Positions 1 to 64,000 of a stretch of 64,000 bases of DNA are shown here, one piece after another. The DNA comes from a bacterium (GTDB taxonomy: Bacteria; Patescibacteriota; Minisyncoccia; Phycocordibacterales; Zambryskibacteraceae). The stretch lies in contig JAUSDP010000020.1 of assembly GCA_030650605.1 (NCBI GenBank), positions 13,486 to 77,485 of the forward strand. The letters are read 5' to 3'. The notes under the pieces are model-generated. The model was not told where the DNA came from. It saw only the letters and a list, made by a program, of their open reading frames with translations, and searched no databases. The position numbers and the translations under genes are program-made. Within the stretch, counting starts at the first letter, position 1. Every line of letters begins with the position of its first letter.

Positions 1-489
1 CACTTCCCCAAGCCGCAATACTAACTCTGGCGCTCCGCCAAGAATTAACGGGTAAGCGTCGGCAAACTTCCGTGACCATGGTTCGATGCTACTGATTCTC
101 GCCGTAGCGACAACAGAACTCACTCCACTCAAGTAAACGCACACACGATCGCCTGCATCGACAACGACCCGACCTGGCGTGTGCTCCCATAATGGCCAAA
201 AACCGGCATCAAGGAGCCGCTTCGCAGCGGCCATCGCATCAACGCGTGCACCGGATTTTGCATCGTGGTCAGAACTCTTGATGAGGGCGAAATGCATCGC
301 GCCTGTTGCATCTGCTCGCCCCGACTTTTCACGCGCTCTCACACGCGCCAATTCACGCTTGTTAGTTCCGCAGCGTACGCATGCGTTTTCCTCGCGAAAT
401 AGATGGCTCCTGAACATCCGATCTACGTTACCTCCGCTGCCAGGATCACACCACATTCGTTTAACGGCTACTTCTGTCGACTCATTCAT
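1..489 (-). CDS. hypothetical protein, 5' partial at window edge (possible PUA/EVE-like fold); ATG overlaps upstream stop (ATGA)
   Basis: Manual minus-strand translation from ATG (revcomp 487-489) runs stop-free to position 1; not in the ORF track because it is incomplete; balanced composition. Confidence 0.35.
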   Translation of the reverse strand, partial: MNESTEVAVKRMWCDPGSGGNVDRMFRSHLFREENACVRCGTNKRELARVRAREKSGRADATGAMHFALIKSSDHDAKSGARVDAMAAAKRLLDAGFWPLWEHTPGRVVVDAGDRVCVYLSGVSSVVATARISSIEPWSRKFADAYPLILGGAPELVLRLGEV

Positions 490-941
490 GCGTTGCTTCC
501 CCTTTCGTCGCGCATCGAAGGTAATTTTTTCGAAAAACTCGCTGCAATTTCCTCAACTGACGGAATCGCTTCACCTGGTGCTGGAAATTCCAATACGTCG
601 ATCAGATTGCCATTGGCGGCAAAAACCTCCGACTCGACAACGCGACTATCTCCAGTACCAGCAAAATAACCAATGAATTCATGGCTTAAGCCTGAACAAT
701 TAAATACACGATTTTCTTGGTCATACTCAACCTTGAGTGTTTTAGCGAATCGCTTTTCTGACCCGATAGCAAAATCAAAATCTTGAGGCGTTTCCAATTG
801 CTCGTAACCTGGCTGGCAGCACTCCACTCCCGCAACGCCGCATGGAAATAGATCGTCAATTTTACAGCCACATTCGTCACTGAAAAGTCCGTCGAAGCCA
901 TTTTCTGTCAAATGTTTGATGGTGATTTTCTTCACGTCCAT
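486..941 (-). CDS. hypothetical Cys-rich protein
   Basis: 151-aa ORF; opposite-strand ORFs 179-676 and 403-669 are R/S-rich shadows. Confidence 0.4.
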   Translation of the reverse strand: MDVKKITIKHLTENGFDGLFSDECGCKIDDLFPCGVAGVECCQPGYEQLETPQDFDFAIGSEKRFAKTLKVEYDQENRVFNCSGLSHEFIGYFAGTGDSRVVESEVFAANGNLIDVLEFPAPGEAIPSVEEIAASFSKKLPSMRDERGSNA

Positions 942-1439
942 ATTTTTCTGTTCTATATTTGGTTAGTTAAACACTCAGGTCGGTTTGCGAATTTGTGCAA
1001 GTTTATATATTTCGCAATTTCAGAGTCATTGGCTTCTGCAAATTCAACGTCATCAGCACCACAATTAGGACAGACTCCGCGAGAACCATATTCATCCTCG
1101 ATGCCGCTTAGTATCTCAGTATCGTTACCAACCCAATCGCAATCAGCACAGTGAATTTTCCGTATGCGTGCATCATGACTCCTCTATCACAATTGGAACA
1201 TCCACCCAGGTCTCTTGCCCTAAAGAGTCGCTAACTAGGCACTGTAGGACCTTTGAGTTGGCATTTTTTAGTAGTCTCTGCTTACACACCATCAGAGAGT
1301 CGTCCGTCCGGTCTCGTTCGGCCAGAACGTCATCAGGCGTTACTACTTGCGTCACTACCAGCCATCTCAGCTTCATAGTCTTCTCTTATTTCTGATGATT
1401 TCTACCTCTACCGCCACCCGAAGATCGTTTTCCATTGAT

Positions 1440-1874
1440 CTAATCACAGTTCCATCCAAGTACCAGTATTACTGCACCTTCAGGAATGTCAACGTCAGAA
1501 ATTCCAAGATGATTCAAATTGGCAGAGGTTGCCTCCAGCGGATAAACGGCCTGTTGAAACAGATCCATACCACCCTCAACCAAACCAAATGTAGACAGAA
1601 AGCTGCCGTAAGCATCACGGTGTTCTTGCTTGATGTCCCAGTCCAAATTCTGCGGATCGCATGACTTGCAGAACTCTTCGTCCGTAATGCGGCTTATGAT
1701 TTTCAGACCCTGCGTAGATGGACTTAATGTTTTCACATAGCCAGACAAATAGTCGAGTCGGAATCCGTTACATGCATGTCCGCTCAGACGTTCCCATCCC
1801 TCAACATCAGAAATCGAATTCTTAAATAAGACTAGGCCCGGTGCATCGTTGTTCGGCATTTCATATTGCTGCAT
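1440..1874 (-). CDS. hypothetical protein (start chosen at MQQYEM with GAGGA RBS)
   Basis: ORF 1440-1913; internal ATG preceded by GAGGA 7 nt upstream. Confidence 0.4.
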   Translation of the reverse strand: MQQYEMPNNDAPGLVLFKNSISDVEGWERLSGHACNGFRLDYLSGYVKTLSPSTQGLKIISRITDEEFCKSCDPQNLDWDIKQEHRDAYGSFLSTFGLVEGGMDLFQQAVYPLEATSANLNHLGISDVDIPEGAVILVLGWNCD

Positions 1875-1884
1875 GCAATTATCC

Positions 1885-2091
1885 TCAGTCCAAGTTCTGC
1901 AAATTAATGCCACGCTCTTTGTTCACAATTCGCAAATTTTCTTTGTCGTAATCGTCAAGCTCTGCGCAATTCGCGTGCGTTAATCCAGCCTCGCGCAAAA
2001 TGTCGGCGGCAATAACTGGTGTCCTAGATGTCGCTTGGACAATTGCTGCAGCGAATAAAATACCTTTTGCAAATTCGGTGAGTTCTTCCAC
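1885..2091 (-). CDS. hypothetical small protein
   Basis: 68-aa ORF in a co-directional string. Confidence 0.3.
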   Translation of the reverse strand: MEELTEFAKGILFAAAIVQATSRTPVIAADILREAGLTHANCAELDDYDKENLRIVNKERGINLQNLD

Positions 2092-2119
2092 GGCGATTTT
2101 TCCTTCGGTTTCACTATAC

Positions 2120-2362
2120 TTATATGCTTTTCAGCATTGTGGCTGCCAGCCCGTGTTGGATAACATTTGTTGCGCGTTCTAAATCTGCCGCACTATTCGC
2201 AAACATCAGCACATGTACTGTGCCTGTTTCGGTATCGACCGGTGAAATTCGTGGCAGGATATGAGCAGAATTTACTACCACTCCTACCGGCAAACTTTTA
2301 AACAAGGCCGTAAGAGCACTTTCAAATTCAGGTCCGTATTTAAGTTCTTTTGGGTCGTTCAT
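2120..2362 (-). CDS. hypothetical small protein
   Basis: 80-aa ORF, co-directional. Confidence 0.3.
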   Translation of the reverse strand: MNDPKELKYGPEFESALTALFKSLPVGVVVNSAHILPRISPVDTETGTVHVLMFANSAADLERATNVIQHGLAATMLKSI

Positions 2363-2372
2363 ATTTGTCCTT

Positions 2373-2651
2373 TTAGTCCGCTATCATTTCAGAGAGTCTG
2401 GCAAGAACTTTGCGAGCGAAGATTGGAGCCGATTTTTTTGCTTCTTCTATCGTTTTAAAGCCGCCCGTTGTAAAACATAAATAGTGCAAATCAAATGCGC
2501 CGTTATCGTCCGTTACCGCCATCATTTCCTGACCGCCAAAACGAGCTACTTGCATAAGATTTGGTTTATCTCCAAACCATACTTGTTGAGGCATTCCAAA
2601 GGCAATTTGGCCTGTACCGTCAATATCGAGTTGCATGCTTTTTCCGATCAA
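2373..2651 (-). CDS. hypothetical protein
   Basis: 92-aa ORF. Confidence 0.35.
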   Translation of the reverse strand: MIGKSMQLDIDGTGQIAFGMPQQVWFGDKPNLMQVARFGGQEMMAVTDDNGAFDLHYLCFTTGGFKTIEEAKKSAPIFARKVLARLSEMIAD

Positions 2652-2845
2652 TGGCGCAATTGAAAAACCGCGAGACTAAACACTGCGATACCAATAACCG
2701 CGCCGATGACAAGATTCGCGGACGAGACACGTGGATCAACATCCACGAACATTGGGAAAAGAGACGTAATCGTAAGCATAGGGCCGCTAACTAGTCCATT
2801 TTTTGCGATGCTTCGGCGCTCCTGGTTCGTGTTTTTTGTTTTCAT
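2648..2845 (-). CDS. small membrane protein (start at MKTKNT; the longer 2648-2959 version overlaps a better-supported small ORF)
   Basis: C-terminal hydrophobic helix GAVIGIAVFSLAVF; ATG 10 nt after the stop of the 58-aa ORF. Confidence 0.3.
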   Translation of the reverse strand: MKTKNTNQERRSIAKNGLVSGPMLTITSLFPMFVDVDPRVSSANLVIGAVIGIAVFSLAVFQLRH

Positions 2846-2855
2846 ATTTTTCCGT

Positions 2856-3032
2856 TCAATTATCGTTAAACCATTCGCCAGCGGTAATTGCTGCTGACTC
2901 ACTACCATTAAATTCACGCTCAAACCAATCCGTATGATCTGGAACCACATGTTTTGCATCTAAGACGGGAAAGCCCAATTGAATCAACTCGCGTTCAACC
3001 GCCGCTACCCACGAATCCCAGCTCATACGCAT
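2856..3032 (-). CDS. hypothetical 58-aa protein, first gene downstream of promoter A1
   Basis: Not in the track (<60 aa); ATG preceded by AAGGGAAG RBS; stop-free 58 codons (MRMSWDSWVAAVERELIQLGF...). Confidence 0.35.
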   Translation of the reverse strand: MRMSWDSWVAAVERELIQLGFPVLDAKHVVPDHTDWFEREFNGSESAAITAGEWFNDN

Positions 3033-3070
3033 GTCGCTTCCCTTTAACTTAAATCTTGTTAAGATAATTG

Positions 3071-3098
3071 ATTATAGTTCGTAGATTGATACTGTCAA
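3071..3098 (-). promoter_or_regulatory. consensus sigma70 promoter A1 (TTGACA-16 nt-TATAAT) reading leftward
   Basis: Reverse complement of 3071-3098 = TTGACAgtatcaatctacgaacTATAAT; near-identical copy at 4492-4520. Confidence 0.5.
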
Positions 3099-3382
3099 GC
3101 GTTATTTGAATCAATATCCGAACTAATTGCACGAAGTGCCGCCGCTTTATTTAACACGCCCCAGGAAGTAATCGAATACACCGGACCAACTTTCTCAATG
3201 CCGACTAAAAAGAACTTTGAAGCACTCTCCAGTGCACGACTGGCCTCAAGCCGCGTGCAATGTATGTCTTGCGCGATATAGTGCGCTGTGGCCCGTTCCT
3301 TTAGCCTTTCAACGGCAAACAGCGCTACTAGGTAGCGCCGTGGATCGTACTTTTCAAAATCCTTGTAATTGGCGGTCGCCAT
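3095..3382 (-). CDS. hypothetical protein
   Basis: 95-aa ORF. Confidence 0.4.
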   Translation of the reverse strand: MATANYKDFEKYDPRRYLVALFAVERLKERATAHYIAQDIHCTRLEASRALESASKFFLVGIEKVGPVYSITSWGVLNKAAALRAISSDIDSNNA

Positions 3383-3400
3383 ACTAAAACTTTTCCATGA

Positions 3401-3640
3401 TCAAATTTCTGTCACGATAAGGTCATGCAAAGAATTGAATTCAACTTTGAGTTTCTGCTGCCTGGCGAGTTCCAGCCACCTTGCTGCCGTTGCCGATTTG
3501 TCGATCATTGGGTTCTGGTGATATCGGTCTACTGCATTAAGCCACTGTAGAACATTTGTACCAGTGAACAAGCGCACTATATCTGCCAACGACTGTTCAA
3601 GTGAATTGCTAAGCGCAAGCAAGTTATGCATTTCGTTCAT
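3401..3640 (-). CDS. hypothetical protein
   Basis: 79-aa ORF. Confidence 0.4.
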   Translation of the reverse strand: MNEMHNLLALSNSLEQSLADIVRLFTGTNVLQWLNAVDRYHQNPMIDKSATAARWLELARQQKLKVEFNSLHDLIVTEI

Positions 3641-3824
3641 GTTTTTCCTTTAATTGGCTGGGCGCAAACGATAGATGTCATCAAAAAGCGATTCTAGGTC
3701 TGCACGTGTGCCGCGAATTTTATCTATAACTTCCTTAGACCAATCAAAATATTCAATGAATCGACTAAGCTGCCAACCAATAGTTTCCCTTGATATTTAT
3801 TCTTAGTAGAGCAGTCTGACTCAT

Positions 3825-4080
3825 TTATTGAGGGGGATCTCCAAACTCGGATAACAAAGCAGTTTTTCTACCCAATGGAGCATTGCGGTGCTGAGGCTCC
3901 TGTAATTCACTATTACATTTTCTGCAGTAACCTGACGCCTTACCCTTGGTACCTTTATCTGACCAGGTAAAATAGAATTTCTTATACGTTGGATTCGCAT
4001 CAGTAATTACTTCGCCATTACCGCATTCACAGTGCAGCCCGCCAACGTCGCGATAAATTATTAAAGCGTTTTTACTCATA
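3825..4080 (-). CDS. zinc-ribbon-like small protein (start at MSKNAL with GGAG RBS)
   Basis: CxC...CxxC cysteines (HCECGNGE ... CRKCNSE); GGAG 4 nt before the ATG. Confidence 0.4.
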
Positions 4081-4170
4081 AAATCTCCAAACTTTTTTTT
4101 AAGGTTCCAAATTTCTTTAAATGAGTAATCCAAAAGCCAAATTGCCTTTTGATCTCTGGATATGCAAAAT

Positions 4171-4440
4171 TTAATTGACTCTAATTGCAAATACTTTTAC
4201 TGGTTCATTGCCGAAATGTGGGTGAACAATATCTCTCACCTCATATCCTTGCCATTTTCGAACGATAATTCGACTCGTGTCGGAATTACGAGGATAAGCC
4301 CATTTAATGAAAATTCGATCAAATGTCTTACCCTCTATTCGCTTTGCCCATTTTTCGTATAGCCGAAATTCGTCCGGTTTTGTGCCGGCTTTGATCTGTT
4401 GAAAGTACTCTCCTTTTACATGAAGATGAAGATCAGCCAT
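4171..4440 (-). CDS. hypothetical protein, possibly ASCH/PUA-like
   Basis: 89-aa ORF with AGGA RBS; first gene after promoter A2. Confidence 0.4.
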   Translation of the reverse strand: MADLHLHVKGEYFQQIKAGTKPDEFRLYEKWAKRIEGKTFDRIFIKWAYPRNSDTSRIIVRKWQGYEVRDIVHPHFGNEPVKVFAIRVN

Positions 4441-4491
4441 ATTTTTCCTAGTTATTCCAATGACGGGATTCTCGAATACATCTAATTACAG

Positions 4492-4520
4492 ATAATATAG
4501 TTCGTAGGTTGATACTGTCA
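4492..4520 (-). promoter_or_regulatory. sigma70 promoter A2 (TTGACA-17 nt-TATATT), second copy of the A1 module
   Basis: Reverse complement = TTGACAgtatcaacctacgaacTATATT; about 30 bp near-identical to 3071-3098. Confidence 0.5.
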
Positions 4521-4663
4521 ACCGATATTTTTCCAAACGTTCGGATTAATTTGACGCGATGCGGTTGATCCTATTAAGTTATACGTAACTTGATCATTTG
4601 GGACTGCACGTTGTCCTAAATATGCCGTTTTTCACATTGCATAACGTGTCATATCCCGAGTAC

Positions 4664-4691
4664 TTGACTCGGTTAAATTCTTCTGTATATT
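4664..4691 (+). promoter_or_regulatory. candidate sigma70 promoter (TTGACT-16-TATATT), divergent from A2
   Basis: TTGACTcggttaaattcttctgTATATT upstream of the plus-strand ORF. Confidence 0.35.
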
Positions 4692-4723
4692 GGTATGCAT
4701 CAGCAATAATTATTAGGATTATC

Positions 4724-5065
4724 ATGAACGCTCCAGACTATAGTAGTATGTGGACGAACCAATTGGCGGCGACCAATCGTGCCAACAACGATGCTGCAAC
4801 TTGGGAAGAAAATTCCCAAGAATGGAGTAAATATGCGAAGCAGATGGAAGCAAAGTTAAACTGGGTGACAGAGCAAAAAAGTGGTGTTAACGCCGTTCGT
4901 ACAGCATTACTTGAGGAACTAGGCAAAAATTTGCCGCAACATTCTTTGAATAAATTGGAAAATAGAATGTCTATTTTTTTTGATGGTGTAAATCAAGATA
5001 GACAAGAGCGCGGTTTAAGAGCGCTCACTCGTGATGAGTTCAATGAAAAAAAATATTTTGGATAA
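4724..5065 (+). CDS. hypothetical protein (start at MNAPDY after AGGA RBS)
   Basis: ORF 4598-5065 with internal RBS-supported ATG; followed by a strong terminator. Confidence 0.45.
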   Translation: MNAPDYSSMWTNQLAATNRANNDAATWEENSQEWSKYAKQMEAKLNWVTEQKSGVNAVRTALLEELGKNLPQHSLNKLENRMSIFFDGVNQDRQERGLRALTRDEFNEKKYFG

Positions 5066-5084
5066 TTGAAAAAATTAGAATCTA

Positions 5085-5118
5085 AAAATCCACTCAAAAT
5101 CGAGTGGATTTTTATTTT
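5085..5118. terminator. bidirectional rho-independent terminator
   Basis: 8-bp stem ATCCACTC/GAGTGGAT, 6-nt loop, T-run on both strands; sits between convergent genes. Confidence 0.6.
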
Positions 5119-5121
5119 GGA

Positions 5122-7305
5122 TTATCCGCTTACTGGCTTTCCGATTCCGCCAGTTGGCGGGCTTTCTCCGCTAGGTTTGGTCGCACTTTTTGATACCCTA
5201 CCTGGCTGCATACCTCCACGAATCTGAACGACACCCGCAGTAAAATGGCTTTTGGCTCGATCGTCCGTATCTTTTCCTATTGTCCCACTTACATGTCCGC
5301 CGACCCATGAAATTACCTGGTCCGGGATGATATGAATCAGGTTGAAGCAACCGTGAATAAGGGTTAAAACCAGAGATACGAAAACAAAGACAAAACCAAC
5401 GAACATGACAAATCCTGTCGTGCTGTTGAACTGTGCGTTTGCCATCGCTGGCGCAAACAACACCAAGAGAACTGATCCCAATACTTTCACGGCATACGAT
5501 GCGCCGAAAAATCCAAACACCATCAAAGATGGGCGCAGTAATACTCCAAACAAAAACAGATAGGCATGTTGCGATCTCTGGCCCATACCATCACCTTCTG
5601 CTTCCAAATGTGCAAATGCACCTACTGGCGCGGCGATAAGACCCTCAAGGACATTGGCGAACCATGCCATGATGCCACCGAACCAAATAATAAACGGCAG
5701 CATCGGAATGTAGACGGCCAGTGTAATTCCGAATGCAAATAGTCCGACAATAGCCATGACTGCAAAGGGTGAAAATGCATCAAGAGCACCCTTTGCTATG
5801 CCTCTAAGTGCACCGGCTCCGACAAAGTCGGCTGCCATGCCAATTACAGAGCTTTTGGCGCCTTCTGCGGCACCAACCGTAATATGCGCTGCCGTGTACC
5901 CGCCTACGGCGGCGCTGCCCATCCAAATTAGTCCGTCACCCAAATCCTTGAACTCAATAATTGGGTTGACGACGCCGTTCCCAGTAATCGTCCATCTGGC
6001 CACCATATTAGTAATGGTTTGACCAGGGCTATGAAAAAGCTTGGAAATAATTCCGTCTTCACCGGCAACAGCCGCATCTTTATTAAAGTGCTGAACATTC
6101 GCCAGGTTTTTCAATGCGGCTTTGTACGTATCACTATAGGCAAATTTGTCGGGATCCTGCGGCGCGGTGATCCCTGTTTTTCCTCCCGCTACCGCCGTAA
6201 TTGTATCGCCAATGACTGCCAGCGATTGATAAAATGATCCCAATGCCATCCAGCCCTTATTTGTAATCTCTGCTGTAATCCGGCTCATTGCTGCGTTGGA
6301 CAGCGACGAAGCTTTTGTTGATAACGCGTTCGTCACGATTTGCTCATAAATCGTGGCCGCAGCATCAAATTTCGCCTGAAAATCGATGGATCCGTTGCCG
6401 CTGATGGTCGAGTTAAGATAATCTTGGGCGAGTTGTTGCATGGAAGCGTTCATGGACGCTAATGCCGCCTTATGAGCGGCCTTCGCATCCACCACAATCG
6501 ACGACACATCGATGATATTGGAATTTGAACTCATCTCTGTCAAAGTGATCCTGACGCTTCCGCACGCGCCATCGCCTCCCGATGTTACAGGTGCCTGGCG
6601 GGAATAGCTGTAGTCCAACATATCGGCAGAATTGAATAAGGAAACATTTGTCTCCGGGCCGCCAATGTTCCCATTGATGTCTACGGAATTACTGCTTGCC
6701 ATTGAATTATCGTTTGCCACAGCCAGCATGCATAGATTTGAATTAAACATTGCCTTTGCTGTTTCTTGTGCATTCTGATGAATGACCGCTGATGCAGTGT
6801 TGAATCCGCCAAGTGATGACAGCGCTGCGGCCACTACCAAATTTGCCATGCCAATTCCCATTTTGGCAAAATACATCATGATTACTTGGGCGCCACAGTA
6901 ACCGCCAAACATCGGGACCAGAGTTGAAATACCTACGATGAACCGAATGGGAAACCAGATTGTTGAGAATCGCTGTCCCATGAATTCGCCTCCCTCTGCC
7001 GTTTGGACGGTTGCTGCCGTCACGTTATAGGCAAACCAGAAGATGCCAACAGCCAATAAGGCGGCATTGAAAGTACCGAACATGGTGCCGAGTGTTGTCC
7101 CAGATCCGGACCCTGGCAGTCCAGGTGTTTGGTAGAACGTTTCTCCAAAGGCTTCAGCGAGTACGCGTCCGGCGAGATCGGTTCCATTGCTAGCTGCATT
7201 GAGCATGCCGGACGCCGTTACACTTTGCGCTACCGCTAAGCCGCAACTTGCCATTAGCAGCAGAAATGGGATGAGATTTTTTCTTTGGAAAATGTGATGG
7301 CGCAT
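5122..7305 (-). CDS. TrbL/VirB6-like type IV secretion inner-membrane protein (extended form)
   Basis: Signal peptide, about 400-aa hydrophilic domain, then at least 6 TM helices and a Gly/Pro-rich C-terminal tail (PTGGIGKPVSG), typical of TrbL/VirB6. Confidence 0.5.
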   Translation of the reverse strand: MRHHIFQRKNLIPFLLLMASCGLAVAQSVTASGMLNAASNGTDLAGRVLAEAFGETFYQTPGLPGSGSGTTLGTMFGTFNAALLAVGIFWFAYNVTAATVQTAEGGEFMGQRFSTIWFPIRFIVGISTLVPMFGGYCGAQVIMMYFAKMGIGMANLVVAAALSSLGGFNTASAVIHQNAQETAKAMFNSNLCMLAVANDNSMASSNSVDINGNIGGPETNVSLFNSADMLDYSYSRQAPVTSGGDGACGSVRITLTEMSSNSNIIDVSSIVVDAKAAHKAALASMNASMQQLAQDYLNSTISGNGSIDFQAKFDAAATIYEQIVTNALSTKASSLSNAAMSRITAEITNKGWMALGSFYQSLAVIGDTITAVAGGKTGITAPQDPDKFAYSDTYKAALKNLANVQHFNKDAAVAGEDGIISKLFHSPGQTITNMVARWTITGNGVVNPIIEFKDLGDGLIWMGSAAVGGYTAAHITVGAAEGAKSSVIGMAADFVGAGALRGIAKGALDAFSPFAVMAIVGLFAFGITLAVYIPMLPFIIWFGGIMAWFANVLEGLIAAPVGAFAHLEAEGDGMGQRSQHAYLFLFGVLLRPSLMVFGFFGASYAVKVLGSVLLVLFAPAMANAQFNSTTGFVMFVGFVFVFVSLVLTLIHGCFNLIHIIPDQVISWVGGHVSGTIGKDTDDRAKSHFTAGVVQIRGGMQPGRVSKSATKPSGESPPTGGIGKPVSG

Positions 7306-7313
7306 GGCTATTA

Positions 7314-7709
7314 TTACCTTGGAATCATTGCTGTTGCGGGATCCAGTTGATCTTCTGGAGAAATTGCCAGACTGTCGCGAGGCGCAATATCGATTGGCGT
7401 TGAAATCATGTCTAATGCACCAAGCACCGCAATGCCGGCCGACGCCAGGCTGAATGCGCAGCTGGCTCCCGACATGGCTTCCATACCAGAAATAGCGGTT
7501 TCTGCGACCTCCGCTCTATTCCCGTTGGTCGCCTTTTCCGCTTTGGCCGCGAGCTGTTGCTGCTGAAAATGAATAGATGTTGGATTTAGCGTCACCGCCC
7601 CAGATTGCGCGTTAGATGGCAAGTTTCGCTTTTGTACAGCAAGATCGCGAATATTTGCAGCAATTTCAGGGTTAATTGTTTTAGTGAGTTCGTTTTTTGG
7701 AATAGGCAT
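7314..7709 (-). CDS. hypothetical protein
   Basis: 131-aa ORF upstream of the TrbL-like gene. Confidence 0.35.
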   Translation of the reverse strand: MPIPKNELTKTINPEIAANIRDLAVQKRNLPSNAQSGAVTLNPTSIHFQQQQLAAKAEKATNGNRAEVAETAISGMEAMSGASCAFSLASAGIAVLGALDMISTPIDIAPRDSLAISPEDQLDPATAMIPR

Positions 7710-7717
7710 GGTATCTC

Positions 7718-8368
7718 TTACATTTTTGGTTGATCGGAATGTTCTGGCGAATCGGCAATTTTGGTTATATCCAAGTGCAATTTAAATGAATAGGCGATGT
7801 AATTCTCGTCTTCATTTAATTCATCGCCCTGCGCATCGCATACCGAAAATTCAAAATTTTCAGGAGCCGCGACCGGGACACTACTGTGAAATGTATCCAG
7901 TGCTACACCTGCATAATCTTTCAATGGTAGGTTTGAAGGTAACTGCACTTCATAAACGCCCGCTACCTTCAGGTCGTCCACATCCAAATTTTCGCTGGAC
8001 GAAATTTGGATAACGTGAACAGTCACATAAATCGGAGGCTTTACCATACCTCCCTGCGAAACTAACAACGGAGGTGGCAAAAAACCGGCAGGTTTGTCAT
8101 TTAGTCGATAATCACCGTCCGCTTGAATGCTTGCAATTATTTGCATTGCATAGTCTTTAGCAAGTTCGGGTGTTTTACGATACGACAATTGTCTGTCGTC
8201 TACAAAAACAGGATATCCATCTTCGCAACCATGGCCGACAGACCAATCGTGCAGCCCAACTTCACCGCGCATCATATTGGTTTCGCTTGGAATCATAAAT
8301 GGGCCAATTTGTGAACCTGGAGCTGCTTTCGCACATATAAGCGCGTCTGGGCCGAGGTTTTCAATCAT
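7718..8368 (-). CDS. hypothetical protein
   Basis: 216-aa ORF. Confidence 0.4.
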   Translation of the reverse strand: MIENLGPDALICAKAAPGSQIGPFMIPSETNMMRGEVGLHDWSVGHGCEDGYPVFVDDRQLSYRKTPELAKDYAMQIIASIQADGDYRLNDKPAGFLPPPLLVSQGGMVKPPIYVTVHVIQISSSENLDVDDLKVAGVYEVQLPSNLPLKDYAGVALDTFHSSVPVAAPENFEFSVCDAQGDELNEDENYIAYSFKLHLDITKIADSPEHSDQPKM

Positions 8369-8569
8369 TTAAGCCTCCGATTTATACTCAGCATTGATTG
8401 CGCAAGCATCGCGTGCAAGCTGTTCAGTTTCGCCAGAAAAATTGTCACATGTACCGAGTCCACTGATTTGAAACGTGCGCATAACTTTCTCTCTTTATTG
8501 TCCGTAGGTATAATACCATACGAATATAAATGTCTATGTTTTCTAATCCCCCTAATCACAGGAAATCAA

Positions 8570-9223
8570 ATGTTAAATCACCAAACTACACAACGAATGA
8601 TGCTATTAGACGATTGGATGAACGAATTTCAGCCTATCGCCAATCCAAATGATGAAGGTGAATGGATGTGCCAGACGGTAAATGGACTCACTGCTGGGCT
8701 ATTCAATTTGAATCATCCGAGGGATCGAACGTTTGTCGCCCTATGGGAGCAGGATCATCCCGACTGCGTTTGGACCGTCACCGCTGAAGGATATGACGAG
8801 AGTATTTCAAACGGTCGTTGTCAGGTTAATTATGGCAATACACTATTAACGCGAATCCCGTGCCCGTTTGATTCCATGATTACGGTAGAAACGATGGATG
8901 ACGACGACCGTTTTATGATGGCATTGAACGACGGAAATGTTGAAAAGATTACAGAATATCTTAATTCTGGAAAGGCTCTCCCATTTGGTCAAATGGATCC
9001 AGATCACGTTCTTGCGATCGCTCGGGAGACTGATGGCGATCAACCTATGCAACAAGAAGCAGCCGATTTATTGCACCGCTTGATTGCTGCAGGAAGTCTT
9101 GCCGCAAATTCTCCATATGGTCATGATAGATTTCTTGTGGACGTGCTTACCGAAGAAGGATACGAGTGGGCCGCGAACGCACTCGATGGATCAGTTAGTT
9201 CCAGGCAAACCGCGCCTGGCTAA
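8570..9223 (+). CDS. hypothetical protein (start at MLNHQTT with AGGAAA RBS)
   Basis: ORF 8468-9223; internal RBS-supported ATG. Confidence 0.45.
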   Translation: MLNHQTTQRMMLLDDWMNEFQPIANPNDEGEWMCQTVNGLTAGLFNLNHPRDRTFVALWEQDHPDCVWTVTAEGYDESISNGRCQVNYGNTLLTRIPCPFDSMITVETMDDDDRFMMALNDGNVEKITEYLNSGKALPFGQMDPDHVLAIARETDGDQPMQQEAADLLHRLIAAGSLAANSPYGHDRFLVDVLTEEGYEWAANALDGSVSSRQTAPG

Positions 9224-9239
9224 CTTAGATTAATACTTC

Positions 9240-9560
9240 TTAGCGAATACGTTTGAGCGTAACCATAGGATTTTTTGCGGTATTGCGATCAACCATCGTG
9301 TAGCGGATCGCGGCCCCTTTCATCACACCATCCGTGTATGTCACTGTGACGATATTTCCATCAATGTGGTAACTGACGTGTTCAATCATTCCCATTGCTT
9401 CGGTCTCGCCATGGCGGAATACTACTTTGAAGGGAAGCGGACCTATTGCATTCCATTCGCCCTCTAGTGGCCCCGGCGATTTGCCACATCCGGCCAGGAA
9501 GATTAACAGTGTCATGCCTAAGCAGAATTTACTCAAAGATTTCATTGGTTTAGTTGGCAT
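9240..9560 (-). CDS. lipoprotein
   Basis: Lipobox LAGC after a hydrophobic signal sequence. Confidence 0.5.
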   Translation of the reverse strand: MPTKPMKSLSKFCLGMTLLIFLAGCGKSPGPLEGEWNAIGPLPFKVVFRHGETEAMGMIEHVSYHIDGNIVTVTYTDGVMKGAAIRYTMVDRNTAKNPMVTLKRIR

Positions 9561-9841
9561 CAAGTTTGTGCATCAATTTTTGCGTAAAGAGAGTTTATCT
9601 CTTCTTGCATCATCATATTTTCTTGGTCGTTAGCATCCATCTCGTCAGACAGGACACTAATTCGATCAAGCATTTCTTGCTTAGTCGGTTTTGGTGCAAG
9701 TGACGATGAGCTAGAAGCTATGGGCAAAGTCCCACAAAAACCTTGTGAGATCTTCACTGTCGTATTTATAGGAACATCTGGCAGTCCTTTCAAATGTGCG
9801 TTCTTGTATCCTAGCGATTCAACATTAATTGTTTTCATCAA
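9560..9841 (-). CDS. hypothetical protein
   Basis: 93-aa ORF coupled to neighbours. Confidence 0.35.
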   Translation of the reverse strand: MMKTINVESLGYKNAHLKGLPDVPINTTVKISQGFCGTLPIASSSSSLAPKPTKQEMLDRISVLSDEMDANDQENMMMQEEINSLYAKIDAQT

Positions 9842-10286
9842 TTGTTCCTTTAACCGCTTCGGATTGTGTCGCTGAAGTTGCTTGTGCCATTTCAGCGCGA
9901 CGACGTTTGGCGATTTCTTTGCTCATTTGACTGCGGCCGAATCCATCGGTAGCAAAGATTGGCTCTCGACAGGTTGGACATATCGGCACCATTGTTTGGC
10001 TGCGCCACGCCGCCTCAACCAGTTGGGCTGCCTTTAAATGAAGAGTCTTTTTTTCGATTGATGCCTGTTCATCGTACTTGCGCTGCAACTTAGCGAATGC
10101 CTTCTGGTAGTGCTCTGACAGCATTTGCAACGCCCAGAACGCCGACACCTGTTTCTTGCAGTCGTCGCACGTTACGATGTCGCCTTCGCCGTCCATCGAC
10201 AGGTGCATGTGTTTGCACTCGGTCGATGACCATGACCGCCTCGTTCTGGTCAATCGCATTTCCTCAATTTGGATTACATTACTCAT
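9825..10286 (-). CDS. zinc-finger protein (CxxC ... CxxC)
   Basis: CDDCKK ... CPTCRE motifs. Confidence 0.4.
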   Translation of the reverse strand: MSNVIQIEEMRLTRTRRSWSSTECKHMHLSMDGEGDIVTCDDCKKQVSAFWALQMLSEHYQKAFAKLQRKYDEQASIEKKTLHLKAAQLVEAAWRSQTMVPICPTCREPIFATDGFGRSQMSKEIAKRRRAEMAQATSATQSEAVKGTIDENN

Positions 10287-10538
10287 ACGGTTATGGTATT
10301 TTTTTTGGAAGAGGAAATTTTTTCATTTGGATTAAGTTTCTTAAAAACCTATTTGAAACTTTTCCAATTTAACGCTGGTGTCGACAGAGATTTAACTACA
10401 TCGACACTACTTGCCATGTTGCGTTTGCCAGATCTCACCAAAGTGAGGGGACCGCCAGCTGATAAATGGTTTTGTCTAGCGCGATCCACTGAACGTTGAA
10501 TTTTAGATTTTTGGGTGAGTGACATAAAAACTGTTCCG

Positions 10539-11102
10539 TTAATTGACAGTAATTGCTTTGTGAATCGTAACCGGGCTCATGCCATTCATCATCATCGCTA
10601 TCTGACGAATACGCGCCCTTTCTTCCGGTGTCTTTTGCTCATCATGAGTTTCTTCGCTATCGTCGAGAGAAGGCGCGTAAAGTTTATTTTTATGGATAAA
10701 TGCAGTAAGCAACTTAGTCATCTCTGCGTGAAGGGCTATTTGTAAGATCGCGAACATGAATTCCACTTCAATATGTTCAGCCGGAGTCAATTCGTAGGAA
10801 CACTTTGTTCTAACGCGTTTGACAGATCGCACCATGATTTCGTTCTTCCCGGTCACCTTCCTAACTATCTGAGCTAACAAGATGCGTTCATTTTCGCCAG
10901 AATAAGTCAACTCGACCCAAGCCCTTTTTGCGTCATTTTGGCTGACATCTTCCAAAGTAAGGCCATATTTGAGAAGCATTTTTGCCAGCATGGCTTCGGC
11001 AGCTGCTTTCTCTCCGTCTACACCTCGTTCTGCTAACGCCAAAATTTTCTTGATTCGGCGCATGACGTCATCGGACAATTTATTCATCTGTCTATTTTCC
11101 AA
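10539..11102 (-). CDS. DUF2786-like protein
   Basis: N-terminal RIKKILALAERGVDGEKAAAEAMLAKMLLKYGL resembles the DUF2786 signature common in plasmids and phages. Confidence 0.45.
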   Translation of the reverse strand: MENRQMNKLSDDVMRRIKKILALAERGVDGEKAAAEAMLAKMLLKYGLTLEDVSQNDAKRAWVELTYSGENERILLAQIVRKVTGKNEIMVRSVKRVRTKCSYELTPAEHIEVEFMFAILQIALHAEMTKLLTAFIHKNKLYAPSLDDSEETHDEQKTPEERARIRQIAMMMNGMSPVTIHKAITVN

Positions 11103-11282
11103 TAATAAGTACGAGAATGAACACTATCGCAAGCAAGGCAATTAGTTTCGCGATTTGCCAACGAGCAGCATCTTCACCAGCGTGTTTGCCACGGACGTAT
11201 GCTTTCTGTTCTGGCGTAATTGCGACGTGTTCCTCAAGGCTTCTAGTTAGGCGTTCAAAATCTGGCATAGTTTCTGGTCACG

Positions 11283-11786
11283 TTAGGACACAACTTCGAT
11301 TGGAGAAAAAATTTCGTCAATTTTCGGACGAGATAAGAACTCGTTTTTTAGGGCCACTCTTAGTCCTTTTCCTAGCGTTCCAAATAGGCCATACGATTTC
11401 CAGTTGCATGGATCTTTTTTAGTTGATGAAACAGCGTTGCACTCATACGGATTGGTTGACTCGCCAGAACATGATGGGCACCGATATTTTCCAGACGGAT
11501 AGCGCTTTTTAAACGCTTCAATATCATCAAATAGAACCACGCTCTCCAAACTTGGGAAATTCGCCTCCTGATAATAATTGGATGCCGAGTAGTCTCGCTT
11601 TGCCTCGATCGCCATCAATATATCTGGCTCTGATTGACCCAATATTCGAGAATATTCACACAGTGTTTTCGTGATAAACATTAACAGATCGTTGGCTCGC
11701 CCTTCACCCACTGCGCCAGGCCAAGAATTTCGCGCTTGGTCGGCTAATTTGTTAAGTGTTAATTGCAATTCTTCTGAACTACTCAT
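11283..11786 (-). CDS. hypothetical protein
   Basis: 167-aa ORF. Confidence 0.4.
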   Translation of the reverse strand: MSSSEELQLTLNKLADQARNSWPGAVGEGRANDLLMFITKTLCEYSRILGQSEPDILMAIEAKRDYSASNYYQEANFPSLESVVLFDDIEAFKKRYPSGKYRCPSCSGESTNPYECNAVSSTKKDPCNWKSYGLFGTLGKGLRVALKNEFLSRPKIDEIFSPIEVVS

Positions 11787-11913
11787 TTCAGTCTCCTTTT
11801 AATCATATTGATTTATACGATACATTAAAATTTAACCGTGTCAAATAATTCAAATCAAAAAGAAACGCCCTACAGGTGCTTCGTAGGGCGATAAGCAAAT
11901 TGAAATGGAAATA

Positions 11914-12894
11914 TTAATGCTTTGGACCGATGGCGCTTTCTTCTTCAGAATGTTCATGCGCAATGTGTGATCCATTATTTATCGTGGATTCATGTTTTTT
12001 TGAAGCGTCTGCCTTCTCTATTTCCATCAAGTTGGCGGAAAAGTCTGCTGTAATGGATTCAATACCGGCGATCGCCTTTCTAGCCAAACCGCTGACAAAT
12101 GATGTTGCCGTCATCTCGGTCGCTTTTGCAACATTGACGGTTTTGGCGACAAAAGCGTCACCCGCCTGAACAACGGTCGAGATTCGCGAACTTGCCGCAA
12201 CAACCGTGCGATCACGCATTTCCTTAGCTTCATGGATCGTAAATTGGATTATTTCGGCGCTAGCATCTGCAATGCTGATCGCTTTCGCTTTGGCAGTACT
12301 AATGACTTTCGCGGGAATGCCCTTGATCACAGCGGCCATTTTCCCCATGAAATTGGCGACTCGCCTCACTTCGTCAATAAATGCGGTGGTGACTTCCTGC
12401 CCGGTCTTGATTTTTTGGCTGGCCTGCGTTTTGGTGGCATCTATTTTCAATAGAACCGATTCAATAAATGGACTGTTTTTGATGTTTTCAGCAAATACTT
12501 CAAGCTTTTCTTTTGCATTTTCCATCGATTTCGAACTGCGATCAAACAGGGTTTCGGCTTGTTTTACGTTTCCATTGCGGAAAGATAATACGCCTTCAAG
12601 AGCGGCAATTCGGGAATCCAAAACATCCAATTTTGCGGCATTCACTTTGGTAAGAGCCTTTTCGGCCGCAAGTGAATCTTCTAACGCACGAATCCTGTTA
12701 CTTGCCAAACGAAGGGCTAAAGTTGATTCGTTCACGTTAAGCAAAGCGGCCTCTTCGAACTCCTCCATCTTGGCCTCGATTACGTCATAGCCTGCAGTTG
12801 CATTTAAAGGGCCATCATTGAGTTCCAAGTTGAAGTCTTCATTCCGCAGAATTGGTTCTTTTCGTACATCTTCATTTGCTATGTTCAGGCCCAT
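11914..12894 (-). CDS. coiled-coil protein
   Basis: 326 aa with long heptad-like A/L/E/K-rich stretches. Confidence 0.45.
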   Translation of the reverse strand: MGLNIANEDVRKEPILRNEDFNLELNDGPLNATAGYDVIEAKMEEFEEAALLNVNESTLALRLASNRIRALEDSLAAEKALTKVNAAKLDVLDSRIAALEGVLSFRNGNVKQAETLFDRSSKSMENAKEKLEVFAENIKNSPFIESVLLKIDATKTQASQKIKTGQEVTTAFIDEVRRVANFMGKMAAVIKGIPAKVISTAKAKAISIADASAEIIQFTIHEAKEMRDRTVVAASSRISTVVQAGDAFVAKTVNVAKATEMTATSFVSGLARKAIAGIESITADFSANLMEIEKADASKKHESTINNGSHIAHEHSEEESAIGPKH

Positions 12895-13180
12895 ATCATC
12901 ACTCCTTCATTATTGTGGGCAAGATGCCCAAAGAGAACATTCAAGTAAAATTACTTTACCGTAGATATAATAATATACTAAATATGAATCGTTTCAAAAT
13001 TCGCTTCATAAATCGTCACTTCCATAAAATAATGCAATGAGACTATGAAAAATTCATTTCTCATTGCCAAATTAAATAGCAATAGAAGTTTCTTGCTCGT
13101 GATGCGATAAACACTTAAAATTCTTCGTATGTTAGTGTATCTACGAATCAACAATTAACAAATTAAGAATACAACACTCG

Positions 13181-13927
13181 ATGAATACGAATCTGGGCAA
13201 TAAAAAATATTTCACAGTGACTTCACATAATTACGGTGCGGCTTACTTCGAGTTGCAACCCATTCTTAGGTTAATTGATGGTGAGATATTTGGTTATGAA
13301 ATTCTTTTTCGAGGTGAAAAAAAAATACCGTGGTTGGAAGTTGATCGATTAGTCGTTTCATATTTGTCTCTCAATCAGATGCATTCGACGTCTCTATTCG
13401 TCAATTTGAGCCATGAAGGATTACTTGATATCCCTGATGAGCAGTTTATTGACCTTACAAGAAAAAATAGGATTTATTTTGAGCTGACAGAATCCGAAAG
13501 CGAAGAAGCGATACACGCGGCATCCGCCATAAAAGTTAACAGACTTGCAGATCAAGGCGTCTTATTTGCGATTGATGATTATGGAAGCGGCAGAGACGGC
13601 AATCTCCGAGTTGAAGAGCTATCAAAAGTTGAAATCGTAAAAATAGATAAAGATCTTTTGATCTCCATGATGCTCGATGAGTGCATACGAAGTTCCACCG
13701 ATATTTTTTTAAAAAAATGCGTTTCACTCGGCATTCAAACCCTTGCAGAAGGCGTTGAAACAAAGGACTTACTTCAGTTTGCCCGTTCACGAAATTTCAA
13801 TTTCGCACAAGGATTTTACATCGATGAAATCACCTCTGTCCTTCCTCATGCACTTCACAGTTTTAAAACTGAAGCCATCAAACTTAATGCTAAAGATGTT
13901 TGGACCGAAACATGGGAACTTAGATGA
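13181..13927 (+). CDS. standalone EAL-domain protein (c-di-GMP phosphodiesterase family)
   Basis: EIL(EAL)xR, AIDDYGSG, KIDKDL, AEGVET and QGFY motifs in canonical order. Confidence 0.8.
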   Translation: MNTNLGNKKYFTVTSHNYGAAYFELQPILRLIDGEIFGYEILFRGEKKIPWLEVDRLVVSYLSLNQMHSTSLFVNLSHEGLLDIPDEQFIDLTRKNRIYFELTESESEEAIHAASAIKVNRLADQGVLFAIDDYGSGRDGNLRVEELSKVEIVKIDKDLLISMMLDECIRSSTDIFLKKCVSLGIQTLAEGVETKDLLQFARSRNFNFAQGFYIDEITSVLPHALHSFKTEAIKLNAKDVWTETWELR

Positions 13928-14576
13928 AGTAGAGGCTAAGAGAGCCCTAGTGGCGATCTCAAAACGCTTTGGTCTTTCACTGTCATGGGCAGTTGATTCG
14001 TCACCTGAAAATTTATATGTGATTCATCAGGTTATTACCGATGAAAAGGAAATTCTCGGTAGCGGCATGCTACGCGAGGAGGCGATAAAAGAAGTCTATT
14101 CAAAATGCCTTTCAACGATTCCGGTTCATGCTCAAACAATTGGCGAGTTCAGGGCAAATACCCTGGTTATCCCCGTAAGTGAAATCCGGGACAAACCAGA
14201 TACAAGAAGGGAGATTCCCCATTTGATCGTGATAAATGATCCTCTTCTATTTAATACAAAATTTCATAGTGACGAAACCGCACTAGAAAATGAACTTGGT
14301 CGAATTTTTGATCGAGGTTATTTTCCCAAAACCATCGATCGAAAGGAATGGATTGAGTCCGGAGTACAAGACCTAATGAAACCATTCAAAAATCATCTAA
14401 TTTTTTTCACCCTTCCAGGCAGCAAAAACGTCATTTTCTCCAAAACGTTCGATACCGATGTCGCTTTTCTTTTTCATAAAAACGAAGTTTCGAACGCGCT
14501 CAATCGCGGCGATGAGGTTCCTAATGAGGTGCTGTTGGATTACCCAGATCTTAAGAAACTATTTACCAATCACTAA
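13887..14576 (+). CDS. hypothetical protein (start uncertain; overlaps the EAL 3' end)
   Basis: ORF 13743-14576; first in-frame ATG near the EAL stop is at 13887. Confidence 0.4.
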   Translation: MLKMFGPKHGNLDEVEAKRALVAISKRFGLSLSWAVDSSPENLYVIHQVITDEKEILGSGMLREEAIKEVYSKCLSTIPVHAQTIGEFRANTLVIPVSEIRDKPDTRREIPHLIVINDPLLFNTKFHSDETALENELGRIFDRGYFPKTIDRKEWIESGVQDLMKPFKNHLIFFTLPGSKNVIFSKTFDTDVAFLFHKNEVSNALNRGDEVPNEVLLDYPDLKKLFTNH

Positions 14577-14872
14577 ATACCTGAATTTCAAATTTCAAAT
14601 CCCAATGCAATCAATTATTCAACACACTAATTCAGTTTGCCACACCTCCCGCAATGACCTGGAGACGCTAACCACGCCTCCTCATGAGCATTGCAGCATC
14701 ACACAAGGACACATCATGTCGCTGCGCATGATTGAAGCTTCCAGAGCGATTGCGGCCATTACTAAGGAATCTTTGGGCCAACACTTCATTGACCGCCGTT
14801 CTCGACGAAAGAAATTATTGAATCAAAATTTCACTGCCAATTCCGAAAACCGCCATATGAAAGAGCCAGAAA

Positions 14873-15697
14873 ATGAAATTCTTACGTAACGATGACAGCG
14901 ACCTATTTTCCTCCCGTGAGGCACGACTCGCCGCGATAAAAAATGCCGCTCCGCGAACCGAACTATTTCAAGGCGTAGCCAACACGGCCGCATTGGACAG
15001 TATTTTCAAATTACGATTTGATGTTTACTGCAAAGAAAAGAATTTCCTTCCTGCGGTCGACTATCCGGAATGCATTGAATATGATGAATACGATGCTCGT
15101 GCCGCCCATATTGCGTGCTATTCGCCTGACGACATTATTTTAGGTTGTGTGCGATTAGTCACGCCGACGACCGGACAAGATTTCCCATTTCAGTTGCATT
15201 GTGCGACTTTTCCTGACTTTATTGCCCCATTGAGAGCAGAGGCTGTTGAAATATCAAGATTAATGCTTAACAAAGTAAGGCGTAATCGTCAGAAGGATTC
15301 GTTTCTTGGCGTACCTGCCGATTTGATAGGGGATATCGATGGGGTGATTCCACGTCAAAAAACAACTTTGCAATTGCAAAATAGCCGCTTGGCTGGAAAT
15401 CAATTGCTTTTGCTATCCATGTTTCGTGCAATGTACCAACATTGTAAAGTCAATGGCATTCGATACTGGTATGCGTCCATGGAATTGCCGCTGGCCAGGC
15501 AACTTGCTGGCATGGGTTTTCGATTCACACCTATCGGTCCTGAAGCATCTTATTATGGAATAGTGACACCATTCATTGCTGACATTCTGTTCCTCGAAGA
15601 AGAAATGCAAAAAAATTCTTGGGAATTATGGCAATGGTTTTCGACGGTACTTGAAATACCTACTTTGCAGGATGAATACGATGAGATGCTAGCGTGA
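14873..15697 (+). CDS. GNAT-fold N-acyltransferase, LuxI/FeeM-like N-acyl amino acid synthase family
   Basis: KLRFDVYCKEKNFLP resembles the RxxVFxxExGW core of autoinducer or N-acyl amino acid synthases; length 274 aa. Confidence 0.55.
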   Translation: MKFLRNDDSDLFSSREARLAAIKNAAPRTELFQGVANTAALDSIFKLRFDVYCKEKNFLPAVDYPECIEYDEYDARAAHIACYSPDDIILGCVRLVTPTTGQDFPFQLHCATFPDFIAPLRAEAVEISRLMLNKVRRNRQKDSFLGVPADLIGDIDGVIPRQKTTLQLQNSRLAGNQLLLLSMFRAMYQHCKVNGIRYWYASMELPLARQLAGMGFRFTPIGPEASYYGIVTPFIADILFLEEEMQKNSWELWQWFSTVLEIPTLQDEYDEMLA

Positions 15698-15719
15698 AGA
15701 TGCTGAAAATTTCTTCTAT

Positions 15720-16220
15720 CTACCAAGGCCAAAGTTTATGAATGTGCACAAAATCGGATTCCATCACAGCTAACATTGGAGTTAGTGGCGTAATGAGATG
15801 CTCCCCTTGAAGTCGCACATTATCATACGTATTAATTGCTGGGTGTCCATTATGCTCAGTGAGTTCTATATGACGAATGTGGTCCGGAACAAAGAGAATG
15901 CGTTTTTCTTGATCCTGCCTGGGAGTTACATCAATGAGGTCACCATTGGGGCTTTTCCAGACTGAGTGAAAAATAGCTTCACAAAATTGTGCATTTTTGT
16001 CTTGACCGAGAATCCATCCAGCTTGTACGCTCCCCTCATCTTTTTCCCATTTTAGCCAAGCATTGAAATGACACATGGCGCCTTCAGGTAAAAAATGATC
16101 TGGTTTCTTGTACTTAAGTGACACTACGCTTTGTTCACTCAATTCCAAATATCGAAGGAGCACGCTTAGATGTGCATCTACCTTCTTTGGCGATCGTACG
16201 CGCAGACGGGAGCTAATCAT
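15720..16220 (-). CDS. hypothetical protein
   Basis: 166-aa ORF. Confidence 0.4.
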   Translation of the reverse strand: MISSRLRVRSPKKVDAHLSVLLRYLELSEQSVVSLKYKKPDHFLPEGAMCHFNAWLKWEKDEGSVQAGWILGQDKNAQFCEAIFHSVWKSPNGDLIDVTPRQDQEKRILFVPDHIRHIELTEHNGHPAINTYDNVRLQGEHLITPLTPMLAVMESDFVHIHKLWPW

Positions 16221-16261
16221 CAGGGGAAATTGGCTGGATCAGTGGAGGTTGATCAATCACA

Positions 16262-16543
16262 TTAGTAGTGGACAGTCATTGTCTCACCCGTTCGAACACC
16301 ACCAAATCTCTGCCATTGAAATTGCACTTCCGGCGCACGACGACGAATTGCAATTTCGAGATCGTCAATTGACGGAAATTCCGCTTCTGGGGAAATAATG
16401 TTTACACGGAGTGTTTTTGGTCCTGTGCTATCAATCTCTTTCAACTGAAACTCAGAACCCAATGCAAATTCAAGATTGACAAGATGGTCAGCAGTTGCGG
16501 TGCCAAGCGGTACAAAAAGTTGAACGTCCAAAATATCAAACAT
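16262..16543 (-). CDS. hypothetical protein
   Basis: 93-aa ORF. Confidence 0.35.
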   Translation of the reverse strand: MFDILDVQLFVPLGTATADHLVNLEFALGSEFQLKEIDSTGPKTLRVNIISPEAEFPSIDDLEIAIRRRAPEVQFQWQRFGGVRTGETMTVHY

Positions 16544-16795
16544 ACTGCGTTACTCCCTATATGAACCTCAGTTTTCCAGTTGTACTTTTACGCACTTGGT
16601 TTTTGAGTTCTTTGGTATATGTTGGTGCGTAATTGCCTTTGCGATTCCCAACTCTTTCGCCGCATCACTATTTTCGGCAGTGATGAGAAACTCATACGAC
16701 TTCGTAATCTCAATTAATACGCGATATGTAGCGCTACCAATTTCATTCACCATACTTTCCCGCTCTACTGGATCTGTGCGTTAATACTCGTCCCA

Positions 16796-17095
16796 TTACA
16801 TGAAAGGTGTCCAGGCGGCCTGTTCGTTCTTCAGGTGCTCAACCTCTATTAGCAGTGCCTCTGAGTCATTTTCAAGAGAAAACGGGTCACCAATTTTTGG
16901 TTGATTTCTGATGGAACTAACAATTTCGATCTGTCTTGAGTCGGCAAATAATACTTTTATGGTTGCCACCAACTTCAATAAGTTTGGAGGAACAACTGAC
17001 GGTGTTGGGTATCTTGCGGCATCAAATTCGTGCCCGGTCGCGTTCTTATATTCTTCGATTTTTTCTCTGCATGTGTTGTTCATATTTTTCCTCAT
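16796..17095 (-). CDS. hypothetical protein
   Basis: 99-aa ORF. Confidence 0.35.
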   Translation of the reverse strand: MRKNMNNTCREKIEEYKNATGHEFDAARYPTPSVVPPNLLKLVATIKVLFADSRQIEIVSSIRNQPKIGDPFSLENDSEALLIEVEHLKNEQAAWTPFM

Positions 17096-17301
17096 TTAAG
17101 ATATTCAACGTTGTACGTTGGATGCAAAATCATTCTGCCACGATAATTGGGGACTCGATCATCGACCAACACCCGCAGACGGCCATTCAGAGCTGATTTG
17201 ATCGTACAAAAAAAATTTGTGCCACGATCATCAATAAACTTTACGCGACCACCAATTTTTGCTGGCACTCCGTAGGTCTTTCGAATGTATTCGATACTCA
17301 C
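17092..17301 (-). CDS. hypothetical protein
   Basis: 69-aa ORF overlapping its upstream neighbour by 4 nt. Confidence 0.35.
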   Translation of the reverse strand: MSIEYIRKTYGVPAKIGGRVKFIDDRGTNFFCTIKSALNGRLRVLVDDRVPNYRGRMILHPTYNVEYLK

Positions 17302-17316
17302 GATTGTTCCTTTGAT

Positions 17317-17466
17317 TTAACGTTTTTTTGTGATTCTTGTGCAACAGATTGGGCATGTGAAGCAATCTGTATTCCCTACAGTGAATTTGTGAAATAACCA
17401 ATGTGGCGTAGATGCCCATGGATGAAGGGTTATTGCGGCTTCATATTTGCAGTTGGCACAGATCAC
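17317..17466 (-). CDS. 49-aa zinc-ribbon protein (GTG start)
   Basis: Not in the track; AAGAGGAAAA RBS then GTG; CANC ... CPIC cysteine pairs. Confidence 0.3.
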   Translation of the reverse strand: MICANCKYEAAITLHPWASTPHWLFHKFTVGNTDCFTCPICCTRITKKR

Positions 17467-17559
17467 AATTTTCCTCTTTGGTTGTTGCTGTCGCGAATAT
17501 TCTGACCGATCAAGAAAACATTTTGAGATACATCATTCGCGTCACATAACTTTGCGTTT

Positions 17560-17931
17560 CTAAATTAATACAACAAGCTCTGAGTATCCCACCAAGACTT
17601 CGTCGTGAGTGAAAAAATACAATCGGTCGCACACAGCCTGTGAGATTAGAATTCTGTCAAACTCATCATCGTTGAGATCGGGAAGGTGCGCGACCATAGC
17701 AGCGTGCGCAGCGGTAACAGGCAATTCCTTAAACCCATTTTGCTCAATAGCTCGTACTAGTGTACCAATCTCATTATCAAGTTTGCCTTTGTGGATAAGA
17801 ATCGATGCCTCCCATATTGATGCTGCGCTCACAAAAACATCGGTCGCCAGTGATATTTTTGTGCGAGCAATTTCCGCTAGTTCTGAACTAAGCCATAGTA
17901 AATATGTGTGTGTATCAAGTAGAATTCGCAT
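17560..17931 (-). CDS. vapC: PIN-domain toxin, VapC family
   Basis: MRILLDTHTYLLWL N-terminus and DRILISQA, classic VapC; GAGGGA RBS before MRILL. Confidence 0.75.
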   Translation of the reverse strand: MRILLDTHTYLLWLSSELAEIARTKISLATDVFVSAASIWEASILIHKGKLDNEIGTLVRAIEQNGFKELPVTAAHAAMVAHLPDLNDDEFDRILISQAVCDRLYFFTHDEVLVGYSELVVLI

Positions 17932-17988
17932 TTTTTGTCCCTCAACGATATTACGCACTTCTGGTTTTATTTCTGAAATTGCTCATGT

Positions 17989-18213
17989 TTATTTCAGACG
18001 TACAAATGAAATGATCGTGACGTAACGATTGCCAGACCAACTTTCTTTGTGCATTTCTTTGATGTGAATGAGTCCTTCATGGCTCATTCTTTCAGCTTCG
18101 GCGACGACAGTTTGAAATCCTTCTAGAGTCCCACCATCTGAGTTATCAGGTTTCATCACGCCTGCGCTTCCAACGTTAGTTGCATCGCAGGTTGTTTGTG
18201 CCACATTGCGCAT
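17989..18213 (-). CDS. putative cognate antitoxin (non-canonical; no recognisable AbrB, RHH or Phd fold)
   Basis: Small ORF 58 nt upstream of vapC on the same strand. Confidence 0.3.
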   Translation of the reverse strand: MRNVAQTTCDATNVGSAGVMKPDNSDGGTLEGFQTVVAEAERMSHEGLIHIKEMHKESWSGNRYVTIISFVRLK

Positions 18214-18221
18214 ATTGCTTC

Positions 18222-18436
18222 CTATTTGTTATACACCTGAATAAGCCAACCGTAACCTGGCGTTGCTTGATCGACTTTGACACGATGGCCCTGATAACAA
18301 AACGCGGCCTGGAATGCCTCAAGTTCTTCCACAACACAAAATGAAAAGCCGTCACCGAACTGACAAAAATTACTGGTCTTAATAACTCTATGTTCGCCGC
18401 CAACCTTCAAGTGTAAATTTCCAAGTTCTCTCGCCA
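18222..18436 (-). CDS. hypothetical protein (start at MARELG with AGGAGAA RBS)
   Basis: The ATG of the longer ORF (18473) lies inside the -10 of promoter B1, so the downstream RBS-supported ATG is preferred. Confidence 0.35.
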
Positions 18437-18471
18437 TGTTAGTTCTCCTAAGATTGTCTGAACGTGGCTCC

Positions 18472-18500
18472 ATAATAGTAACGGTGCGTTACTATGTCAA
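18472..18500 (-). promoter_or_regulatory. sigma70 promoter B1 with a palindromic spacer (TTGACA-TAGTAACGcaCCGTTAC-TATTAT)
   Basis: Reverse complement reads TTGACAtagtaacgcaccgttacTATTAT; spacer is the inverted repeat TAGTAACG/CGTTACTA; second copy at 20525-20553. Confidence 0.5.
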
Positions 18501-18782
18501 GAACAGAATTAACTTGTCTAATTTATTTTTGGGAAGTTCGATGTTCATCGCCGCTAACTCATCTGCCAGAACTTTGCGCATCATGTAACGCCGAACTGTG
18601 ACAGGACAACGTTCCAACTCGTAGCCCCGTCCTGCCACAACGGACGGCCAATTGTGCTTGTAATTTGTTCCAGCAACAGCATTCAAATCAGCGAGTATAT
18701 CAACCATTGGACGACCACTCGCACGTTCTATGGAGATCCAGCGTTCGAACAACCCAGGGATTCGTGTATTCGTCAAATCCAT
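18492..18782 (-). CDS. hypothetical protein
   Basis: 96-aa ORF. Confidence 0.35.
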   Translation of the reverse strand: MDLTNTRIPGLFERWISIERASGRPMVDILADLNAVAGTNYKHNWPSVVAGRGYELERCPVTVRRYMMRKVLADELAAMNIELPKNKLDKLILFLT

Positions 18783-18827
18783 CCGTTCTACCTATCTCGT
18801 AGTTAAATGCATAAGGATTCCTAATAT

Positions 18828-19121
18828 CTAATTTTCAAAGATATCCATCGTATGGATATCTTTCAGAGGGCTCGACAAGGGTATCAAGTCTTTGAGCGGA
18901 GTGTTTTTGTCGCCGCCATAAGGTATGCAATCGCCAGTCCACTCTGGCTCTAATCTAGCCAAATGTTCGAGACTTTCGATCGGTACGGCTGCATCTGTAC
19001 TTAACTCGCTATCGCGAACTATCTCGAAAGAATTTTCCTCCGCGACTAAATGCGCCTGCAGAAGGCTGTCGGCCATTACCACGGCCGTGACCTTCAGCTC
19101 AACAAAATATGGTTTCAACAT
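18828..19121 (-). CDS. hypothetical protein
   Basis: 97-aa ORF. Confidence 0.35.
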   Translation of the reverse strand: MLKPYFVELKVTAVVMADSLLQAHLVAEENSFEIVRDSELSTDAAVPIESLEHLARLEPEWTGDCIPYGGDKNTPLKDLIPLSSPLKDIHTMDIFEN

Positions 19122-19410
19122 GTCTGTTCCCGTTTGGAATTCTATAAATGATACGCTTCAATGAAAACCGAAATTTTAAATGTTCAAACTCTTCCACGAC
19201 TTTTCTCTATTTTAATTTAAAAAAACGCCTCGCCAAAAACAAGCAAATGATGAATAACACAAACGTGACGGATGATGTGCGACCTCTGATTGCAAACGCA
19301 AAAATGAGCGTCAAGAATCCACACAATACCAATAGCGTGGCGACGCCGGCCTTACTGTCAAGTAGCCGTAGTCCAAACACAACGAATATCCATCTCATCA
19401 TTTAATTCCT

Positions 19411-20436
19411 TTAGGCCGGGCCGACCAAAGTATCAAGACCTGCCCCGGCATTCAATACAAGATCGCGGCGGATTCGCTTGCAAAAATCTACGACTGCAGA
19501 CAGGTTAGATAGATCCATAAGCGCAATACGGTCAGCTAAATGAAGCACATCGTGTCCGGGAGTGATGCTTGGAGATAGCTCCTTCCGAGCACACTGAAAA
19601 CGCAACTCAACGGTCGGTGTCGGCACTTCAATAACAAAATCGAAGCGACGCTTGAGGGCACTGTCGAGCAAGCTGTCAGCATTGGTCGCTGCCACAAGCA
19701 CGCACGACGATGGAATGCGTTCAATAGCAATGAGCAATTGGTTGGTTACTCGCCGCATTTCGCCAATGTCCCGGTTGTCGTTCCGGTCCATGCCAATGCC
19801 GTCAAACTCATCCAAAAATAAGACGCACGGAGCAGTCTTCGTATATTCAAAAATACTTTGGAGGTTCTTGCCTGTCTCGCCAAGATGGCTGTCAATCAGC
19901 CCACCGTATTTGACGCGAAGAAATGGGATTGACAACTCGAACGCAAGTGCCTCGGCTAACATCGTTTTACCGTTACCAGGTGCTCCATGCAAAAGCACCT
20001 TGTGTCGAGGAACCAATCCATACGCCGCCAGATCACTGCTACGGTTATGTTCGGCAACAATTTCCATGCACTCTCGTTGAATTTCAAGCGGCAGAATGAC
20101 AGCGTCAAAACCGTGCCTTGCCTCTTCAAATTCCAGAAGTCTTTCGGGCTTGACGGCCAACTGCCGCATCTCTTTGCCGAACATTGATCGAATCTTCTTC
20201 GACACATCTGGATGGTGGGCTTCTACAGCGCTAGCAATACTCTCACCGACCACCGAAATACGATCTTTTTGATTCCATTGGAATGCCTCAATTAACTTCG
20301 GGAGCTGCTTTATCGCCGCTGTCTCAGCTAGTCGTTTTTGCACCTTGACCGGAATTGGTGGTTCGTCCAGGAGATTATTTTGAGTATTAATTTGATTATT
20401 CACTTTTGTCCTCTTAATTTGCCTTAGCAACGCCAA
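19411..20436 (-). CDS. AAA+ ATPase (classic AAA clade)
   Basis: Walker A GAPGNGKT, Walker B LFLDEFD, and second region of homology (ATNADSLLDSALKRRFD). Confidence 0.8.
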   Translation of the reverse strand: MALLRQIKRTKVNNQINTQNNLLDEPPIPVKVQKRLAETAAIKQLPKLIEAFQWNQKDRISVVGESIASAVEAHHPDVSKKIRSMFGKEMRQLAVKPERLLEFEEARHGFDAVILPLEIQRECMEIVAEHNRSSDLAAYGLVPRHKVLLHGAPGNGKTMLAEALAFELSIPFLRVKYGGLIDSHLGETGKNLQSIFEYTKTAPCVLFLDEFDGIGMDRNDNRDIGEMRRVTNQLLIAIERIPSSCVLVAATNADSLLDSALKRRFDFVIEVPTPTVELRFQCARKELSPSITPGHDVLHLADRIALMDLSNLSAVVDFCKRIRRDLVLNAGAGLDTLVGPA

Positions 20437-20524
20437 TCAACTTATCGCAGTCCATGTAAAACTTAGACTGAACCGAATTCGTTCAAAATCTCTAGCTAAT
20501 AACGTTTAGCCTTCAATTCAATTG

Positions 20525-20553
20525 AGTATAGTAACGTAGCGTTACTATGTCAA
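20525..20553 (-). promoter_or_regulatory. sigma70 promoter B2 (TTGACA-TAGTAACGctaCGTTAC-TATACT)
   Basis: Same module as B1; lies between the XRE regulator gene and the AAA ATPase gene. Confidence 0.5.
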
Positions 20554-20564
20554 GATTATTTACA

Positions 20565-20867
20565 TCAGGTAGATTCTTTTCTAGTTCTAGGGCGGGACGC
20601 TCTTTGGCGCAATTGTAATGGCGCTTTAAATGCATTCATTGTTGGCAGGGTATCAGGCACTGCAACATCTAAGCCTCCAAGCATACCAAGGGCACGAAAT
20701 TGTTTAATAAAACTCGATATGCGAATATCTTCGCCGGCTTCCAATTTTGCTAAAGTTTTTTTATTTAAGCCGGACTTAGTCGCCATCGTATCGAGAGACA
20801 TATTTTTGTCTAAGCGACGCTGACGCATACGAGACCCAAGTTCCGCAAGGATCTCACTGTCCGTCAT
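20565..20867 (-). CDS. XRE-family helix-turn-helix transcriptional regulator
   Basis: MSLDTMATKSGLNKKTLAKLEAG is a typical Cro/CI-type HTH. Confidence 0.7.
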   Translation of the reverse strand: MTDSEILAELGSRMRQRRLDKNMSLDTMATKSGLNKKTLAKLEAGEDIRISSFIKQFRALGMLGGLDVAVPDTLPTMNAFKAPLQLRQRASRPRTRKEST

Positions 20868-21064
20868 ATAGGTAGCTAGGCAATAAAGACCATGATAGTG
20901 GATTAAACAGAAACGGCAAGAAGTTACTTATCGAATGGATAGGTCGGAATCTTCACCGTCAAACTCACTCTGTCGTAGGTGGATCGATGTTGTGCCTTGA
21001 AGCCCATGGTCTTTCGAAATGGCATTAATTACGTCTTCCGAAATTTTCCATTTGATCGTCTGCG

Positions 21065-21988
21065 TTACGCAGCTTTTTCGTCACTGTCTTCCAATATTAA
21101 TCCGCCCAGAGCAAAGAACAAATCATCAAGCATTTTCGAGAGTTCGCCGGCCATTAAGATAAAGTCCGCATCAAATCTTTCTCCTTCGTCGCGTGGTTGG
21201 GCGTCTGCCTCTCCACTTAGAATATCGAGTGGTTTAATACTTTTAATCGCCAAAGTATCCGTAAGCACAAACGAAATTCGATCGTTCCAGGTTAGCGCGA
21301 GTTTTGTGCATTCTTTTCCTGCGGCAATATGCCGGTGCACATCGTCAGCGTCTAAACTATGTCTTACATACCGCACTGTCGCTTTGTCCTCTGTATGCGC
21401 CTTTAACTCGGTATCCTGATCGATCGTGAAGCCTTTCGGCGCCTCATTTCCGAGTAGCCAGGACGTCATGGCTTGCTGAGGCGAGATCTTAACGCGAACA
21501 CTTTCAAGTCCAATGTCGTTAAAAGATTTTAAAAACATTTTGATAATTTCATCCGACTTGGTTGGTGATGACGTATTAAAGATCAACCAGCCATTGACTG
21601 AATCGATCCAAACCAGAACGCTTCCAGTTAAGCTAAATGCCCGTGGCAGTAATTCGTCTGTGACCCGTTCCTTGAGTTCTTTCATGTGCTTTCGTCCAGG
21701 CTTGAAGCCTTGCTCCTCCTCAATTTCGCACGCTTTCATTTTTGTGAAATGCGTAATGACCGAGGCTGGCAGTAATTTTTTCTCGGTCTCGAATCGGAGC
21801 AATAATTGCCTATCAACGTGATGAACGAATTTCCCGTTGTCGCATGGTGAAATCCAACCCGAACTAATCATATCCATGCTCGTGCATGGCTGAAATGCAT
21901 GCGCTAACAGCATCGATTCCATCTTTTCTTGAATCAGTCTTAACTTCGCAACTGAAATTTGATAGATCTGAAGATTTCTGAAAAACAT
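21065..21988 (-). CDS. rdgC: recombination-associated protein RdgC
   Basis: N-terminus MFFRNLQIYQIS and C-terminal RFDADFILMAGEL match RdgC along its full 300-aa length. Confidence 0.9.
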   Translation of the reverse strand: MFFRNLQIYQISVAKLRLIQEKMESMLLAHAFQPCTSMDMISSGWISPCDNGKFVHHVDRQLLLRFETEKKLLPASVITHFTKMKACEIEEEQGFKPGRKHMKELKERVTDELLPRAFSLTGSVLVWIDSVNGWLIFNTSSPTKSDEIIKMFLKSFNDIGLESVRVKISPQQAMTSWLLGNEAPKGFTIDQDTELKAHTEDKATVRYVRHSLDADDVHRHIAAGKECTKLALTWNDRISFVLTDTLAIKSIKPLDILSGEADAQPRDEGERFDADFILMAGELSKMLDDLFFALGGLILEDSDEKAA

Positions 21989-22039
21989 GGGATGGTCCTT
22001 TTGCAGTGAAGTTTGTAGTTTTGTTATGTCAGAGTAAAT

Positions 22040-22660
22040 TTATCCACGCACTAATTGATGACGCGTGGAACTAGGAATAACTTCTGCGTTGTGTTGATGG
22101 ATTGAGTCCAAAGTAAAATCAACTTTTTGAACAACTTTATTGCGCCAGAAGTCAGTAAGCGATTCCATTTCAAAACATAATTGCTTGAGCTGAATGACTC
22201 CGTGAGCGCCATTCAATTTTGAGGAATCCAAAGTGGATAGAAATACTTTATGCGCTTGATTCATGGTTGTAGGCATGAAGCCCGCAATCCGCTCCATCGT
22301 TTCGCCATTAACAGCGTCAAGAATATTGAATGCTTCTTTGGAGATTGCTCCAATGTTGAGTGCCTCATCGTTTAATTTCTTAAAAAGCGTTACAAGCGTC
22401 CCACCATGTTTTACCACGGCAGTAATACTATCTTTACGATGATCCAACCTAGCGAACGCATCTTGTAGCCGTGATTTTACGAGTTCAGCTTCATCCATCC
22501 TATCCGAGAGATTCTTCGCTCGAAAACTGAATAACGCAAGCCTGGCGGACCTTCCTATCGCTAGGCTTGTTGAATCAAAATGCTGTAGGGGCTTCATGCC
22601 AACAAACAGCAAACCAACTGGTAAGCCTGCTGCTTTTTTTTTTAATTTACCTTCATTCAT
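22040..22660 (-). CDS. hypothetical protein
   Basis: 206-aa ORF, coupled (2-nt gap) to the upstream 457-aa gene. Confidence 0.45.
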   Translation of the reverse strand: MNEGKLKKKAAGLPVGLLFVGMKPLQHFDSTSLAIGRSARLALFSFRAKNLSDRMDEAELVKSRLQDAFARLDHRKDSITAVVKHGGTLVTLFKKLNDEALNIGAISKEAFNILDAVNGETMERIAGFMPTTMNQAHKVFLSTLDSSKLNGAHGVIQLKQLCFEMESLTDFWRNKVVQKVDFTLDSIHQHNAEVIPSSTRHQLVRG

Positions 22661-22661
22661 T

Positions 22662-24035
22662 TCAGCACCTCGTCGCTACGTCATTATTTTGCAAATCTTC
22701 TGGAGTCAATTGATGCAAGACATTGCCTTCAAAATCCACCACTTCGATGTGATCAAAACAGAATAAATCTTTCTGTAGTTCCGCCATTTCTTTTGCTGTT
22801 TTAAGACCGCTCTTTACAAGTTCTCGGGTTATTTTGGAATCGACCGTCACCACCAATTCATAAGCAGTAAAGATTGCGGCTATGTCGTCAGTTTCCTCAG
22901 AAATAATCGTTTCCGGATGTTGCCAATCGCAGATCTGAAGTAATTGAAATGCAGCGTGCTCTTTCATTGCTTCGGTTTGAGATGGGTATTCACGATCAAC
23001 CACTTCTACGAATTCATTTTTTGACATTGGTTCGTCGGAATTCTCCGGCCAATAAACGAGCGCCGATGAAGGCAACGCACTCCATTGCTCATGCGTCATA
23101 TCTTTTTTTGCGTCGGCTGTCACTCGTTGAAAAGTGTCTTTTTCAAGCACTGCTTTTGGCGCGTAACACATAATCCACGTGACATATTCCGGTCGAACTT
23201 TGCTACGCATTTTGTGAGATGCTTCGATCGTTTTTGCAATATCTGATCGCAATGCATCAACTCCATTGTGTAAATCATCACCAATATCCTGGCTAGCCTT
23301 TTCAAGGCTAAAATCTAAGCTTCGTGCCTCTGGTACCCTTGATGTCTTTACAGCGATGGCACCGGGAATGCAATGCTCAAGTGCGCTAGATACATTACCG
23401 TCCAGGGAAACAAGTTTTACGAATTCTGCGAATTTCCCTAAACTTTCTAGGTCACGCCATTGGTCCCCGGTTAATAAATAGTTGTCGATTGGCGCGGATG
23501 AACTGCGCTGCGATCCGCTTGTTGGCTTGTCAATTGAAACTCGCACATACATAGTCTCGGAGTCTAAGTCGAAAGGGCTTGAGTGATCTTCAGTTGTCAT
23601 GCGCAGCCGACCGGAGAAAGGCGAACGAGAAACCGTTGAAGAAAATTCTATGGACTCACCGTAAAGGGTGTTTTGATTAAAGGTAATTCTTGCTCCAGGT
23701 GACCGAGTTGCGGAAAACTGGGGATTCGCCAATTCATTCTGTTTTGCCAAATGTATTCTATTTCGCAGGTCTACACCAAAGTCATTGGCTAACTTTTTGG
23801 TTGGAAAATCGGCGATCCATTCAACACCACCAAAGTCGCAATTTTCCGGATGATTTGGGTCACATTCACCGTAAACCGACCACATAAATATATTTGGATT
23901 ATTCTCATCTTTCGTTACCGTTAGCTGCCCTCCGAACTCTCTGCTGGCGGCAGCATCTCTCGATAATTCATTACCATCATCGTCCACACCCACAACAGGA
24001 GAAACTTCAACTCCGGCGTACACTGCGAGGCTCAT
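22662..24035 (-). CDS. hypothetical protein
   Basis: 457-aa ORF, no recognisable motifs. Confidence 0.5.
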   Translation of the reverse strand: MSLAVYAGVEVSPVVGVDDDGNELSRDAAASREFGGQLTVTKDENNPNIFMWSVYGECDPNHPENCDFGGVEWIADFPTKKLANDFGVDLRNRIHLAKQNELANPQFSATRSPGARITFNQNTLYGESIEFSSTVSRSPFSGRLRMTTEDHSSPFDLDSETMYVRVSIDKPTSGSQRSSSAPIDNYLLTGDQWRDLESLGKFAEFVKLVSLDGNVSSALEHCIPGAIAVKTSRVPEARSLDFSLEKASQDIGDDLHNGVDALRSDIAKTIEASHKMRSKVRPEYVTWIMCYAPKAVLEKDTFQRVTADAKKDMTHEQWSALPSSALVYWPENSDEPMSKNEFVEVVDREYPSQTEAMKEHAAFQLLQICDWQHPETIISEETDDIAAIFTAYELVVTVDSKITRELVKSGLKTAKEMAELQKDLFCFDHIEVVDFEGNVLHQLTPEDLQNNDVATRC

Positions 24036-24227
24036 GAAAAACTCCTAAATTTCAATTTTGTACTACGTAAAGATATATCTCTACGAAATAATATATTAAA
24101 AATTGAAATTTGAAACGATTATTTGAATGGATTCATAAATGCGGTTGAAATTGACGAGCACATTATCGATACAGAATATTAACCGCGTATGCAGAAGTTC
24201 ATGAAATAACTACCCACAAAAAGAAAT

Positions 24228-24271
24228 CTTATCAAAATTGATAATACTATCAATTTTGATAAGATTGAAGT
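24228..24271. repeat. 19-bp perfect inverted repeat (AATCTTATCAAAATTGATA / TATCAATTTTGATAAGATT) with a 4-nt spacer
   Basis: Read directly from the sequence; lies in a 600-bp non-coding AT-rich region. Confidence 0.7.
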
Positions 24272-24370
24272 TGGGCGCAGCTTTGCGGCCTATAGAACGT
24301 GCAAATCAGCACTGGCGTGCCGGATTTACTGCGTGAAAAATTGAAAGAGTACATCATTTTAGGAACAAAA

Positions 24371-24429
24371 AATGTTCTCGTTTAATATGGATTGTTATCG
24401 TTTAATTCGGATGTTCTCAATTAATGTGG
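24371..24429. repeat. three tandem ~20-bp imperfect direct repeats (iteron-like): TGTTCTCGTTTAATATGG / TGTTATCGTTTAATTCGG / TGTTCTCAATTAATGTGG
   Basis: Read directly; head-to-tail with 20-bp periodicity. Confidence 0.5.
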
Positions 24430-24544
24430 GTTTTTACAACCAAACAGCGGTCGCCTGCCACCTTGTCGCCACTTTTGAACAGGACTCCACTCATCCAACA
24501 ATAAAAACACCCAGGCTCTCATGAGTCAAATGCAAACGAATTAA

Positions 24545-24584
24545 ATTGAAGTATTTACTGTGTTTAAATACAGTAAATACTTCA
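24545..24584 (-). terminator. 16-bp stem hairpin (TTGAAGTATTTACTGT ... ACAGTAAATACTTCAA), candidate terminator for the minus-strand gene ending at 24650
   Basis: Perfect 16-bp arms and 7-nt loop; T-rich tract follows on the minus strand. Confidence 0.35.
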
Positions 24585-24649
24585 AGCCCCAAGCAATGGA
24601 ATATTCTACGGCGATGTGCAGAATATTCTACGATGTGTGCCCATCCCCT

Positions 24650-25297
24650 TTATTTTTTAGCAGTGCTATCTGCTTGAAGGGTCGAACTCAAGGGCTTTTT
24701 TTCTGATAGAGAATTGTCAGTATCTGGATATTGCACAATTGGGTCCATGCTTAAATAAGTTTTGGCGCTGGGCGTAACTTCATGATTTCTATCTGATTGT
24801 TCCCAGGGAACAAGGTAACCGGCAAGTCGTAACGATATTGAAATCAAAAATACACACACTATTATTGCAGTAAGAATTGACAACACTATCAAGACTGGTG
24901 AAATATGTTTCCCATTATCAATATGCGGTTGCGATGATCTCACGCCCGAATAAGCATCATCATCCTTGTGGTCGCCGTCAAACGCTGTTAACAAAATATG
25001 ATATGCGTCTGTGTAAGCTTTCATTGCCAATTCATTATTTGCAAATATTAAGATGGTTTTGGCATTAAAAACTAGATCCGAATATTCAGGATTATCGTCA
25101 TTTTTTTGAACTAAGAGAGTAGCCGACCGCTCCCCATACGACTCTTCAATTTTAATGAAATGAAGAATGCCGTGGGGACTAGCAAAAAGTAACTTTCTGG
25201 AAGGTCCATCTCCAGTTACGGTCACTGCGTCAAAAAGGCAGCCTTCAATGTGACCGACTCCGTTACTTGTTGGTGCCGAAATATCTAAAATCTCCAT
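24650..25297 (-). CDS. hypothetical protein with a C-terminal transmembrane segment
   Basis: 215 aa; hydrophobic stretch ISPVLIVLSILTAIIVCVFLISISL. Confidence 0.45.
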   Translation of the reverse strand: MEILDISAPTSNGVGHIEGCLFDAVTVTGDGPSRKLLFASPHGILHFIKIEESYGERSATLLVQKNDDNPEYSDLVFNAKTILIFANNELAMKAYTDAYHILLTAFDGDHKDDDAYSGVRSSQPHIDNGKHISPVLIVLSILTAIIVCVFLISISLRLAGYLVPWEQSDRNHEVTPSAKTYLSMDPIVQYPDTDNSLSEKKPLSSTLQADSTAKK

Positions 25298-25323
25298 GAA
25301 AAATCCTATGTCCTAAATCAGTG

Positions 25324-25749
25324 TTAAGGGGCAATACCTGGCACACGATGATCATCATCCTCAGCGGGAAGCATCGCTTTTACGATTGCACTTTGCTTTG
25401 CAATATCGTCAGGGTAGTTTCGTTCAATTGATACCACTAATTTGCGTACGTTATCGGTGAATTCAGTCATGGGATCAGTAACCGAATTAATTACGTGCGC
25501 AAGCTGAAATTCAAGTGTGTGTTCTGCATCCATGATAAATCCGGCCACATTTTTCAATGGGTGATCAGATATTGGATCCCAGACAGTTATCTTTAGCTCC
25601 TCAATTAACTCCTCATCATCAGAGTACATAGCATCTATCACTTCGTCTTGGCGCGTTTCGTCCCAATTTGAAAGAAACTGGCTCAAAGCCATTCTTAAAC
25701 AATATGATTTAATATTAAAACTTGGCTTTTGACTGTTGCTGTCGCCCAT
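25324..25749 (-). CDS. hypothetical acidic protein
   Basis: 141-aa ORF. Confidence 0.4.
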   Translation of the reverse strand: MGDSNSQKPSFNIKSYCLRMALSQFLSNWDETRQDEVIDAMYSDDEELIEELKITVWDPISDHPLKNVAGFIMDAEHTLEFQLAHVINSVTDPMTEFTDNVRKLVVSIERNYPDDIAKQSAIVKAMLPAEDDDHRVPGIAP

Positions 25750-25806
25750 TATTTACGCTCTTTTTCAAAATTTTATTGTAACGATCAGTCGTCATTATTT
25801 AGAGAC

Positions 25807-26316
25807 CTAAGGACTACTCCGAACGGCATTCGGATCTTCATTGTCGTCGTCATGATCGACCACAGCATTTGAATCATTGTCTTCCAAAGGCAATTCACGT
25901 TTCACAAATTGATAGTGCTCTGAAATAGTCTGGGGATCTCCCTCTTCAATAGCGCTTAAGAGTAGGCGTACGTTGTCAACCAGCTTGCCAAGTGATTGAT
26001 GATCCTGAGATTTTGTAGAGAATGGAGGATTCCATTTTCCGGTGTCTACATTCATAATCCGCGCAACATCGATGTGTTGATATAGTTGTGTTTGCCAATC
26101 GACGCCATCAAATAAAACCCTAAGATCGAGAAAAATACCGGCCGCTTTAGCTAGCTCCGCTGGCACAGCGCAATCATTTTCGTCAGCAACCAACTTGACA
26201 GCCTTAGTGTCATTCAATGCTGAGAACGCTGATGCAACTAATAGGGCCTTATATGGCATAGGCAAGGCAACGATAGCTGCGTCAAAGAGTGCTTCAGCTT
26301 GTTTCAAATTTTTCAT
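25807..26316 (-). CDS. hypothetical acidic protein
   Basis: 169-aa ORF. Confidence 0.4.
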   Translation of the reverse strand: MKNLKQAEALFDAAIVALPMPYKALLVASAFSALNDTKAVKLVADENDCAVPAELAKAAGIFLDLRVLFDGVDWQTQLYQHIDVARIMNVDTGKWNPPFSTKSQDHQSLGKLVDNVRLLLSAIEEGDPQTISEHYQFVKRELPLEDNDSNAVVDHDDDNEDPNAVRSSP

Positions 26317-26519
26317 ACAATTTTTTCGATAGATTTACGCCAAACCAAATCGTCAACAAGTTTCATCTCGCCAAACCATTGGAAAGTTACTTTGTCAGCT
26401 TTTCCGTCGTTGACAACATCAACAACAACGTATTGCAACCCAGCGTTATATAGCCCCGTTTCGGCCTCACCTGATTCGATCATTGCCTTAATCAGGGCTT
26501 CGATTTCTTCTTGATCCAT
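26313..26519 (-). CDS. hypothetical small protein
   Basis: 68-aa ORF overlapping its upstream neighbour by 4 nt. Confidence 0.3.
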   Translation of the reverse strand: MDQEEIEALIKAMIESGEAETGLYNAGLQYVVVDVVNDGKADKVTFQWFGEMKLVDDLVWRKSIEKIV

Positions 26520-26534
26520 AGTTTTTGCACCTCT

Positions 26535-27806
26535 TTAAAAACCTGCACGTTGCATTTCACCGCGTTTGGCTTCCAGCTTGGGGATATATTCTTGTCTTGC
26601 CTGTGACGCTAAAATTGCGCCAAGATAGATGCCTATTTTTTCTTGACGTTTTAAGTTTTCTAGCGCGAGGTAATTGGACTGTGCTTGCATAAACATAGAT
26701 TCACGCGCTACCGCTTCAGGTGTAGCCGCCGACATTGCGGTATACCATTCAGCGTTCCCATATCGACGCATAACGTCGATATCCATTAAGTCCATCCACG
26801 ATATTCCTTTGGGATATCCGCCTGCCGCTGCTGCACGCTTATTGTAGAAATCCTTGGCGCCTGGTGAATTGACCGTAATGGTACTCATCAAGGTTTTTGT
26901 GATGGCCTGCGGAGTTGAGTTGGCAGCAGATTCAGTGAATGGCTCTTTTGCCAATAAAAGAACTTGTTCCAACTCTTTTTGTAGACCAAAATATTGGCCA
27001 CCAAATGCACTTTTGGCCTGTTTTTCGGTCAGTGCTGCACCAAGCGCAGAGCCACCGCCAATATTACGTAAATACGCATTGACCGCATCCATTTGGCGGT
27101 CGTCAAATGTTCTTGTCGCGATACCTCGTTTAACTGAGCCAGCACCTCTAAATAATGTCTCTGGATCAACGTCGCCATTGGGATAACCACCCTCGCCTCT
27201 GCAATATTGTTTGGTTCCGGGTCCATTAGATTCATCTGCGGTACAGTACAAATTGCCGTCGACATGCTGTTTTGCTGTACGCGCATTGCTAATTTCTCGC
27301 GATGGACTATTTGCGGGTCCCACTTCTCTCACCGCTAGTGCTACTGCTGCTGTGCCAGGTTGTACGCGACCACCGCCACCGCCACTACCAAAGCGGCCAT
27401 AGGACCCCGCCACACTACGTCCCGTCTCATCGATGATGTCAGACATACTGCCAGTGGTACACGGATCCGCCGCTAATTGATATTTATCGGCGACCTCCGC
27501 ATTCTGTTTAATCCTAATGGCTTCTAACTGCCCATCCTGTAATTGTTTTGTTTGTTGTTCGGCTGCTGCCATCGCCTTGTCCGAGCTGGCACCTACGGCG
27601 GCGGCAGTTTGATTGATCGCGCCTATGGTGGTATTGAAATTATAGTTAGTTAAATTGGCCGCTGCTAACATCGCTTCCTGCCAAATTGCAGTCGCGATGT
27701 CAGTCACATTGGTATCCATAACACCTAAATACGCCCACGCCCCACCGGATGTCACAATTAACGATCCGGCGACAGAGATTGCAATGATTTTTTTTCGGAG
27801 TCTCAT
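26535..27806 (-). CDS. secreted protein with an N-terminal coiled coil, possibly transfer-related
   Basis: Signal peptide; coiled-coil Q/A/E-rich region; Gly-rich middle. Confidence 0.45.
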   Translation of the reverse strand: MRLRKKIIAISVAGSLIVTSGGAWAYLGVMDTNVTDIATAIWQEAMLAAANLTNYNFNTTIGAINQTAAAVGASSDKAMAAAEQQTKQLQDGQLEAIRIKQNAEVADKYQLAADPCTTGSMSDIIDETGRSVAGSYGRFGSGGGGGRVQPGTAAVALAVREVGPANSPSREISNARTAKQHVDGNLYCTADESNGPGTKQYCRGEGGYPNGDVDPETLFRGAGSVKRGIATRTFDDRQMDAVNAYLRNIGGGSALGAALTEKQAKSAFGGQYFGLQKELEQVLLLAKEPFTESAANSTPQAITKTLMSTITVNSPGAKDFYNKRAAAAGGYPKGISWMDLMDIDVMRRYGNAEWYTAMSAATPEAVARESMFMQAQSNYLALENLKRQEKIGIYLGAILASQARQEYIPKLEAKRGEMQRAGF

Positions 27807-28294
27807 TTAAAAATGCTCCTGACGGTTTCTAAAATTGAATTCGAAGGAACCTGCGCGGCCATTGGCGTAACAATGTTGTTGATCGTTTGAGTCGGGTTCT
27901 GAATAATATTTCCAACATTATTGATTTTTCCTAGAGTGTCACCGGCTCGCACTCTCGCCTGGTCACAAAATCTTGAAAATTGATTGTTAATGACCTGACC
28001 CATGACGCGGGAGACAATGGGACCGACTAAAGAAGGAAGTGGGAGATCCGAAGTGCCAGGAACAATAGCTGGTATTGACTTGAGCATATTGAAGCATTGG
28101 GTATTTGCATCACGAAGAGAGTCTTGTGTTCGCGCTACATATCCATCGATCGCATTCATACTTCTGTTCATTGCGGAGTTTCCTGAGTCAGCCATTTTTT
28201 GACCTGTCCCGCAAGTAACCGTCCCCGCGTTTACTTGTAGTGTTAGGATAGGTACCAGGACGGCGATCACAAATTTTCGTATTAACATTTTCAT
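27803..28294 (-). CDS. secreted small protein
   Basis: Signal peptide MKMLIRKFVIAVLVPILTLQVNA; 4-nt overlap with the next gene. Confidence 0.4.
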   Translation of the reverse strand: MKMLIRKFVIAVLVPILTLQVNAGTVTCGTGQKMADSGNSAMNRSMNAIDGYVARTQDSLRDANTQCFNMLKSIPAIVPGTSDLPLPSLVGPIVSRVMGQVINNQFSRFCDQARVRAGDTLGKINNVGNIIQNPTQTINNIVTPMAAQVPSNSILETVRSIFK

Positions 28295-29274
28295 GCTCCT
28301 TTGTTTTTGTCTTTTTCTGCGTTCGGTTGATCATTTCCATATTGCGTCAGCATTTCTGCATACGAATCAGCAGCTGCAATCAACGCGGCATAACTAGATT
28401 GTGAATATTTCTCAACAACTGTCATGACGGTTTCAATACCGCCCTTTTTTAAATCGTTTTTGGCGGCGTCGAATTTTGCTACATTTGTAGACGCCAAATC
28501 ATCAAGTCGTCCTTTGTTAAAACGAGCAATACGCTCATATTCGGCAGAAACGATGGCGCTAGCGCGATTTAGAAGCGATTGTCGATACCCTATGGCAGCG
28601 CTTGGTGCAATAGAGCGCACATCATCTTCGCTAGAAAATGCCAACTTGTGCGTTAGCTTGAGCAGTCTGGCGATCAACTCCGCATGATCTTCTTGAAAGA
28701 AATCGAACTCTCTCACGTTGTCGATAAAACGCTGGCTTGCGTCCATAGCGGTTAATCGCATCGCAGAAATACCATCCAATGGATCATTGATTCTATGGTT
28801 CCAATCCAATGCACCAATCTCCACGGAAAACGACTTAAATTCACGCATTCCGGCAACAGCAGTCAACAACGCTATTGAATCCGATATGTCGGAACTGTTT
28901 CTGTTCTTCCACGCATCACATACCATTCCATTGAGAATATTTGCCGTCATTGCGGTTGCCCAAGGACCTTCCGCAGATACCAGTTCAGCCATCGCAGGCA
29001 AGTGTTTACCCGACGTCGTGAGCAATTCAGAAACAATCTTTTTTTTCAGTGCGTCCGACGAAGCCGTGCCTGGTTTCGCGATCACAGCTTCTAAGATCGG
29101 TTGCAAAGCCTTCAATGCTGACAATCGCTTTTTAATGTCAAGGCTTAAAAAATGATTGTCAGTCGCGGCCTTTGTGGTGGGAAGAGTCGATGAATTATCG
29201 TCACTCTTCCCTACGTCGTTTGCCGAAGAAGTAGTGTTGGCATCCATCGAATTTACAGATTGCGTGGCTTCCAT
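28291..29274 (-). CDS. hypothetical protein
   Basis: 327-aa ORF. Confidence 0.45.
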   Translation of the reverse strand: MEATQSVNSMDANTTSSANDVGKSDDNSSTLPTTKAATDNHFLSLDIKKRLSALKALQPILEAVIAKPGTASSDALKKKIVSELLTTSGKHLPAMAELVSAEGPWATAMTANILNGMVCDAWKNRNSSDISDSIALLTAVAGMREFKSFSVEIGALDWNHRINDPLDGISAMRLTAMDASQRFIDNVREFDFFQEDHAELIARLLKLTHKLAFSSEDDVRSIAPSAAIGYRQSLLNRASAIVSAEYERIARFNKGRLDDLASTNVAKFDAAKNDLKKGGIETVMTVVEKYSQSSYAALIAAADSYAEMLTQYGNDQPNAEKDKNKGA

Positions 29275-29687
29275 TCTTTTGTCTCGCGATCGCCAAGGGG
29301 CGTTGTGAAGTATTCATAAATTTGATCTAGATTTGCTTTAACTCCATATGACAAAGGAGTGCCATCTAAAAGCAAATCTACTGAAAGTTGCGTCAACACA
29401 TATTTAAACAAAGGATGTTTATGTAGTACTTCAGCCGGCATAAAAATAGATTTTCCGAAAATTCCATTTTCATCCTCGGTGTACTGCACTTCGGATTCAA
29501 CATCAATGTTCACATTTGCATATTGACGCAAACGTGGGATTGCATAAAACGCGACCAATGGCAAAAATCCTCTAGGTGAAAACACTTCAGATACCGTTAG
29601 ATCAGTGCCATTGAGCGAAAATCTAATATTTAATTCCTCATAAATTGCCGTGAGAAAGGCTGCTGGAGAATCAATATTTAATTTCAT
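29253..29687 (-). CDS. hypothetical protein (possibly translated from a leaderless mRNA)
   Basis: 144-aa ORF; TTTACA-17-ATATAAT ends 3-4 nt before the ATG. Confidence 0.45.
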   Translation of the reverse strand: MKLNIDSPAAFLTAIYEELNIRFSLNGTDLTVSEVFSPRGFLPLVAFYAIPRLRQYANVNIDVESEVQYTEDENGIFGKSIFMPAEVLHKHPLFKYVLTQLSVDLLLDGTPLSYGVKANLDQIYEYFTTPLGDRETKEWKPRNL

Positions 29688-29723
29688 ATAATTATATATC
29701 TACGAACAGTTTAATGTAAAAAA

Positions 29724-30179
29724 TTAAGGACGTGAAGACATCAATTCGTTTTCCTGATCGACTGTCATATCCTCATCCAGTTCAAGCTCAGATTTGGTTT
29801 TAAAAGTTTTTCTAGTGAAAGTGATAATTCTGTTTGAAACATTCGTCAGATATTCACTCATCGCATCCTCAACCGTAATGGGGTCGGCGAACATTCTCTC
29901 TTTTACGACCTGCACGATGTCTTTTGGAAACACATCTTCCGGAAAAACTTTATTCACGCACAAGTTGAAAGGTAACTGTGTTTCGTGGCCGTTATTGATC
30001 CAAATTTCAGCATCCAATTTAACATCCTTCTTGCCGCGTGCCATATCAATGGCGGCCTCCCTGAGCATACTTGCCGCCAGACGCGAAATAGCGCGATCCA
30101 TATTTTCATCACTTTCCAAGAGTGCCAGCTGCAGTGGATCTCGGTCACGTATTTCTGAGCTAAAGTTAGTTTGTTGCAT
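29724..30179 (-). CDS. hypothetical protein
   Basis: 151-aa ORF. Confidence 0.4.
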   Translation of the reverse strand: MQQTNFSSEIRDRDPLQLALLESDENMDRAISRLAASMLREAAIDMARGKKDVKLDAEIWINNGHETQLPFNLCVNKVFPEDVFPKDIVQVVKERMFADPITVEDAMSEYLTNVSNRIITFTRKTFKTKSELELDEDMTVDQENELMSSRP

Positions 30180-30369
30180 TTGTCACTCCCACAGGTGTAC
30201 GGAGCGAGCGCAACATATTTTCTTCAATATCGTCACCCAACTCCATTTCACGACGAACAACAGACGAATTTTCATTATTAACAAAAACGCGATTGAAATA
30301 CTCTTGTTGAACAGTAGTCATTGATGAGCGGAGTCTTCGAATGATTACTTGATTGATTGATACGGTCAT
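30166..30369 (-). CDS. hypothetical small protein
   Basis: 67-aa ORF coupled to neighbours. Confidence 0.3.
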   Translation of the reverse strand: MTVSINQVIIRRLRSSMTTVQQEYFNRVFVNNENSSVVRREMELGDDIEENMLRSLRTPVGVTNATN

Positions 30370-30380
30370 ATCATCTCCCT

Positions 30381-32711
30381 TTAATGTTGGCCAGAACGCG
30401 CCGAAAAAACTTCACTATCTTCTATCTCAGAAACTTCATTTAAGTCCAGATTATTTTGATTTTCAAATGCAATACTCGCTTTTACGCAAAACGTGTTCAT
30501 CAAGTTAACTATTAGGACTCGGTCTAATGCTTTTGGATAGCGATCGTCATCTGCTGATTCATCACGATTTGCACGAACCAGAAAATCATCGATCCAACCT
30601 CGCTCTTTCATTTTTTCATAAGTCCAGGTCTCGAAACTACGAGCAAACATCTCCACTGGTGTCGCCCAATAATCTCCACGCGCTGTATCCTTTTTAACAG
30701 ATGCGAGCAGAAAATTTGTATGAAAAACAGAAGATGAAAAATAATCACGCCAAAAGAATTCCGGTTTCGGACCACACATCTTTGCTTGAACCATTTGTTC
30801 AGATAAAGTGACGATGGATGAAGCTAATGCCACTGAAAACGCAGTGTCGCCACTATTCGAAAAATGTTTAGCTAGTTCAGGCAAACTACCTTCTGACAAC
30901 GCCAAATCTATCATTTCAGCCGCATTCTCCCAACTTTGAGAATGGGAGACGCCAGTTGCTATCAACGCGCAGGCTACTTTATCTTTTAGAATCGATACTT
31001 TGTGAACTAGCGAGTTCGCGCATTTCTTTTCTGCGTCCGAATCGTCAAACTTTCGAATATAAATACGACGCATTGCCTCATCTAAAGCGTGGCAGGCATC
31101 GCCAAATTCTCTTATTGATTGTGGTGCTCTCGCATTGTGCCCTGCGGCGACAAACTCTCGTGGCATTTCCATGCTGATGTTATATATTTTTTGACGGCCA
31201 CGTCGCTGATCTTTATTAATAAAAAACTGAGACGCCATGAAACGCCCGGACTGAGAAATTTGCATATTATTTGTGCGCATAGCCACAATGGCGTGCTTTG
31301 CCAACATATAATCCAATGCATGTCCCCATTCGTGCGCAAGTGAGCCTGCACCACTCATCCGGGTGAGATGAATTACTTCGCGACCGGGTTCAAAATGTGC
31401 GGCGGCACCTGAGCGCCCTCTGGCACCAAAACTTAACGCCAATGCACCATCAAAGCCAATTTTCTTCTTCCCTATATCCATAATGGACACTAAGGCCGAA
31501 AACGCATCGTAAGCGCGATTCATCACTTCTTGGCGCTCTTGTTGCGGCAACCAATTTCCAAATTCAATAGCGCGAAATCCAAAATCTCCCATCAATTGTT
31601 CTGCTGTTACATCGAGTTGACAACGCCAATCAACCCCAACTTTTCTGACGTTTTCAAGGTGCGCTATTTTTGTACCATCCGCATCAATGTCTTCACTACT
31701 TTCTGACTTTTTCTGACGGGGAGCAACAAATTTTTCGGGAAATAGAATTGCCCATTTTTTCTCTTCTAGTTCCGTCTCATCCTCGATCTGAAAAAGATCC
31801 CGATGGCGAATTTTCTGATGGATGGGTGCGTCCACTTCGTGGTACCAACTGGAGAGCAGGCAATTGAACTGCCGGCCAAAGAGTCTTGATATATCTCGCC
31901 AGTTCCCAGTTGTTTCGATCCAATCAATATTGCCTGTTTTGGTATTTGTTTCACAGATCAATAAGTCGCATTCGCTTAGCGCTAGAAGGTATCTATCGTG
32001 GACATCTTTCGTTGTCTTCGGAAGTGGTTCAGCAAAAATGGAATTCTTTAAAACCGTCAATGTTTCAATATAAAGAAGTGCGTCTTTCGCAAATTTTGCT
32101 TCGGTTTCGTACAGTTTTTTAATATTCGAGTTGATTTTCCGACGAAGAACCCGGATTGCAAAAAGTGCCTCAGCACCGACACCGAGTGCTTTTGCATCGT
32201 CAGCAGTAACGGAAGGCCAAATATTGTCACGCATCACAGAGTTCGTTTTTTCGACTTCGGTCATGCCTTCGAGATCGGAGTAAATCAATACTTTAGAGAA
32301 AAAGTCTTTCCTTGCGCCGCCAATTTTCTCACCAAAATCCTCAATACGTTCTGCGTTTTCTGTTGTTCTAGTTCGTGTCTTTTCCCGAGATTTAGATGCC
32401 TTCTTCGTTAAAGCGTCATTCTTCTTTACCATGGCAGCATAAGCTAGAGCATCAATAAAGATCTGAGTATTTGGAATTTCTTGAATTAAGGACCTTAAAT
32501 CAACATCAATATGCGGAAACCAGCTTTTACAGTCGGATAGCGTAAAAGATGTACCAGGCTTTTTACACGTAAAGCCATTCGCAAACACATCAAAATTTTC
32601 GTTGGTAGAGAGATCTGCCCCTCTCACAAATAAGCGCGTTGGAGCATCTCTCTGCGATCCAGGGATCACAGAGAGATGTATACCAAACGCAGACAGATCA
32701 GGCCATTTCAT
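30381..32711 (-). CDS. large multidomain polyvalent-type protein with an HExxH zincin-like metallopeptidase motif
   Basis: 776 aa; HEWGHALDYM (HExxH) preceded by a Gly-rich segment; this architecture recurs in plasmid and phage polyvalent proteins. Confidence 0.45.
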   Translation of the reverse strand: MKWPDLSAFGIHLSVIPGSQRDAPTRLFVRGADLSTNENFDVFANGFTCKKPGTSFTLSDCKSWFPHIDVDLRSLIQEIPNTQIFIDALAYAAMVKKNDALTKKASKSREKTRTRTTENAERIEDFGEKIGGARKDFFSKVLIYSDLEGMTEVEKTNSVMRDNIWPSVTADDAKALGVGAEALFAIRVLRRKINSNIKKLYETEAKFAKDALLYIETLTVLKNSIFAEPLPKTTKDVHDRYLLALSECDLLICETNTKTGNIDWIETTGNWRDISRLFGRQFNCLLSSWYHEVDAPIHQKIRHRDLFQIEDETELEEKKWAILFPEKFVAPRQKKSESSEDIDADGTKIAHLENVRKVGVDWRCQLDVTAEQLMGDFGFRAIEFGNWLPQQERQEVMNRAYDAFSALVSIMDIGKKKIGFDGALALSFGARGRSGAAAHFEPGREVIHLTRMSGAGSLAHEWGHALDYMLAKHAIVAMRTNNMQISQSGRFMASQFFINKDQRRGRQKIYNISMEMPREFVAAGHNARAPQSIREFGDACHALDEAMRRIYIRKFDDSDAEKKCANSLVHKVSILKDKVACALIATGVSHSQSWENAAEMIDLALSEGSLPELAKHFSNSGDTAFSVALASSIVTLSEQMVQAKMCGPKPEFFWRDYFSSSVFHTNFLLASVKKDTARGDYWATPVEMFARSFETWTYEKMKERGWIDDFLVRANRDESADDDRYPKALDRVLIVNLMNTFCVKASIAFENQNNLDLNEVSEIEDSEVFSARSGQH

Positions 32712-32722
32712 GTTACTTAAAG

Positions 32723-33052
32723 CTATCCGCGAGGAGCAAAAGAATTTTCATGCTCGGTACTAATTAGGATGTTTTCCTTGACGGAAGTACCAGGCATAAA
32801 TGCCGCCATATCATCAGCAGAAGCCTGTTGCTGAAACATTTTTTCTGCTTTATCCAAAAAACCATTAATAGATTTCGCTGCAGTTTCGTAGTTTTCGGCA
32901 CATTGCTCGGCCAAGCCAGTGCTTACTGGTATTCCAAGACGACTGCCTACCAACACGATATCGTGCAAGTCTTTACCAGCTCCGCGAAATTTACCGATAC
33001 CATTCGCGATTTTTAGCGCTTCATTCATCATCATAACAACTCCTCTTCTCAC
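32723..33052 (-). CDS. hypothetical protein
   Basis: 109-aa ORF. Confidence 0.35.
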   Translation of the reverse strand: MRRGVVMMMNEALKIANGIGKFRGAGKDLHDIVLVGSRLGIPVSTGLAEQCAENYETAAKSINGFLDKAEKMFQQQASADDMAAFMPGTSVKENILISTEHENSFAPRG

Positions 33053-33055
33053 ATT

Positions 33056-33709
33056 TTACGACTGAATATTTTTACATTTTGGATATGCGTTACAACCCAA
33101 AAAGGTTTTATTGTTCTTGCTACTTAAGCGGGTTTCCATCTTTCCTTCGCCGCATTTGGAACAGGTTTCGCCATGACCTGGCAATGAATCAAACTGAGGG
33201 CGTTCTTTTTTAGCGTACCCTCCTTTTTCGCGCTTACTTTGAATGTGAGTACCATCAATTTCAAGCATGAGGGCGCGATCCACTACTTGCTGAACATATT
33301 TTTCAATTCCACTCATAAACGCTACAGGAGTCGTTTTTCCTTCTGCCACATTTTGCAATCCAAATTCCAATAAGGCGGTTCGCCCTGGATCCCCTAGGCC
33401 CTCATCAATAAAAGAATCCAACTCGATTGCCAATGGTGAGGCATCCAAATATTTTCCATCGCGAAGAACCAAACCATCCGCAACGACTTTTTCAATCACG
33501 TCAGGTCTGGTTCTTTCCGTACCCAAACCTTTTGTCTTCATTAAAATTGATCGCATCCGATCATCAGTGACGAATTTATGGACGCCAACCATGTCATCCA
33601 ATAGCGTCGCATCGGTATATCTTGAAGGCGGAGCGGTCTTTCTTGCATCTACCCGACCACCACGAACCGATACCTGTTGGCCGGCCTGAAATGGAAGTTG
33701 AGTGGCCAC
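33056..33709 (-). CDS. C-terminal fragment of a type IA DNA topoisomerase (Topo III-like) with a Zn-ribbon; GTG start right after a TAG
   Basis: KTAPPSRYTDATLL ... TKGLGTERTRPDVIEKV matches the PPxRYTEAxL ... GIGTPATRAxII region; C-terminal CSKCG ... CNAYPKC zinc ribbon. Confidence 0.6.
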   Translation of the reverse strand: MATQLPFQAGQQVSVRGGRVDARKTAPPSRYTDATLLDDMVGVHKFVTDDRMRSILMKTKGLGTERTRPDVIEKVVADGLVLRDGKYLDASPLAIELDSFIDEGLGDPGRTALLEFGLQNVAEGKTTPVAFMSGIEKYVQQVVDRALMLEIDGTHIQSKREKGGYAKKERPQFDSLPGHGETCSKCGEGKMETRLSSKNNKTFLGCNAYPKCKNIQS

Positions 33710-33715
33710 CTATTC

Positions 33716-33886
33716 AATCTCCGTACTTTTTTCAGGCTTTATCCTAGCGAAGTCGTATTTCACCAGATCAGGCGCTATTGACTCAACAAGGCTTTCTTGA
33801 TCAACCTCGGCAGTGCGAACATCTTGTTCGCCGTCAGCTCCAAAAACCAATGTTTTGTCGCTATTGGACGGTGTTATTGACATAGT
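33716..33886 (-). CDS. 57-aa ORF immediately upstream of the topo C-terminal fragment
   Basis: Not in the track; AAGGAATAACT-ATG RBS; ends in TAG directly followed by the GTG of the next ORF. Confidence 0.3.
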
Positions 33887-33892
33887 TATTCC

Positions 33893-34198
33893 TTAATGTG
33901 GATGGCTGTTTCTGGTTAGCTCGTCTCGTTGAACAAGTGCATTTTCAAATACTAAAACTTCGTTTTTCAATTTCTGAACAAAATGTTCTAGCCGGTTATC
34001 CTCGCTGAGCAAAAACAAAGAGAACCGTTCCAAACCTTTACGATCGGTTCTAATACCAATGTCTTCTTGATCTAATAGCTCCGATGCCTTCGATAAGAGA
34101 ATGCACTCATCTTCATCTGGCAAACGTTGCCGGAAATAGTTTTCCGCCGCCTGCTCAGAATGATAACGTTCCAAATCTTCGTATTGAATTTCATTCAT
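33893..34198 (-). CDS. hypothetical protein
   Basis: 101-aa ORF, 4-nt overlap with ardC. Confidence 0.4.
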   Translation of the reverse strand: MNEIQYEDLERYHSEQAAENYFRQRLPDEDECILLSKASELLDQEDIGIRTDRKGLERFSLFLLSEDNRLEHFVQKLKNEVLVFENALVQRDELTRNSHPH

Positions 34199-35172
34199 TT
34201 TGGGCTTATGGAAAACGTTTCTTCCTCATCCATTAGAGAAGAAATGCTGTCAAAATCAAAAGTAAAGTCGCTGAGATCAATTTCATTCATAGGAACGTAA
34301 TCGGGGTTATTTGTGAACTGCATCAAATAATCACTCGATTTTTCTGCCTCGGCCGCAGCTCTGAAGAAAACGTTTTTATCATTGTCGATCGCTTCCATCC
34401 AATCGCCGATATAACTTACGTGCTTATCGAGCTTATAAGAAACGCCAAAATCTGAGCATAAATAGACCGAAGTCAATTCTGCGACAAGTTCTTCTGCTGC
34501 ATAAGTTTTCATGTCACGATCCATGCGACCAGACGCCTTCGTCCAGTGAGCCATTTCATGTAGTAGGGTCGCGTAATATCCTTCCGTGTCATGAAATGAT
34601 TCTTTGGCTGGCATAGAAATCAAATCTTGACTCGGTATGTAACATGGGACATCTCTCATTCCAAACTCAAGGACGGCGCCAGATGCAGCGACCATCGCTT
34701 CAATTGCGTCATTTGAATGAATCTTAAGATCTGGAACGATAACCTCGGGCATGGAGGTCATTTGTTGAGCATTAAATACAGTGGCGTAAAAAGGACAAGG
34801 GCGATCGAGCTTCTTGTTTACGTAAACTGGCTTACCGGTTGCGGGATCGGTCTCATCAGTTTTGACACTTTTAGTGAACGACCAATATTCAATTGTTGTC
34901 CCCTTCTCTCCCTTTTTAACACTCACTTCAAGTTTTTTGGCTTGGTTGAAAGTCATCCAGCGAGAGTCGGTATAACCTCGCGCTAGAGCGACCATACCGA
35001 GCACAACTCGATTCCCTCCACGATAGCGCTTTCCGGTCGTCGGATTGAGTGGAGACATAACTGAAACAGCGCGTGCAGATGAAACGCTCCAATCCGGTTC
35101 CCAAGGCTTAAAGCCTAGGCTCAATTGATTAACAATTTCCTTGGAAAGGTTTTCGCGCAACTCTTTTGACAT
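34195..35172 (-). CDS. ardC: ArdC-family antirestriction / ssDNA-binding protein with a C-terminal zincin-like metallopeptidase
   Basis: N-terminal DUF1738-like region and C-terminal LLHEMAHWTKASGRMDRD (HExxH) as in ArdC; AGAGGA RBS. Confidence 0.8.
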   Translation of the reverse strand: MSKELRENLSKEIVNQLSLGFKPWEPDWSVSSARAVSVMSPLNPTTGKRYRGGNRVVLGMVALARGYTDSRWMTFNQAKKLEVSVKKGEKGTTIEYWSFTKSVKTDETDPATGKPVYVNKKLDRPCPFYATVFNAQQMTSMPEVIVPDLKIHSNDAIEAMVAASGAVLEFGMRDVPCYIPSQDLISMPAKESFHDTEGYYATLLHEMAHWTKASGRMDRDMKTYAAEELVAELTSVYLCSDFGVSYKLDKHVSYIGDWMEAIDNDKNVFFRAAAEAEKSSDYLMQFTNNPDYVPMNEIDLSDFTFDFDSISSLMDEEETFSISPK

Positions 35173-35383
35173 CACATCCTCTGTTTATTAATTTCGTATA
35201 TGTAATATTACACGGAAATTATAATAAAAGGAATTATGAAACGATACAAAATTAATTGGCGTACTAGCTACTCTACGAAATTCTATGGTGATTTTTTGTT
35301 TGGTTGCCGCTTCTCAAAAATTAATGCCTCACGGCCAATATAGCGAGATCGAGTTCCTACCTGCCGGCACCTTTAACTTCTTT

Positions 35384-35717
35384 TTCTCACCCCTGCACGC
35401 AGGGTATAACCATCCGAGCAACGTGTTGGTGGCACACGATCACTTCTCAACCCTGCACGCAGGGGGGATAACATGGCTGTCGGTGCTGGCGTCGTCATGT
35501 TTAATTTCTCACCCCTGCACGCAGGGGGGTAACAAACCGGTGTGGCACAACTCTTTACGTCTTCCATTCTCACCTCCGCACGCAGGGGGATAACAAGGTT
35601 AGTACAGTCGGTTGGTTTTCTGCCCTATTCTCACCCCTGCATGCAGGGGGATAACAGCATTGCAAATTGCCGGAGGATCGCCGGACCCGTTCTCACCCCT
35701 GCACGCAGGGGGATAAC
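35384..35717 (-). CRISPR. CRISPR array: 6 repeats of 27-29 nt (consensus GTTCTCACCCCTGCACGCAGGGGGATAAC on the plus strand) with 5 spacers of 32-33 nt; I-E-like hairpin repeat. Strand is uncertain: minus is inferred from the cas operon orientation and the degenerate distal repeat
   Basis: Repeats at 35384-35410 (degenerate, AGGGTATAAC), 35444-35472, 35505-35533, 35566-35594 (two substitutions), 35627-35655 (one substitution) and 35689-35717; spacers are unique. Confidence 0.85.
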
Positions 35718-35738
35718 TCTCATTATAACCTGATGATT

Positions 35739-36068
35739 TTAATCAATAATTTTGATGTCTTCACTTGTGCCAAGTTTTACATTACTATTTACGGTTAAAT
35801 ATTTTATTAGTTGTAGTCCGTGATTATCACAAACCTGTCTCGCATTTTGACCATGACTTGCAACAATAAAACCTGTTTCTGTTTTGGCAGCAAAAATGCA
35901 AATTGCCGAACATTCCGTATTTTTGATTTCATCCCAAATTTGCTTTGTTTTTCGTGAAGATAATTTCCAAACAAAAGTGCCTGGCCGAATCTCCAACATT
36001 ATCCGTTGCAGGTAACCAGTTAAACTTTTAGGGGCCTTTTTTATGTCCAAAACAACTAAACTAGTCAT
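35739..36068 (-). CDS. cas2: Cas2, I-E-like
   Basis: 109 aa; MTSLVVLD ... ETGF pattern aligns to I-E Cas2; 4-nt overlap with cas1. Confidence 0.85.
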   Translation of the reverse strand: MTSLVVLDIKKAPKSLTGYLQRIMLEIRPGTFVWKLSSRKTKQIWDEIKNTECSAICIFAAKTETGFIVASHGQNARQVCDNHGLQLIKYLTVNSNVKLGTSEDIKIID

Positions 36069-36889
36069 TTATCAGACCTCATTAAATGTTCGATAATATT
36101 AATAATTTTTGAAGCAGTGTTATCTCGCCTAAAGACATCTCTACACAACACTCGAATTCCAGATTCATTTACATTTATATTAGTTGAATATAATTCGATC
36201 GCAGCAGGAACAATTGTCTTAAATTTAATCGTGTCAGCAATATCAAATACAAATGATCGTGGATCGCCAGAATGAATGAACCCAATCGCCGGTGAATATC
36301 CAAGTGCAAGAATCGCAGCTTCGACCAATCCATAAAGCGCAGCGTTTGCTGTACTTATTGCGCGATTTAACGGATCTGACAACGAAGAACGTTGATCTCT
36401 TCCTAGCCATTTAACATTGTATCTTGCAGAAATTTCACGATACAAATCATAAACTTTTGCACCTTCGATCCCACGCAGTTGATCAATACTTCTTCCAGCT
36501 GGAGGTTCAACATCAAACATCTCCCGATAAATATTTCTCGCCATCTCCAAACGTCGCGATGGATCTAAATGAATGGAAGCTTGATGTAACAATTTTTGCG
36601 CTACAGCCCCACCTGGATTGCCAGCCGAATAACATCTAACTCCTGCCTCACCAATCCAAAGTATTAAACATCCCGATTCGGCACATGCCTTGACTGCGGC
36701 ATGTGTAACAACAGTCCCAGGTTCAATACAGATAACGCTTGTTGCACCGACAGGAAAATGTATTTTGCTATCGCCTTGTCGTAAAACGACCGCGTGCCCA
36801 TCAAGTTCAAGCACACCATATTCTGCATAAATAAAAGTTACCCGATCCACGATAGGGATCGGGTAATCTATCAACGAACGTCCACTCAA
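36065..36889 (-). CDS. cas1: Cas1 integrase, I-E-like
   Basis: 274 aa; long collinear similarity to E. coli Cas1 (GEAGVRCYSAG ... LRGIEGAKVY ... GFIHSGDPRSFVFDIAD). Confidence 0.9.
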   Translation of the reverse strand: MSGRSLIDYPIPIVDRVTFIYAEYGVLELDGHAVVLRQGDSKIHFPVGATSVICIEPGTVVTHAAVKACAESGCLILWIGEAGVRCYSAGNPGGAVAQKLLHQASIHLDPSRRLEMARNIYREMFDVEPPAGRSIDQLRGIEGAKVYDLYREISARYNVKWLGRDQRSSLSDPLNRAISTANAALYGLVEAAILALGYSPAIGFIHSGDPRSFVFDIADTIKFKTIVPAAIELYSTNINVNESGIRVLCRDVFRRDNTASKIINIIEHLMRSDK

Positions 36890-37602
36890 GCGATTAATTC
36901 CTTGGACATTACCCGATCAGTTTTTCTCCAATACGGCGGCCGGATACACGCCTGAACAGTGGCATAGGAAAATCCTGCTTTACCTGGCTCATCCAAAGGC
37001 AATACACGTAAGCGCCAATCATCTTCACGGTCATGTGATGACACATCAATGCTTGCTACACGACCGTAACCATTGCGTCCGACTTTGCCAATGTATTTAA
37101 TATGCTGAGTGAGATAATACTCAATGGCGTCAATGTCTCCAACGCCATACGCCGTAATATCACGGACCCAACGGCTTGCAGTCAACCATTGATAACCACG
37201 TTGTTGACCGCTAGCGGTTTTAATCCCAAACGTTTCAGGATCAATACCTCGCACGTTCCCATTTTTCAGAAAGCCTGAAACCCACACACCATCGGGCGTA
37301 TCTTCTGTATACAAATCCTTGAAGTACATCTCCGGATCAGATTTACGAATTTGATTCGACAGCATGATGTCACTCGATGCGGCCACAATCAATTTTGACG
37401 TTTTCCACACCCAGTCCTTGCCATCGGTGCGTGCAAGAAAATCTGACATATGCTGATCGGTCTTGGCCCAGCAATCATCCTCGCCAGCACGCTCCATTTC
37501 CTGCACGCTTGCATAGGCCAGAAGAGCATCCAGATGAATCGGATATTCCGAATCCATAAAAAGCGGCGAAGCAAGAGTGATCTTAACTTTAAAAGGCTGC
37601 AT
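36886..37602 (-). CDS. csf3: Cas5-group RAMP, Csf3-like
   Basis: N-terminal ASPLFMD ... HLD RAMP motif and C-terminal Gly-rich loop GKVGRNGYGRV; position matches csf3 in type IV-A; 4-nt overlap with cas1. Confidence 0.55.
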   Translation of the reverse strand: MQPFKVKITLASPLFMDSEYPIHLDALLAYASVQEMERAGEDDCWAKTDQHMSDFLARTDGKDWVWKTSKLIVAASSDIMLSNQIRKSDPEMYFKDLYTEDTPDGVWVSGFLKNGNVRGIDPETFGIKTASGQQRGYQWLTASRWVRDITAYGVGDIDAIEYYLTQHIKYIGKVGRNGYGRVASIDVSSHDREDDWRLRVLPLDEPGKAGFSYATVQACIRPPYWRKTDRVMSKELIA

Positions 37603-37631
37603 AAAAATGCTCCTGATTGAGGTGTTGATTT

Positions 37632-38846
37632 CTATCGAGCTAATTTTTTAGCAGCAGCTTTGGCTTCTTTTTCAAGTGCCTTTGCCGCCTTTTCTTCAGC
37701 TGCTTTCAGCGCTTTTTCTTCGGCTTTGCGCTCCTTATCAACCGCTTTGGCCGCTTTTTCTTCGTCAGTGGCAATCACTGGTGGCTTCATGATGGCGTCC
37801 AGACGCTCTCCACTCAATTCAGACGCAGCAATTTTCCACGCATTCAAATAGACAGCAATTGATGGATCAGCTTTGATCAACGAGTTATTGTTAAAAATCG
37901 TATCGGTCACATCAACATTGTCACCAGTATTAATCGCGATCGCCACATCATTGAGGCGAATACGGCCAAGTCCATTACGAGTTTGTCCACCGATGGACGT
38001 TTTTGCCAGTCCATCAAGACTTAACAAAAATAGACCAATTTGTGCATCGGTAACATCGGTCAATTCAACAGTAAAATCAAAATCAACGCCTGGATCTACA
38101 AATTCAAATGCACTCCACGCTTTAGTGCTGTTGCGACTTCCTTTTTCTTCTGCGTCCTTCGCTAGCTGATCCTCAATGATCAACCGCTGACGTGCATTAA
38201 ATTGAACTTCAAAGTCCGTTACAACACCTTCCATCCGATCTACATCAAGAAGTGCACTAACGTCATCGCCGCGTCGAAATGCCGCCCCGCGCGAAATATT
38301 CATGCCCGATGTTGCTTTCCCTACTCCCCGTGGGTGACCTACAGAAAAGCCAGATGATCGCAGACTATCCATGACGGGCACTGCATCAAGAACACGCATA
38401 CGACGACGCAACATACGCGGACCACCACCAAAAAGTCCAACATAAGGATGTGACGATACCTCCTTATATTCAGCAAACGTCAGATCGCGAGAATCGGGCT
38501 TTCCTGTCACAGCGCCGCAAGTAATTGCAGAGTACGTTTGCAAAGTGATCTTTTGATTCTTCTCACGAAGAACATTGACAAGAATTTGAGCACCCTGACG
38601 ACGCAAACGACCTGCAATATTATTCGCGGCAATGACAGCGACACCATAATCGAGTCCATCGACAGATCCAGGGGCAAAACGACGACGCTGAATACCGGCA
38701 CAGGCGATGCCTCCTTTGGTTCCGTTTTTAACAAGGCCATAGCCGGTTGAATCGCTTACTTCGTAGCGGAAGGTTTCTGGTGATGCGATGTGCAATGGAG
38801 ACAAAGTAGTCAAGATTGCGTGGATGGTGACTGATTTTTTGGACAT
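37632..38846 (-). CDS. csf2: Cas7-group RAMP, Csf2-like backbone protein, with an unusual Lys/Ala/Glu-rich C-terminal tail
   Basis: N-terminal TTLSPLHIASPE (Cas7 signature); about 350-aa RAMP body; C-terminal EEKAAKAVDKERKAEEKALKAAEEKAAKALEKEAKAAAKKLAR. Confidence 0.55.
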   Translation of the reverse strand: MSKKSVTIHAILTTLSPLHIASPETFRYEVSDSTGYGLVKNGTKGGIACAGIQRRRFAPGSVDGLDYGVAVIAANNIAGRLRRQGAQILVNVLREKNQKITLQTYSAITCGAVTGKPDSRDLTFAEYKEVSSHPYVGLFGGGPRMLRRRMRVLDAVPVMDSLRSSGFSVGHPRGVGKATSGMNISRGAAFRRGDDVSALLDVDRMEGVVTDFEVQFNARQRLIIEDQLAKDAEEKGSRNSTKAWSAFEFVDPGVDFDFTVELTDVTDAQIGLFLLSLDGLAKTSIGGQTRNGLGRIRLNDVAIAINTGDNVDVTDTIFNNNSLIKADPSIAVYLNAWKIAASELSGERLDAIMKPPVIATDEEKAAKAVDKERKAEEKALKAAEEKAAKALEKEAKAAAKKLAR

Positions 38847-38902
38847 GATATTAAGCTTTCTAGTTGAGTTAAATGAACAGCTAATAAATTACAAATACGG
38901 GA

Positions 38903-39670
38903 TTAATCACTGGTTTCTGCAGGTGTGAAATCATCGATACCGGCACCTGGGGTCAATAAGAATCGTAGTCCCCATGTTTCGCCTAGCGTCAAATTTCTCA
39001 AAAATTCAATTTCATTCTTAAATTGTTTCAATAGATCAGCATGTATTTCCGCTTTCGCTGGATCTGAAGGCATGTTGAGACGAAGCGTTCCATGTCCGAT
39101 TTCTTTCAAATCGGCAGACAAACGAAGAAATGGATGGACCAATGTTTTCGCCGTTGCTTCAAATCCAAACGCTTTACCAACCTGCTGACTGACCTCGACG
39201 GCCTGCATCAAAATGGCATGTCTGATTTTTACATCCCGCAGTCCAACCCGTACATAAAACAATTCGGGAGAGAAATTCACGGGCGCTCGCCATGCCATAT
39301 GTTGATTATTTGCCGTGGCATACACCGCCACAAAGGGTTCTTGCGGTGGATTAGTCAATGCGGAAGAAATTTCGAGCCACTTGCGAAATGGAATATAGGC
39401 AGACTTGGTAAATACGCCATATCCTGTTTCTTTCAATGCAGTTGCACTCATCAAAGTGGCGCAATATCCACACATCAAATCACTACCACGTGCAGCGAGA
39501 GACAAGTCATCCATGAAAGCTGCAGATACTGAGAACGGGCTAGACAGATCACCAACGGCAATATGCAATCCGCAAAAAGCACAGCAACCTTCTTTTTTGG
39601 AAGCAACCCCTTCAGGCGATTCACCTCGGGACTGCGTCACAATCACAGAGGAAGTTATAGTTAAGCTCAT
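38903..39670 (-). CDS. csf1: Csf1-like zinc-finger small subunit (Cas8-like)
   Basis: CCAFCG ... CGYC zinc finger; ATG overlaps the cas6 stop (ATGA) with GGAGGA RBS; position matches csf1. Confidence 0.5.
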   Translation of the reverse strand: MSLTITSSVIVTQSRGESPEGVASKKEGCCAFCGLHIAVGDLSSPFSVSAAFMDDLSLAARGSDLMCGYCATLMSATALKETGYGVFTKSAYIPFRKWLEISSALTNPPQEPFVAVYATANNQHMAWRAPVNFSPELFYVRVGLRDVKIRHAILMQAVEVSQQVGKAFGFEATAKTLVHPFLRLSADLKEIGHGTLRLNMPSDPAKAEIHADLLKQFKNEIEFLRNLTLGETWGLRFLLTPGAGIDDFTPAETSD

Positions 39671-40416
39671 CGTTCTATCCTCCGACGAATCAATCCATAT
39701 CCACGCGAACGCAGTTTTCCTGCCATCCAAGGACCATTTAGTGAAATGTTGGTACAAAAGGTAATATTCTTAAAAGCCGCTGCAGGAATCCCGGGCTTAA
39801 TCGGAATTGGTACTGACTCTCCTTCTAAAATATCCAAAATAAGACTGTCGTCAGATGGGATACCATGCTCTAGAAGATGTGGCGTACCAAGGTCTTCATC
39901 GAGCCACCGAGCCATAGAGATCAGACCGTTTAAAATTTCTTTTTTAATTTCAGGCGCTCGCTCTTGAGCCGTCACACCAAAAAAGTGAGAAAGCTTCGCC
40001 GGTTTTTTTGACACGATCAATTTACGGATGGAGTAAAGGATCGGTTCGCTCATTTGAAGCTCACAATCACCGTGTTTAAATTCCATACGGTATGGCCCAC
40101 CGAGATGTTTGGACAGTGCTGTCACGATCGACGCAGTATGTTCTGCCAATAAGTCCGTGCCAGATTTGCCAATACCATAGATGCGAATAAATCCGTTTCC
40201 ACCATCAAAAATAATGCTTGGAGGTAGACCGAAACCTTCTCCCTTGCGATCATCTCCATAACGACCCTGGAGTGTTTTACCATCTGGGCCGCGAGCGAAA
40301 ATAGCAGGATCAATTGATCGACCATCACAAGCCTTGGCCACTAACGATCGGGCATCTTCAGGATAGATCTGCTGCCCTTTTAGTACTTCAGGAAATAACA
40401 AAAGTTCTTTATACAT
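39667..40416 (-). CDS. cas6: Cas6 endoribonuclease (Cas6e/Csf5-like)
   Basis: C-terminal Gly-rich loop AGKLRSRGYGLI resembles Cas6e GxxKSMGCGLL; first gene of the operon. Confidence 0.6.
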   Translation of the reverse strand: MYKELLLFPEVLKGQQIYPEDARSLVAKACDGRSIDPAIFARGPDGKTLQGRYGDDRKGEGFGLPPSIIFDGGNGFIRIYGIGKSGTDLLAEHTASIVTALSKHLGGPYRMEFKHGDCELQMSEPILYSIRKLIVSKKPAKLSHFFGVTAQERAPEIKKEILNGLISMARWLDEDLGTPHLLEHGIPSDDSLILDILEGESVPIPIKPGIPAAAFKNITFCTNISLNGPWMAGKLRSRGYGLIRRRIER

Positions 40417-40574
40417 GTTGTGTGTCCAATTATTTGTTTAGTTGGTGTAACGAATATTACTCTACAAAAAAAATATAGCAAGTAGGAATTTAATTTTAAT
40501 AAGTAAATACACTTGATGAAATTTTCTTTATTTGGGCTATAATTTGCCCATATTAACCAATGCCGAGGATTCTC
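40417..40574. promoter_or_regulatory. divergent promoter region between the cas operon (minus) and dinG (plus)
   Basis: AT-rich 158 bp; TATAAT at about 40538 on the plus strand; TTGCTA-16-TAATAT on the minus strand. Confidence 0.35.
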
Positions 40575-42872
40575 ATGAACGCAGCCGCACAGCGAAATGT
40601 ACAAGTGCCTTTGGTAGATCCCGTCAAAAACCACGTCGGGGCCTCGATCTCAGATGCTTATCGCAGTCTTATTCGTTTTGCCATTAATGCAAAACTACCT
40701 CCGAAAGCAGTAGAACTTGAAGGTATTCCTCGTGTAAGCGTGTTTTTCCCGCCTGCGTTATTCGCTCAAATCTCAGAAATCGCTGAACTTCATCAACTGT
40801 CATATCAATCTACAGTAGCTGGGCTGGCGATAGCCGGTGCAGAAAAAATAGCCGAAAAAAATGAATTGGTAGAACAATTCAAAAGTGATGTTCCATTTAG
40901 GGCGCGTCCGGAACAAGTTCTTTTCTACCAATCAATTATGGCCGGGCTGTCATCATCTAAAATCGTCGTTGCAGAAGCCTCTACTGGCGCAGGCAAGGGA
41001 CGTGCATTGATGGCTGCCGCTATCGCATCAGCTCAAAACGGAAAACTCCCTGTCATCGTCGCAGCACCAACAATCGTCGTCGTTAATCAACTATGGGCTG
41101 AACTGCAGGTACTTCGCACGCAAGACAATATGGGACCGCTTATTTCAGCAACGATCCTACCTGGCTCTGCAGATCTGGCAGATGACGTCAAACTTTTGGA
41201 GTGGGCAAACGATCCTGATTTTAATCAACTCGATCCTGCGGTGACAGAATGGATCCTTAAGGGTGGACCTCACAAAGCTAACGATGCGATGGCGCAAGTA
41301 GCCAAAGAACAAGGAATTACCCTTTGCTGGATGATGTCCGACTTGCAAGAGATTGCAACTAACTTCCCTTCTGATGACTATGTTTTAACGACGAATAGCG
41401 AAGACAAGACAACGCTCTCGCAATCGCGAGAATTGTTAGCCAAAATTCGTGAAGCCGCCAATCGGAAAGACGTCGATAAAAATATGAACACGGTTCACGC
41501 CGGTGCGGACATTATCCTTTGCACCCACGCCATGTTAGCGCTTGGACAAATGACAAAATGGGTTGTGCTCCCGCAACCAAAAGTGCTGATCGTCGACGAA
41601 GCCCATCTTCTAGAAGAAACAATTTCAAGAATGAATAGTCAGCAAATTTCACTATTTTCGATTAGTTATCGCCTAAGCCGTTTTTGCCGCGCAACAGGGG
41701 CAGGAAAAGGAACCGTAGCCAGGGACACTCAAGCAAAGGCCAAACAGTTCCTGCGTACTTGTATGGAAATGTCAAACAATGATATTCGTCAAAAACTCAA
41801 TGACGATCCGTCTAAATATGACACTGTTCAAAAGGGATTGGCCAGTCTCGCCAATATGGTTAAAAACAAGGTTTTTAAGTCGGATCCAACCATTCAAAAA
41901 GATATGTATTCTCTTTTGTCTGGCACAGCCAATATGATGGAGAAGGATCGGTCCAAAAACAGTACGCATCTTCAATTCTCTCCTGATAGGCGGTACCCAT
42001 TGATCAGTGTCGGAGCCGATACGATCGGAATGCAGGCTGGAGCCATTTGGAAGACCGTAGACGGTGGTGCCGTACTTGCGTCGGCTACCATGTACATCAC
42101 CGATGAATATGGCAACCAGAAGTGCGATTACGTGGTTCGAAATCTTTCAATCCCGCTCTCCAGGCTGGACACCCCTCTTCCTGTCGTGAGCAGCTATATT
42201 TACACCCTTCCAACACTATACTTACCAAAAAAAGAAAACTATGCGGCACTGTCTCGCCCAGCATTGAAAGAGAGGGAGGACCCTCAAGTGGAGAAAGAAT
42301 GGTTGAAAAATATTGCTGATGTTGTCGCCAAAAATGCTAAAACATGCAAAGGCGGAACGCTGGTACTCACAAATTCCTATGACCAGATTGACGAGATCTC
42401 CACGCAACTGAAAGAAAAATACCCTGAGATCGCGGCCAGAGTCATTGTCCAGGTACGCAAGGCAAAATTTTCAGCCGCAGTGAACGCATTCACTCTGGCG
42501 CATAGCAATGGCGTAAAGCCGATTTTGATTGGGCTTGGCCCGGCCTGGACAGGGCTCAATTTGTCGCAAGATGTATCCGATCCTAAAAAAGATACTCTGC
42601 TGATGGACCTTGTCATCGCCTGTAGCCCGATCGGACTGAACCAAACTGCGACAATGCTTCGCCGTATTGAGCAAACCAATACAAGTGCGATAGCGAAAGA
42701 AGGACTACTTATTTTAAAACAAGGGCTTGGGCGGTTGATTCGTCGCGATGGTGTTGAAGGACGTCGAATTTGGATCTTGGATGGCAGAATCTGGTCAGAT
42801 AATTGGCTGAAGCAATTTACGGGGCCGGCTAAACGTTTGTTGGGTAAATATAAAAATGTGGATTATTTTTAG
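40575..42872 (+). CDS. csf4: DinG-family (Rad3/XPD-like) SF2 helicase, CasDinG/Csf4-like
   Basis: Walker A AEASTGAGKGRA; DEAH box VDEAHLLEE; about 766 aa; GAGGA RBS; divergent from the cas operon. Confidence 0.8.
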   Translation: MNAAAQRNVQVPLVDPVKNHVGASISDAYRSLIRFAINAKLPPKAVELEGIPRVSVFFPPALFAQISEIAELHQLSYQSTVAGLAIAGAEKIAEKNELVEQFKSDVPFRARPEQVLFYQSIMAGLSSSKIVVAEASTGAGKGRALMAAAIASAQNGKLPVIVAAPTIVVVNQLWAELQVLRTQDNMGPLISATILPGSADLADDVKLLEWANDPDFNQLDPAVTEWILKGGPHKANDAMAQVAKEQGITLCWMMSDLQEIATNFPSDDYVLTTNSEDKTTLSQSRELLAKIREAANRKDVDKNMNTVHAGADIILCTHAMLALGQMTKWVVLPQPKVLIVDEAHLLEETISRMNSQQISLFSISYRLSRFCRATGAGKGTVARDTQAKAKQFLRTCMEMSNNDIRQKLNDDPSKYDTVQKGLASLANMVKNKVFKSDPTIQKDMYSLLSGTANMMEKDRSKNSTHLQFSPDRRYPLISVGADTIGMQAGAIWKTVDGGAVLASATMYITDEYGNQKCDYVVRNLSIPLSRLDTPLPVVSSYIYTLPTLYLPKKENYAALSRPALKEREDPQVEKEWLKNIADVVAKNAKTCKGGTLVLTNSYDQIDEISTQLKEKYPEIAARVIVQVRKAKFSAAVNAFTLAHSNGVKPILIGLGPAWTGLNLSQDVSDPKKDTLLMDLVIACSPIGLNQTATMLRRIEQTNTSAIAKEGLLILKQGLGRLIRRDGVEGRRIWILDGRIWSDNWLKQFTGPAKRLLGKYKNVDYF

Positions 42873-43130
42873 AAAGCTCATTTACCCTCATTATTTTTTT
42901 AAAATTCAACCTTCGCTGAACCAGTTCCAATTAAGGCGGTCATGCAAACGTCTCTAGTTGCCACTGCTTAATGAGCAGTTGCAATTCCAGCGAAATTTTA
43001 AGCAATCCAGGCCGGCCCACTTCCTAGTATTGCTGCAATCCTGATCATTTCTTAAAAAAACTAGCGTTGGTGTGGAATATATATATAATTGATTCATTAG
43101 TGAGGCATAAACAAATTTAATGCATCACAA

Positions 43131-43463
43131 ATGAATCAGAAAGCTTCCATGAAAAACTCCTTCATACCCTCATTCCAGTGTGAATCTGCCCTTGAAGACA
43201 TGGGTAGTAAGTTGCGCATTGCGCGACTTCGCCGTAACGAGTCGGTGCAAATCGCCGCGCAACGTCTTGGCATCTCTCGCGCCAAGTATCAACGGCTTGA
43301 AAATGGCGACTCGAACGTATCCGCTGGCGCATTGATTGAAGCGCTCATCCTGTACGGCTTTGAATCGCAGGTATTTGCCCTGGCGGACCCAGATTTAGAT
43401 GAAACTGGAAAAAGGTTAGAAAAACAATTGCTCCCAAAACGAGGACGTACTCATGCAAAGTAA
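43131..43463 (+). CDS. hipB: HipB-like XRE HTH antitoxin (start uncertain)
   Basis: LRIARLRRNESVQIAAQRLGISRAKYQRLENG is an XRE HTH; overlaps the downstream hipA by 11 nt. Confidence 0.7.
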   Translation: MNQKASMKNSFIPSFQCESALEDMGSKLRIARLRRNESVQIAAQRLGISRAKYQRLENGDSNVSAGALIEALILYGFESQVFALADPDLDETGKRLEKQLLPKRGRTHAK

Positions 43464-44775
43464 ATCGAAATTAATAGAAACACCACTCTATGTTTACAAG
43501 ACGGGCGAGGATCTCCCTATATTAATTGGAGAACTTGGCTTTATTTCCGACACGCAGAATGAGTTCCTTGCACAATTTAATTACGATGCGTCGTACATAA
43601 TTCGACCTGATGCATTCGCAATCGATCCGTTGAATATGCCGTTGGCTGCACCAACCAAAGAATACAGCACCACAAATAGGTATCACGTTCTTGGAGCATT
43701 GTTTGACGCAGCTCCAGATGCTTGGGGCCGTAAGGTAATCAGTGCGAAAGTTGGCGTTTCCCAGGCATCAGAAAAAACCATTCTGTTAAAGGGAAACGGA
43801 ATGGGTGTCGGTGAGCTTTTCTTTTCAGCATCCCTGCTTGAAAGTAACCCCACTTTTCTTAAAATTCCAACTATTGACCAAATTGAGCAACTGGCCAGCC
43901 CGATCACGCAAGTAGATGAAGGGGCTAAATTTAATCCAGCTTGGGAAAATCTATTGATCAGTTCCTGGGACATTGGCGGGGCCAGGCCGAAGGCAATTGT
44001 TTTGGACGAATCGGGCGAGCACTGGATTGCAAAATTTCCTCGCAAGGGTGAAACATATGATCGCCAACGCGTCGAATGGGCGAACCTTGAAATGGCGGCC
44101 GACATTGGCATGGATGTACCGGAACGCAGGCTTATCGAGACGCAATATGGCGCCGTATTGCTGGTCAAACGATTTGATCGCAGCTTGGACAAGAAAAGCC
44201 ACTATCTGAGCGCAGCATCAGTCATCAGTCCGTCGCCGACAATTGATAAACGTCAAATCGATGCTCCAATCGGACAGGCAACGTTTTCCTATGCACGTAT
44301 CGCCGACACGATACAACGAATCTCAAATTATCCTAGTCGGGATCTGCAGGAACTTTATGCAAGAATGGTTTTCAATGTTCTTACCCACAATACGGACGAC
44401 CATCTAAAAAATACAGGCTTTCTAAGAGTAAAAGATGCACGGGATCCATATGCATATCGACTGTCGCCATTGTTCGATGTGGTGACCCAGGAGGGATCTC
44501 TAAAGCACATGCTACAGATCGGGAAAGCTGGGCGCGAGAGCACTATAGAAAATGCACTCTCCAACGTGCGTCGCATGAGAATAAAAGAGGACGCGGCGCA
44601 AAAAATCGTGCAAATAGCGCGATCTGTGTTTGATCGCCGAGCAGAATATTACGACAGAGCCGGATTGCAATCAGATGAAGTTGAGGCATTGGAAAGGTGT
44701 TTCACATGGCTGAGATCTGCTCGGGTTGCGGATGTTGAAATTGAAGACGAAGAGAGTGGATCGGCACCGCGATAG
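43453..44775 (+). CDS. hipA: HipA-family serine/threonine kinase toxin
   Basis: DIGGARPKAIV and VLTHNTDDHLKNTGF motifs (HipA P-loop-like and catalytic motifs). Confidence 0.85.
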   Translation: MQSKSKLIETPLYVYKTGEDLPILIGELGFISDTQNEFLAQFNYDASYIIRPDAFAIDPLNMPLAAPTKEYSTTNRYHVLGALFDAAPDAWGRKVISAKVGVSQASEKTILLKGNGMGVGELFFSASLLESNPTFLKIPTIDQIEQLASPITQVDEGAKFNPAWENLLISSWDIGGARPKAIVLDESGEHWIAKFPRKGETYDRQRVEWANLEMAADIGMDVPERRLIETQYGAVLLVKRFDRSLDKKSHYLSAASVISPSPTIDKRQIDAPIGQATFSYARIADTIQRISNYPSRDLQELYARMVFNVLTHNTDDHLKNTGFLRVKDARDPYAYRLSPLFDVVTQEGSLKHMLQIGKAGRESTIENALSNVRRMRIKEDAAQKIVQIARSVFDRRAEYYDRAGLQSDEVEALERCFTWLRSARVADVEIEDEESGSAPR

Positions 44776-44789
44776 TTTATCGTGCGTAT

Positions 44790-44880
44790 TTTTCCTCTCA
44801 AAACAACATAAATTACAAATTGAGAGGAAAAATACTGCTTTACTCCATCTAAATATTACATCTCAAATTTGAGAAATAAT
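44790..44880. promoter_or_regulatory. palindromic operator-like elements upstream of the second hipBA pair
   Basis: CCTCTCAA-N17-TTGAGAGG inverted repeat and the perfect 14-bp palindrome TCTCAAATTTGAGA; further TCTCAAA/AGAAA half-sites up to 44990. Confidence 0.4.
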
Positions 44881-45030
44881 GTTTGCATTGTGGGCTCATT
44901 CTATCTATATTTATCAAATACGAGAAACGATGTAACGAAAAAGTCAAAAATAATCATTATTTCTCAAAAATTAGAAATAATTGTGAACATCGCTCATAAC
45001 TTATTAAAGATTTATCAGATTTAGACAATT

Positions 45031-45336
45031 ATGGCTGGCAAATTCCCTAAAATTACCAATCCTCCATCACCTCAAATTTCCTCAGCGCAGGAATTAGGGC
45101 TATGGATACGCGCACGCCGCATTGCGGCCGGCATTCGTATTGATGATGCCGCCGCACTTTCTAACGTGTCGGTGCAATTGTTGTCGGATTTGGAAAATGG
45201 CAATCGCTCGGTCGGTATCGATAAAGTGTTTGCGGTAATCAATTGCTTAGGGCTGGACCTGATGGTAAAGCCACGCGGTGAAGATCTCGACGACAGAGAT
45301 GCAGAAACTGAGGCTGACAATGCTCCCAAAAACTAA
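45031..45336 (+). CDS. hipB: HipB-like XRE HTH antitoxin (second copy)
   Basis: LWIRARRIAAGIRIDDAAALSNVSVQLLSDLENG. Confidence 0.7.
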   Translation: MAGKFPKITNPPSPQISSAQELGLWIRARRIAAGIRIDDAAALSNVSVQLLSDLENGNRSVGIDKVFAVINCLGLDLMVKPRGEDLDDRDAETEADNAPKN

Positions 45337-46696
45337 CGAACTGATTATCTGGATCGAAAATATTCGGGTAGGTGCGCTTGAGGTCAATGAGCTGGGGCAA
45401 TTCCGACTGAATTATGAGTCCGCCTGGGTCGCATCCCCCACTGGCTATCCAATTTCACCAACACTTCCTCTTGCAGGCAGCGAGGATTCTGCCGAAATAC
45501 ACTCCGCAAAAGTACGTTTCTTCTTTTCGAATCTATTGCCAGAGGGAAAAAGCCTTGACGAAGCCGTCCTGGCGAATGGACTATCGAAGTCAAATGTCTT
45601 CGGCCTGCTTCACGCCTTGGGCAAAGAGAGTGCCGGCGCATTAATGCTCTTGCCTCCAAGTCAGCACCCAGAAACGCTTACTAGCGATAGTGATTTGCGC
45701 GAAATCACCAATGCTGAACTTTCCGAGCGAATTCGGGCGATGCCCAACGTCCCCTTTTCCGTTTGGGATGGCAAAGTGCGTATGTCCATCGCCGGATACC
45801 AAGCCAAACTGGCCGTCCACAAGACTCAAGATGGACGCCTGTGGTTAGCGAGCGGGAAGAGCGCTTCCACGCACATTTTAAAGCCTCAGGCGAGCGCATT
45901 GAATGAATGCCAAGTCGCCAATGAGTATTTCTGCATGCGCTTAGCCGCTATGTCAGGCATCGAGTCGGCCGAGGTTGATATTCTGCGCGTGCCAGAACCT
46001 ATCTTAGTGATCAAACGATTTGATCGCCAGCTGATCAGTGGCGTTGCACGCCGCTTGCATATCATTGATGCCTGCCAGGCGCTCAACAAGTCACCAGAAC
46101 AAAAATATGAACGCAATTTCGGAGCCGGCGAACACGTAAAACACATCCGGGATGGCGTCTCGATTAAAAACTTGTTCTCGATCACCGACTTAGCAACCAA
46201 TAAGGCCGATATGACCTTGCGCCAGTTGCGCTGGCTTATTTTTCAGCACTTGATCGGCAACTCGGATGCACACGGAAAAAACATGTCGTTTTACGTGGCG
46301 CGTGATGGGCTGAAAATGGCTCCAGCCTACGATCAACTCAGTGTAACTATCTACCCGACAATCAATCATGAATTTGCCATGGCAATTGGTGATGAGTTCC
46401 TGGAAGAGGCAATTCGGGCTTACCAGTGGGCCGACTTCGCCATTCAAGTCGGACTCAACCCTGGCTTGGTCGCACGCACGATTAAACATGTCGCTAACAA
46501 AGCAAATCGTGCGCTGCCAACTCTCTTGGCAGATCCGATATTGACTGATGTTGAGAAGAACTTTCTCAACAGGTTGGCGAATCAAATCCAGGTGCGAGTT
46601 GAAAAGTTTTTGGAAATTGCAAAAATTCTTCCTGGCGTTGCTCGCGATATCGCTGATGAAGACGTTGCTGTAACTCTTACTGATATTTGCAAATAA
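45320..46696 (+). CDS. hipA: HipA-family kinase toxin (second, divergent paralogue)
   Basis: SIAGYQAKLAV and LIGNSDAHGKNMSF motifs; GAGG RBS before MLPKTNE; overlaps hipB by 17 nt. Confidence 0.85.
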   Translation: MLPKTNELIIWIENIRVGALEVNELGQFRLNYESAWVASPTGYPISPTLPLAGSEDSAEIHSAKVRFFFSNLLPEGKSLDEAVLANGLSKSNVFGLLHALGKESAGALMLLPPSQHPETLTSDSDLREITNAELSERIRAMPNVPFSVWDGKVRMSIAGYQAKLAVHKTQDGRLWLASGKSASTHILKPQASALNECQVANEYFCMRLAAMSGIESAEVDILRVPEPILVIKRFDRQLISGVARRLHIIDACQALNKSPEQKYERNFGAGEHVKHIRDGVSIKNLFSITDLATNKADMTLRQLRWLIFQHLIGNSDAHGKNMSFYVARDGLKMAPAYDQLSVTIYPTINHEFAMAIGDEFLEEAIRAYQWADFAIQVGLNPGLVARTIKHVANKANRALPTLLADPILTDVEKNFLNRLANQIQVRVEKFLEIAKILPGVARDIADEDVAVTLTDICK

Positions 46697-46704
46697 AAAA
46701 ATGA

Positions 46705-46730
46705 ATTCAAAATTTTGAATCCTTCAATCG
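46705..46730 (-). terminator. AT-rich palindrome (TTCAAAATTTTGAA core), candidate minus-strand terminator
   Basis: Perfect 14-bp palindrome flanked by an A-run on plus and a T-run on minus; follows the 92-aa minus-strand gene. Confidence 0.3.
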
Positions 46731-46754
46731 CAAACGTTTCTGAACATTGAAATA

Positions 46755-47033
46755 TCAACGTGGCAATTGAATCGGAATGCCATATCCCATCTTAAATCGA
46801 TCTCGAATCGTTGGTTCACGTTTCAGTATAGATCGCCATTCAGCATCATCCTCAATCAGCCAGAAATACCGTTGAGCGGAAACGAAGTCACACCCAGTTT
46901 GCTCATGAAAATGAATCGCTGCGTCTTCACATCCCCACCGCGTGTCGTGGTACAACGGATCAAAATATTTCCGTTCAAGATAGCGTCTCAAATTACGCAA
47001 GAGTAGTCTTACTGACTTATGATTTCTCATCAC
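46755..47033 (-). CDS. hypothetical protein
   Basis: 92-aa ORF downstream of the GHKL gene. Confidence 0.35.
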   Translation of the reverse strand: MMRNHKSVRLLLRNLRRYLERKYFDPLYHDTRWGCEDAAIHFHEQTGCDFVSAQRYFWLIEDDAEWRSILKREPTIRDRFKMGYGIPIQLPR

Positions 47034-47087
47034 TCAAATACCTTCTAATAACCGTCACTCACGAAAATTATCAAAGCTGCGATTCAC

Positions 47088-48803
47088 CTATTGACGTGCA
47101 TTCTTTTCTTGCACTCTTGTGGGCAATTTTAGAGCAATCTTCGCTATTTGTTTCGCGTGGTATCCAACTTCTTTTGACGGCACAATGGCAATCTTTGCCA
47201 ATCCTGATAAGTAATGCCGCATCATCCCATTAACGATGAATCCAAATTGGTATTTCAGAATACAGGAGTGGAAGCGTGCATAGAAATTTCGGTCGTGCGG
47301 ATGGCTCTCAATACTACTTTCATCATGGCAGTATTCGTGTGCCATTAATGCCACCAATACGTGCGGGCCGCTCTCACGAATGCCCCTCAATTCCTTTCGG
47401 TTAATCGCAATATAAGAATGTCCATCAGTCCAAGCGTTCATTTGATTCGATACGCCTATGATTATTCGCCGCTTCTTGCGCTCAAAAAGAACTGACATGT
47501 CCCTGTTGTATCGGTTAAGTCCAACAAGAACAAGTTTTTCTTCGGCAGTTAATTCGCTTTCCTTCACAAGCGTATTTAGACCATCCATCTCATGAACGAG
47601 GTCCGAAAATAACACGAAAGTTGGACTAGCGTTTGTGCCGCTTAATGCCCTGAACAAAGACGTAATGACATGTTCAAAATTATCTTCATTACTTTCAAGC
47701 CCACATGTGCGCATGAATTCCGGCATGATGACATTGGCACGACCCAGTTGTTGCACCCGCTCTGCCACCATCGAATGGCGCCCGTTATAGAGCGTATAGA
47801 TATTATTGATAAACAGATCTTTCGGACTACGATTCTCTCCAAATATGTTTGGAATAAACCGGACTGTTTCAATATTTTTACATATGTTATGGTTGAATCT
47901 CTCCCTACTGCCTAAAATCATTTTCATCAACAGATAACACTCGTTGCTATCCAATTTTTTTGCACTGAGAATTCGATTGTTAAATTGTGTTTGTAGCGTT
48001 GCTAGAATGCATTTCCAAACGTGACACTCGCGTCTAAGAATCTCGTTGCGTGCCATATTGACAGTCAGAGGATGCTTAGTAACGATCGTTCCTGTAAGGC
48101 CAAACGTGGATCCCGGATAATAAGTAACGAAGGCACCTCGGTTATATACTTTCAAATTACATTGATCCGAATCAAATTTGTACCAGGCATTCTCATCCTC
48201 CACTGACCACTCAATTTCTAAAGGCGGAGTGTTAATCTGCATCCCATTGACGAAAACTGGTACAGACACGAATTTGACCATCGCTTTGATTGAATTGCCA
48301 TAGTCGCATTCCTCATCAAATCCAGAGAAATCGTGCTGATCATAAAACTCACCTTTGATCACGCACCCAGGCGCTGCGTCCTTGAACGTTGTCAACTCAT
48401 AGCCAAGATCACCACGCCGATGAATATCAACGTGCATGCCGAAAAACCCACTACGCCAATCCGTTTTGGCGAACGACATAATTTGTCCGCGCCCAATGCG
48501 AAATTTGCCGAAATAGGCATCATCTTTTTTGTGCGGCGTCCCAAATATTTCGAAGAAAGTCTCAATTTCTTCTCTCGAAGAAAACCCCTTCCCATTGTCC
48601 GCGATTGAAAATCCAACTTCGTTAATAAGCACGTCTATTCGAGTTGCCCCGGCATCTACTGAATTCATAATCAATTCGCACAAGGCTTTACTGCTACTTC
48701 CAGCCTGTTCTTTGATCAACGTCAGAATAATGGCTGGGTGAACGCCAAATTGTCGCGCTTCAGAAGTATTGTTGACGGTGGCAAGACTGCTTGATTTAGA
48801 CAT
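47088..48803 (-). CDS. GHKL-superfamily (Hsp90/MutL/histidine-kinase-like) ATPase
   Basis: N-box ELIMNSVDAGAT and G1 box ADNGKGF; ATG at 48803 overlaps the upstream stop by 8 nt (ATGTCTAA). Confidence 0.7.
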   Translation of the reverse strand: MSKSSSLATVNNTSEARQFGVHPAIILTLIKEQAGSSSKALCELIMNSVDAGATRIDVLINEVGFSIADNGKGFSSREEIETFFEIFGTPHKKDDAYFGKFRIGRGQIMSFAKTDWRSGFFGMHVDIHRRGDLGYELTTFKDAAPGCVIKGEFYDQHDFSGFDEECDYGNSIKAMVKFVSVPVFVNGMQINTPPLEIEWSVEDENAWYKFDSDQCNLKVYNRGAFVTYYPGSTFGLTGTIVTKHPLTVNMARNEILRRECHVWKCILATLQTQFNNRILSAKKLDSNECYLLMKMILGSRERFNHNICKNIETVRFIPNIFGENRSPKDLFINNIYTLYNGRHSMVAERVQQLGRANVIMPEFMRTCGLESNEDNFEHVITSLFRALSGTNASPTFVLFSDLVHEMDGLNTLVKESELTAEEKLVLVGLNRYNRDMSVLFERKKRRIIIGVSNQMNAWTDGHSYIAINRKELRGIRESGPHVLVALMAHEYCHDESSIESHPHDRNFYARFHSCILKYQFGFIVNGMMRHYLSGLAKIAIVPSKEVGYHAKQIAKIALKLPTRVQEKNARQ

Positions 48804-49500
48804 AGGCGTAAAGTTTAAAAAAGAAGGGGATGTTCTTCGTTTCGCATGCGCTACGTAATGCACTGACCCAACTCATTTTCATTGGCCGCGCATGGGGGCC
48901 AGATTCACCTCCAACCACGATCCAATCCAATGTTTCACCGAATTGACCATGTGTCTCAGGCAGAGATACGGGACCAAGTAAGGGCTCCATACTCAACCAA
49001 CGCGTTGCAGCTGGCGTACCCAATAACTTTGCTATATCGCGGTCTGCTTCATCTTGGTTAACCACAGAGATACCCAACCAAACATTCGAATAGCCACATC
49101 CCCAATCTGCCGGAAGCATGTCTGCCACATTACCGATGCGCTTGGTGAGAATCAACCAATCCAGATTTGGTGTTGATCTGACGAGTGCCCAAAGATCATC
49201 GCGCCAGGTTGTATCAACTCGATTATCAAATACGTCGGAGAGTGAGGCGCAAAAAACACGACGCTTACGACCATGCATCGCAAAAAAATCGGGATGCCCG
49301 GAATTCCAACGAATTGGTAACTTCCAGTTTGCGGCGCTGGTACGTTGACGAGTTTCCTTCGGGCCCCAGACTATCTTCATAGTGCGTGATGGAGTGCTTA
49401 CTTCTGCATAGCAGTGATCGCATCCAGGCGAAATCTTGGAGCATCCAATCCACGGATTGAAAGTGCTATCTGTCCAAGAAATATTTGTTTCAGCGGCCAC
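48796..49500 (-). CDS. phage Gp37/Gp68-family protein (DUF5131, three-Cys motif)
   Basis: ISWTDSTFNPWIGCSKISPGCDHCYAE matches the family signature WTxxTWNPxxGCxxxSxGCxxCYA. Confidence 0.75.
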   Translation of the reverse strand: MAAETNISWTDSTFNPWIGCSKISPGCDHCYAEVSTPSRTMKIVWGPKETRQRTSAANWKLPIRWNSGHPDFFAMHGRKRRVFCASLSDVFDNRVDTTWRDDLWALVRSTPNLDWLILTKRIGNVADMLPADWGCGYSNVWLGISVVNQDEADRDIAKLLGTPAATRWLSMEPLLGPVSLPETHGQFGETLDWIVVGGESGPHARPMKMSWVSALRSACETKNIPFFFKLYAYV

Positions 49501-49553
49501 TGTTTTTCCTAATGACGTAGGGGGGTCGGAGTAATCAAATTATTGATTAAAGC

Positions 49554-49988
49554 TTATGCAGCTTTCAGGGTGACTTTTAATTCGATGCCATTCGCCGCTG
49601 GTAATTTGATGACGTCACCTGGTTTAGCGTGGATGTGATGCCTACCTTTTGAAAGCACCGTTCCTTGTTCCAGTATTTGATATTCGATGACGGCATCAAC
49701 GTCAACAGTGCGTGCGCTTTCGTCTTGAACGTATATGACCTTACCGGACATTCCAGATTCAATTTTTACCTGCTTATATTGAACTTCACCAAGATTCGAA
49801 TTGACTTCGTTGGCAATACTTTGTGATGCTATCGCCCCAAAGAACGCTTCACTCCCTGGCCGGGTGGTCACTTCGAATTGTTTTATTGGTTCCTTGCCTT
49901 TGTTGGCGGTAATTTGGAATTGCACACCATCTTGTGCACTTGCTGCGACTGCAAAAAAACAAAAAAACACAGAAATTAACTTTTTCAT
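49554..49988 (-). CDS. periplasmic/secreted protein
   Basis: Signal peptide MKKLISVFFCFFAVAASAQ. Confidence 0.45.
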   Translation of the reverse strand: MKKLISVFFCFFAVAASAQDGVQFQITANKGKEPIKQFEVTTRPGSEAFFGAIASQSIANEVNSNLGEVQYKQVKIESGMSGKVIYVQDESARTVDVDAVIEYQILEQGTVLSKGRHHIHAKPGDVIKLPAANGIELKVTLKAA

Positions 49989-50099
49989 CTTAGCTCCGTT
50001 TTACCCCAGGGCTCGCGAGGTGCCGATTGAGCGATTGCTCGGAATTTTTCACAGCGCCTTTTCATAATGTGTCCGTAGCGTCCCTATTCATACTGAGCT

Positions 50100-51620
50100 C
50101 TATTGCTTCATACGAACAACATTACGTTTCTCAATCGACTCACCTTCATCCGTACTTTCTGGCTTACTACCTTCGGATACGTGCCATCCAGGATCAATTG
50201 TTTCCGTCGTATTTGACTTGAATATATCAAGGCCAGCTTCAGCTTCTATTTGAATAGAGTTGTATCGATAGTCTGGATAGAACTGAGACAAGTAGCGACG
50301 ACAAATGGAGTCATATACTTTCGCTTCGTCGCCAGTTAGCGCGCTCTTCGGTGGGACATTGCCAGTGGGAATAATGGCGTGATGCGCAGAACCTTGATCA
50401 ATTAATTTTTGTGCATTCCAGCATCCTGAGACCTGAGACAAATCAGCTTTTGCTGTCAAGCCAGCTAATATTGGTGCTATATTCTTCAAGATATCAGTTG
50501 AATCGGCGTGTTGTGACTCAGGCACATGCCGCGCATCGGTTCCGATGTAACTAATCGCCTTATGTTTTTCATAGAGTCCTTGCGCGGCCTTGGCTACTTG
50601 TTTCGCGGTCATACCGTGTTTCTTACCCACGGCTGAGCCCAGCGCACTCCCAGAAAAAGGCAAAGGTGGCGGCTGTTTCTTCTCTTCGATAGTGGCTCGC
50701 GTGATAGTCGTAGCCACGTGGGCAGCTAGAATATTTTTTAGAATAGCCTCGGCAACTTGCTTGTCGATAATTCGTCCATGCGCATCGATACCGAGCATGC
50801 TTCCACCTTCTTTACGCGACTGCCAGGCCAATTCGTGCCCACTCTCCAACGTGATAACGGGCACGTAATAGTCTTGCTTCACGAATTTTTGAATATCAAG
50901 CGTTCGTTTGACGACGAGTCGTGTCACTGGCGTGCGCACACGCCCCACAGGAACAACCGTCTTGGCCGATATTGAATAAGACCTAGAACCTGCCATGCCT
51001 ATCATCCAATCAGCCTTAGCTCGGCACTCGCCAGCAAAACGGCCTTGAACAAATTCAGACTCTCCATTCGAGCGACGCGGGGCATCTATAACGCGACGCA
51101 AGGATTTATCGTCCAGACTGGTAATCAGTACACGCTCAACAGGCTTTTGCGAGCCGTCAGGATTTATTCCGGCCCACTCAATGAGTTCGTCGGCCAAATA
51201 TTGCCCTTCGCGGTCAATATCTCCCGCGTTGACGATAATTTTGGCGTCTTTTAAGAGCTTCGTCACAATCGCCAATTGCGGCATCGGCACAGGATCCCCG
51301 CTACGACTCAGCTTAATGCGTCCTTTTTCATCACGCTCAGACTTTGGACGTTTAATCCATTTCGAGTCTTCCACCATTAAATAAGGTATCGCTTCTTTCG
51401 CGAAAAATTTTCCCTTGAGTGCTTCTGGTAAGTAGGCATCAGGTTCAGCTTGCTCAACCAAGTGCCCTATCGCATGCGTGACAATATCGCCGTTCTTCAA
51501 CAGGTAATAGCCTGGGAACCGTTTATCAACACCGAAATATTCTGCGAGGGCTTTTGCCACAGACGGTTTTTCTGTGAGCCAAGTTCTTGTCACCATTAGA
51601 TTAGGCTTCTCCGCAGACAA
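50100..51620 (-). CDS. N-terminal 506-aa portion of a type IA DNA topoisomerase (Topo III-like): Toprim plus catalytic-Tyr domains, lacking the C-terminal third
   Basis: LMVTRTWLTEKPSVAKALAEYFG (Toprim start), NAGDIDREGQ, AISYIGTDARHV (active-site Tyr region), HHAIIPTGN; ends where the 33056-33709 fragment begins. Confidence 0.7.
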   Translation of the reverse strand: MSAEKPNLMVTRTWLTEKPSVAKALAEYFGVDKRFPGYYLLKNGDIVTHAIGHLVEQAEPDAYLPEALKGKFFAKEAIPYLMVEDSKWIKRPKSERDEKGRIKLSRSGDPVPMPQLAIVTKLLKDAKIIVNAGDIDREGQYLADELIEWAGINPDGSQKPVERVLITSLDDKSLRRVIDAPRRSNGESEFVQGRFAGECRAKADWMIGMAGSRSYSISAKTVVPVGRVRTPVTRLVVKRTLDIQKFVKQDYYVPVITLESGHELAWQSRKEGGSMLGIDAHGRIIDKQVAEAILKNILAAHVATTITRATIEEKKQPPPLPFSGSALGSAVGKKHGMTAKQVAKAAQGLYEKHKAISYIGTDARHVPESQHADSTDILKNIAPILAGLTAKADLSQVSGCWNAQKLIDQGSAHHAIIPTGNVPPKSALTGDEAKVYDSICRRYLSQFYPDYRYNSIQIEAEAGLDIFKSNTTETIDPGWHVSEGSKPESTDEGESIEKRNVVRMKQ

Positions 51621-51930
51621 TCAAAGGCACGTCTTTGACAAATTCAGCAAAAGCAATTATTTCGCGTTGTCTCAATTCACCTTCGATCACTTCAATGACG
51701 TCATTCGAATTTATATTAATATCGGTTTCAAAAAATTCTGTTCGTCCGTCTTCGTGACTAATGGAGTAATCAATAGAAAGGCGTCGACTAACGGCATCAT
51801 CCAGAATTGTTAGTGACCCTCGCACGGGTTGTTCTTGACCGACTGGCTTGGTTCCCCATTGAAAATGCGTGTGTCGCTGTCTCTCGCGAGGGATTCCGCA
51901 TTTATCAAAAAAGCCTGTAATGGTTAGCAT
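51601..51930 (-). CDS. hypothetical protein
   Basis: 109-aa ORF overlapping the topo start by 20 nt. Confidence 0.3.
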   Translation of the reverse strand: MLTITGFFDKCGIPRERQRHTHFQWGTKPVGQEQPVRGSLTILDDAVSRRLSIDYSISHEDGRTEFFETDININSNDVIEVIEGELRQREIIAFAEFVKDVPLIVCGEA

Positions 51931-51982
51931 AAAATCTCCTTTTAATTATCGAATGATAGTATATATACGAACTAAAAACAAT

Positions 51983-52225
51983 TCAATTTGAAGGACTTCG
52001 AACCAATGCACTCAACTGAATTTCAGACAATTGAGAGATTGCGATATTTGTCCAACCGCTATAAATCATAAGCCCATACACATCGGCAAGTGCCTTGACG
52101 TTGGGGCCCAAAGTCAACCCACCTTGCTCCAATTTTCTCCAAAGATTAATGGCCGCTTCAATTTCTTGAATTGAAAAAGTAACTTTTTGGGTCACATTTC
52201 CAGCATGAGTCGTTAGCATTTCCAT
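51983..52225 (-). CDS. small protein, DUF3717-like
   Basis: FSIQEIEAAINLWR motif. Confidence 0.4.
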   Translation of the reverse strand: MEMLTTHAGNVTQKVTFSIQEIEAAINLWRKLEQGGLTLGPNVKALADVYGLMIYSGWTNIAISQLSEIQLSALVRSPSN

Positions 52226-52243
52226 TATTAGTCCTTTTTTGTT

Positions 52244-52801
52244 TTAGGCGCATCCATACTGTTTTTTTCCGTCAACAATTCTAAAACGTCCCCCACGCGG
52301 TCCAACGAGACAATCAGAAACGTCAGTTGCAACAAGCCCAGTTTTTTTATGGCGATAATCCCAGGGCGGCACGGGATCAACATCATGCCAAAGACCGATA
52401 TGTCCATTTTTTGCTTGCAATTGGAGAAGTGGCAAAGTCACGTCATGGTTATACCTTGTGTAGACCCAGGCCAAACCTCGTTCAACTTGAGCACGATTTA
52501 CGTCAATTCCACCGCATTGCACAATCGCGATCGTTCTTTTTTTCTCGCGAATAGTTTGTTCCATTCCTGTTACATGCACGATAGCTTCTTTGCCATAGCA
52601 CATGTCGGATAGTGATTTTTTTGATGCTTGACCAAAAGCTTGTGTTTTCTCCGGCGCATCGACATTTGCTAGTCGAATCCTTAACGGACTACCGTTTTCC
52701 ATCACGTCCAGTGTGTCACCATCCAACACGCCAATGACTTTGCTTGCATAGCAGGGAAAACAAAGCAAAGCACCTACGATGAGCACATAATATTTTTTCA
52801 T
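52244..52801 (-). CDS. nuc: secreted thermonuclease (staphylococcal nuclease-like)
   Basis: Signal peptide; VLDGDTLDV ... RLANVDAPE ... AFGQ SNase core. Confidence 0.8.
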   Translation of the reverse strand: MKKYYVLIVGALLCFPCYASKVIGVLDGDTLDVMENGSPLRIRLANVDAPEKTQAFGQASKKSLSDMCYGKEAIVHVTGMEQTIREKKRTIAIVQCGGIDVNRAQVERGLAWVYTRYNHDVTLPLLQLQAKNGHIGLWHDVDPVPPWDYRHKKTGLVATDVSDCLVGPRGGRFRIVDGKKQYGCA

Positions 52802-52901
52802 TTTTGTGTAATTTTTCTAAATTCTAGCCGCCGCCCCTCAGTGGGTCGCTGAGCCAATATGCAGTGCACGACGAATATTCACTTTCCTCATGCGCGAGCG
52901 A

Positions 52902-53396
52902 TCAGGCAATCACCCCTTCAAAAGAACATTGAAAATTTGGCGACGGATTAATGTCGATAAGCTTCATCGGCGAATATTCCTTCAATTTGTGACGCCACAA
53001 GATATCGCTCTTTTGCGCTTGCTCACTCAATACCATTGTCGGCATTGATCCAAAAGTTTCCAAGACAACTTGGATAACAGAGACACTACATAAATCGGAG
53101 CAAACGTCTGGCCAAATTCTAATTTCGGCAGAATTGACATCGACCGCTTGACCTTCAAACTTTTTGAATTCACCATGCAACGATTCCAGTGTCGGCCCGA
53201 ACTTCCAAAGTGAAAATGATTCACTGGAAATAAGTGGGCGACTAAAATGATCTAACATGACACGATGTGCCACATACATCAACTTGATCAATTTGAATCC
53301 ACTTAAAGAAATGCCACGTTCGGCCGCAACTATAAGAAAAGTTTTTGCAATTGCTCTAGTTTGAAAGTTGATTTTTGCATTCATCGGAATCACCAT
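52902..53396 (-). CDS. Panacea-domain (DUF4065, SocA-like) putative antitoxin
   Basis: FKLIKLMYVAHRVMLDHFSRPLISSESFSLWKFGP matches the DUF4065 core KLxKLLYxA ... G.PL....F.AW..GP. Confidence 0.55.
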   Translation of the reverse strand: MVIPMNAKINFQTRAIAKTFLIVAAERGISLSGFKLIKLMYVAHRVMLDHFSRPLISSESFSLWKFGPTLESLHGEFKKFEGQAVDVNSAEIRIWPDVCSDLCSVSVIQVVLETFGSMPTMVLSEQAQKSDILWRHKLKEYSPMKLIDINPSPNFQCSFEGVIA

Positions 53397-53492
53397 TGGT
53401 TTAGAAAAAAAGTATTTCGATGAATTAACAATACAGGAAATTTTGACCGTGTCAAATTTAAGGATTTAATTCGGGTACAAATGAAAGCTTTT

Positions 53493-54179
53493 TTATGAGC
53501 ATCCATACGTAAAATTAGTATTTTGATGCGACTCTTCTTCACATCTTAATTTGAGCAGGAACGATAGTTCGCCAAGGAATCGTTCGGCGGCAAGGTTAGA
53601 CGGCCATGGAGACCAGGGTGCGCAGTCATATATTTTGACAAGTGGATCGACCACCAAAATAGGATGCATGATACCAAGTACATCACGTACTTCGTGATGC
53701 GTCCATCCTGCACAATGGACTGCTTCGGATGCAGCCGCGATCAAATCGGCACGTTTGTGAATAAGATGAATATCTGGACGCCATGCCGGCAGGTCATAGC
53801 GAGTACAAATAGCTGACATTAGTCGGTCACTAACATCTTTGAAGGGTTGACCAAGAACACCCTTCAAAGGTGAAATGCAATCAAATCCAATAAAGCCTTC
53901 CTCTGCATCATGTAGAAGTTCGTGAAGCGCTTCCTCAGGCGTCAGTGGCGAATTGGACCATTCGCGACGTAGTGCAAGAACTGTCAAGCAATGTTGGGCT
54001 ACAGAGAGGGGTTCTGTCCATGCCGACTCCCCTCCCCAGCGATAAGTACGCGAAAGGCGTATTGCAAGGTCTGAATCAAGCCAATCTTCAGATGATGGGT
54101 TGATAAGATCAAGGCGCAGACCCGAGGGCAAACGTGTCCATGCTCTTGGTCTTGCCGCGCCAATTTTCATTTCTCTCAT
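53493..54179 (-). CDS. HD-domain phosphohydrolase, YfbR-like (5'-deoxynucleotidase family)
   Basis: SVAQHCLTVLAL ... ALHELLHDAEEGFIGFD parallels YfbR HSxxVA ... LLHDxxExxxGD. Confidence 0.5.
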   Translation of the reverse strand: MREMKIGAARPRAWTRLPSGLRLDLINPSSEDWLDSDLAIRLSRTYRWGGESAWTEPLSVAQHCLTVLALRREWSNSPLTPEEALHELLHDAEEGFIGFDCISPLKGVLGQPFKDVSDRLMSAICTRYDLPAWRPDIHLIHKRADLIAAASEAVHCAGWTHHEVRDVLGIMHPILVVDPLVKIYDCAPWSPWPSNLAAERFLGELSFLLKLRCEEESHQNTNFTYGCS

Positions 54180-54343
54180 GCCTTAATGGTTCAAATACCC
54201 TCAATCTATTCCAAGCATCAGGGATTTAAACGTTTACCCTGCGTAACGGTTGATTATTGAAAATATCAACAGCATCGAAAACGAAAAAGCGATAGGTCGC
54301 AGAAACACAAAAAGCAAAGCAATATTCATATTTTCTTCCGTGC

Positions 54344-54682
54344 TTAGGATGGTGAAACGACTTCGACTTCGTAAGATTCAAACAAAGACTTACAAAGATC
54401 ATGATCCACAACGCTGCCCGGATCATAAATGGAGGCATTCGTATCCCATGCTTTAATAAAATGGTCTGATTCATCTTGGTCAGCTACCAATATATCCATT
54501 TGACAATTTGTCGTAGCGCCCTGGACGACACCCCCGGCAGCTCCGATAAATACTTTTGGCACAAACGAATTACCGCTCAAAATATTTTTACATTCGGCTA
54601 TTTGTCTATCAAGATTGCGAAATGAATCAAAAAAAATGGAAAGTGCCGTAACTTGCACATCCGTTAGTTGAATTAATTTCAT
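54344..54682 (-). CDS. hypothetical protein
   Basis: 112-aa ORF. Confidence 0.3.
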   Translation of the reverse strand: MKLIQLTDVQVTALSIFFDSFRNLDRQIAECKNILSGNSFVPKVFIGAAGGVVQGATTNCQMDILVADQDESDHFIKAWDTNASIYDPGSVVDHDLCKSLFESYEVEVVSPS

Positions 54683-54687
54683 GAATA

Positions 54688-54906
54688 TTATCCTCGCGGC
54701 CCAAAGCTACATTCATCAGAATTCTCATCATCATCGTCATTCATTAACGATGGCAAAGCATCAAGATGCATTTTTATGTTCTGAAATCTACTATCCAAAG
54801 TAGACGATGACAAATCCACGGTCACACCAGGTACATTTGATAAATGACCGGAAAATTGCGCAAAGATATTGTTTGCCTTAGCTTTGATAGTTTGTAGATT
54901 ATTCAT
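54688..54906 (-). CDS. hypothetical small protein
   Basis: 72-aa ORF. Confidence 0.3.
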   Translation of the reverse strand: MNNLQTIKAKANNIFAQFSGHLSNVPGVTVDLSSSTLDSRFQNIKMHLDALPSLMNDDDDENSDECSFGPRG

Positions 54907-55186
54907 GATTTGACTCCTCGATTAGTACACAAAACGACTCAATCAGAGCGATCATTTTTAAAACGACCCCACTGAATGCCACACGACCAGCGCTCAAATC
55001 ACTCAAAAAACTGGCGAAAATGAGCGCTTCTTCCTTGAACTCGGCAAGTATTTTCTTATCCTGTTCCTCGCATCTTTTTGCGGCATCCAATTCAGCATTT
55101 GAAATCATGCTAAAAACTTTATCAAGCCGCGAAATAATGGCTGAAAAATTCACTTCCGTGACCACCATTGAGTTTTCCATTTTCAA
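54899..55186 (-). CDS. hypothetical small protein
   Basis: 95-aa ORF overlapping by 8 nt. Confidence 0.3.
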   Translation of the reverse strand: MKMENSMVVTEVNFSAIISRLDKVFSMISNAELDAAKRCEEQDKKILAEFKEEALIFASFLSDLSAGRVAFSGVVLKMIALIESFCVLIEESNHE

Positions 55187-55252
55187 TTACTTTCTTTACG
55201 CATATTACGTACTATACGATAAATAAACTACAAATATAATCTATTTGTAAGC

Positions 55253-58200
55253 TCAAGCAGCCAATTTTTCAATCAAATTTGGTTCTTCGCTGGTGCCAAA
55301 AACAATCTCGTTCGCACGATCTCGATGAGACGCCGCCGCAACGAATTTGGCCCCCAGTTTTGTCATCTGCTTCACGATCTCTTCGAGGTTATCCGCAGAA
55401 GTAGTAGCAGACATACGATCACGATTTCCGCTAAATTCCCCACCCTTGACGAGATTCAACAAGTCTTTATTTTCAAAGAACCTTCCTCCTGCAGTTTTAG
55501 TGCCAGGGACTGTAATTTTAACCACACCAAGACGCTGATCAAATGCGATCGTCGTGGTCAAATCCTTACGCCCCAAAAGAGTATGTTCAGCCGGCTCGTC
55601 AGTCCGAATCAAAGCAGATCCGCTGTCACTCTCAGCTACTAAAAATCGAAGATACTCGTAGGCGCATCGTGCGTCCGGCAAATCAATAGGAAAGTTTTTG
55701 ATGTCTTCGATTTTTATTGAAGATTTCACGAACACACCGCGCTGACGTCGACCTTCATCATCCGTATAAACAACCGCTGATCCCAAGTTTTTCTGTGAGG
55801 CGATTTCAGCAGCTCTGAATAAATTCCCTGTCAACGCATTAGTCGAGCGCGTCATAAATCCTTTGGGTGCAGTATCAAACGCATCTTTAGTTTGCCCTTC
55901 TTTATAGCCATAGAGCTCCGTTACTTGAGCAAAGGAAGCATCACTATGCAAATGATAGAACGACACCCGTTCGCATTTGTCTTGCCCAGGAATTGCAACG
56001 AGCGCGACATATTTCCCCAAATTGTGCTCCTGCCCATCTGGCGGGAATTCAACGTCAACTACTACACCTCGTTTATTGCCATCAAGTTTTGTGCTCCATT
56101 CAATCAAATTTCCCGGACAAGTGCGCGTTAGAGCTGTATTCAAAAACTCTTTACGTTCATCGAGTTTTTTAACGATATTATCCTTCTCGCTGCTCATTGC
56201 CTCTTCTACAGTTTTAAACGCGATCGGCAATGCTGCTGCCTTTGCGCGATCTATCGTTTTATTGACAGCAGTCATAAATGGCTTAACATTCAATGTTGGT
56301 TCTGCCCAAGCATAGATTTTTTCTTTTTTCAATCCACGCACAGCAAAACTGGCCACACCAGAAGATACATACGCCTGAACCGTGGCATATCGAATGGGAT
56401 CTCGTTCTTCTTTCCATTCAATAATTGATAAATAGACCGGATGATCAAAAACAGAGTCATACCGTTCTTTTTCAACTCCCACCATTATTTCCGAATGAAC
56501 TATTTTCCCCTTGATATCGAGTTCTCGCGATTTCAAGGGGTTGATACCTTGTTCGTCCAGTTCCTTCAATTGGCGCTCGAATTCATCAGTAACGTCTTTA
56601 ATCACCCGTTTTTGATCTAAAACAGAGAGCAACGCAATTCGCCCAAACAATTTATTGGCGAAATAACATTCATCTTGATTGCGCCCCTCAGTTTCCAGTT
56701 CGCTATCCAATTCGATATCAAGAATTGAGGCAATTTCAGGATTATTCTCTAAGAATTCTTTACACACTTTATTGCCAAATCCATTGAGAAGATCTGGCAC
56801 GTCCACGATTTCCGCTGAGTTCCGTCGATTAGATTGGGTATTTGCTGACAACCTGCGCAATTTTCTATTTTGCATGGCCAGTGGACGGAGTTCAAAAGGT
56901 AATCCGCTCGAAACCGATGTGATCCTTGGAGAGCAAACTTGCCCCTTCCGATTGACTCGCCCAAAGAACTGCACGCGATCATTCACATCCTCTGCAATTT
57001 GCAGTTCAAAAAAATGGCGCTGACGCTGGTCTGCAAATCGTTCAGAAGCATGGGCGGACATTCCTGTCGAACCCGCTTTAGTAAGAATCATTGCATCAGC
57101 CTGACCATTATTAAAGTTGTAGATAGCGTCGAGTCTATAATCTGGCCTCGGCAATACCAGCATATTGTTGTCCGTACCAATTCGAACACTCACCTTACGT
57201 CCAGACACTTCAGACACGCTAAACCCGCCAGATTCAGCTCCAGAACCTTTCGTACCCGCTTCTTCTATTTTTTGAGCTATCGCGTCGATTGGCGATAACG
57301 GTAATGATGGCAAGGCATCGATCAGTGCGGAAATCCGTGCTTCGTTATCTTTGTAATTTTTATGAAAAACGGCAGCGGCGTCAGCGCTCATTCCAGGCGG
57401 GACAATTGTTGTAGCAGAATTTTCGCTAACGTTTCCATAAAAATCTGTCGTTTTAATTGATGACAAACGTCTTAACATTCGCTTTAACACATGACGAAAA
57501 TCAATGATTGGAATTTCTTTCACGCCCTTCATCAAGTTATCAACAGAGTTTTCGGTGAACGCATTTTTTGTTGCAACTTGCGCTGCGCTCACTTCGGCAA
57601 ACAACACATCTTCACCGGGTTCCTCAACATTTAACGTATCACCGCCAATGTTATATAAAGACTCCATTAGTATCTGTTCGTTTGTTTGTTCAAGTGCGAT
57701 CACTGGTTTACGACCCTCACGTATTGCCTTGATCGCTTCATCTGCCACAAAGTCCGTTTTGATTGCCAACGCAAACTGACGCTGCAGGTTATAGAGTCTG
57801 GAACCAAAATTGACGTAATTCACGCCCATGCGCGAACCTTTACGTTGTTCTGGCGAAAGGGTTTCCATGCTATTTTTTATATCTGCCTGCAAGCGATCAA
57901 CCATTATTTTTGACACGTCGCCAGAGAGATACGACATGCCACGCAATATCTCGGAAACCTTGTCTGCTAGCGCTTCATTCCGCTCAACATTTTTTTCATC
58001 AATCAAAACATTGAATTCCAAATCGGACAAATCATGTTCACGACGAATCAGCGCTCCATCCGCAGCTAATTGAGCCGATAAAACCTCTTGCAATGGCTCA
58101 CCACCAATTTCTAAAACGTCCGCTAGCTTGTCCATCGTTACAGATTCAGGAAATGCTTTTGCATACACCTGCATATTTTTCGCGCCTTTGCAGTACGTAG

Positions 58201-60574
58201 CAGATGAATATACGGTACTGCTGGACTCGTTCACTGCGTCAGCAATATTGAAACCAACATTCGATGCACCTGCAGCTTCGTGTGACTCATCCAAAATCAG
58301 CAAGGTGTCCTCACCGCAAACGCGTCTCAGGAACGCAGATTTCTCCGTTCCGAGTCGATTTACCTGCGAGTAAGTGGCGAATAGCAGGTTATATCCCTGC
58401 GTTGTCATCGGATCACTCCCATTCACAATGCGCTTGAACTCAGTCCGAGGTGTCGGCTTAATTGCGACTTCATTATTTTGGTCGAGCACCGGGGTGTCTG
58501 CATTCATTATTAGTGGCGTAAACAAAGAGGTGGAATTGATGTCTTCAACATCACGCCAAAAATCGGTAAACAGATTCGGTTTCTTTGTCATGAATACGAC
58601 CGGTTTGCCAATTAAGGCTGCATAGCGAGCAATACCAGCCAAGGTGCGGCCTTTTCCGATCCCAGTCTGATCACCAAGGATGAATCCACGTCCACCTTCA
58701 AACCGATGAATAGCCAAAGCAATGGCGTCAATTTGTTCGGGCGAGTACGCTTTCAACTCTTCATTTCCAACTTGAAGCTTGTCTTTCACGAAATCGTCCG
58801 TTGACAAACCGGTTTTGAAATTGAAGTTCTCCAACGCCTGTGCAATTGGAGCCTCTAAATTGCGCGGCACCATCGTCGATGCCTCGCCAGTTTTTGATTG
58901 TGAAATATAAGGTGCCTGAAATTCATTTATTTTGAATTCCTCTTTTTTAGGCTCATCGACAATTTCAGCATCACCGCCAGGTACAGGATTAATCAGATCG
59001 TTTTCGTCGACGCCAAACAAATCGATTTCAGGAATATCACCTCCTGCGCCCATATCGTCTTTTTCATTCATCACATTTAGAACGCCTATCATGTGATTCC
59101 ACGCTTCTGACCACGTACGTACGACCGGCAACTTCTCTGAGATGATTTTGTCGTTGATATGAAATATCGTGTCACCAATCTGTATTTCTGGTTCTTTGAA
59201 TCTTGCAGCTGCGTCTTCGGCATGACGGCGACGGCCGATCGAGATCATTCTCGTCGGGAATTCGGCACCCTGTTTTGCATACAAACGACCGTCAAACTCT
59301 GTAATATCTTCAATTTCATAGTGATCAGAAAGCCACTTAAAAAACGTTCGCGATGATCCATGGATTTCACCTGCGTTTTTCTCGAATTTATTTTCGTTGT
59401 CGGCACCCACGATGAAAATACCCCGACCTTCATCAATTCGTTGTGAGAGTGCGTGCAAGACTATCTGATAGTCAAGACGATGTACTTGCAATTTATCGAC
59501 TGTAATCACTTTATCCAACCCGCCAAATGGGGGATTAGCAATAACTGCGTCTACTTGCAAAGGGGCTTTGTTATAGAGCGTATTCCCTTCAATTACTTGC
59601 ATATTTGCGCGGAGTTGGTTCACTTGCGCGACACGTTTAGGGTCAATCTCAAATCCGAAAATCTTTGCTGATTCTGGCAGACTCATCACTAACGAACCGT
59701 TACCTATTGTCGGCTCAAGCACGCTCTTTTCTTCCATTGAACCGAGAAGCATCTGTGCCAGGATTGACATCGGCAATGGTGTTGAATATTGTTGATTGAT
59801 AACTGACGTAGAACTACGAAAGTTCAATGCTGGCTGATTCTCGTTGAGCTTTACAGCGAACGTAAAGGCATTTTCGTCTACGCCGGGCATGCCGTGCTGC
59901 TTGCGTTGAAGCGCTGCTTCTACGGCCTCCTGTACGTGCCTTAAACGGATGTCATCAAGACGCATGAAACCTGATTCACTTGAAACCACAGACGCAAATC
60001 GCCGAAGATCGTTTGAACGCAGTACCTCGCCATTCACCATGCGCAAGACAAATCCATCAGCACATAAAGCTAAATTTTTTTCATCAGCCGCACGCAGGAA
60101 TACAGCTGGATCTACAACAGATGCGCTTTCGCGAATGGCGCGGCCTTCATTGTCTTTGACAAACCGACCCGTCTCACCTTCAAAAACATTTTGCCCAAGA
60201 TAATTGAGCCCAACAGGCGCCACATCTCGCAAATCACTAGAGGCTGACTTTGTGTCATCCTCTGTTTTAGCTCTCATGAATACTTGATTTTGAGCCATCT
60301 TAATTGGGATAGCTCGCGGAAAAATCACACGAATAGTTGGCATGGATAACTTCTCGCCAGCTTTGAGCGGGCGCATAAGATACTTTCCGCTCCTGGAAAC
60401 GGAGTATCCAGATTCTTGGGCTGTAGACCATTCATTCATTGCTGAGGTCAATCCAGAAATCACCATCGCGGTTTCGCCCGAGGGCAATTTAGTTACGAAT
60501 AATTTGGCGGAGTGATGCTTCGTATCAATCCAATCCATCATTGGAATTGCTGGTTTTGTCGCTTGAACTGACAT
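55253..60574 (-). CDS. giant N6-adenine DNA methyltransferase plus Sbn/SNF2-type helicase fusion (P1 DarB-like)
   Basis: MTase motif I LEPTIGNGSL and motif IV IANPPFGG; helicase motif I GDQTGIGKGRT (strawberry-notch type) and DExH LILDESHEAAG; 1773 aa. Confidence 0.75.
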   Translation of the reverse strand: MSVQATKPAIPMMDWIDTKHHSAKLFVTKLPSGETAMVISGLTSAMNEWSTAQESGYSVSRSGKYLMRPLKAGEKLSMPTIRVIFPRAIPIKMAQNQVFMRAKTEDDTKSASSDLRDVAPVGLNYLGQNVFEGETGRFVKDNEGRAIRESASVVDPAVFLRAADEKNLALCADGFVLRMVNGEVLRSNDLRRFASVVSSESGFMRLDDIRLRHVQEAVEAALQRKQHGMPGVDENAFTFAVKLNENQPALNFRSSTSVINQQYSTPLPMSILAQMLLGSMEEKSVLEPTIGNGSLVMSLPESAKIFGFEIDPKRVAQVNQLRANMQVIEGNTLYNKAPLQVDAVIANPPFGGLDKVITVDKLQVHRLDYQIVLHALSQRIDEGRGIFIVGADNENKFEKNAGEIHGSSRTFFKWLSDHYEIEDITEFDGRLYAKQGAEFPTRMISIGRRRHAEDAAARFKEPEIQIGDTIFHINDKIISEKLPVVRTWSEAWNHMIGVLNVMNEKDDMGAGGDIPEIDLFGVDENDLINPVPGGDAEIVDEPKKEEFKINEFQAPYISQSKTGEASTMVPRNLEAPIAQALENFNFKTGLSTDDFVKDKLQVGNEELKAYSPEQIDAIALAIHRFEGGRGFILGDQTGIGKGRTLAGIARYAALIGKPVVFMTKKPNLFTDFWRDVEDINSTSLFTPLIMNADTPVLDQNNEVAIKPTPRTEFKRIVNGSDPMTTQGYNLLFATYSQVNRLGTEKSAFLRRVCGEDTLLILDESHEAAGASNVGFNIADAVNESSSTVYSSATYCKGAKNMQVYAKAFPESVTMDKLADVLEIGGEPLQEVLSAQLAADGALIRREHDLSDLEFNVLIDEKNVERNEALADKVSEILRGMSYLSGDVSKIMVDRLQADIKNSMETLSPEQRKGSRMGVNYVNFGSRLYNLQRQFALAIKTDFVADEAIKAIREGRKPVIALEQTNEQILMESLYNIGGDTLNVEEPGEDVLFAEVSAAQVATKNAFTENSVDNLMKGVKEIPIIDFRHVLKRMLRRLSSIKTTDFYGNVSENSATTIVPPGMSADAAAVFHKNYKDNEARISALIDALPSLPLSPIDAIAQKIEEAGTKGSGAESGGFSVSEVSGRKVSVRIGTDNNMLVLPRPDYRLDAIYNFNNGQADAMILTKAGSTGMSAHASERFADQRQRHFFELQIAEDVNDRVQFFGRVNRKGQVCSPRITSVSSGLPFELRPLAMQNRKLRRLSANTQSNRRNSAEIVDVPDLLNGFGNKVCKEFLENNPEIASILDIELDSELETEGRNQDECYFANKLFGRIALLSVLDQKRVIKDVTDEFERQLKELDEQGINPLKSRELDIKGKIVHSEIMVGVEKERYDSVFDHPVYLSIIEWKEERDPIRYATVQAYVSSGVASFAVRGLKKEKIYAWAEPTLNVKPFMTAVNKTIDRAKAAALPIAFKTVEEAMSSEKDNIVKKLDERKEFLNTALTRTCPGNLIEWSTKLDGNKRGVVVDVEFPPDGQEHNLGKYVALVAIPGQDKCERVSFYHLHSDASFAQVTELYGYKEGQTKDAFDTAPKGFMTRSTNALTGNLFRAAEIASQKNLGSAVVYTDDEGRRQRGVFVKSSIKIEDIKNFPIDLPDARCAYEYLRFLVAESDSGSALIRTDEPAEHTLLGRKDLTTTIAFDQRLGVVKITVPGTKTAGGRFFENKDLLNLVKGGEFSGNRDRMSATTSADNLEEIVKQMTKLGAKFVAAASHRDRANEIVFGTSEEPNLIEKLAA

Positions 60575-60615
60575 GATTGGTTCCTATTATTTATAACTAA
60601 ACTAAATTTTTGTCG

Positions 60616-60647
60616 AAAAAAAGCGCACTCTGAAGTGCGCTTTTTTT
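60616..60647. terminator. bidirectional rho-independent terminator (AAAAAAGCGCACTctgaAGTGCGCTTTTTTT)
   Basis: 7-bp GC-rich stem, 4-nt loop, A-run and T-run flanks. Confidence 0.7.
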
Positions 60648-60664
60648 ACTTGTTACGTCAACGA

Positions 60665-61513
60665 TTACTTGGCACCAGGTACGGCCGCCGCAGGGTCAAT
60701 TGAAAATTCACCATCTTCATAACTGGCACCACCTTCATCAGATTCTGACGCGACATGATGCTGGTCGGACTCTTCATGTTCTGCTGCTGTCGTTTTGTAG
60801 TGAGCCTCAATGCGCCCCAAAATTTCTTTAAAGTAGCTGATGCCAACAGATTTGCGAGCCTTCGCAAACATTTCTTTGTTTTCTGCGCGTTTGAAATCAG
60901 CACCTTCGAGTTTCGCGTATTTTTCGTCCACTAAAACTTTCACAACATCGTAATGCTTGACGCCTTCGGCGACTTTGACTTCAAGCCCATTCTGTTTGAC
61001 CGAAACATTGTGTTTGGCATACAGCGGACCATCTGGATCTTTTGGATTTGCTTCGAGTGATGACCACGCGCCGATTTCGACTTCTTCGCCAGGGATCGCA
61101 TATTCGAGTTTTTGGATGAGTTTTTGTGCGAGGTCGCTACCCATGTCTAAAGTCAGGATGGTATTTTCCTTCACTCCACCGACTTCGTCTTGTAAGAAAA
61201 CACGCAAGTTTTCGTATTTGTTTTTTGTAGCTGGATCTTCGTTTTCACGGTAAAAGACATTTTTCAATTTGCCAGAGATGCTAAAACCGACTGGAACTTT
61301 GGCTTCTTTCAGATGCTTGCGAGCCTTGGCTGTCGCTGAATCTGTGCCCAAGCCGGAAAAAGATTTCTTTACAACGGCCTCGCCGACCAGAGCTTTTGCA
61401 TCTGCGTAGGCTTTTTTGTTTGCCGCAGTTTCTAACGTAAGCGAACCAAGGAAGCTGGAAAAGCCTACATAGTTAGTTGTCGTACCTTCACCAGAATTTG
61501 TGTTAATTGCCAT
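60665..61513 (-). CDS. hypothetical protein with an acidic C-terminus (start at MAINTN with AGGAG RBS)
   Basis: ORF 60665-61558; AGGAGtatgaaaATG supports the internal start. Confidence 0.5.
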   Translation of the reverse strand: MAINTNSGEGTTTNYVGFSSFLGSLTLETAANKKAYADAKALVGEAVVKKSFSGLGTDSATAKARKHLKEAKVPVGFSISGKLKNVFYRENEDPATKNKYENLRVFLQDEVGGVKENTILTLDMGSDLAQKLIQKLEYAIPGEEVEIGAWSSLEANPKDPDGPLYAKHNVSVKQNGLEVKVAEGVKHYDVVKVLVDEKYAKLEGADFKRAENKEMFAKARKSVGISYFKEILGRIEAHYKTTAAEHEESDQHHVASESDEGGASYEDGEFSIDPAAAVPGAK

Positions 61514-61887
61514 TTTCATACTCCTATAGGATTTCAAAGTTAATTTTTTGCCGCCCAACTCGCAGACATCTTCAACTTGCCACGCCTGCTCGTTGTGCGG
61601 CTTTCAACGACAGGATTACTACCATGCAATCAAAACATCTTTCGTTTAGATATACATTTACGAACTAATATAACCGTTTGCAATCCACTCTGCAAGTTTT
61701 TTTGCAACGATCCATAAATTATTTTTGAATCGATTCATAATTAAACAAATGAGATGGGGCCCGCTCGGCATTAAATGTCGTTAGCGGCGAGCATCGAGCA
61801 GTTTTTCGGCTTTTTATGTTGTTTGTTTAAATCCGTGTCTTGGGGGCGCCAGCAACCTCGTATTACAGCTGGCACCAAAACGAAATA

Positions 61888-62139
61888 TTAGTGATTTTGG
61901 TATGCAAGCCGCGCCGCATCAATCCCATCTCCGACATTGATTCCGTCACCATTTTCCCAACCAACAAAAGAAGGTTGAGTGCAACCGGTCAGGAGTGTTG
62001 AAACTTGACGAATGTATTCGCGGGCCAGTTGCAACTCAATGCAAATCGAAACCAAGTCATCGTTTGTGAGTTGCTCAGTGCATCCAGTGGCGGCCGTTTC
62101 CAGCGCTACATCATTTATTTTCGTCACGATAAACCTCAT
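61888..62139 (-). CDS. hypothetical protein
   Basis: 83-aa ORF. Confidence 0.3.
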   Translation of the reverse strand: MRFIVTKINDVALETAATGCTEQLTNDDLVSICIELQLAREYIRQVSTLLTGCTQPSFVGWENGDGINVGDGIDAARLAYQNH

Positions 62140-62154
62140 TAGTAGTAAATGGCA

Positions 62155-62553
62155 TTAGTGGCAAGATGTCTCTGACATCAGTAATGGTGTTTTATGATGC
62201 GCGGTTTGCGCCGAAAAAAAGCTACCCGAACATATAACGGTCTTACCTAGGAAGGGACGTAAAGATTTGTAAGTGGATCTACCATTTAGTACCAATTGAA
62301 CCGAGGATATATTCCTCTGCGCCGGCTCCGAATAATGTTCCATTTTTTGCTCCAAAATGCAGACTGGCCGTGGAAGCACAAGAATGAAATACGTTTCCTC
62401 TTCATCTCCAGCTTCGATACTTTCATAATTTGGACGGCCAGGGTATGTCACTGATTTCAACCTTCCTGTGAGTACACCTTCGCTATAACTGAGACAGTTA
62501 TGCGCAAAAGACAGGACCGGAAATAGCAATTGAAGGATAAAAAAATATTTCAT
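62155..62553 (-). CDS. secreted protein
   Basis: Signal peptide MKYFFILQLLFPVLSFA. Confidence 0.4.
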   Translation of the reverse strand: MKYFFILQLLFPVLSFAHNCLSYSEGVLTGRLKSVTYPGRPNYESIEAGDEEETYFILVLPRPVCILEQKMEHYSEPAQRNISSVQLVLNGRSTYKSLRPFLGKTVICSGSFFSAQTAHHKTPLLMSETSCH

Positions 62554-62655
62554 TTATAGATACGTTGCGACGGTATCCCGTCAGCTATTCGGTTTAAAGT
62601 CCAATTCGGATCGAGTCACTCTCACTATTAAGTCAAAATCTAGTGCATCCATTAT

Positions 62656-63549
62656 TCACTTATGCTCGTAAGATCGATGCACCGGAGGGATTTTGTACGT
62701 CTGGTAGTCCCATATCCCAAGAATTCTCCCGAGGTCTTTAAAGAGCAAAAAACGCTCCAAATGGTAGTCTGTCAAACTATGAGAAGCGTTTGGATTTTCA
62801 AATATTTGACACGCCAAATTAACAGCAAAATCTTTCCGCTTGCAGTATTCAGAGAGTAAAACGAACGATCTCTCCATGTGTGATGAACTCGTAACCAGAC
62901 AAATCCCTTTGGTGGAGTGCTTCTCCCAAATGTCCATTGATAAAATAATGCTCTCAACGGTGTCCCTGGATTTATCTTCAACGATGATATCCTCTGCAGC
63001 GACACCATGCGCCATCAACCAATGCCGCATAACTTCGGCTTCAGTAATCCCTTTAGCTATACCTCCTCCGGAGACAATCACTTTCAATTCCGGATTATTT
63101 TGATACAGCTGGCGAGTAACTTCCAAACGCCCCAATAACTCTACAGATGGCTCAGCATTTGGGCTAAGTACGTTTGCCAGCACCAAGATGAAATCAACAG
63201 CGTGCAACTGTTGATCGATGTTGAAATTTGCCTCTGTCACACTCATGAATTTACGTGCTAACTCGGTGAGCTTACTGTGAGGAAGATACGTCGCCAAGTC
63301 CGATAGCAATATGTTAGCAACCGCAGGCGTTTTAATCCATGTTTCCCGCTGCAATAGGCGTCCATCGACAAGCCATGCCAGCCGACTAATGGGATCAATC
63401 ATTCGATCATTTTGACTAAAACTTGACTGCAAAGCGCGTAATGATTGCATGTCTTCAAACGCAATAATTTTGGCGGCCTCATTAAGTTGCCATTTTAAAG
63501 AATCTATATTGACAGGCTTTTTTTTCTTGAACATTTCAAGCAAATTCAT
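62656..63549 (-). CDS. DUF218 (ElyC/SanA/YdcF family) protein
   Basis: VIVSGGGIAKG ... EAEVMRHWL ... VEDKSRDTVESI is the DUF218 core. Confidence 0.65.
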   Translation of the reverse strand: MNLLEMFKKKKPVNIDSLKWQLNEAAKIIAFEDMQSLRALQSSFSQNDRMIDPISRLAWLVDGRLLQRETWIKTPAVANILLSDLATYLPHSKLTELARKFMSVTEANFNIDQQLHAVDFILVLANVLSPNAEPSVELLGRLEVTRQLYQNNPELKVIVSGGGIAKGITEAEVMRHWLMAHGVAAEDIIVEDKSRDTVESIILSMDIWEKHSTKGICLVTSSSHMERSFVLLSEYCKRKDFAVNLACQIFENPNASHSLTDYHLERFLLFKDLGRILGIWDYQTYKIPPVHRSYEHK

Positions 63550-63604
63550 ATTTTTCCTTTAGGACTTTAGGCAAGACACGTGATAGTTTTACTAGGATCT
63601 AATA

Positions 63605-64000
63605 TCAAGCGACCATCAAATGCTTTTCGGCGTAAACGCACACCTCTGCGGCCATCACGTCGAGCAATCCCAAATCGTCTTTACTGTCAAACGTGAGGGA
63701 TCTCTTTTCGAAGTCTCGCTGGCAAGATCCTGCTGGATAGATTGCCGATAAAGCCTGTCTCGCGAACTTGCCAGGCAATTTTTCGTAGACGCGTTTGCGC
63801 AACCCCATGTCTTGGGCTGTAGTGGTCAATGCCCAAAGTTCAAGGGGAGACGCAGTATTCACCAAAAGCTGCTCGATCGTTCCTAATTTGGTTTTATACA
63901 GAACTAAGAATGGCGCACCTGTTGGCGTTGGGCCCAAGCATTCGTATTTAAACCGCTCCAACGCAGTTGCGGAAAATCCAAAACGTAAGCGAAGCTCTTC
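63605..64000 (-). CDS. hypothetical protein, 5' partial (reading frame stays open to the window edge)
   Basis: The track's M at 63961 is a TTG; the frame is stop-free upstream to position 64000. Confidence 0.35.
   Translation of the reverse strand, partial: EELRLRFGFSATALERFKYECLGPTPTGAPFLVLYKTKLGTIEQLLVNTASPLELWALTTTAQDMGLRKRVYEKLPGKFARQALSAIYPAGSCQRDFEKRSLTFDSKDDLGLLDVMAAEVCVYAEKHLMVA

Follow-up and report, generated by a model that had tools for sequence, protein, structure and literature searches.

On reaching a new host, a conjugative plasmid has to turn on its establishment and anti-defence genes immediately and afterwards silence them to limit their cost. The known solution, strong promoters under tight negative feedback, has been worked out for few model plasmids (R388, RK2). 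In the kil-kor regulon of the IncP-1 plasmid RK2, the operators of small plasmid repressors (KorA, KorB and KorC) recur in the kle, klc and kor promoters; they are clear 12-13-bp palindromes that lie over the -10 or the spacer of near-consensus small-gene promoters. A promoter of perfect consensus has no need of an activator, and the sequence of a promoter spacer normally drifts freely. In R388, ArdK represses five strong promoters: PardC, Porf7, Porf12, Porf14 and its own Pssb (PMC3937220, PMC9723621). Its targets are repeated motifs that adjoin TTGACA, and expression overshoots after transfer (PMC3937220, PMC9723621).

How does the locus described here compare with these systems? The DNA analysed, a 64-kb stretch (the window), carries on its minus strand two nearly identical promoter modules and a gene for a 95-residue protein, p95, which is predicted to bind DNA. 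The best reading of the surroundings is that the modules sit in a variable region beside traY of an MPF_I plasmid. With moderate confidence, we propose that both promoters carry an operator for p95 in their spacers and form a plasmid repressor circuit.

Such a circuit would resemble the ArdK regulon of the IncW plasmid R388 (and pKM101) in several ways: a small plasmid-encoded helix-turn-helix (HTH) repressor, several strong promoters ahead of small genes for establishment or maintenance, a conserved repeat at or over the TTGACA -35, and targeting of the repressor's own operon, which predicts negative feedback and an overshoot. As in a KorA/ArdK-type regulon, the same motif stands in two promoters and the candidate regulator gene lies downstream of one of them; p95 itself, however, falls outside that family, with no KorA/TrfB/ArdK match in Pfam or NCBIfam even at E<=1 and a predicted winged-helix fold. 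The proposed p95 circuit would have only two target promoters. Its operator would occupy the spacer and abut the -10, whereas those of ArdK lie beside the -35, and here a promoter is embedded in the 3' end of the regulator gene. ArdK tolerates both direct and inverted repeats, which is relevant to the inverted partner box of one module and the degenerate one of the other (see below). Relative to the RK2 regulon, the repressor families and operator sequences are different, and the box here is only weakly dyad-symmetric. Phage repressors of the Cro/CI type are likewise small (winged) HTH proteins whose operators overlap promoter elements, but p95 lacks a phage context, and neither a tripartite operator nor a divergent pair of repressors accompanies it; its similarity to the phage proteins is below family threshold. 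The Frpo/ssi single-stranded-DNA promoters of plasmid leading regions (e.g. F; PMC11541004, PMC9849209) drive early expression of small genes on conjugative plasmids, as these promoters may, and an inverted repeat is found here too, around the first module. In Frpo, however, a long imperfect hairpin makes both the -35 and the -10 double-stranded, whereas the -35 of the first module falls in the loop and the second module shows no significant fold (z -0.69). An Frpo-type promoter was accordingly rejected, the sites being canonical double-strand promoters. The proposed control design is an ordinary one for plasmids, with an undescribed regulator family; no concept is changed.

Two consensus promoters on the minus strand

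Copy 1 (TTGACAGTATCAATCTACGAACTATAAT, 3098-3071, minus strand) agrees with the sigma70 consensus at 12/12 hexamer positions and copy 2 (TTGACAGTATCAACCTACGAACTATATT, 4521-4494, minus strand) at 11/12, as found by direct reading and pattern search. Each has a 16-nt spacer, and the two are identical at 26 of 28 positions (93%). Copy 1 reads TTGACA-GTATCAATCTACGAAC-TATAAT, with a predicted transcription start at about 3064; copy 2 reads TTGACA-GTATCAACCTACGAAC-TATATT, or takes TATTAT as its -10 at an 18-nt spacing, with a predicted start at about 4487. An earlier, sequence-only reading had described duplicated consensus modules ahead of successive minus-strand small-gene operons, and the sequence bears this out; its position for copy 1 was also right, whereas copy 2, given as 4492-4520, was 1-2 nt off. 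Paired 28-bp matches appeared in 0/100 dinucleotide shuffles (two matches sought), and the copies are the top two promoter matches in the 1-20 kb part of the window. Over the whole window, five sites match at >=11/12, versus 1.55 expected, all on the minus strand; these five represent six hexamer combinations, copy 2 fitting the 18-nt spacing too. The hexamers and 16-18 bp spacing of a sigma70 promoter are present in both copies and in five orthologous modules described below. The best reading, which fits every feature that sequence can check, is that both modules would act as strong sigma70 promoters.

The genes downstream suit this reading. The first after copy 1 encodes a 58-aa protein (2856..3032, minus strand), whose ATG at 3032 is preceded by the ribosome-binding site (RBS) AAGGGAAG; at least six further co-directional small genes follow, down to about 1173. 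Copy 2 is followed by a gene for an 89-aa ASCH-domain protein (4171..4440, minus strand; homologues are named ASCH in their sources), with TAGGAA upstream of its ATG at 4440. The RBS support claimed earlier for both first genes is thus real, and the distances from the -10 end to the ATG (38 nt for copy 1, 53 nt for copy 2), together with orientation and RBS, fit a sigma70 promoter. Beyond the ASCH gene lie those for an 84-aa Cys-rich protein (3825-4079, minus strand) and a 79-aa protein (3401-3640, minus strand), both without a family match and separated by a 184-nt ORF-free gap. Next, and fourth in order after copy 2, comes the p95 gene (3095..3382, minus strand), of which the window has a single copy. 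A terminator scan found no minus-strand terminator-like site from 4494 to 3095, and p95 would be co-transcribed from copy 2. The -35 of copy 1 contains the TGA stop of the p95 gene; copy 1 is therefore an internal promoter in a co-directional gene array, not one in an intergenic gap. A tie between the module and the ASCH gene was considered and rejected: ASCH homologues occur in unrelated plasmids and prophages without this promoter.

The back-to-back plus-strand promoter reported earlier (TTGACT-16-TATATT) is also genuine. It lies at 4664..4691, precedes a conserved 113-aa gene (4724-5065) and is kept in two relatives, L008 and L009; it belongs to the plasmid backbone, outside the duplicated module. 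Backbone homology with relatives starts at 4652. In close relatives anchored on TraY (94% and 91% TraY), the shared backbone reaches no further than this point, and other cargo and other promoters stand at the position of copy 2.

An old duplication with a conserved core

Similarity between the copies extends from the 28-bp core (93%) through 35 bp upstream of the -35 (21/35, 60%; P ~5e-5 at fixed register) and then drops to background; downstream of the -10 there is none. In copy 1, those 35 bp are the 3' coding end of p95, and their inclusion in the homology identifies the event as a duplication. The corresponding flank of copy 2 (4522..4556, minus strand) is a relic that marks copy 2 as derived from a cassette of p95 end plus promoter. 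No p95 paralogue, longer pseudogene or remnant is detectable at the protein level upstream of copy 2. The core has been retained better than the flank (Fisher p=0.003; spacer alone, 15/16 kept, p=0.02). With the flank down to 60% and the core still at 93%, we regard the duplication as old and the core as selectively kept.

The sequence-only reading had offered two explanations of the conserved spacer. Its "recent duplication" survives as a duplication, but not as a recent or neutral one. Its "shared regulator site" was partly right: the spacer is also kept beside p95 homologues in five other loci with differing downstream genes, which argues for a regulator site. It overlooked the physical link between the module and the predicted winged-HTH gene upstream, which makes p95 the obvious candidate regulator. 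The additional copies for which it had proposed a search did not turn up: none was found in the window beyond the two, and an exact scan with TTGACAGTATCAANCTACGAAC across species-representative genomes (596 Gb) and JGI metagenomes, sets that do not include the source MAG, gave no match and so no identical relatives.

A predicted winged-helix protein beside the promoter

The AF2 model of p95 (pLDDT 90.9) consists of helices at 15-30, 33-40 and 44-58, strands at 61-65 and 68-73, and a helix at 79-86 (H-H-H-beta hairpin-H). A three-helix bundle followed by a beta-hairpin wing is the arrangement of a winged HTH of the MarR/ArsR-like fold class. The top PDB matches in Foldseek were all winged-HTH DNA binders, although weak ones (E 0.02-0.1; TM 0.45-0.55). 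In Pfam, p95 homologues gave weak Cro and winged-HTH matches; Cro appeared in four, with a best E of 2.4e-4 that is below family threshold. Neither Pfam nor NCBIfam yielded a curated family for p95 at threshold, and the PDB held no sequence match. Distant plasmid homologues are named "helix-turn-helix domain-containing" or "MarR family" by PGAP. The family is small, with only some 50 clusters in a set of 1.84 billion representative proteins, and the viral contigs and phage records searched had no relatives. From the model and these matches, p95 appears to be a member of an undescribed family of winged-helix regulators.

Six of the seven loci with close p95 homologues (55-79% amino-acid identity) have the elements -35 / GTAnCA..ACGRAC / TAtAAT directly after the gene or in its end: the window and L013, L015, L016, L018 and L022. 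The seventh, L014, lacks the module and has a convergent gene downstream of its p95 homologue. What follows the module is unrelated between loci (58-aa protein, DnaB, and 81-aa, 155-aa, 136-aa and 79-aa proteins). The window and L022 are homologous at the DNA level (73%) across p95 and up to position 3071, precisely the final base of the -10; the spacer is therefore as conserved as coding DNA, and the leader is unalignable. Across these loci, the 3' half of the spacer is invariant, and sequence 5 nt past the -10 cannot be aligned. A second copy upstream of the p95 operon occurs in the window and in none of the relatives, so autoregulation by this route would be special to this plasmid.

Plasmids of P. 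aeruginosa, P. koreensis and Ralstonia carry a sister clade of p95 (35% identical), in which the palindromic box GGTGC-N7-GCACC stands immediately ahead of the gene. A second instance of this box occupies the spacer of a promoter (TTGACA-N17-TAATAT) that lies within the 3' end of the gene. We take this to be the same two-site layout, presumably with a different specificity.

Proposed operator boxes

The proposed operator box, O_R (GTATCAATCTACGAACT, 3076..3092, minus strand), fills the spacer of copy 1 and abuts its -10. This 17-nt box is the same at 16/17 positions in both window promoters and is kept in the orthologous ones; ACG.ACT and GT..C are invariant in seven aligned modules. Among the loci examined, the combination of ACGRAC with TAtAAT is found only at p95 3' ends and in copy 2. 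Within the box, dyad symmetry is weak (GTA-N6-TAC). Some distance away stands an inverted partner, O_L (GAATCAATATCCGAACT, 3108..3124, plus strand), which matches O_R at 14/17 positions. Separated from O_R by the -35, O_L falls within the final codons of p95, and the centres of the two boxes are 32 bp apart. An inverted partner at 32-33 bp is present in four loci: the window, L013 (15/17), L022 (13/17) and L015 (12/17). In copy 2, L016 and L018 it is absent or degenerate, the equivalent in the flank of copy 2 being degenerate. Conservation of O_L is due in part to the coding sequence there (Ser-Ser/Pro-stop). Neither TTGA-N5-TCAA, which spans the -35, nor ATCT-N5/6-AGAT, which follows the -10, was taken as the operator; both palindromes are in the window copies, but they are not conserved in relatives.

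One residue in the wing of p95 varies with the box. The residue after a conserved VY is S or A where the box reads ACGAAC and K, K, Q or K where it reads ACGGAC (six loci), and the match in L022 was predicted before it was looked up. The loci are few and not independent, however, and a single event could account for this residue-base correlation. Common descent of one cassette, and not a regulator-operator relation, could likewise explain why gene and promoter are linked.

Alternative explanations

Other accounts of the modules were weighed. The spacer might be bound by another factor, either a different plasmid repressor or a host protein, with p95 a mere cassette neighbour. Spacer conservation indicates constraint but does not name the binder, p95 has no family assignment, and the window and its relatives are rich in genes for small, uncharacterised proteins. 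Nevertheless, we consider such a factor unlikely: the module always accompanies p95 and never another gene, it is missing from ASCH-anchored loci and from the same position in backbone relatives, the sister clade repeats the pattern of gene and flanking box with a box of its own, and no LexA-like motif is seen by eye. There might also be no operator at all, the copies being a duplicated constitutive promoter with spacers alike by ancestry and with selection acting on strength (hexamers, spacer length, UP-like A-tract). A 63-bp duplication is indeed demonstrable, and an A-rich tract upstream of the -35 is common to most modules. Ancestry, however, does not account for a spacer kept so much better than the adjoining flank (15/16 vs 21/35), or for an invariant 3' half so close to unalignable sequence, and it would leave the inverted second box at fixed spacing without a role; we think it somewhat less probable than a different binder.

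Two accounts depart further from a regulated promoter. The inverted repeat could be a hairpin, either an RNA stem-loop that ends the p95 message (a 3' stabiliser, processing site or weak insulating terminator) or a single-stranded DNA structure in conjugative entry, with the promoter likeness secondary. Significant stems are predicted for copy 1 (DNA z -3.5, RNA z -3.0), L013 (z -5.2) and L015 (z -2.7); one pair is changed on both sides (T-A to C-G, L015), and T/G in two sequences would be tolerable in RNA. Yet no stem forms in copy 2, L016 or L018, all of which retain box and hexamers. The stems are AT-rich, with UAUAAUCAAUU next and no U-tract, and the -35 in the loop is unlike Frpo-type promoters, in which both boxes are paired. 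In addition, Rfam has no match in the window, and covariation of the repeat is not significant, being no higher than in shuffles (six sequences). This makes a hairpin improbable. An intrinsic terminator at the copies was rejected specifically: there is no GC-rich stem with a U-tract, and the terminator scan lists no minus-strand site at either copy. Finally, the 28-mers might be recombination or module-junction sites for gene-cassette exchange, only promoter-like in appearance. Homology breakpoints coincide with the -10 end, the junction of backbone and cargo (4652) is some 100-130 bp away from copy 2, and every locus has other downstream genes. But no recombinase adjoins them in the window, only two copies exist in 64 kb, and by eye they resemble neither attC core sites (the GTT.../...AAC order is reversed) nor XerC/D dif-type 11-6-11 sites. 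A 12/12 sigma70 consensus and the right distance and orientation to RBS-supported genes, in seven modules, would be unexpected for such sites, and we regard this account as very improbable.

A proposed repressor circuit

We return to p95 as the regulator. The ancestral unit would be the p95 gene with a promoter in its 3' end, driving any gene downstream. A piece of this cassette of about 63 bp, made up of the promoter and the final 35 bp of the p95 coding sequence, would have been copied to the head of the ASCH - 84 aa - 79 aa - p95 operon, so that copy 2 would transcribe p95. The protein would bind the box GTATCAAYCTACGAACT in both promoters and, at copy 1, the inverted partner 32 bp upstream as well, leaving the -35 sandwiched. 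Acting as a repressor and not as an activator, p95 would hold down its own operon (negative feedback) and the small-gene operon downstream of copy 1; it probably silences two groups of small accessory genes. On entry of the plasmid into a p95-free cell, both consensus promoters would fire fully and then be shut down.

A broader interpretation is possible, but we hold it tentatively: that regulator and regulated promoter travel as a portable cassette, recombination just after the -10 placing arbitrary cargo (DnaB, small anti-defence-like genes and others) behind it, and that the promoter part can be copied alone to wire further operons, including the regulator's own. If so, plasmids would have a plug-and-play expression module for their accessory regions, built on an uncharacterised winged-helix family.

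In either case, the locus is a compact example that would be easy to test, and it comes from an uncultivated MPF_I (DotA/TraY-type) plasmid lineage. It contributes a new candidate repressor family and a defined box of 17 bp, and it displays a route by which circuits can grow, the copying of a promoter-operator piece of 63 bp. Should p95 bind as predicted, it could be put to use in a small orthogonal repressor/promoter pair, and the box would help to annotate accessory regions of related environmental plasmids.

A possible third, partial site lies at 29691..29720 (minus strand; TTTACA-N18-TATAAT). Its spacer holds GTTCGTAGAT, the box core inverted, with 13/17 agreement; its significance is uncertain, and it is not conserved in the distant relative L011. 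The same plasmid family contains other duplicated consensus promoters with palindromic spacers, suggesting that operator-in-promoter control is a habit of these plasmids.

Predicted promoter pair

The sequence-only reading had proposed that two minus-strand operons of small genes start from near-identical sigma70 promoters, alike even in the spacer. Reading the sequence directly confirmed this pair: copy 1 (3098-3071, minus strand; cgcTTGACAgtatcaatctacgaacTATAATcaatt) and copy 2 (4521-4494, minus strand; cggTTGACAgtatcaacctacgaacTATATTatctg) agree at 26 of 28 core positions. The second site was correctly recognized, with an interval (4492-4520) that needed adjustment by 1–2 nt. RBS-supported first genes are indeed found behind both copies (ATGs at 3032 and 4440), as is the divergent plus-strand promoter, TTGACT-16-TATATT, at 4664-4691. 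A pattern search of the 64 kb allowing up to three mismatches returned exactly two sites, and none of 100 dinucleotide-preserving shuffles yielded two. Copies 1 and 2 are also the best two sigma70-consensus matches in the window's first 20 kb. Over the whole window, five sites match at 11/12 or better, against 1.55 expected; because copy 2 fits 18-nt spacing too, these represent six hexamer combinations. All are on the minus strand, which carries nearly every gene of the window. Judging from the sequence, it is quite likely that copies 1 and 2 are real promoters.

In copy 2 only, the -35 hexamer lies within a palindrome with 6-bp arms (GGTTGA-N5-TCAACC, 4507-4523, plus strand), followed by a plus-strand T-run; in the terminator scan this palindrome was flagged as a terminator-like site of the antisense strand. 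Its copy-1 counterpart is just TTGA-N5-TCAA. Another near-consensus promoter (TTTACA-N18-TATAAT, 11/12) was noted at 29691-29720 on the minus strand, within the 36 bp that separate two tra-region genes. In its spacer, the core of the spacer box described below occurs in inverted orientation (GTTCGTAGAT); its TATAAT ends 3 nt ahead of a called ATG, and the distant relative L011 shows no conservation of this site.

Extent and age of the duplication

The copies were compared in fixed register at an offset of 1423 bp. Identity in the 35 bp upstream of the -35 is 21/35, a value that random 35-mers of the window reach at a frequency of about 5e-5; farther upstream and past the -10 it is at background (11/35 and 9/35). 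The duplicated piece is thus about 63 bp long. The core is better kept than the flank (Fisher p=0.003), as is the spacer alone (15/16 vs. 21/35, p=0.02), so the recent duplication that had been offered as one explanation does not hold in the form of a fresh, neutral duplicate. The 35-bp flank of copy 2 matches the final codons of p95, a 95-aa ORF at 3095-3382 on the minus strand; copy 2 therefore derives from the end of the p95 cassette, although the p95 body is undetectable there.

A candidate regulator gene and its promoter

At copy 1, the TGA stop of p95 forms part of the -35 hexamer. Homologues of p95 are few: 25 in a set of 5.8 billion proteins, and some 50 clusters among 1.84 billion representatives. 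We compared the module among seven loci that carry close homologues. Six of them have a similarly built promoter immediately after the p95 gene: TTGACA GTATCAATCTACGAAC TATAAT in the window (copy 1), TTGACT GTATCAGTTCACGGAC TATAAT in L022 (a plasmid with a 91% identical TraY), TTGATA GTTACAATCTACGAACT TATAAT in L013, TTGCAT AGTAACAAGCAACGGAC TATAAT in L015, TTCAAT GTATCAAAATACGGAC TAAAAT in L016, and TTAACT GTAGCGTTTAACGGAC TATAAT in L018. In the remaining locus, L014, the downstream gene is convergent and the promoter is missing. Two elements do not vary across the aligned modules: ACG.ACT, which adjoins the -10, and GT..C, which follows the -35. At every module locus a different, unrelated gene lies downstream (a 58-aa protein, DnaB, and proteins of 81, 155, 136 and 79 aa).

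In a blastn comparison with L022, window positions 3367-3071 aligned at 73%, ending at the last base of the -10, and the transcribed leader was unalignable. The spacer is thus as conserved as the adjoining p95 coding DNA. This pattern marks a functional non-coding element that is under constraint and moves together with p95. Among all loci compared, the combination of ACGRAC with TAtAAT occurs only at p95-end modules and at copy 2 of the window. The conserved spacer had originally been attributed to either a regulator site or a recent duplication; its retention across the p95 loci argues for constraint, and the spacer is probably a regulator site. As a novel case, resting on seven loci, we offer the possibility that regulator and regulated promoter move as a single portable cassette, from which the promoter end may be copied on its own.

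Homologues of p95 adjoin a plasmid dnaB in two loci (L013, 5422-6840; L019, 2604-4004); in L013, the p95-end promoter faces dnaB, and in the other, Janthinobacterium plasmid pJAB4160, an unannotated homologue comes immediately after dnaB. The Logan assembly of SRR13727527 breaks within p95 (window ~3149-3337), one contig ending 45 nt into the gene and another beginning at codon 79, and a 95%-identical variant (P0049) is found on several short Logan contigs, which suggests that p95 variants co-exist in the sample.

The p95 protein

Family searches matched p95 to no curated family. A confident AlphaFold2 model from a 20-sequence alignment (pLDDT 90.9, pTM 0.82) predicts three helices followed by a beta-hairpin wing and a further helix at the C-terminus. 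The PDB structures ranked highest by Foldseek were winged-helix DNA-binding proteins without exception (Z-alpha domain, IclR-type PcaR, SmtB/CzrA/CadC, MepR/SlyA, AspA), albeit with weak E-values (0.02–0.1) and TM-scores near 0.5. In Pfam, four homologues match Cro weakly and single homologues match other HTH families; among distant plasmid homologues, the PGAP labels are "helix-turn-helix domain-containing" or "MarR family". From the model and these matches, p95 is plausibly a sequence-specific DNA-binding protein of an undescribed family.

The residue after the conserved wing motif VY is Ser or Ala in the two loci (window, L013) that have ACGAAC in the box, the 17-nt putative operator filling the spacer; in the four with ACGGAC (L015, L016, L018 and L022), the residue is Lys, Lys, Gln and Lys. 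The L022 variant was predicted from its protein, P0070, ahead of the DNA look-up, and was borne out. As the loci are few and related, we treat this correlation as a lead, not proof.

Homologues about 35% identical to p95 occur on plasmids of P. aeruginosa, P. koreensis and Ralstonia. The box of this sister clade, GGTGC-N7-GCACC, differs from that of the window and is clearly palindromic. It lies just downstream of a -10-like hexamer ahead of the gene (L021, L024, L025) and again in the spacer of TTGAC(A/T)-N17-TAATAT within the gene's 3' end (L021, L023; decayed in L024); in L021 the two are at 3956 and 4241. As independent support for the reading, the clade shares the window's layout, with a putative site ahead of the regulator and another at its end, and its box has evidently changed together with the protein.

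An inverted second box

At four loci, the final p95 codons contain an inverted copy of the 17-nt box, which is the best additional match to the box of that locus (copy 1, 14/17; L013, 15/17; L022, 13/17; L015, 12/17); it lies 32–33 bp from the spacer box, centre to centre, across the -35. This partner overlaps the Ser-Ser/Pro-stop codons and is degenerate in copy 2, L016 and L018. We read it as a putative auxiliary operator three helical turns away. A hairpin in RNA or single-stranded DNA is kept as a rival: as single strands, these regions fold better than shuffles (z -3.5 in copy 1, -5.2 in L013 and -2.7 in L015). Formal covariation of the partner boxes over six sequences did not rise above shuffles. 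As readings of the module itself, an Frpo-type single-stranded-DNA promoter, an intrinsic terminator and, judged by eye, an attC or dif site were each considered and rejected.

Proposed circuit

In our model, copy 2 would drive the ASCH-domain gene (4171-4440, minus strand), the 84-aa and 79-aa genes, and p95. The terminator scan found no terminator-like site within this operon, so transcription probably runs on into the next, for which copy 1 would add a second start. The p95 protein would block RNA polymerase by binding the spacer box in both promoters and, at copy 1, the upstream partner as well; its own synthesis would come under negative feedback, and about a dozen small genes would be jointly repressed. 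Hexamers at consensus, together with an A-rich stretch ahead of the -35, predict very high unrepressed activity, and a newly entered recipient cell would experience a burst of expression, then shut-off. We lean slightly toward p95 as the regulator and toward this model as a whole.

Functionally, the circuit would resemble the ArdK (R388/pKM101) and KorA/KorC (RK2) regulons. Experiments have shown this design in R388: five strong promoters with common repeats adjacent to TTGACA, among them that of ArdK itself, are repressed by ArdK, and conjugation is followed by an overshoot of expression (PMC3937220; PMC9723621). The p95 protein falls outside the KorA/ArdK family: it has no sequence match there, and its predicted fold is a winged helix.

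Other duplicated promoters were noted. A second near-consensus family, TTGACA-TAGTAACG-N3-CGTTAC-TAT..., occurs at window 18472-18500 and 20525-20553 (both minus strand) and at L009 14757, equivalent to L022 854. Its spacer is palindromic: between these copies and a related plasmid, the half-sites are conserved and the 3-nt centre varies (CAC, CTA, CGG), a pattern resembling that of a classical operator, here for a further putative repressor. A third family, TTGAC(A/G)-(T/C)(T/C)GTTTATATAAACGG-TAT(T/G)AT, flanks a KfrB-like gene in L022 (4326 and 5845). Counted beside copies 1 and 2, the plasmid family has two or more further consensus promoters that are duplicated and have palindromic spacers, in keeping with a habit of placing operators within promoters.

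Genomic setting

The source is a metagenome-assembled genome. Annotation of its plasmid matches identifies the 727-aa product of 5122-7305 as a DotA/TraY homologue, and the window also encodes TraW-like, ArdC-like, LPD1, topoisomerase III and Sno-type helicase/methylase genes. By this gene content, the window is part of an MPF_I-type conjugative plasmid or ICE. Loci L008 and L009 (TraY 94% and 91% identical) are DNA-homologous to it from 4652 upward, including a 113-aa gene and its promoter (4664-4691); below 4652 they have other cargo and other promoters. Both module copies therefore lie in a variable accessory region of co-directional small genes. Homologues of the ASCH gene occur in unrelated elements without the copy-2 promoter.

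A 184-nt stretch without a called ORF (3641-3824), between the 84-aa and 79-aa genes, had no Rfam match. A perfect AT-rich palindrome of 13-14 bp (5083-5114), flanked by T-runs and placed between traY and the convergent 113-aa gene, looks like a bidirectional terminator.

The window also has a complete type IV-A CRISPR-Cas locus (35381-42872): csf4/dinG (40560-42872, plus strand) and, on the minus strand, csf5 (39667-40416), csf1 (38903-39757), csf2 (37632-38846) and csf3 (36886-37602). Directly after these come type I-E cas1e (36065-36889), whose match exceeds the NCBIfam cut-off, and cas2e (35739-36068), then an array of six repeats that recur every 61 nt (35381-35717). An I-E adaptation module fused to such a locus on a plasmid is noteworthy, since adaptation genes of their own are usually missing from type IV-A systems. 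Two HipA-like kinase genes (43453-44775 and 45278-46696, plus strand), about 0.5 kb apart, adjoin the locus. The ArdC-like gene is at 34195-35175, topoisomerase III is apparently split (50100-51620 and 33056-33709), and a 1773-aa methylase and Sno-type helicase is encoded at 55253-60574.

Follow-up and report, generated by a model that had tools for sequence, protein, structure and literature searches.

Two minus-strand promoters in this stretch of bacterial DNA carry the same palindrome between their -35 and -10 hexamers, which raises the question of what the palindrome is for and which protein, if any, reads it. We analysed the whole stretch of 64 kb (hereafter the window), and the preliminary description of it had proposed an operator embedded in a duplicated promoter, with the neighbouring XRE-type regulator as the candidate binder. 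We arrive at a different partner: with a probability of roughly 0.6, the palindrome is the operator of the product of a 96-codon gene (orf96), within a self-repressing promoter module that is carried by plasmids and integrative elements.

The module, TTGACA-TAGTAACG-N3-CGTTACTA-T, occurs in two minus-strand copies, at 18475-18500 and 20528-20553. The first, B1 (promoter P2), spans 18472-18500 and reads TTGACA tagtaacgcaccgttac TATTAT from 18500 to 18472, with the -35 hexamer TTGACA at 18495-18500, the dyad TAGTAACG-CAC-CGTTACTA at 18476-18494 and the -10 hexamer TATTAT at 18472-18477. The second, the solo copy B2 (promoter P1), spans 20525-20553 and reads TTGACA tagtaacgctacgttac TATACT from 20553 to 20525, with TTGACA at 20548-20553, the dyad TAGTAACG-CTA-CGTTACTA at 20529-20547 and TATACT at 20525-20530. 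Each dyad is built from two 8-bp arms around a 3-bp centre, and it ends on the two bases with which the -10 hexamer begins. B1 and B2 are the top two sigma70-like matches between 14 and 24 kb of the window, each scoring 11/12 with a 17-bp spacer, and in both the near-consensus hexamers lie within the 16-18 bp spacing range; we read them as two copies of a strong sigma70-type promoter, at which transcription would start. A search of the window for the dyad at up to three mismatches returned these two sites, compared to 0.05 expected, and a 26-nt pattern of the module, in which two central bases were left free, again matched twice, compared to 0.00 expected. The duplicated palindrome between -35 and -10 is thereby confirmed, with two copies where chance predicts about none.

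The genes described here around the two promoters lie on the minus strand. B2 is found 12 nt past the stop codon of the XRE gene and roughly 120 nt before the GTG start of an AAA ATPase gene, the first gene downstream of it. The positions given earlier for both genes were right (20565-20867 for the XRE gene and 19411-20436 for the ATPase reading frame), with a GTG at 20403 as the more likely ATPase start. From there the gene (19411-20403) encodes a 330-aa IetA-like AAA+ protein (Pfam AAA, 1.4e-30; PADLOC IetA, 4e-72). It is followed by a possible 64-aa membrane reading frame (19207-19401), by a 97-aa gene without an assigned function (18828-19121), which lies between the ATPase gene and orf96 and would be further cargo of the B2 operon, and by orf96 itself (18492-18782), the last gene of that operon. 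B1 is not intergenic, a point missed earlier, as it overlaps the last 9 nt of orf96 (...ctg ttc TTG ACA TAG): its -35 hexamer forms codons Leu95 (TTG) and Thr96 (ACA), and the TAG stop codon provides the first 3 nt of the dyad. Downstream of B1 lie a 71-aa gene (18222-18437; ribosome-binding site AGGAGA, start 34 nt after the -10 hexamer), a 74-aa gene (17989-18213) and a PIN-domain gene (17560-17931). A blastn search of 17-22 kb of the window against the PLSDB plasmids returned just weak RdgC and ATPase matches.

To put the module into an evolutionary context, we compared about 25 related mobile-element loci, which comprise a Massilia genome, around 20 metagenome contigs, and Ralstonia and Burkholderia plasmids. 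The identified hosts are all Burkholderiales. A scan of 185,579 genomes for the -35 hexamer plus dyad gave one match, in Massilia oculi. Of the two exact dyads there, one lies at the end of an orf96 homologue, on its stop codon, and the other 1.2 kb upstream; this locus has neither the XRE nor the AAA ATPase gene. Nearly all orf96 homologue loci examined carry the module at the 3' end of the gene; for the distant homologue L053 no comparable dyad was found. The stop codon is TAG in all 20 compared homologue genes, and 19 of these have TTG as penultimate codon, compared to 24.5% TTG among the other leucine codons of the same genes. Across 20 distinct loci, the information content reaches about 2 bits in the -35 hexamer, in both arms and in the TA...T of the -10 hexamer; at the three bases of the centre it is 0.1-0.8 bits, and from +23 onward about 0.1 bits. 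The module is conserved base for base, with a 17-bp spacer in B1, B2 and the homologous modules listed, down to 44-55% protein identity and across different genera, while its central 3 nt and the sequence downstream of the -10 hexamer vary freely and the adjacent DNA is unconstrained.

The two arms also change together. Among 28 distinct operators, 21-27 keep the arms complementary at any given position, and for arm position 6, which is mirrored by base 14 in the 19-bp dyad, the pair is A-T in 18 operators, C-G in seven and G-C in one, a compensatory change from A-T to C-G; in L029, both operator copies carry the same variant at this position. The arrangement of copies recurs as well. Upstream solo operators equivalent to B2 are found in L009, L018, L023, L032 and L034, and the window layout, B2 followed at a distance by orf96-B1, is repeated in L009, L018 and L032. 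In L029, the Ralstonia plasmids, Burkholderia gladioli bgla_3p (L044) and a B. vietnamiensis plasmid, a second copy instead lies over the orf96 start codon, with the form TAGTACCG-GCA-TGGTACTA, in which ATGGTACT encodes M-V-L. One scaffold (L040) holds four near-identical repeats of orf96, promoter and 5' untranslated region, each placed before different small genes. Taken together, the comparison strongly supports the proposal of an operator embedded in a promoter: hexamers and arms appear to be under purifying selection, centre and flanks do not, and the palindrome behaves as a selected promoter-operator unit.

Which gene travels with this unit? The exclusive co-occurrence is with orf96. No other gene is common to all 17 loci with flanks, nor do two complete plasmids, 71.9 and 73.9 kb in size, share any other gene with the window; each of these plasmids carries one operator-like site at either end of orf96 and none elsewhere. 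Operators at its start and stop codons are the arrangement expected for an autoregulator. Sequence comparison thus pairs the palindrome consistently with the 96-aa gene whose end lies in B1, and not with the XRE gene. The AAA ATPase gene is, by the same comparison, variable cargo and not a conserved partner of the promoter module, and the 71-aa, 74-aa and PIN genes (17560-18437) are variable cargo of the second operon. We rejected the promoter as belonging to the ATPase gene, as the neighbourhoods of ATPase homologues (L004-L008) lack both the motif and the XRE gene. A tyrosine-recombinase-like neighbour of 219-231 aa was rejected as binder too: it is found in only 6 of the 17 loci, and the core site of a recombinase would not be expected to have a centre of 3 bp.

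The operator variant further follows the ORF96 sequence class. Valine at residue 48 occurs with A at operator position 6 (the window, L009, L018, L020, L023, L025-L028a, L032, L033, L035, L037 and L040), lysine with C (L029-L031 and L043-L046), aspartate with G (L028b) and leucine with T (L051, where CTGTATCG-TAG-CGATACAG lies upstream of the gene), a covariation that rests on about four lineages; all members of the K48/C class may belong to one clade. L028a and L028b are two paralogues on one contig that differ in operator variant along with ORF96 class. As for the protein, its structure is predicted to be all-helical; it has no Pfam, NCBIfam or PHROG match, a Pfam scan of longer family members gave no informative domains, and no recognisable DNA-binding fold was found in it. 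Its most conserved stretch, GTNYKHNWPS, is the lowest-confidence part of the structure model. From its exclusive co-occurrence with the module and the covariation across loci, we infer that ORF96 binds the dyad, and that it is most likely a new autorepressor.

Several points speak for the XRE protein: it carries an HTH_3 domain, its gene lies directly upstream of B2, and the palindrome may be legible to its protein class. A scan of viral contigs with the bare dyad gave eight matches, and no orf96 homologue was seen among their inspected reading frames; six look incidental, but two are phage immunity operators on low-GC contigs, in which TAGTAACG-N3-CGTTACTA lies between divergent cI-like and cro-like genes whose XRE-type products appear to use it. 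(In the literature, the two arm sequences returned only incidental primer or sequence matches.) Nevertheless, a small XRE regulon in which this protein binds the dyad and represses both promoters now looks very improbable. A tblastn search found no XRE homologue in the roughly 25 other loci that bear the module, and the XRE-type genes on the plasmids are orthologous neither to that of the window nor to one another. Among 5.8 billion proteins, just two are homologous to it; the closest, at 77% identity, is HipB-like and encoded directly upstream of a HipA kinase, and the palindrome was not found on the contigs of the homologues, including this one. Within the window, its nearest relatives are two hipB genes (E of about 4e-5) and not phage repressors (E of 0.3-0.4). 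Upstream of the XRE gene, beyond 20867, no dyad is found even at three mismatches, and a different conserved site stands there: the three XRE homologues, that of the window included, share ATCC-N8-GG(T/A)C at their own -10 hexamer, in the window as ATCC-N8-GGTC. The XRE protein is thus probably a relative of HipB-type antitoxins with its own operator, judged to lie outside the module and not to regulate B1 and B2, and adjacency is here a weak guide because the neighbouring regulator has a site of its own. What survives of the small regulon suggested earlier is a reduced form, limited to the pair of promoters in the window and to exactly two sites per complete plasmid, but it does not appear to be an XRE regulon.

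Three further readings bear on the palindrome itself. It may be a genuine operator that is read by another protein, encoded by the host or by the element beyond the stretches examined, with orf96 merely carrying a promoter at its end. We regard this as possible but rather unlikely. ORF96 lacks a recognisable DNA-binding fold, the shared order of the identified hosts would allow a common host factor to bind, and the window covers 64 kb of a 164.8-kb contig, beyond which further copies or regulators may lie; against it, orf96 is the only gene that the two complete plasmids share with the window, operators bracket orf96, and the operator variant moves with the ORF96 class even between the two paralogues of one contig. 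The palindrome could also act in RNA, as a hairpin in read-through transcripts that serves as a terminator, processing site or mRNA stabiliser. Both copies lie at or just past a stop codon, and the 9-bp RNA stem has a predicted energy of -8.2 kcal/mol for B1 (z = -2.5) and -9.9 kcal/mol for B2 (z = -4.8). Yet the stem is AT-rich and followed by UAUUAU or UAUACU and not by a U-tract, a terminator scan called neither copy, and 16-22 kb of the window has no Rfam match. Natural variants break stem pairs with the non-wobble combinations C-A, G-A, G-G and A-A while the -35/-10 register is kept, the upstream solo copies are not at gene ends, and a hairpin does not account for the conservation of TTGACA and TA...T, which equals that of the arms; we consider a role in RNA very improbable. 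Finally, a repeat of just 28 nt (18475-18502 and 20528-20555, with unrelated flanks) in two copies might be a duplication remnant or a chance match without regulatory role. The window indeed has no further copy even at three mismatches, but the chance expectation is about zero and both copies sit in promoters that are kept across homologous loci while the adjacent DNA is unconstrained, so that the comparative data effectively refute this reading.

If ORF96 is the binder, the 17-bp spacer and the first two bases of the -10 hexamer would together form its dyad operator, and an ORF96 dimer on TAGTAACG-N3-CGTTACTA would cover the face between -35 and -10 and exclude RNA polymerase. The layout would run from P1 with its operator (B2) through cargo (the IetA-like ATPase and small genes) to orf96, and from P2 with its operator (B1) into more cargo (the 71-aa, 74-aa and PIN genes and onward). 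ORF96 would then repress the operon that ends in its own gene, by negative autoregulation, and co-repress the next; in a newly entered cell without ORF96, both near-consensus promoters would fire and then shut as the protein builds up.

A broader picture, which we put forward tentatively and at somewhat less than even odds, joins these points. ORF96 would be the founding member of a DNA-binding family that has so far escaped notice, made up of small helical proteins that fall into about 62 clusters at 50% identity and match no known fold. Its gene is fused to its own promoter, the -35 hexamer serving as the last two codons and the stop codon supplying bases one to three of the operator. Such cassettes would recur along arrays of small cargo genes on integrative elements and plasmids, with as many as four on one scaffold (L040), giving each cargo block a burst of expression after transfer and supplying homology for the shuffling of cargo blocks, and residue 48 (V/K/D/L) may read the base pair at arm position 6 (A/C/G/T). 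In that case, V48K ORF96 would prefer TAGTACCG-N3-CGGTACTA and the K48V form of the Ralstonia protein would prefer TAGTAACG, and the apparent specificity could offer an orthogonal set of repressors and promoters. ORF96 as binder would also mean a new family of DNA-binding proteins and a compact, portable unit for the control of early and accessory genes of mobile elements, in which a repressor gene ends in its own target promoter.

The closest parallels are the repressor networks of conjugative plasmids. In IncW R388, six repressors are known and strong promoters are held down by plasmid-encoded feedback, with a burst after transfer (PMC3937220); IncP-1 plasmids are under a global network of KorA, KorB, TrbA and KorC (PMC4889941), and KorC of the IncU plasmid RA3 is a global repressor of a broad-host-range plasmid (PMC7414963). 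The module resembles these in its repeated operators within strong, near-consensus promoters in front of series of small accessory or establishment genes, in the proposed negative feedback from a repressor gene that, as read from the sequence, lies inside the controlled operon, and in the burst expected on entry to a new cell. It differs in that no relationship in sequence or fold was detected between ORF96 and KorA, KorC, TrbA, ArdK or any HTH family, that the operator fills the -35/-10 spacer, that the final codons of the repressor gene, together with its stop codon, double as promoter sequence, and that the unit of gene plus promoter can be repeated four times in one element.

With the immunity switches of phage Cro and CI, which are XRE-family proteins, the module shares a dyad operator with 8-bp arms that overlaps promoter elements, but there is no divergent gene pair at B1 or B2, the module travels with orf96 and not with an XRE gene, and the XRE protein of the window is HipB-like, with an unrelated recognition helix. 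HipB-HipA toxin-antitoxin systems autoregulate through the operator TATCC-N8-GGATA. The XRE gene of the window resembles these in its homologue that precedes hipA and in the site at its own -10 hexamer; unlike them, it has no adjacent hipA, and this HipB-like site differs from the TAGTAACG dyad. MerR-type promoters also place a dyad between -35 and -10, but their spacers are over-long, at 19-20 bp, and are realigned by the activator, whereas here the spacer length is optimal, at 17 bp, and the two hexamers come close to consensus, which argues for repression rather than activation.

Two promoters whose spacer is a palindrome had been reported in the preliminary description, and both are borne out. 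On the minus strand, B1 (18500-18472) reads TTGACA-tagtaacgcaccgttac-TATTAT and B2 (20553-20525) reads TTGACA-tagtaacgctacgttac-TATACT, with the symmetric element TAGTAACG-N3-CGTTACTA at 18476-18494 and 20529-20547, respectively, the final TA of which is also part of the -10. These are the only two copies of the dyad in the 64 kb with at most 3 mismatches (0.05 expected), the 26-nt module occurs twice (0.00 expected), and B1 and B2 are the top two sigma70-like sites between 14 and 24 kb, scoring 11/12 each. Their identity extends over 28 nt, within unrelated flanks. The promoter-palindrome feature is real and under selection.

Both modules lie in a run of minus-strand genes, in the order RdgC (21065-21988), a 100-aa XRE/HTH_3 regulator (20565-20867), B2, an AAA+ ATPase (19411-20403, with a GTG start at 20403), a possible 64-aa ORF (19207-19401), a 97-aa ORF (18828-19121), the 96-aa orf96 (18492-18782), B1, a 71-aa ORF (18222-18437, RBS AGGAGA), a 74-aa ORF (17989-18213) and a PIN-domain gene (17560-17931). 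B1 is not intergenic, a point initially overlooked: orf96 ends in TTG ACA TAG, so that its last two codons double as the B1 -35 and the palindrome opens with its stop codon. The window is part of a 164.8-kb MAG contig and also encodes TraW, ArdC, a topoisomerase, a large methylase-helicase, two hipBA pairs and a type IV-like CRISPR-Cas locus, a gene content that marks the element as a conjugative plasmid or integrative element.

Other features of the element were recorded alongside. A CRISPR-like array at 35381-35717 (at least six repeats, period of roughly 61 bp, repeat core CTCACCCCTGCACGCAGGGGGATAAC) is adjoined by genes for a RAMP-family protein (37632-38846) and a DinG-like helicase (40560-42872), which together suggest a type IV-A CRISPR-Cas system. 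Another small gene (95 aa, 3095-3382, minus strand; 3070-3382 with its promoter) has an architecture like that of orf96, with a promoter embedded in its end (gcT TGA CAg, 16 nt, TATAAT) and its TGA stop inside the consensus -35. A duplicate of the promoter module, 61 nt long, lies at 4496-4556, and homologues of its product occur in several orf96-bearing loci (L018, L025, L032 and L040). A third duplicated promoter-like 30-mer, ATTTGACACGGTTAAATTTTAATGTATCGT on the minus strand, lies at 11817-11846 and 53428-53457, in copies that are 83% identical.

A motif search with TTGACATAGTAACG-N3-CGTTAC over one genome for each of 185,579 species returned a single match, Massilia oculi. This locus has two exact dyads, one within TTGACA-...-TATAAT at the stop codon of a 93-aa orf96 homologue and the other within TTGTCT-...-TATAAT, 1.2 kb upstream and before an unrelated 244-aa gene. 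ORF96 has 61 homologues but lacks a family annotation, and an exhaustive profile search resolves the family into 62 clusters at 50% identity. We collected orf96 loci from 17 metagenome loci, further contigs and four Ralstonia and Burkholderia plasmids; nearly all share one layout, in which TTGAC(A/G) TAG closes the gene and precedes the dyad and a -10 at a spacing of 17 bp. The C-terminal Leu never varies and the final Thr hardly ever does. All 20 genes compared stop with TAG, and TTG is the penultimate codon of 19, whereas TTG makes up 24.5% of the other Leu codons in this set. Over the -35, the two arms and the TA...T of the -10, information content is 1.7-2.0 bits; it drops to 0.1-0.8 bits in the three-base centre and, starting one base past the -10, to about 0.1 bits. 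Such a profile marks a promoter with a protein-read dyad, not coding constraint. In a distant homologue (43% identity; L051, 2640-2772), the setting is apparently chromosomal, with rpmB and rpmG nearby and an RlaP-like gene downstream; there, no promoter is found at the 3' end, and an 8-3-8 dyad of other sequence, CTGTATCG-TAG-CGATACAG, lies upstream of the gene.

The palindrome could instead act as an RNA hairpin, and its stems are indeed stable (-8.2 kcal/mol for B1 and -9.9 kcal/mol for B2), but both sites lack a U-tract, neither is called by a terminator scan or matched by Rfam, natural variants contain non-wobble mismatches, and the hexamers match the arms in conservation. MerR-like activation is ruled out by the optimal 17-bp spacer. 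Occlusion by a repressor, as originally proposed, is well supported as the mechanism.

The proposal that the XRE protein beside B2 binds both sites is very probably wrong. A collection of 5.8 billion proteins holds only two homologues of it, and GTAACG-N3-CGTTAC is absent from the contigs of both; the closer one (77% identity, in L002) has a HipA kinase gene 13 nt downstream. The upstream regions of all three XRE genes have in common a different core, ATCC-N8-GG(T/A)C, over the -10, which is HipB-operator-like, and the closest relatives of XRE inside the window are the two hipB genes, each in a complete hipB-hipA pair (43131-44775 and 45031-46696, plus strand). XRE itself is a HipB-like orphan, its L002 relative having kept the hipA partner. 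The AAA+ ATPase fares no better as a partner: its close homologues on other mobile elements (76-83% identity) have no XRE gene and no upstream copy of the motif. Neither neighbour of B2 travels with the palindrome. The ATPase is IetA-like (PADLOC 4e-72), IetA being a component of the Ietas anti-phage system. It scores 189 bits against NCBIfam IteA, under the 510-bit cut-off, and no IetS protease gene adjoins it; its homologues stand beside RdgC in many mobile elements.

XRE-type proteins can read such a site: in two low-GC (35-37%) IMG/VR phage contigs, L011 (8233-8282) and L013 (4218-4236 and 4471-4499), the space separating divergent XRE-type cI-like and cro-like genes contains the identical palindrome, along with degenerate copies within TTGACA...TATxxT promoters. 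The recognition helix of these repressors is not related to that of the window XRE, and the phage palindrome appears to be a case of convergence, with unrelated repressors reading one operator.

When ORFs of 17 loci were clustered, orf96 was the sole gene common to all, other apparently shared clusters being shadow ORFs overlapping it. It is also the only family common to the window and two complete plasmids that we assembled, R. solanacearum p71.9 (71,852 bp) and B. vietnamiensis p1_2003Ycf867 (73,850 bp), each of which has exactly two operator-like sites (at most 3 mismatches), one where orf96 starts and one where it stops. This leaves ORF96 or a host protein as the binder, and a host or distant element regulator is the main alternative. 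Position 6 of the 8-bp arm co-varies with its mirror (A-T in 18 operators, C-G in 7 and G-C in 1) and tracks ORF96 residue 48: V with A in many loci, K with C in L029-L031 and L043-L046, D with G in L028b and L with T in L051. Drawn from few independent lineages, this covariation is suggestive of, and would fit, direct readout by ORF96, a protein to which no DNA-binding fold could be assigned. That ORF96 binds DNA, where transcription starts and in which direction regulation acts are all inferred.

The window (B2), L009, L018 (at a distance of 90 nt), L023, L032 and L034 have a second dyad copy upstream of orf96. In L029, the Ralstonia plasmids, B. gladioli bgla_3p (L044) and the B. vietnamiensis plasmid, the second copy lies over the orf96 start codon, as TAGTACCG-GCA-TGGTACTA (ATG GTA CT., encoding M-V-L). 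L028 has two orf96 paralogues, both of which end in a variant operator of their own. In L040 (an ENA scaffold of 201,574 bp), orf96, the promoter and a conserved 5'UTR with RBS recur in four near-identical copies at 5163-12260, 2-2.7 kb apart and one with orf96 truncated at its 5' end, each preceding different small genes in a one-directional array. Such repeats could be substrates for recombination between cargo blocks.

The logic of the module would resemble that of the global repressor circuits of broad-host-range plasmids: R388, where strong promoters under plasmid repressors and negative feedback give a transcriptional overshoot following transfer (PMC3937220), the KorA/KorB/TrbA/KorC circuit of IncP-1 (PMC4889941) and KorC of RA3 (PMC7414963). 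ORF96 is not a member of these repressor families, as homology to them was tested and none was found. What is distinctive here is that the candidate repressor gene is physically fused at its 3' end to its target promoter, that operators are present at both ends of orf96 and that the unit recurs along arrays of small cargo genes.

Follow-up and report, generated by a model that had tools for sequence, protein, structure and literature searches.

What kind of module places an ArdC-type anti-restriction gene and a large predicted metallopeptidase close to a CRISPR array, and to what kind of element does it belong? We analysed a stretch of 64,000 nt (the window) around these genes. The ardC gene (34195-35175, minus strand; start codon GTG, or ATG at 35172) encodes an ArdC-N ssDNA-binding domain followed by a gluzincin MPTase domain. 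The preliminary description had read these as a DUF1738-like N-domain and an HEMAH metallopeptidase, an assignment borne out by Pfam (ArdcN, 1.1e-29; MPTase-PolyVal, 5.1e-36) and by a full-length, colinear match to the R388 ArdC structures 6I89/6SNA (E = 1.4e-44, residues 5-286). The HEMAH motif (aa 205-209) and the glutamate helix AEELVAE are intact, residues H205, E206, H209, E227 and E228 are invariant, and dN/dS compared with the relative L004 was 0.037. Its domains and motifs make the window protein a typical ArdC: the N-domain is of the ssDNA-binding type and the gluzincin site is intact. It shares the two-domain architecture, the HExxH motif, the glutamate helix and a location on a conjugative element with the R388/pSa (IncW) protein (PDB 6I89/6SNA). 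Unlike that protein, it has its gene nested between two parts of a topoisomerase gene, on an I-type (T4BSS) rather than a P/W-type element, and it carries a C-terminal extension of ~40 aa with an acidic block at its end; the acidic tail ends in MDEEETFSISPK. The nearest ArdC among 185,579 species genomes displayed at most about 39% identity to it. A conserved upstream region (35173-35262, minus strand), the presumed promoter/operator, is kept 5' of ardC in the relatives L004, L005 and L009, is unique in the window (single match, 0 expected) and contains a perfect 10-bp palindrome, GTAATATTAC, at 35202-35211.

Analysis of the genes downstream of ardC revealed a densely packed run on the minus strand, in which every intergenic gap between 26535 and 35175 is shorter than 40 bp. 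Four ORFs absent from the preliminary description lie between ardC and the gene for the 776-aa metallopeptidase. The first, orf101 (33893-34198), has a start that overlaps the ardC stop and encodes a small acidic, all-helical protein (low-confidence AF2 model, pLDDT 62); its five homologues all fall within the clade, with 48-80% identity among loci, 87% identity to the database homologue P0275 and a dN/dS of 0.084. The second, orf57 (33710-33883), is short and poorly conserved (dN/dS 0.26-0.5); its TAG stop abuts the topoC GTG start, and an ORF of 33-60 aa occupies this position in every relative. These are followed by topoC (33056-33709), which encodes a 217-aa C-terminal piece of topoisomerase III, and by orf109 (32723-33052), a conserved small ORF with a product ending in EHENSFAPRG. 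Downstream of the 776-aa gene (30381-32711), genes for proteins of 67, 151, 144, 327 and 163 aa and then a TraW-like protein of 423 aa (26535-30369) are syntenic in all relatives, the TraW-like gene included. A single promoter region upstream of ardC would drive 13 tightly packed genes in the order ardC, orf101, orf57, topoC, orf109, LPD1-type zincin, five small genes and, last, the TraW-like gene. Synteny of the ardC-to-traW cluster persists in relatives with as little as 38-39% protein identity, and its genes are under purifying selection; the anti-defence gene set proposed previously is a syntenic backbone operon and not a variable island. Rather than a loose accessory island, the region is probably the first part of a conserved operon in the backbone of a conjugative element of the I-type (Dot/Icm-like T4BSS), where it would serve as an establishment/anti-restriction module.

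We also considered whether the cluster instead belongs to an anti-defence island in the leading region of a conjugative plasmid, first to enter, transcribed early from ssDNA promoters and made up of variable anti-defence genes, a reading that we regard as possible but doubtful. Its gene content fits: in addition to ArdC, toxin-antitoxin genes and SocA, the DarB-like methyltransferase-helicase, thermonuclease and RdgC named in the preliminary description were all identified by domain scans, as a 1773-aa protein with N6_Mtase and Strawberry-notch-type helicase domains at the head of a co-directional gene run (Pfam; 55253-60574, minus strand), an SNase (52244-52801) and RdgC (21065-21988). A Strawberry-notch-type giant protein is also encoded upstream of the LPD1 gene in L090 and in distant P. 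syringae and Bordetella plasmids. Nearly all window genes are co-directional and GC skew is negative across the window; leading and tra genes can point the same way on both sides of oriT, as in F. Leading regions are enriched in anti-defence-type genes on one coding strand (Samuel et al. 2024, PMC11541004), and the window resembles the islands described there in its anti-restriction, methyltransferase and toxin-antitoxin content and in co-orientation. Against this reading, the 64,000-nt window contains neither a relaxase nor oriT, which leaves the position of the cluster unassignable, and no SSB, PsiB, ArdA or KlcA was identified among the ORFs scanned. The strong repeated promoters previously noted did not hold up either: 14 promoter-like sites were found compared with 14.5 expected, no intergenic 9-mer was common to more than three regions, and the ssDNA upstream of ardC showed no significant hairpin (z = -0.99) and nothing Frpo-like. 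Unlike the variable leading-region islands (PMC11541004), the window cluster thus has no Frpo-like element and forms a fixed backbone contiguous with T4BSS genes.

The 776-aa protein is a member of the LPD1 family (Pfam LPD1, 7.3e-13, aa 676-741), one of the families in the polyvalent-protein domain catalogue. It comprises an N-terminal beta domain, the invariant motif RIEDFGEKIGGARKD (aa 121-136), a helical region and then a predicted gluzincin, in which H460-E461-x-x-H464 (HEWGH, aa 460-464) is followed by a helical insert of ~220 aa and by Y681/E687 inside Pfam LPD1; HEWGH is invariant in 74 homologues, and H460, E461, H464, Y681 and E687 are invariant across the 74 sequences. A confident structure model resembles the gluzincins anthrax lethal factor (LF), PPEP and MtfA; a Foldseek search of the model against the PDB gave no significant match. 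Sequence identity to LF (M34), Pro-Pro endopeptidases and MtfA is only 12-14%, and unlike these enzymes the 776-aa protein has the insert within its catalytic domain and large N-terminal domains with an invariant GEKIGGARKD motif. On the evidence of the model, it is an LF/PPEP/MtfA-like gluzincin with its metal-binding HExxH and Tyr/Glu helix split by a helical insert, and we infer that Pfam LPD1 corresponds to this Tyr/Glu helix. Direct comparison with the ArdC zincin by hhalign gave a weak link (22% probability). LPD1-zincin homologues, found on plasmids and phages, are fused to ArdC-N, ART-PolyVal, MuF-C, YodL and LPD5/16, and the ArdC-N fusions provide a Rosetta-stone link between ArdC-N and the LPD1 module. 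For LPD1 to LPD40, Iyer et al. 2017 (PMC5512222) called the exact functions elusive; like the LPD1 polyvalent proteins described there, the 776-aa protein combines Pfam LPD1 with an upstream HExxH core, but unlike the fused members it stands solo with a single predicted catalytic domain. Its earlier designation as an HExxH polyvalent protein is accordingly sound as to HEWGH and family but not, strictly, as to polyvalency; it appears to be a free-standing module from a family whose members are elsewhere built into true polyvalent proteins. The LPD1 gene is absent from L005, L006 and L094, which retain ardC and topoC, and is thus dispensable.

The window ArdC would coat the incoming single strand and block type I restriction, as has been demonstrated with R388 ArdC (PMC7213743), and the LPD1 zincin would cleave a recipient or co-transferred protein. 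ArdC, the zincin and the N-terminal topoisomerase piece (topoN) have glutamate-rich C-terminal tails that resemble Dot/Icm E-block signals under published criteria (PMC3096851), and through these putative signals all three may be exported via the T4BSS into the recipient; the tail motif was defined after inspection of the data, and becomes less distinct in relatives further away (L009, L090 and L094). Export is not required by the proposed function, since R388 ArdC worked when expressed in the recipient, with export and protease activity both unneeded (PMC7213743). It is also conceivable, though rather unlikely, that ArdC and the LPD1 zincin are the element's own regulatory proteases of the IrrE/ImmA kind, whose cleavage of a repressor would turn on transfer or SOS-like functions. 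The window encodes HTH regulators, and the palindrome in the ardC promoter is operator-like. MtfA, a structural neighbour of the 776-aa protein, is named for titration of the regulator Mlc. The ArdC protease domain is similar to those of IrrE and Spartan, and in R388 anti-restriction did not depend on its activity (PMC7213743), which would suit such a role. However, no cognate repressor gene is adjacent, and LPD1 homologues share a polypeptide with ArdC-N, ADP-ribosyltransferase and MuF-C in delivered, effector-type proteins, which suggests that they act inside the cell being invaded.

The identity of the element was examined through its transfer genes. A DotA/TraY family protein, an I-type (T4BSS) marker, is encoded at 5122-7305 on the minus strand (TIGR04346, 413.5 bits compared with a cutoff of 100), TraW was matched at 158 bits, and in a Bordetella plasmid IcmW adjoins the homologous gene set. 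This gene content identifies a conjugative element of the I-type/Dot-Icm class. The conjugative origin proposed in the preliminary description, which had named a phage context as its refutation, therefore stands: DotA/TraY and TraW are present and a PHROG search of 10 backbone ORFs gave no match. A phage or phage-plasmid identity, with the cluster as an early or internal-protein module, is very improbable; homologues of the zincin core (aa 350-506) occur in Stx-converting and other phages, and the 776-aa model matches 'large polyvalent protein-associated domain' proteins from phages, but no capsid, terminase or tail genes were detected in Pfam and NCBIfam scans.

Not noted in the preliminary description is the location of ardC, which is nested within a topoisomerase III gene split in two. 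The N-terminal piece, topoN (50100-51620, minus strand), carries Toprim, domains I-III and the catalytic Tyr, and topoC carries the end of domain II, domain IV and a C4 zinc ribbon. In PDB alignments they correspond to E. coli TopB residues 2-457 and 463-611, a break at residue ~460, and in Pfam to Toprim plus Topoisom_bac positions 9-299 and to positions 299-410 of 411 plus Zn_ribbon_Top1, so that the profile breaks at position 299. Joined, the two pieces complete the domain set of TopB and other bacterial topoisomerase III, with Toprim acidic residues, catalytic Tyr and zinc ribbon kept; Toprim E and DxD, the Tyr and an HH motif are strictly conserved in the clade alignment. Unlike TopB, the window enzyme consists of two polypeptides encoded three or more genes apart, and the topoN active-site motif SYIGTDAR has Gly in place of the conserved Arg two residues after the catalytic Tyr. 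This Arg is missing in 4/4 clade members when aligned with full-length relatives; it is reported to be strictly conserved in type IA enzymes and required for rejoining, so this two-piece enzyme may differ from ordinary topoisomerases. The topoN tail is E-rich. Topoisomerase III copies are also borne by other plasmids, an example being IncP TraE. Phage T4 topoisomerase II is split into gp39/gp60 by a mobile-endonuclease gene, and topoN/topoC would be an analogous case of an essential DNA-topology enzyme divided into two functional subunits by DNA inserted within its gene; unlike T4, the enzyme is type IA rather than type IIA, and the inserted ardC and small ORFs have no homing-endonuclease domain.

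The order topoN-[variable]-ardC-orf-orf-topoC was observed in L005, L006, L009 and L090, and the ardC-topoC pairing also in L004, L091 and L094. The ardC-topoC arrangement is thus present in seven lineages that were assembled independently and come from different samples, with topoC homologues of 213-217 aa and identity down to 38%. An uninterrupted upstream reading frame or a contig end was found at 76/80 metagenomic topoisomerase III loci, leaving only four candidate splits. Both halves displayed a pN of 0.03-0.2 compared with a saturated pS of 0.6-0.9, similar to TraW, and topoC a dN/dS of 0.022; given this saturation, the relatives are not near-identical copies of one contig. By these measures the topoisomerase III gene was split long ago and both halves are still under strong purifying selection. 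The proposal that the split gene is a decaying pseudogene or assembly artefact, with ardC inserted recently and without functional meaning, is highly improbable and already contradicted: interruption is the usual signature of inactivation and the active-site Arg is lost, but both reading frames are intact under the selection described, the other catalytic motifs are kept, the same break point, with ardC nested at it, recurs in all seven assemblies, and other stand-alone topoC-like proteins have a Met start at the same position. The two pieces would come together again without a covalent bond, as a type IA enzyme acting on transferred DNA.

As a final point we examined the CRISPR locus. The preliminary description had placed ArdC and the 776-aa protein immediately beside the array; this is true of ardC, with its start ~206 bp from the nearest repeat (35381-35411), but the 776-aa gene lies ~2.7 kb away. 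Empty sites in L005 and L009 define an accessory island of 14.8 kb (35260-50099) that fills the topoN-ardC spacer, which is only 108 bp in L005. The island encodes a 144-aa secreted protein, DUF5131, a HATPase_c_3 protein, two HTH-HipA cassettes and a type IV-A1 CRISPR-Cas system. By sequence comparison the spacer is an insertion hotspot, and ardC sits beside the array because cargo accumulated there; the adjacency is secondary and incidental. The type IV-A1 system is a discrete 7.8-kb module (35258-43037; NCBIfam, PADLOC and blastn break points) with csf4/dinG, csf5, csf1, csf2, csf3, its own Cas1e and Cas2e, and an array of 6 repeats and 5 spacers. At the blastn break points, L004 and L091 are without this module yet share the flanking HipBA cassette.

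The preliminary description had placed ardC and a gene for a 776-aa protein near the CRISPR array; both were borne out, on the minus strand at 34195-35175 (ardC) and 30381-32711. The 326-aa product of ardC matched Pfam ArdcN (PF08401, 1.1e-29, aa 4-117) and MPTase-PolyVal (PF18818, 5.1e-36), and a full-length match to the R388 ArdC crystal structures 6I89/6SNA (E = 1.4e-44, aligned from residue 9) was obtained, with a predicted ssDNA-binding ArdC-N (DUF1738) domain. Its HEMAH motif at aa 205-209 (H205, E206, H209) and the glutamate-helix residues E227/E228 were invariant in ten ArdC sequences, and the active-site residues aligned with R388 HE202xxH/E229, identifying the C-terminal domain as a gluzincin. 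The nearest ArdC among 185,579 species genomes shared 39% identity, and an exact protein look-up with the GTG-start ArdC returned no record because gene callers take the ATG start. The protein is a new member of the known ArdC family. Analysis of the upstream DNA revealed that the last ~85 bp before ardC, with a unique 10-bp palindrome GTAATATTAC, are kept in every relative compared. The conserved stretch at 35195-35215, CCGTGTAATATTACATATACG, contains this perfect palindrome and occurs once in the window; given its presence in all relatives and its uniqueness in the window, it is likely an operator or promoter.

Four ORFs absent from the preliminary description lie between ardC and the gene for the 776-aa protein. 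One of these, topoC (217 aa, minus strand, 33056-33709), covers Pfam Topoisom_bac positions 299-410/411 and carries a topoisomerase zinc ribbon, while topoN (506 aa, 50100-51620, same strand) carries Toprim and Topoisom_bac positions 9-299. Compared with E. coli topoisomerase III, topoN corresponds to residues 2-457 and topoC to residues 463-611, with neither overlap nor loss, and the break point is an acidic surface loop of domain II. The toroid of a single polypeptide is here divided between two ORFs, which are 16.4 kb apart in the window and 1.6 kb apart in the related locus L005. A further ORF of this interval, orf101, gave an AF2 model with a pLDDT of 62 and was hence left out of the fold search.

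Relatives of the cluster were recovered through exact-protein look-ups. In four of these loci (L005, L006, L009 and L090), topoN is followed by ardC, an ORF of ~100 aa, an ORF of 50-60 aa and topoC, with a 240-aa ORF between topoN and ardC in L090. In three others (L004, L091 and L094), a stand-alone topoC directly follows ardC and the small ORF(s). Among these lineages, sequence divergence was as high as 62% for topoC and 61% for the LPD1 protein (the 776-aa protein). Judged from the sequences, the topoisomerase split is neither accidental nor recent. Synonymous differences were saturated (pS 0.6-0.9) versus pN of 0.03-0.2, alike for topoN, topoC, ArdC and TraW, and dN/dS in the closest pair was 0.022 for topoC and 0.037 for ArdC. 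With synonymous sites saturated and pN low, topoN and topoC are therefore both maintained genes.

The TEKPS, GDIDREGQ and SY(IGTD) motifs are kept in the four topoN proteins of this clade and align to TopB, so that the Toprim acidic residues and the catalytic tyrosine are in place. The catalytic-tyrosine motif in all four (the window, L005, L009 and L090) reads SYIGTD(A/S)R, and SYIGTDAR in the window. The arginine two residues past the catalytic tyrosine (TopA R321 / TopB R330) is glycine in the same four proteins and is kept in 7/7 of the closest full-length relatives. This arginine is called "strictly conserved" and critical for DNA rejoining in the title of Narula et al. 2011, as cited in PMC7823277.

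In the window, one TAG (33710-33712) divides the in-frame orf57 and topoC, and the same holds for L004, an arrangement that would allow stop-codon read-through; in L005, L009 and L090, by contrast, orf57 and topoC occupy different frames. Read-through was rejected on this ground, and the differing frames make translational coupling of orf57 and topoC the more likely reading from sequence. A split intein was rejected because the extensions past the topoisomerase homology, 3 aa in topoC and ~16 aa in topoN (the alignment of which ends at residue 490 of 506), are too short.

A search of 1.84 billion representatives yielded more topoC-like proteins of 210-224 aa. Stand-alone proteins of this kind, with 31-41% identity, include P0127, P0143, P0144, P0185, P0186 and P0199 (loci L092/L093); P0127 has no ardC upstream. 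Because such stand-alone proteins begin with methionine at the same break point, their sequences suggest that the split is older or wider spread than the seven lineages examined. A first metagenome scan with topoC gave no matches, and a second with an alignment query recovered chiefly intact ordinary topoisomerase III genes. Among these metagenomic topoisomerase III loci, 76 of 80 had an unbroken upstream reading frame or a contig end, and four were candidate splits. On two gut-metagenome contigs (L096 and L098; 3198-6498), the gene immediately downstream of ardC is an intact topoisomerase III gene; the association of ArdC with topoisomerase III is therefore broader than the split. In the 80 loci retrieved by an ArdC-based genome scan, ArdC had no topoisomerase next to it. 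The literature searched contained no account of a plasmid topoisomerase III in split form, and the combination of a nested ardC, a split topoisomerase III without the arginine and a cargo hotspot is a new arrangement of known kinds of component. A conserved, putatively two-subunit type IA topoisomerase with a nested ardC and without the rejoining arginine constitutes a natural experiment on dividing such enzymes, and the nesting also ties ArdC functionally to enzymes of DNA topology.

The 776-aa protein had been described as a polyvalent protein with an HEWGH zincin motif. Annotation against the polyvalent-protein catalogue revealed Pfam LPD1 (PF18796) at aa 676-741 (48.8 bits versus a cutoff of 27), and the HEWGH motif is present at aa 460-464 and invariant in 74 homologues. 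Besides H460-E461-x-x-H464, invariance extends to H439/E441 on the strand before it and, within LPD1, to Y681 and E687-x-x-A690-R691. The AF2 model was confident (pLDDT 83.8, pTM 0.77) and predicts a zincin fold that combines HExxH with a downstream glutamate ligand and a catalytic tyrosine, as in gluzincins of the lethal factor/PPEP/MtfA-like kind. These invariants fit the gluzincin rule given for ArdC (PMC7213743), in which an active-site helix is paired with a glutamate helix bearing (E,H)xx(A,F,T,S,G). We infer that Pfam LPD1 supplies the Tyr/Glu helix of a metallopeptidase resembling lethal factor, in which a helical insert of ~220 aa sets the two catalytic elements apart. A Foldseek search of the model against the PDB returned nothing significant, and a profile search of PDB sequences gave noise only, together with a weak lethal-factor match (E = 0.3). 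A sister relationship of the LPD1 and ArdC zincins was not demonstrable by family-versus-family hhalign (22% probability). The functions of LPD1 to LPD40 were rated elusive by Iyer et al. 2017 (PMC5512222). The LPD1 protein family was already known but uncharacterized; the model-based fold assignment is added here. LPD1, earlier without an assigned fold, thereby gains a testable identity as the predicted Tyr/Glu helix of a lethal-factor-like gluzincin. Apart from the zincin, the most conserved feature of the family is RIEDFGEKIGGARKD (aa 121-136), in which D125, G127 and K135 are invariant and the flanking glycines nearly so.

LPD1 is the sole catalogued domain of the 776-aa protein; HExxH and LPD1 appear to form one catalytic domain, and the N-terminal 350 aa have no family. 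Its truly multi-domain homologues include P0099, P0117, P0020 and P0122. Fusions to ArdC-N (P0099) and to ArdC-N plus an M78/MPTase zincin (P0117) link the protein functionally to ArdC, and further fusion partners are ART-PolyVal, LPD5, LPD16, MuF-C, YodL and DUF3560; phage polyvalent proteins are also among the homologues. The 776-aa protein thus looks like a solo version of a module employed in true polyvalent proteins. Remote homologues (27-34% identity, ~1050 aa) occur on ~110-kb Dot/Icm-type plasmids of P. syringae, Bordetella, Xanthomonas and Cupriavidus. On the two plasmids inspected, from P. syringae and Bordetella, the homologue lies downstream of a giant Strawberry-notch gene, a layout resembling that of the window. 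The LPD1 gene is missing in L005, L006 and L094 and is therefore dispensable. ArdC and LPD1-type proteins are common on plasmids that spread resistance genes.

A conjugative origin had been proposed, with a phage context as the counter-case, and it held. Matches in the window to DotA/TraY (TIGR04346, 413.5 bits versus a cutoff of 100) and TraW (NF033888, 158.4 versus 100) are markers of an I-type (Dot/Icm-like, type IVB) conjugation system. None of ten unassigned backbone ORFs matched a PHROG, and the family scans of the window ORFs turned up no phage structural family. Querying PLSDB by megablast with 28-38 kb returned no match. No relaxase or coupling protein was recognized among the scanned window ORFs, nor was a relaxase or oriT found in the 64-kb window; ~100 kb of the 164,825-bp source contig lies outside it. 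The element is either a conjugative plasmid or an ICE, from a lineage that is poorly sampled.

Assignment of the ardC cluster to a leading region fared unevenly. The distant genes cited in its favor, encoding the MTase plus Strawberry-notch helicase, SNase and RdgC, are real, and the anti-defense genes share one orientation: the minus strand encodes ArdC, the MTase-helicase, SNase and the toxin-antitoxin genes. The strong repeated promoters were not found: promoter-like sites numbered 14 versus 14.5 expected, and no intergenic 9-mer was common to more than three regions. The region upstream of ardC showed no folding as ssDNA beyond that of shuffled sequences (z = -0.99 for either strand). Judged by folding and promoter-like sites, ssDNA promoters of the Frpo/ssi type were not evident. 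Runs of small co-directional ORFs exist at 686-4440 and 15720-19121. These two runs each comprise 8-10 co-directional ORFs of 68-166 aa without family assignment, and a leading or establishment region is a closer fit for them than for the ardC cluster. Since 26535-35175 contains no intergenic gap of at least 40 bp, ardC through the TraW-like gene form one tight syntenic unit joined to the transfer genes, which from its sequence reads as backbone and not as a variable island. This unit may still enter the recipient early, though that is less likely than not.

ArdC (..MDEEETFSISPK), topoN and the LPD1 protein have glutamate-rich C-terminal tails, which fit the Dot/Icm E-block of 3-6 acidic residues beginning 11-18 residues from the C-terminus (PMC3096851). 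By a motif set after inspection, 9 of 81 window ORFs had a C-terminal acidic block with [SGA]P after it, placed in the final five residues, versus 0.45 expected (11914-12894, 25324-25749, 25807-26316, 32723-33052, 34195-35175, 43453-44775, 45031-45336, 54344-54682 and 54688-54906). By analogy, the tails may act as a Dot/Icm-type translocation signal. Export via the T4BSS is advanced solely as a hypothesis because the tail motif was chosen post hoc and fades in distant relatives.

The ardC region is probably an establishment and anti-restriction operon. ArdC would bind the transferred strand and block type I restriction, as R388 ArdC does (PMC7213743), and the LPD1 zincin, a predicted protease, would have as its target a protein of the recipient or proteins that are co-transferred. 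TopoN and topoC would come together as a type IA enzyme whose substrate is the transferred DNA and whose chemistry may be altered. A bolder and improbable proposal is that ArdC, the two-piece topoisomerase III without the arginine and the LPD1 zincin form a single functional kit that is exported through the T4BSS into the recipient. Splitting the gene at the acidic surface loop would then give topoN an E-block-like C-terminus and allow it to be translocated unfolded, and the topoisomerase pieces would reassemble, together with ArdC, on the single strand as it enters. Lacking the rejoining arginine, such an enzyme might hold on to or nick DNA without relaxing it. If true, the enzyme would give conjugation a DNA-processing partner of a new kind.

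The position of ardC "immediately beside" the array stood as a distance, with ~206 bp between its start and the closest CRISPR repeat; the adjacency itself derives from cargo in the spacer between topoN and ardC. In L005, 108 bp separate the topoN stop from the ardC start, and in L090 the spacer holds a single 240-aa ORF. The same spacer in the window holds 14.8 kb (about 35260-50099) encoding a small secreted protein, a DUF5131 protein, an HATPase_c_3 protein, two HTH-HipA cassettes and a complete type IV-A1 CRISPR-Cas system. The same HipBA cassette is next to ardC in L004 and L091 (86-87% nucleotide identity), both of which lack the CRISPR-Cas module. Comparison of these sequences identifies the spacer as a cargo hotspot, with the proximity of ArdC to CRISPR incidental. 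No long direct or inverted repeats were found at the island flanks, and no integrase or transposase inside it.

The type IV-A1 locus (35258-43037) consists of csf4/dinG, csf5, csf1, csf2 and csf3 together with Cas1e (282 bits versus a cutoff of 216), Cas2e and a CRISPR array with six I-E-like repeats and 5 spacers, forming a discrete 7.8-kb block with limits at 35258/35270 and 43029/43037. The spacers had no match in PLSDB or in the collected loci. Type IV loci are reported to be devoid of adaptation genes in almost every case (PMC7038947), and a type IV-A system with its own Cas1e-Cas2e bears on how type IV systems acquire spacers. At 43131-46696, the HTH-HipA toxin-antitoxin cassettes form a tandem pair, the first being the one 86-87% identical to the L004 and L091 copies. 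At 47088-49500, the genes for the HATPase_c_3 protein (591 aa) and the DUF5131 protein (234 aa) overlap, and the latter protein matches the PADLOC candidate defense families PDC-M41B and PDC-M30B (E ~1e-49).
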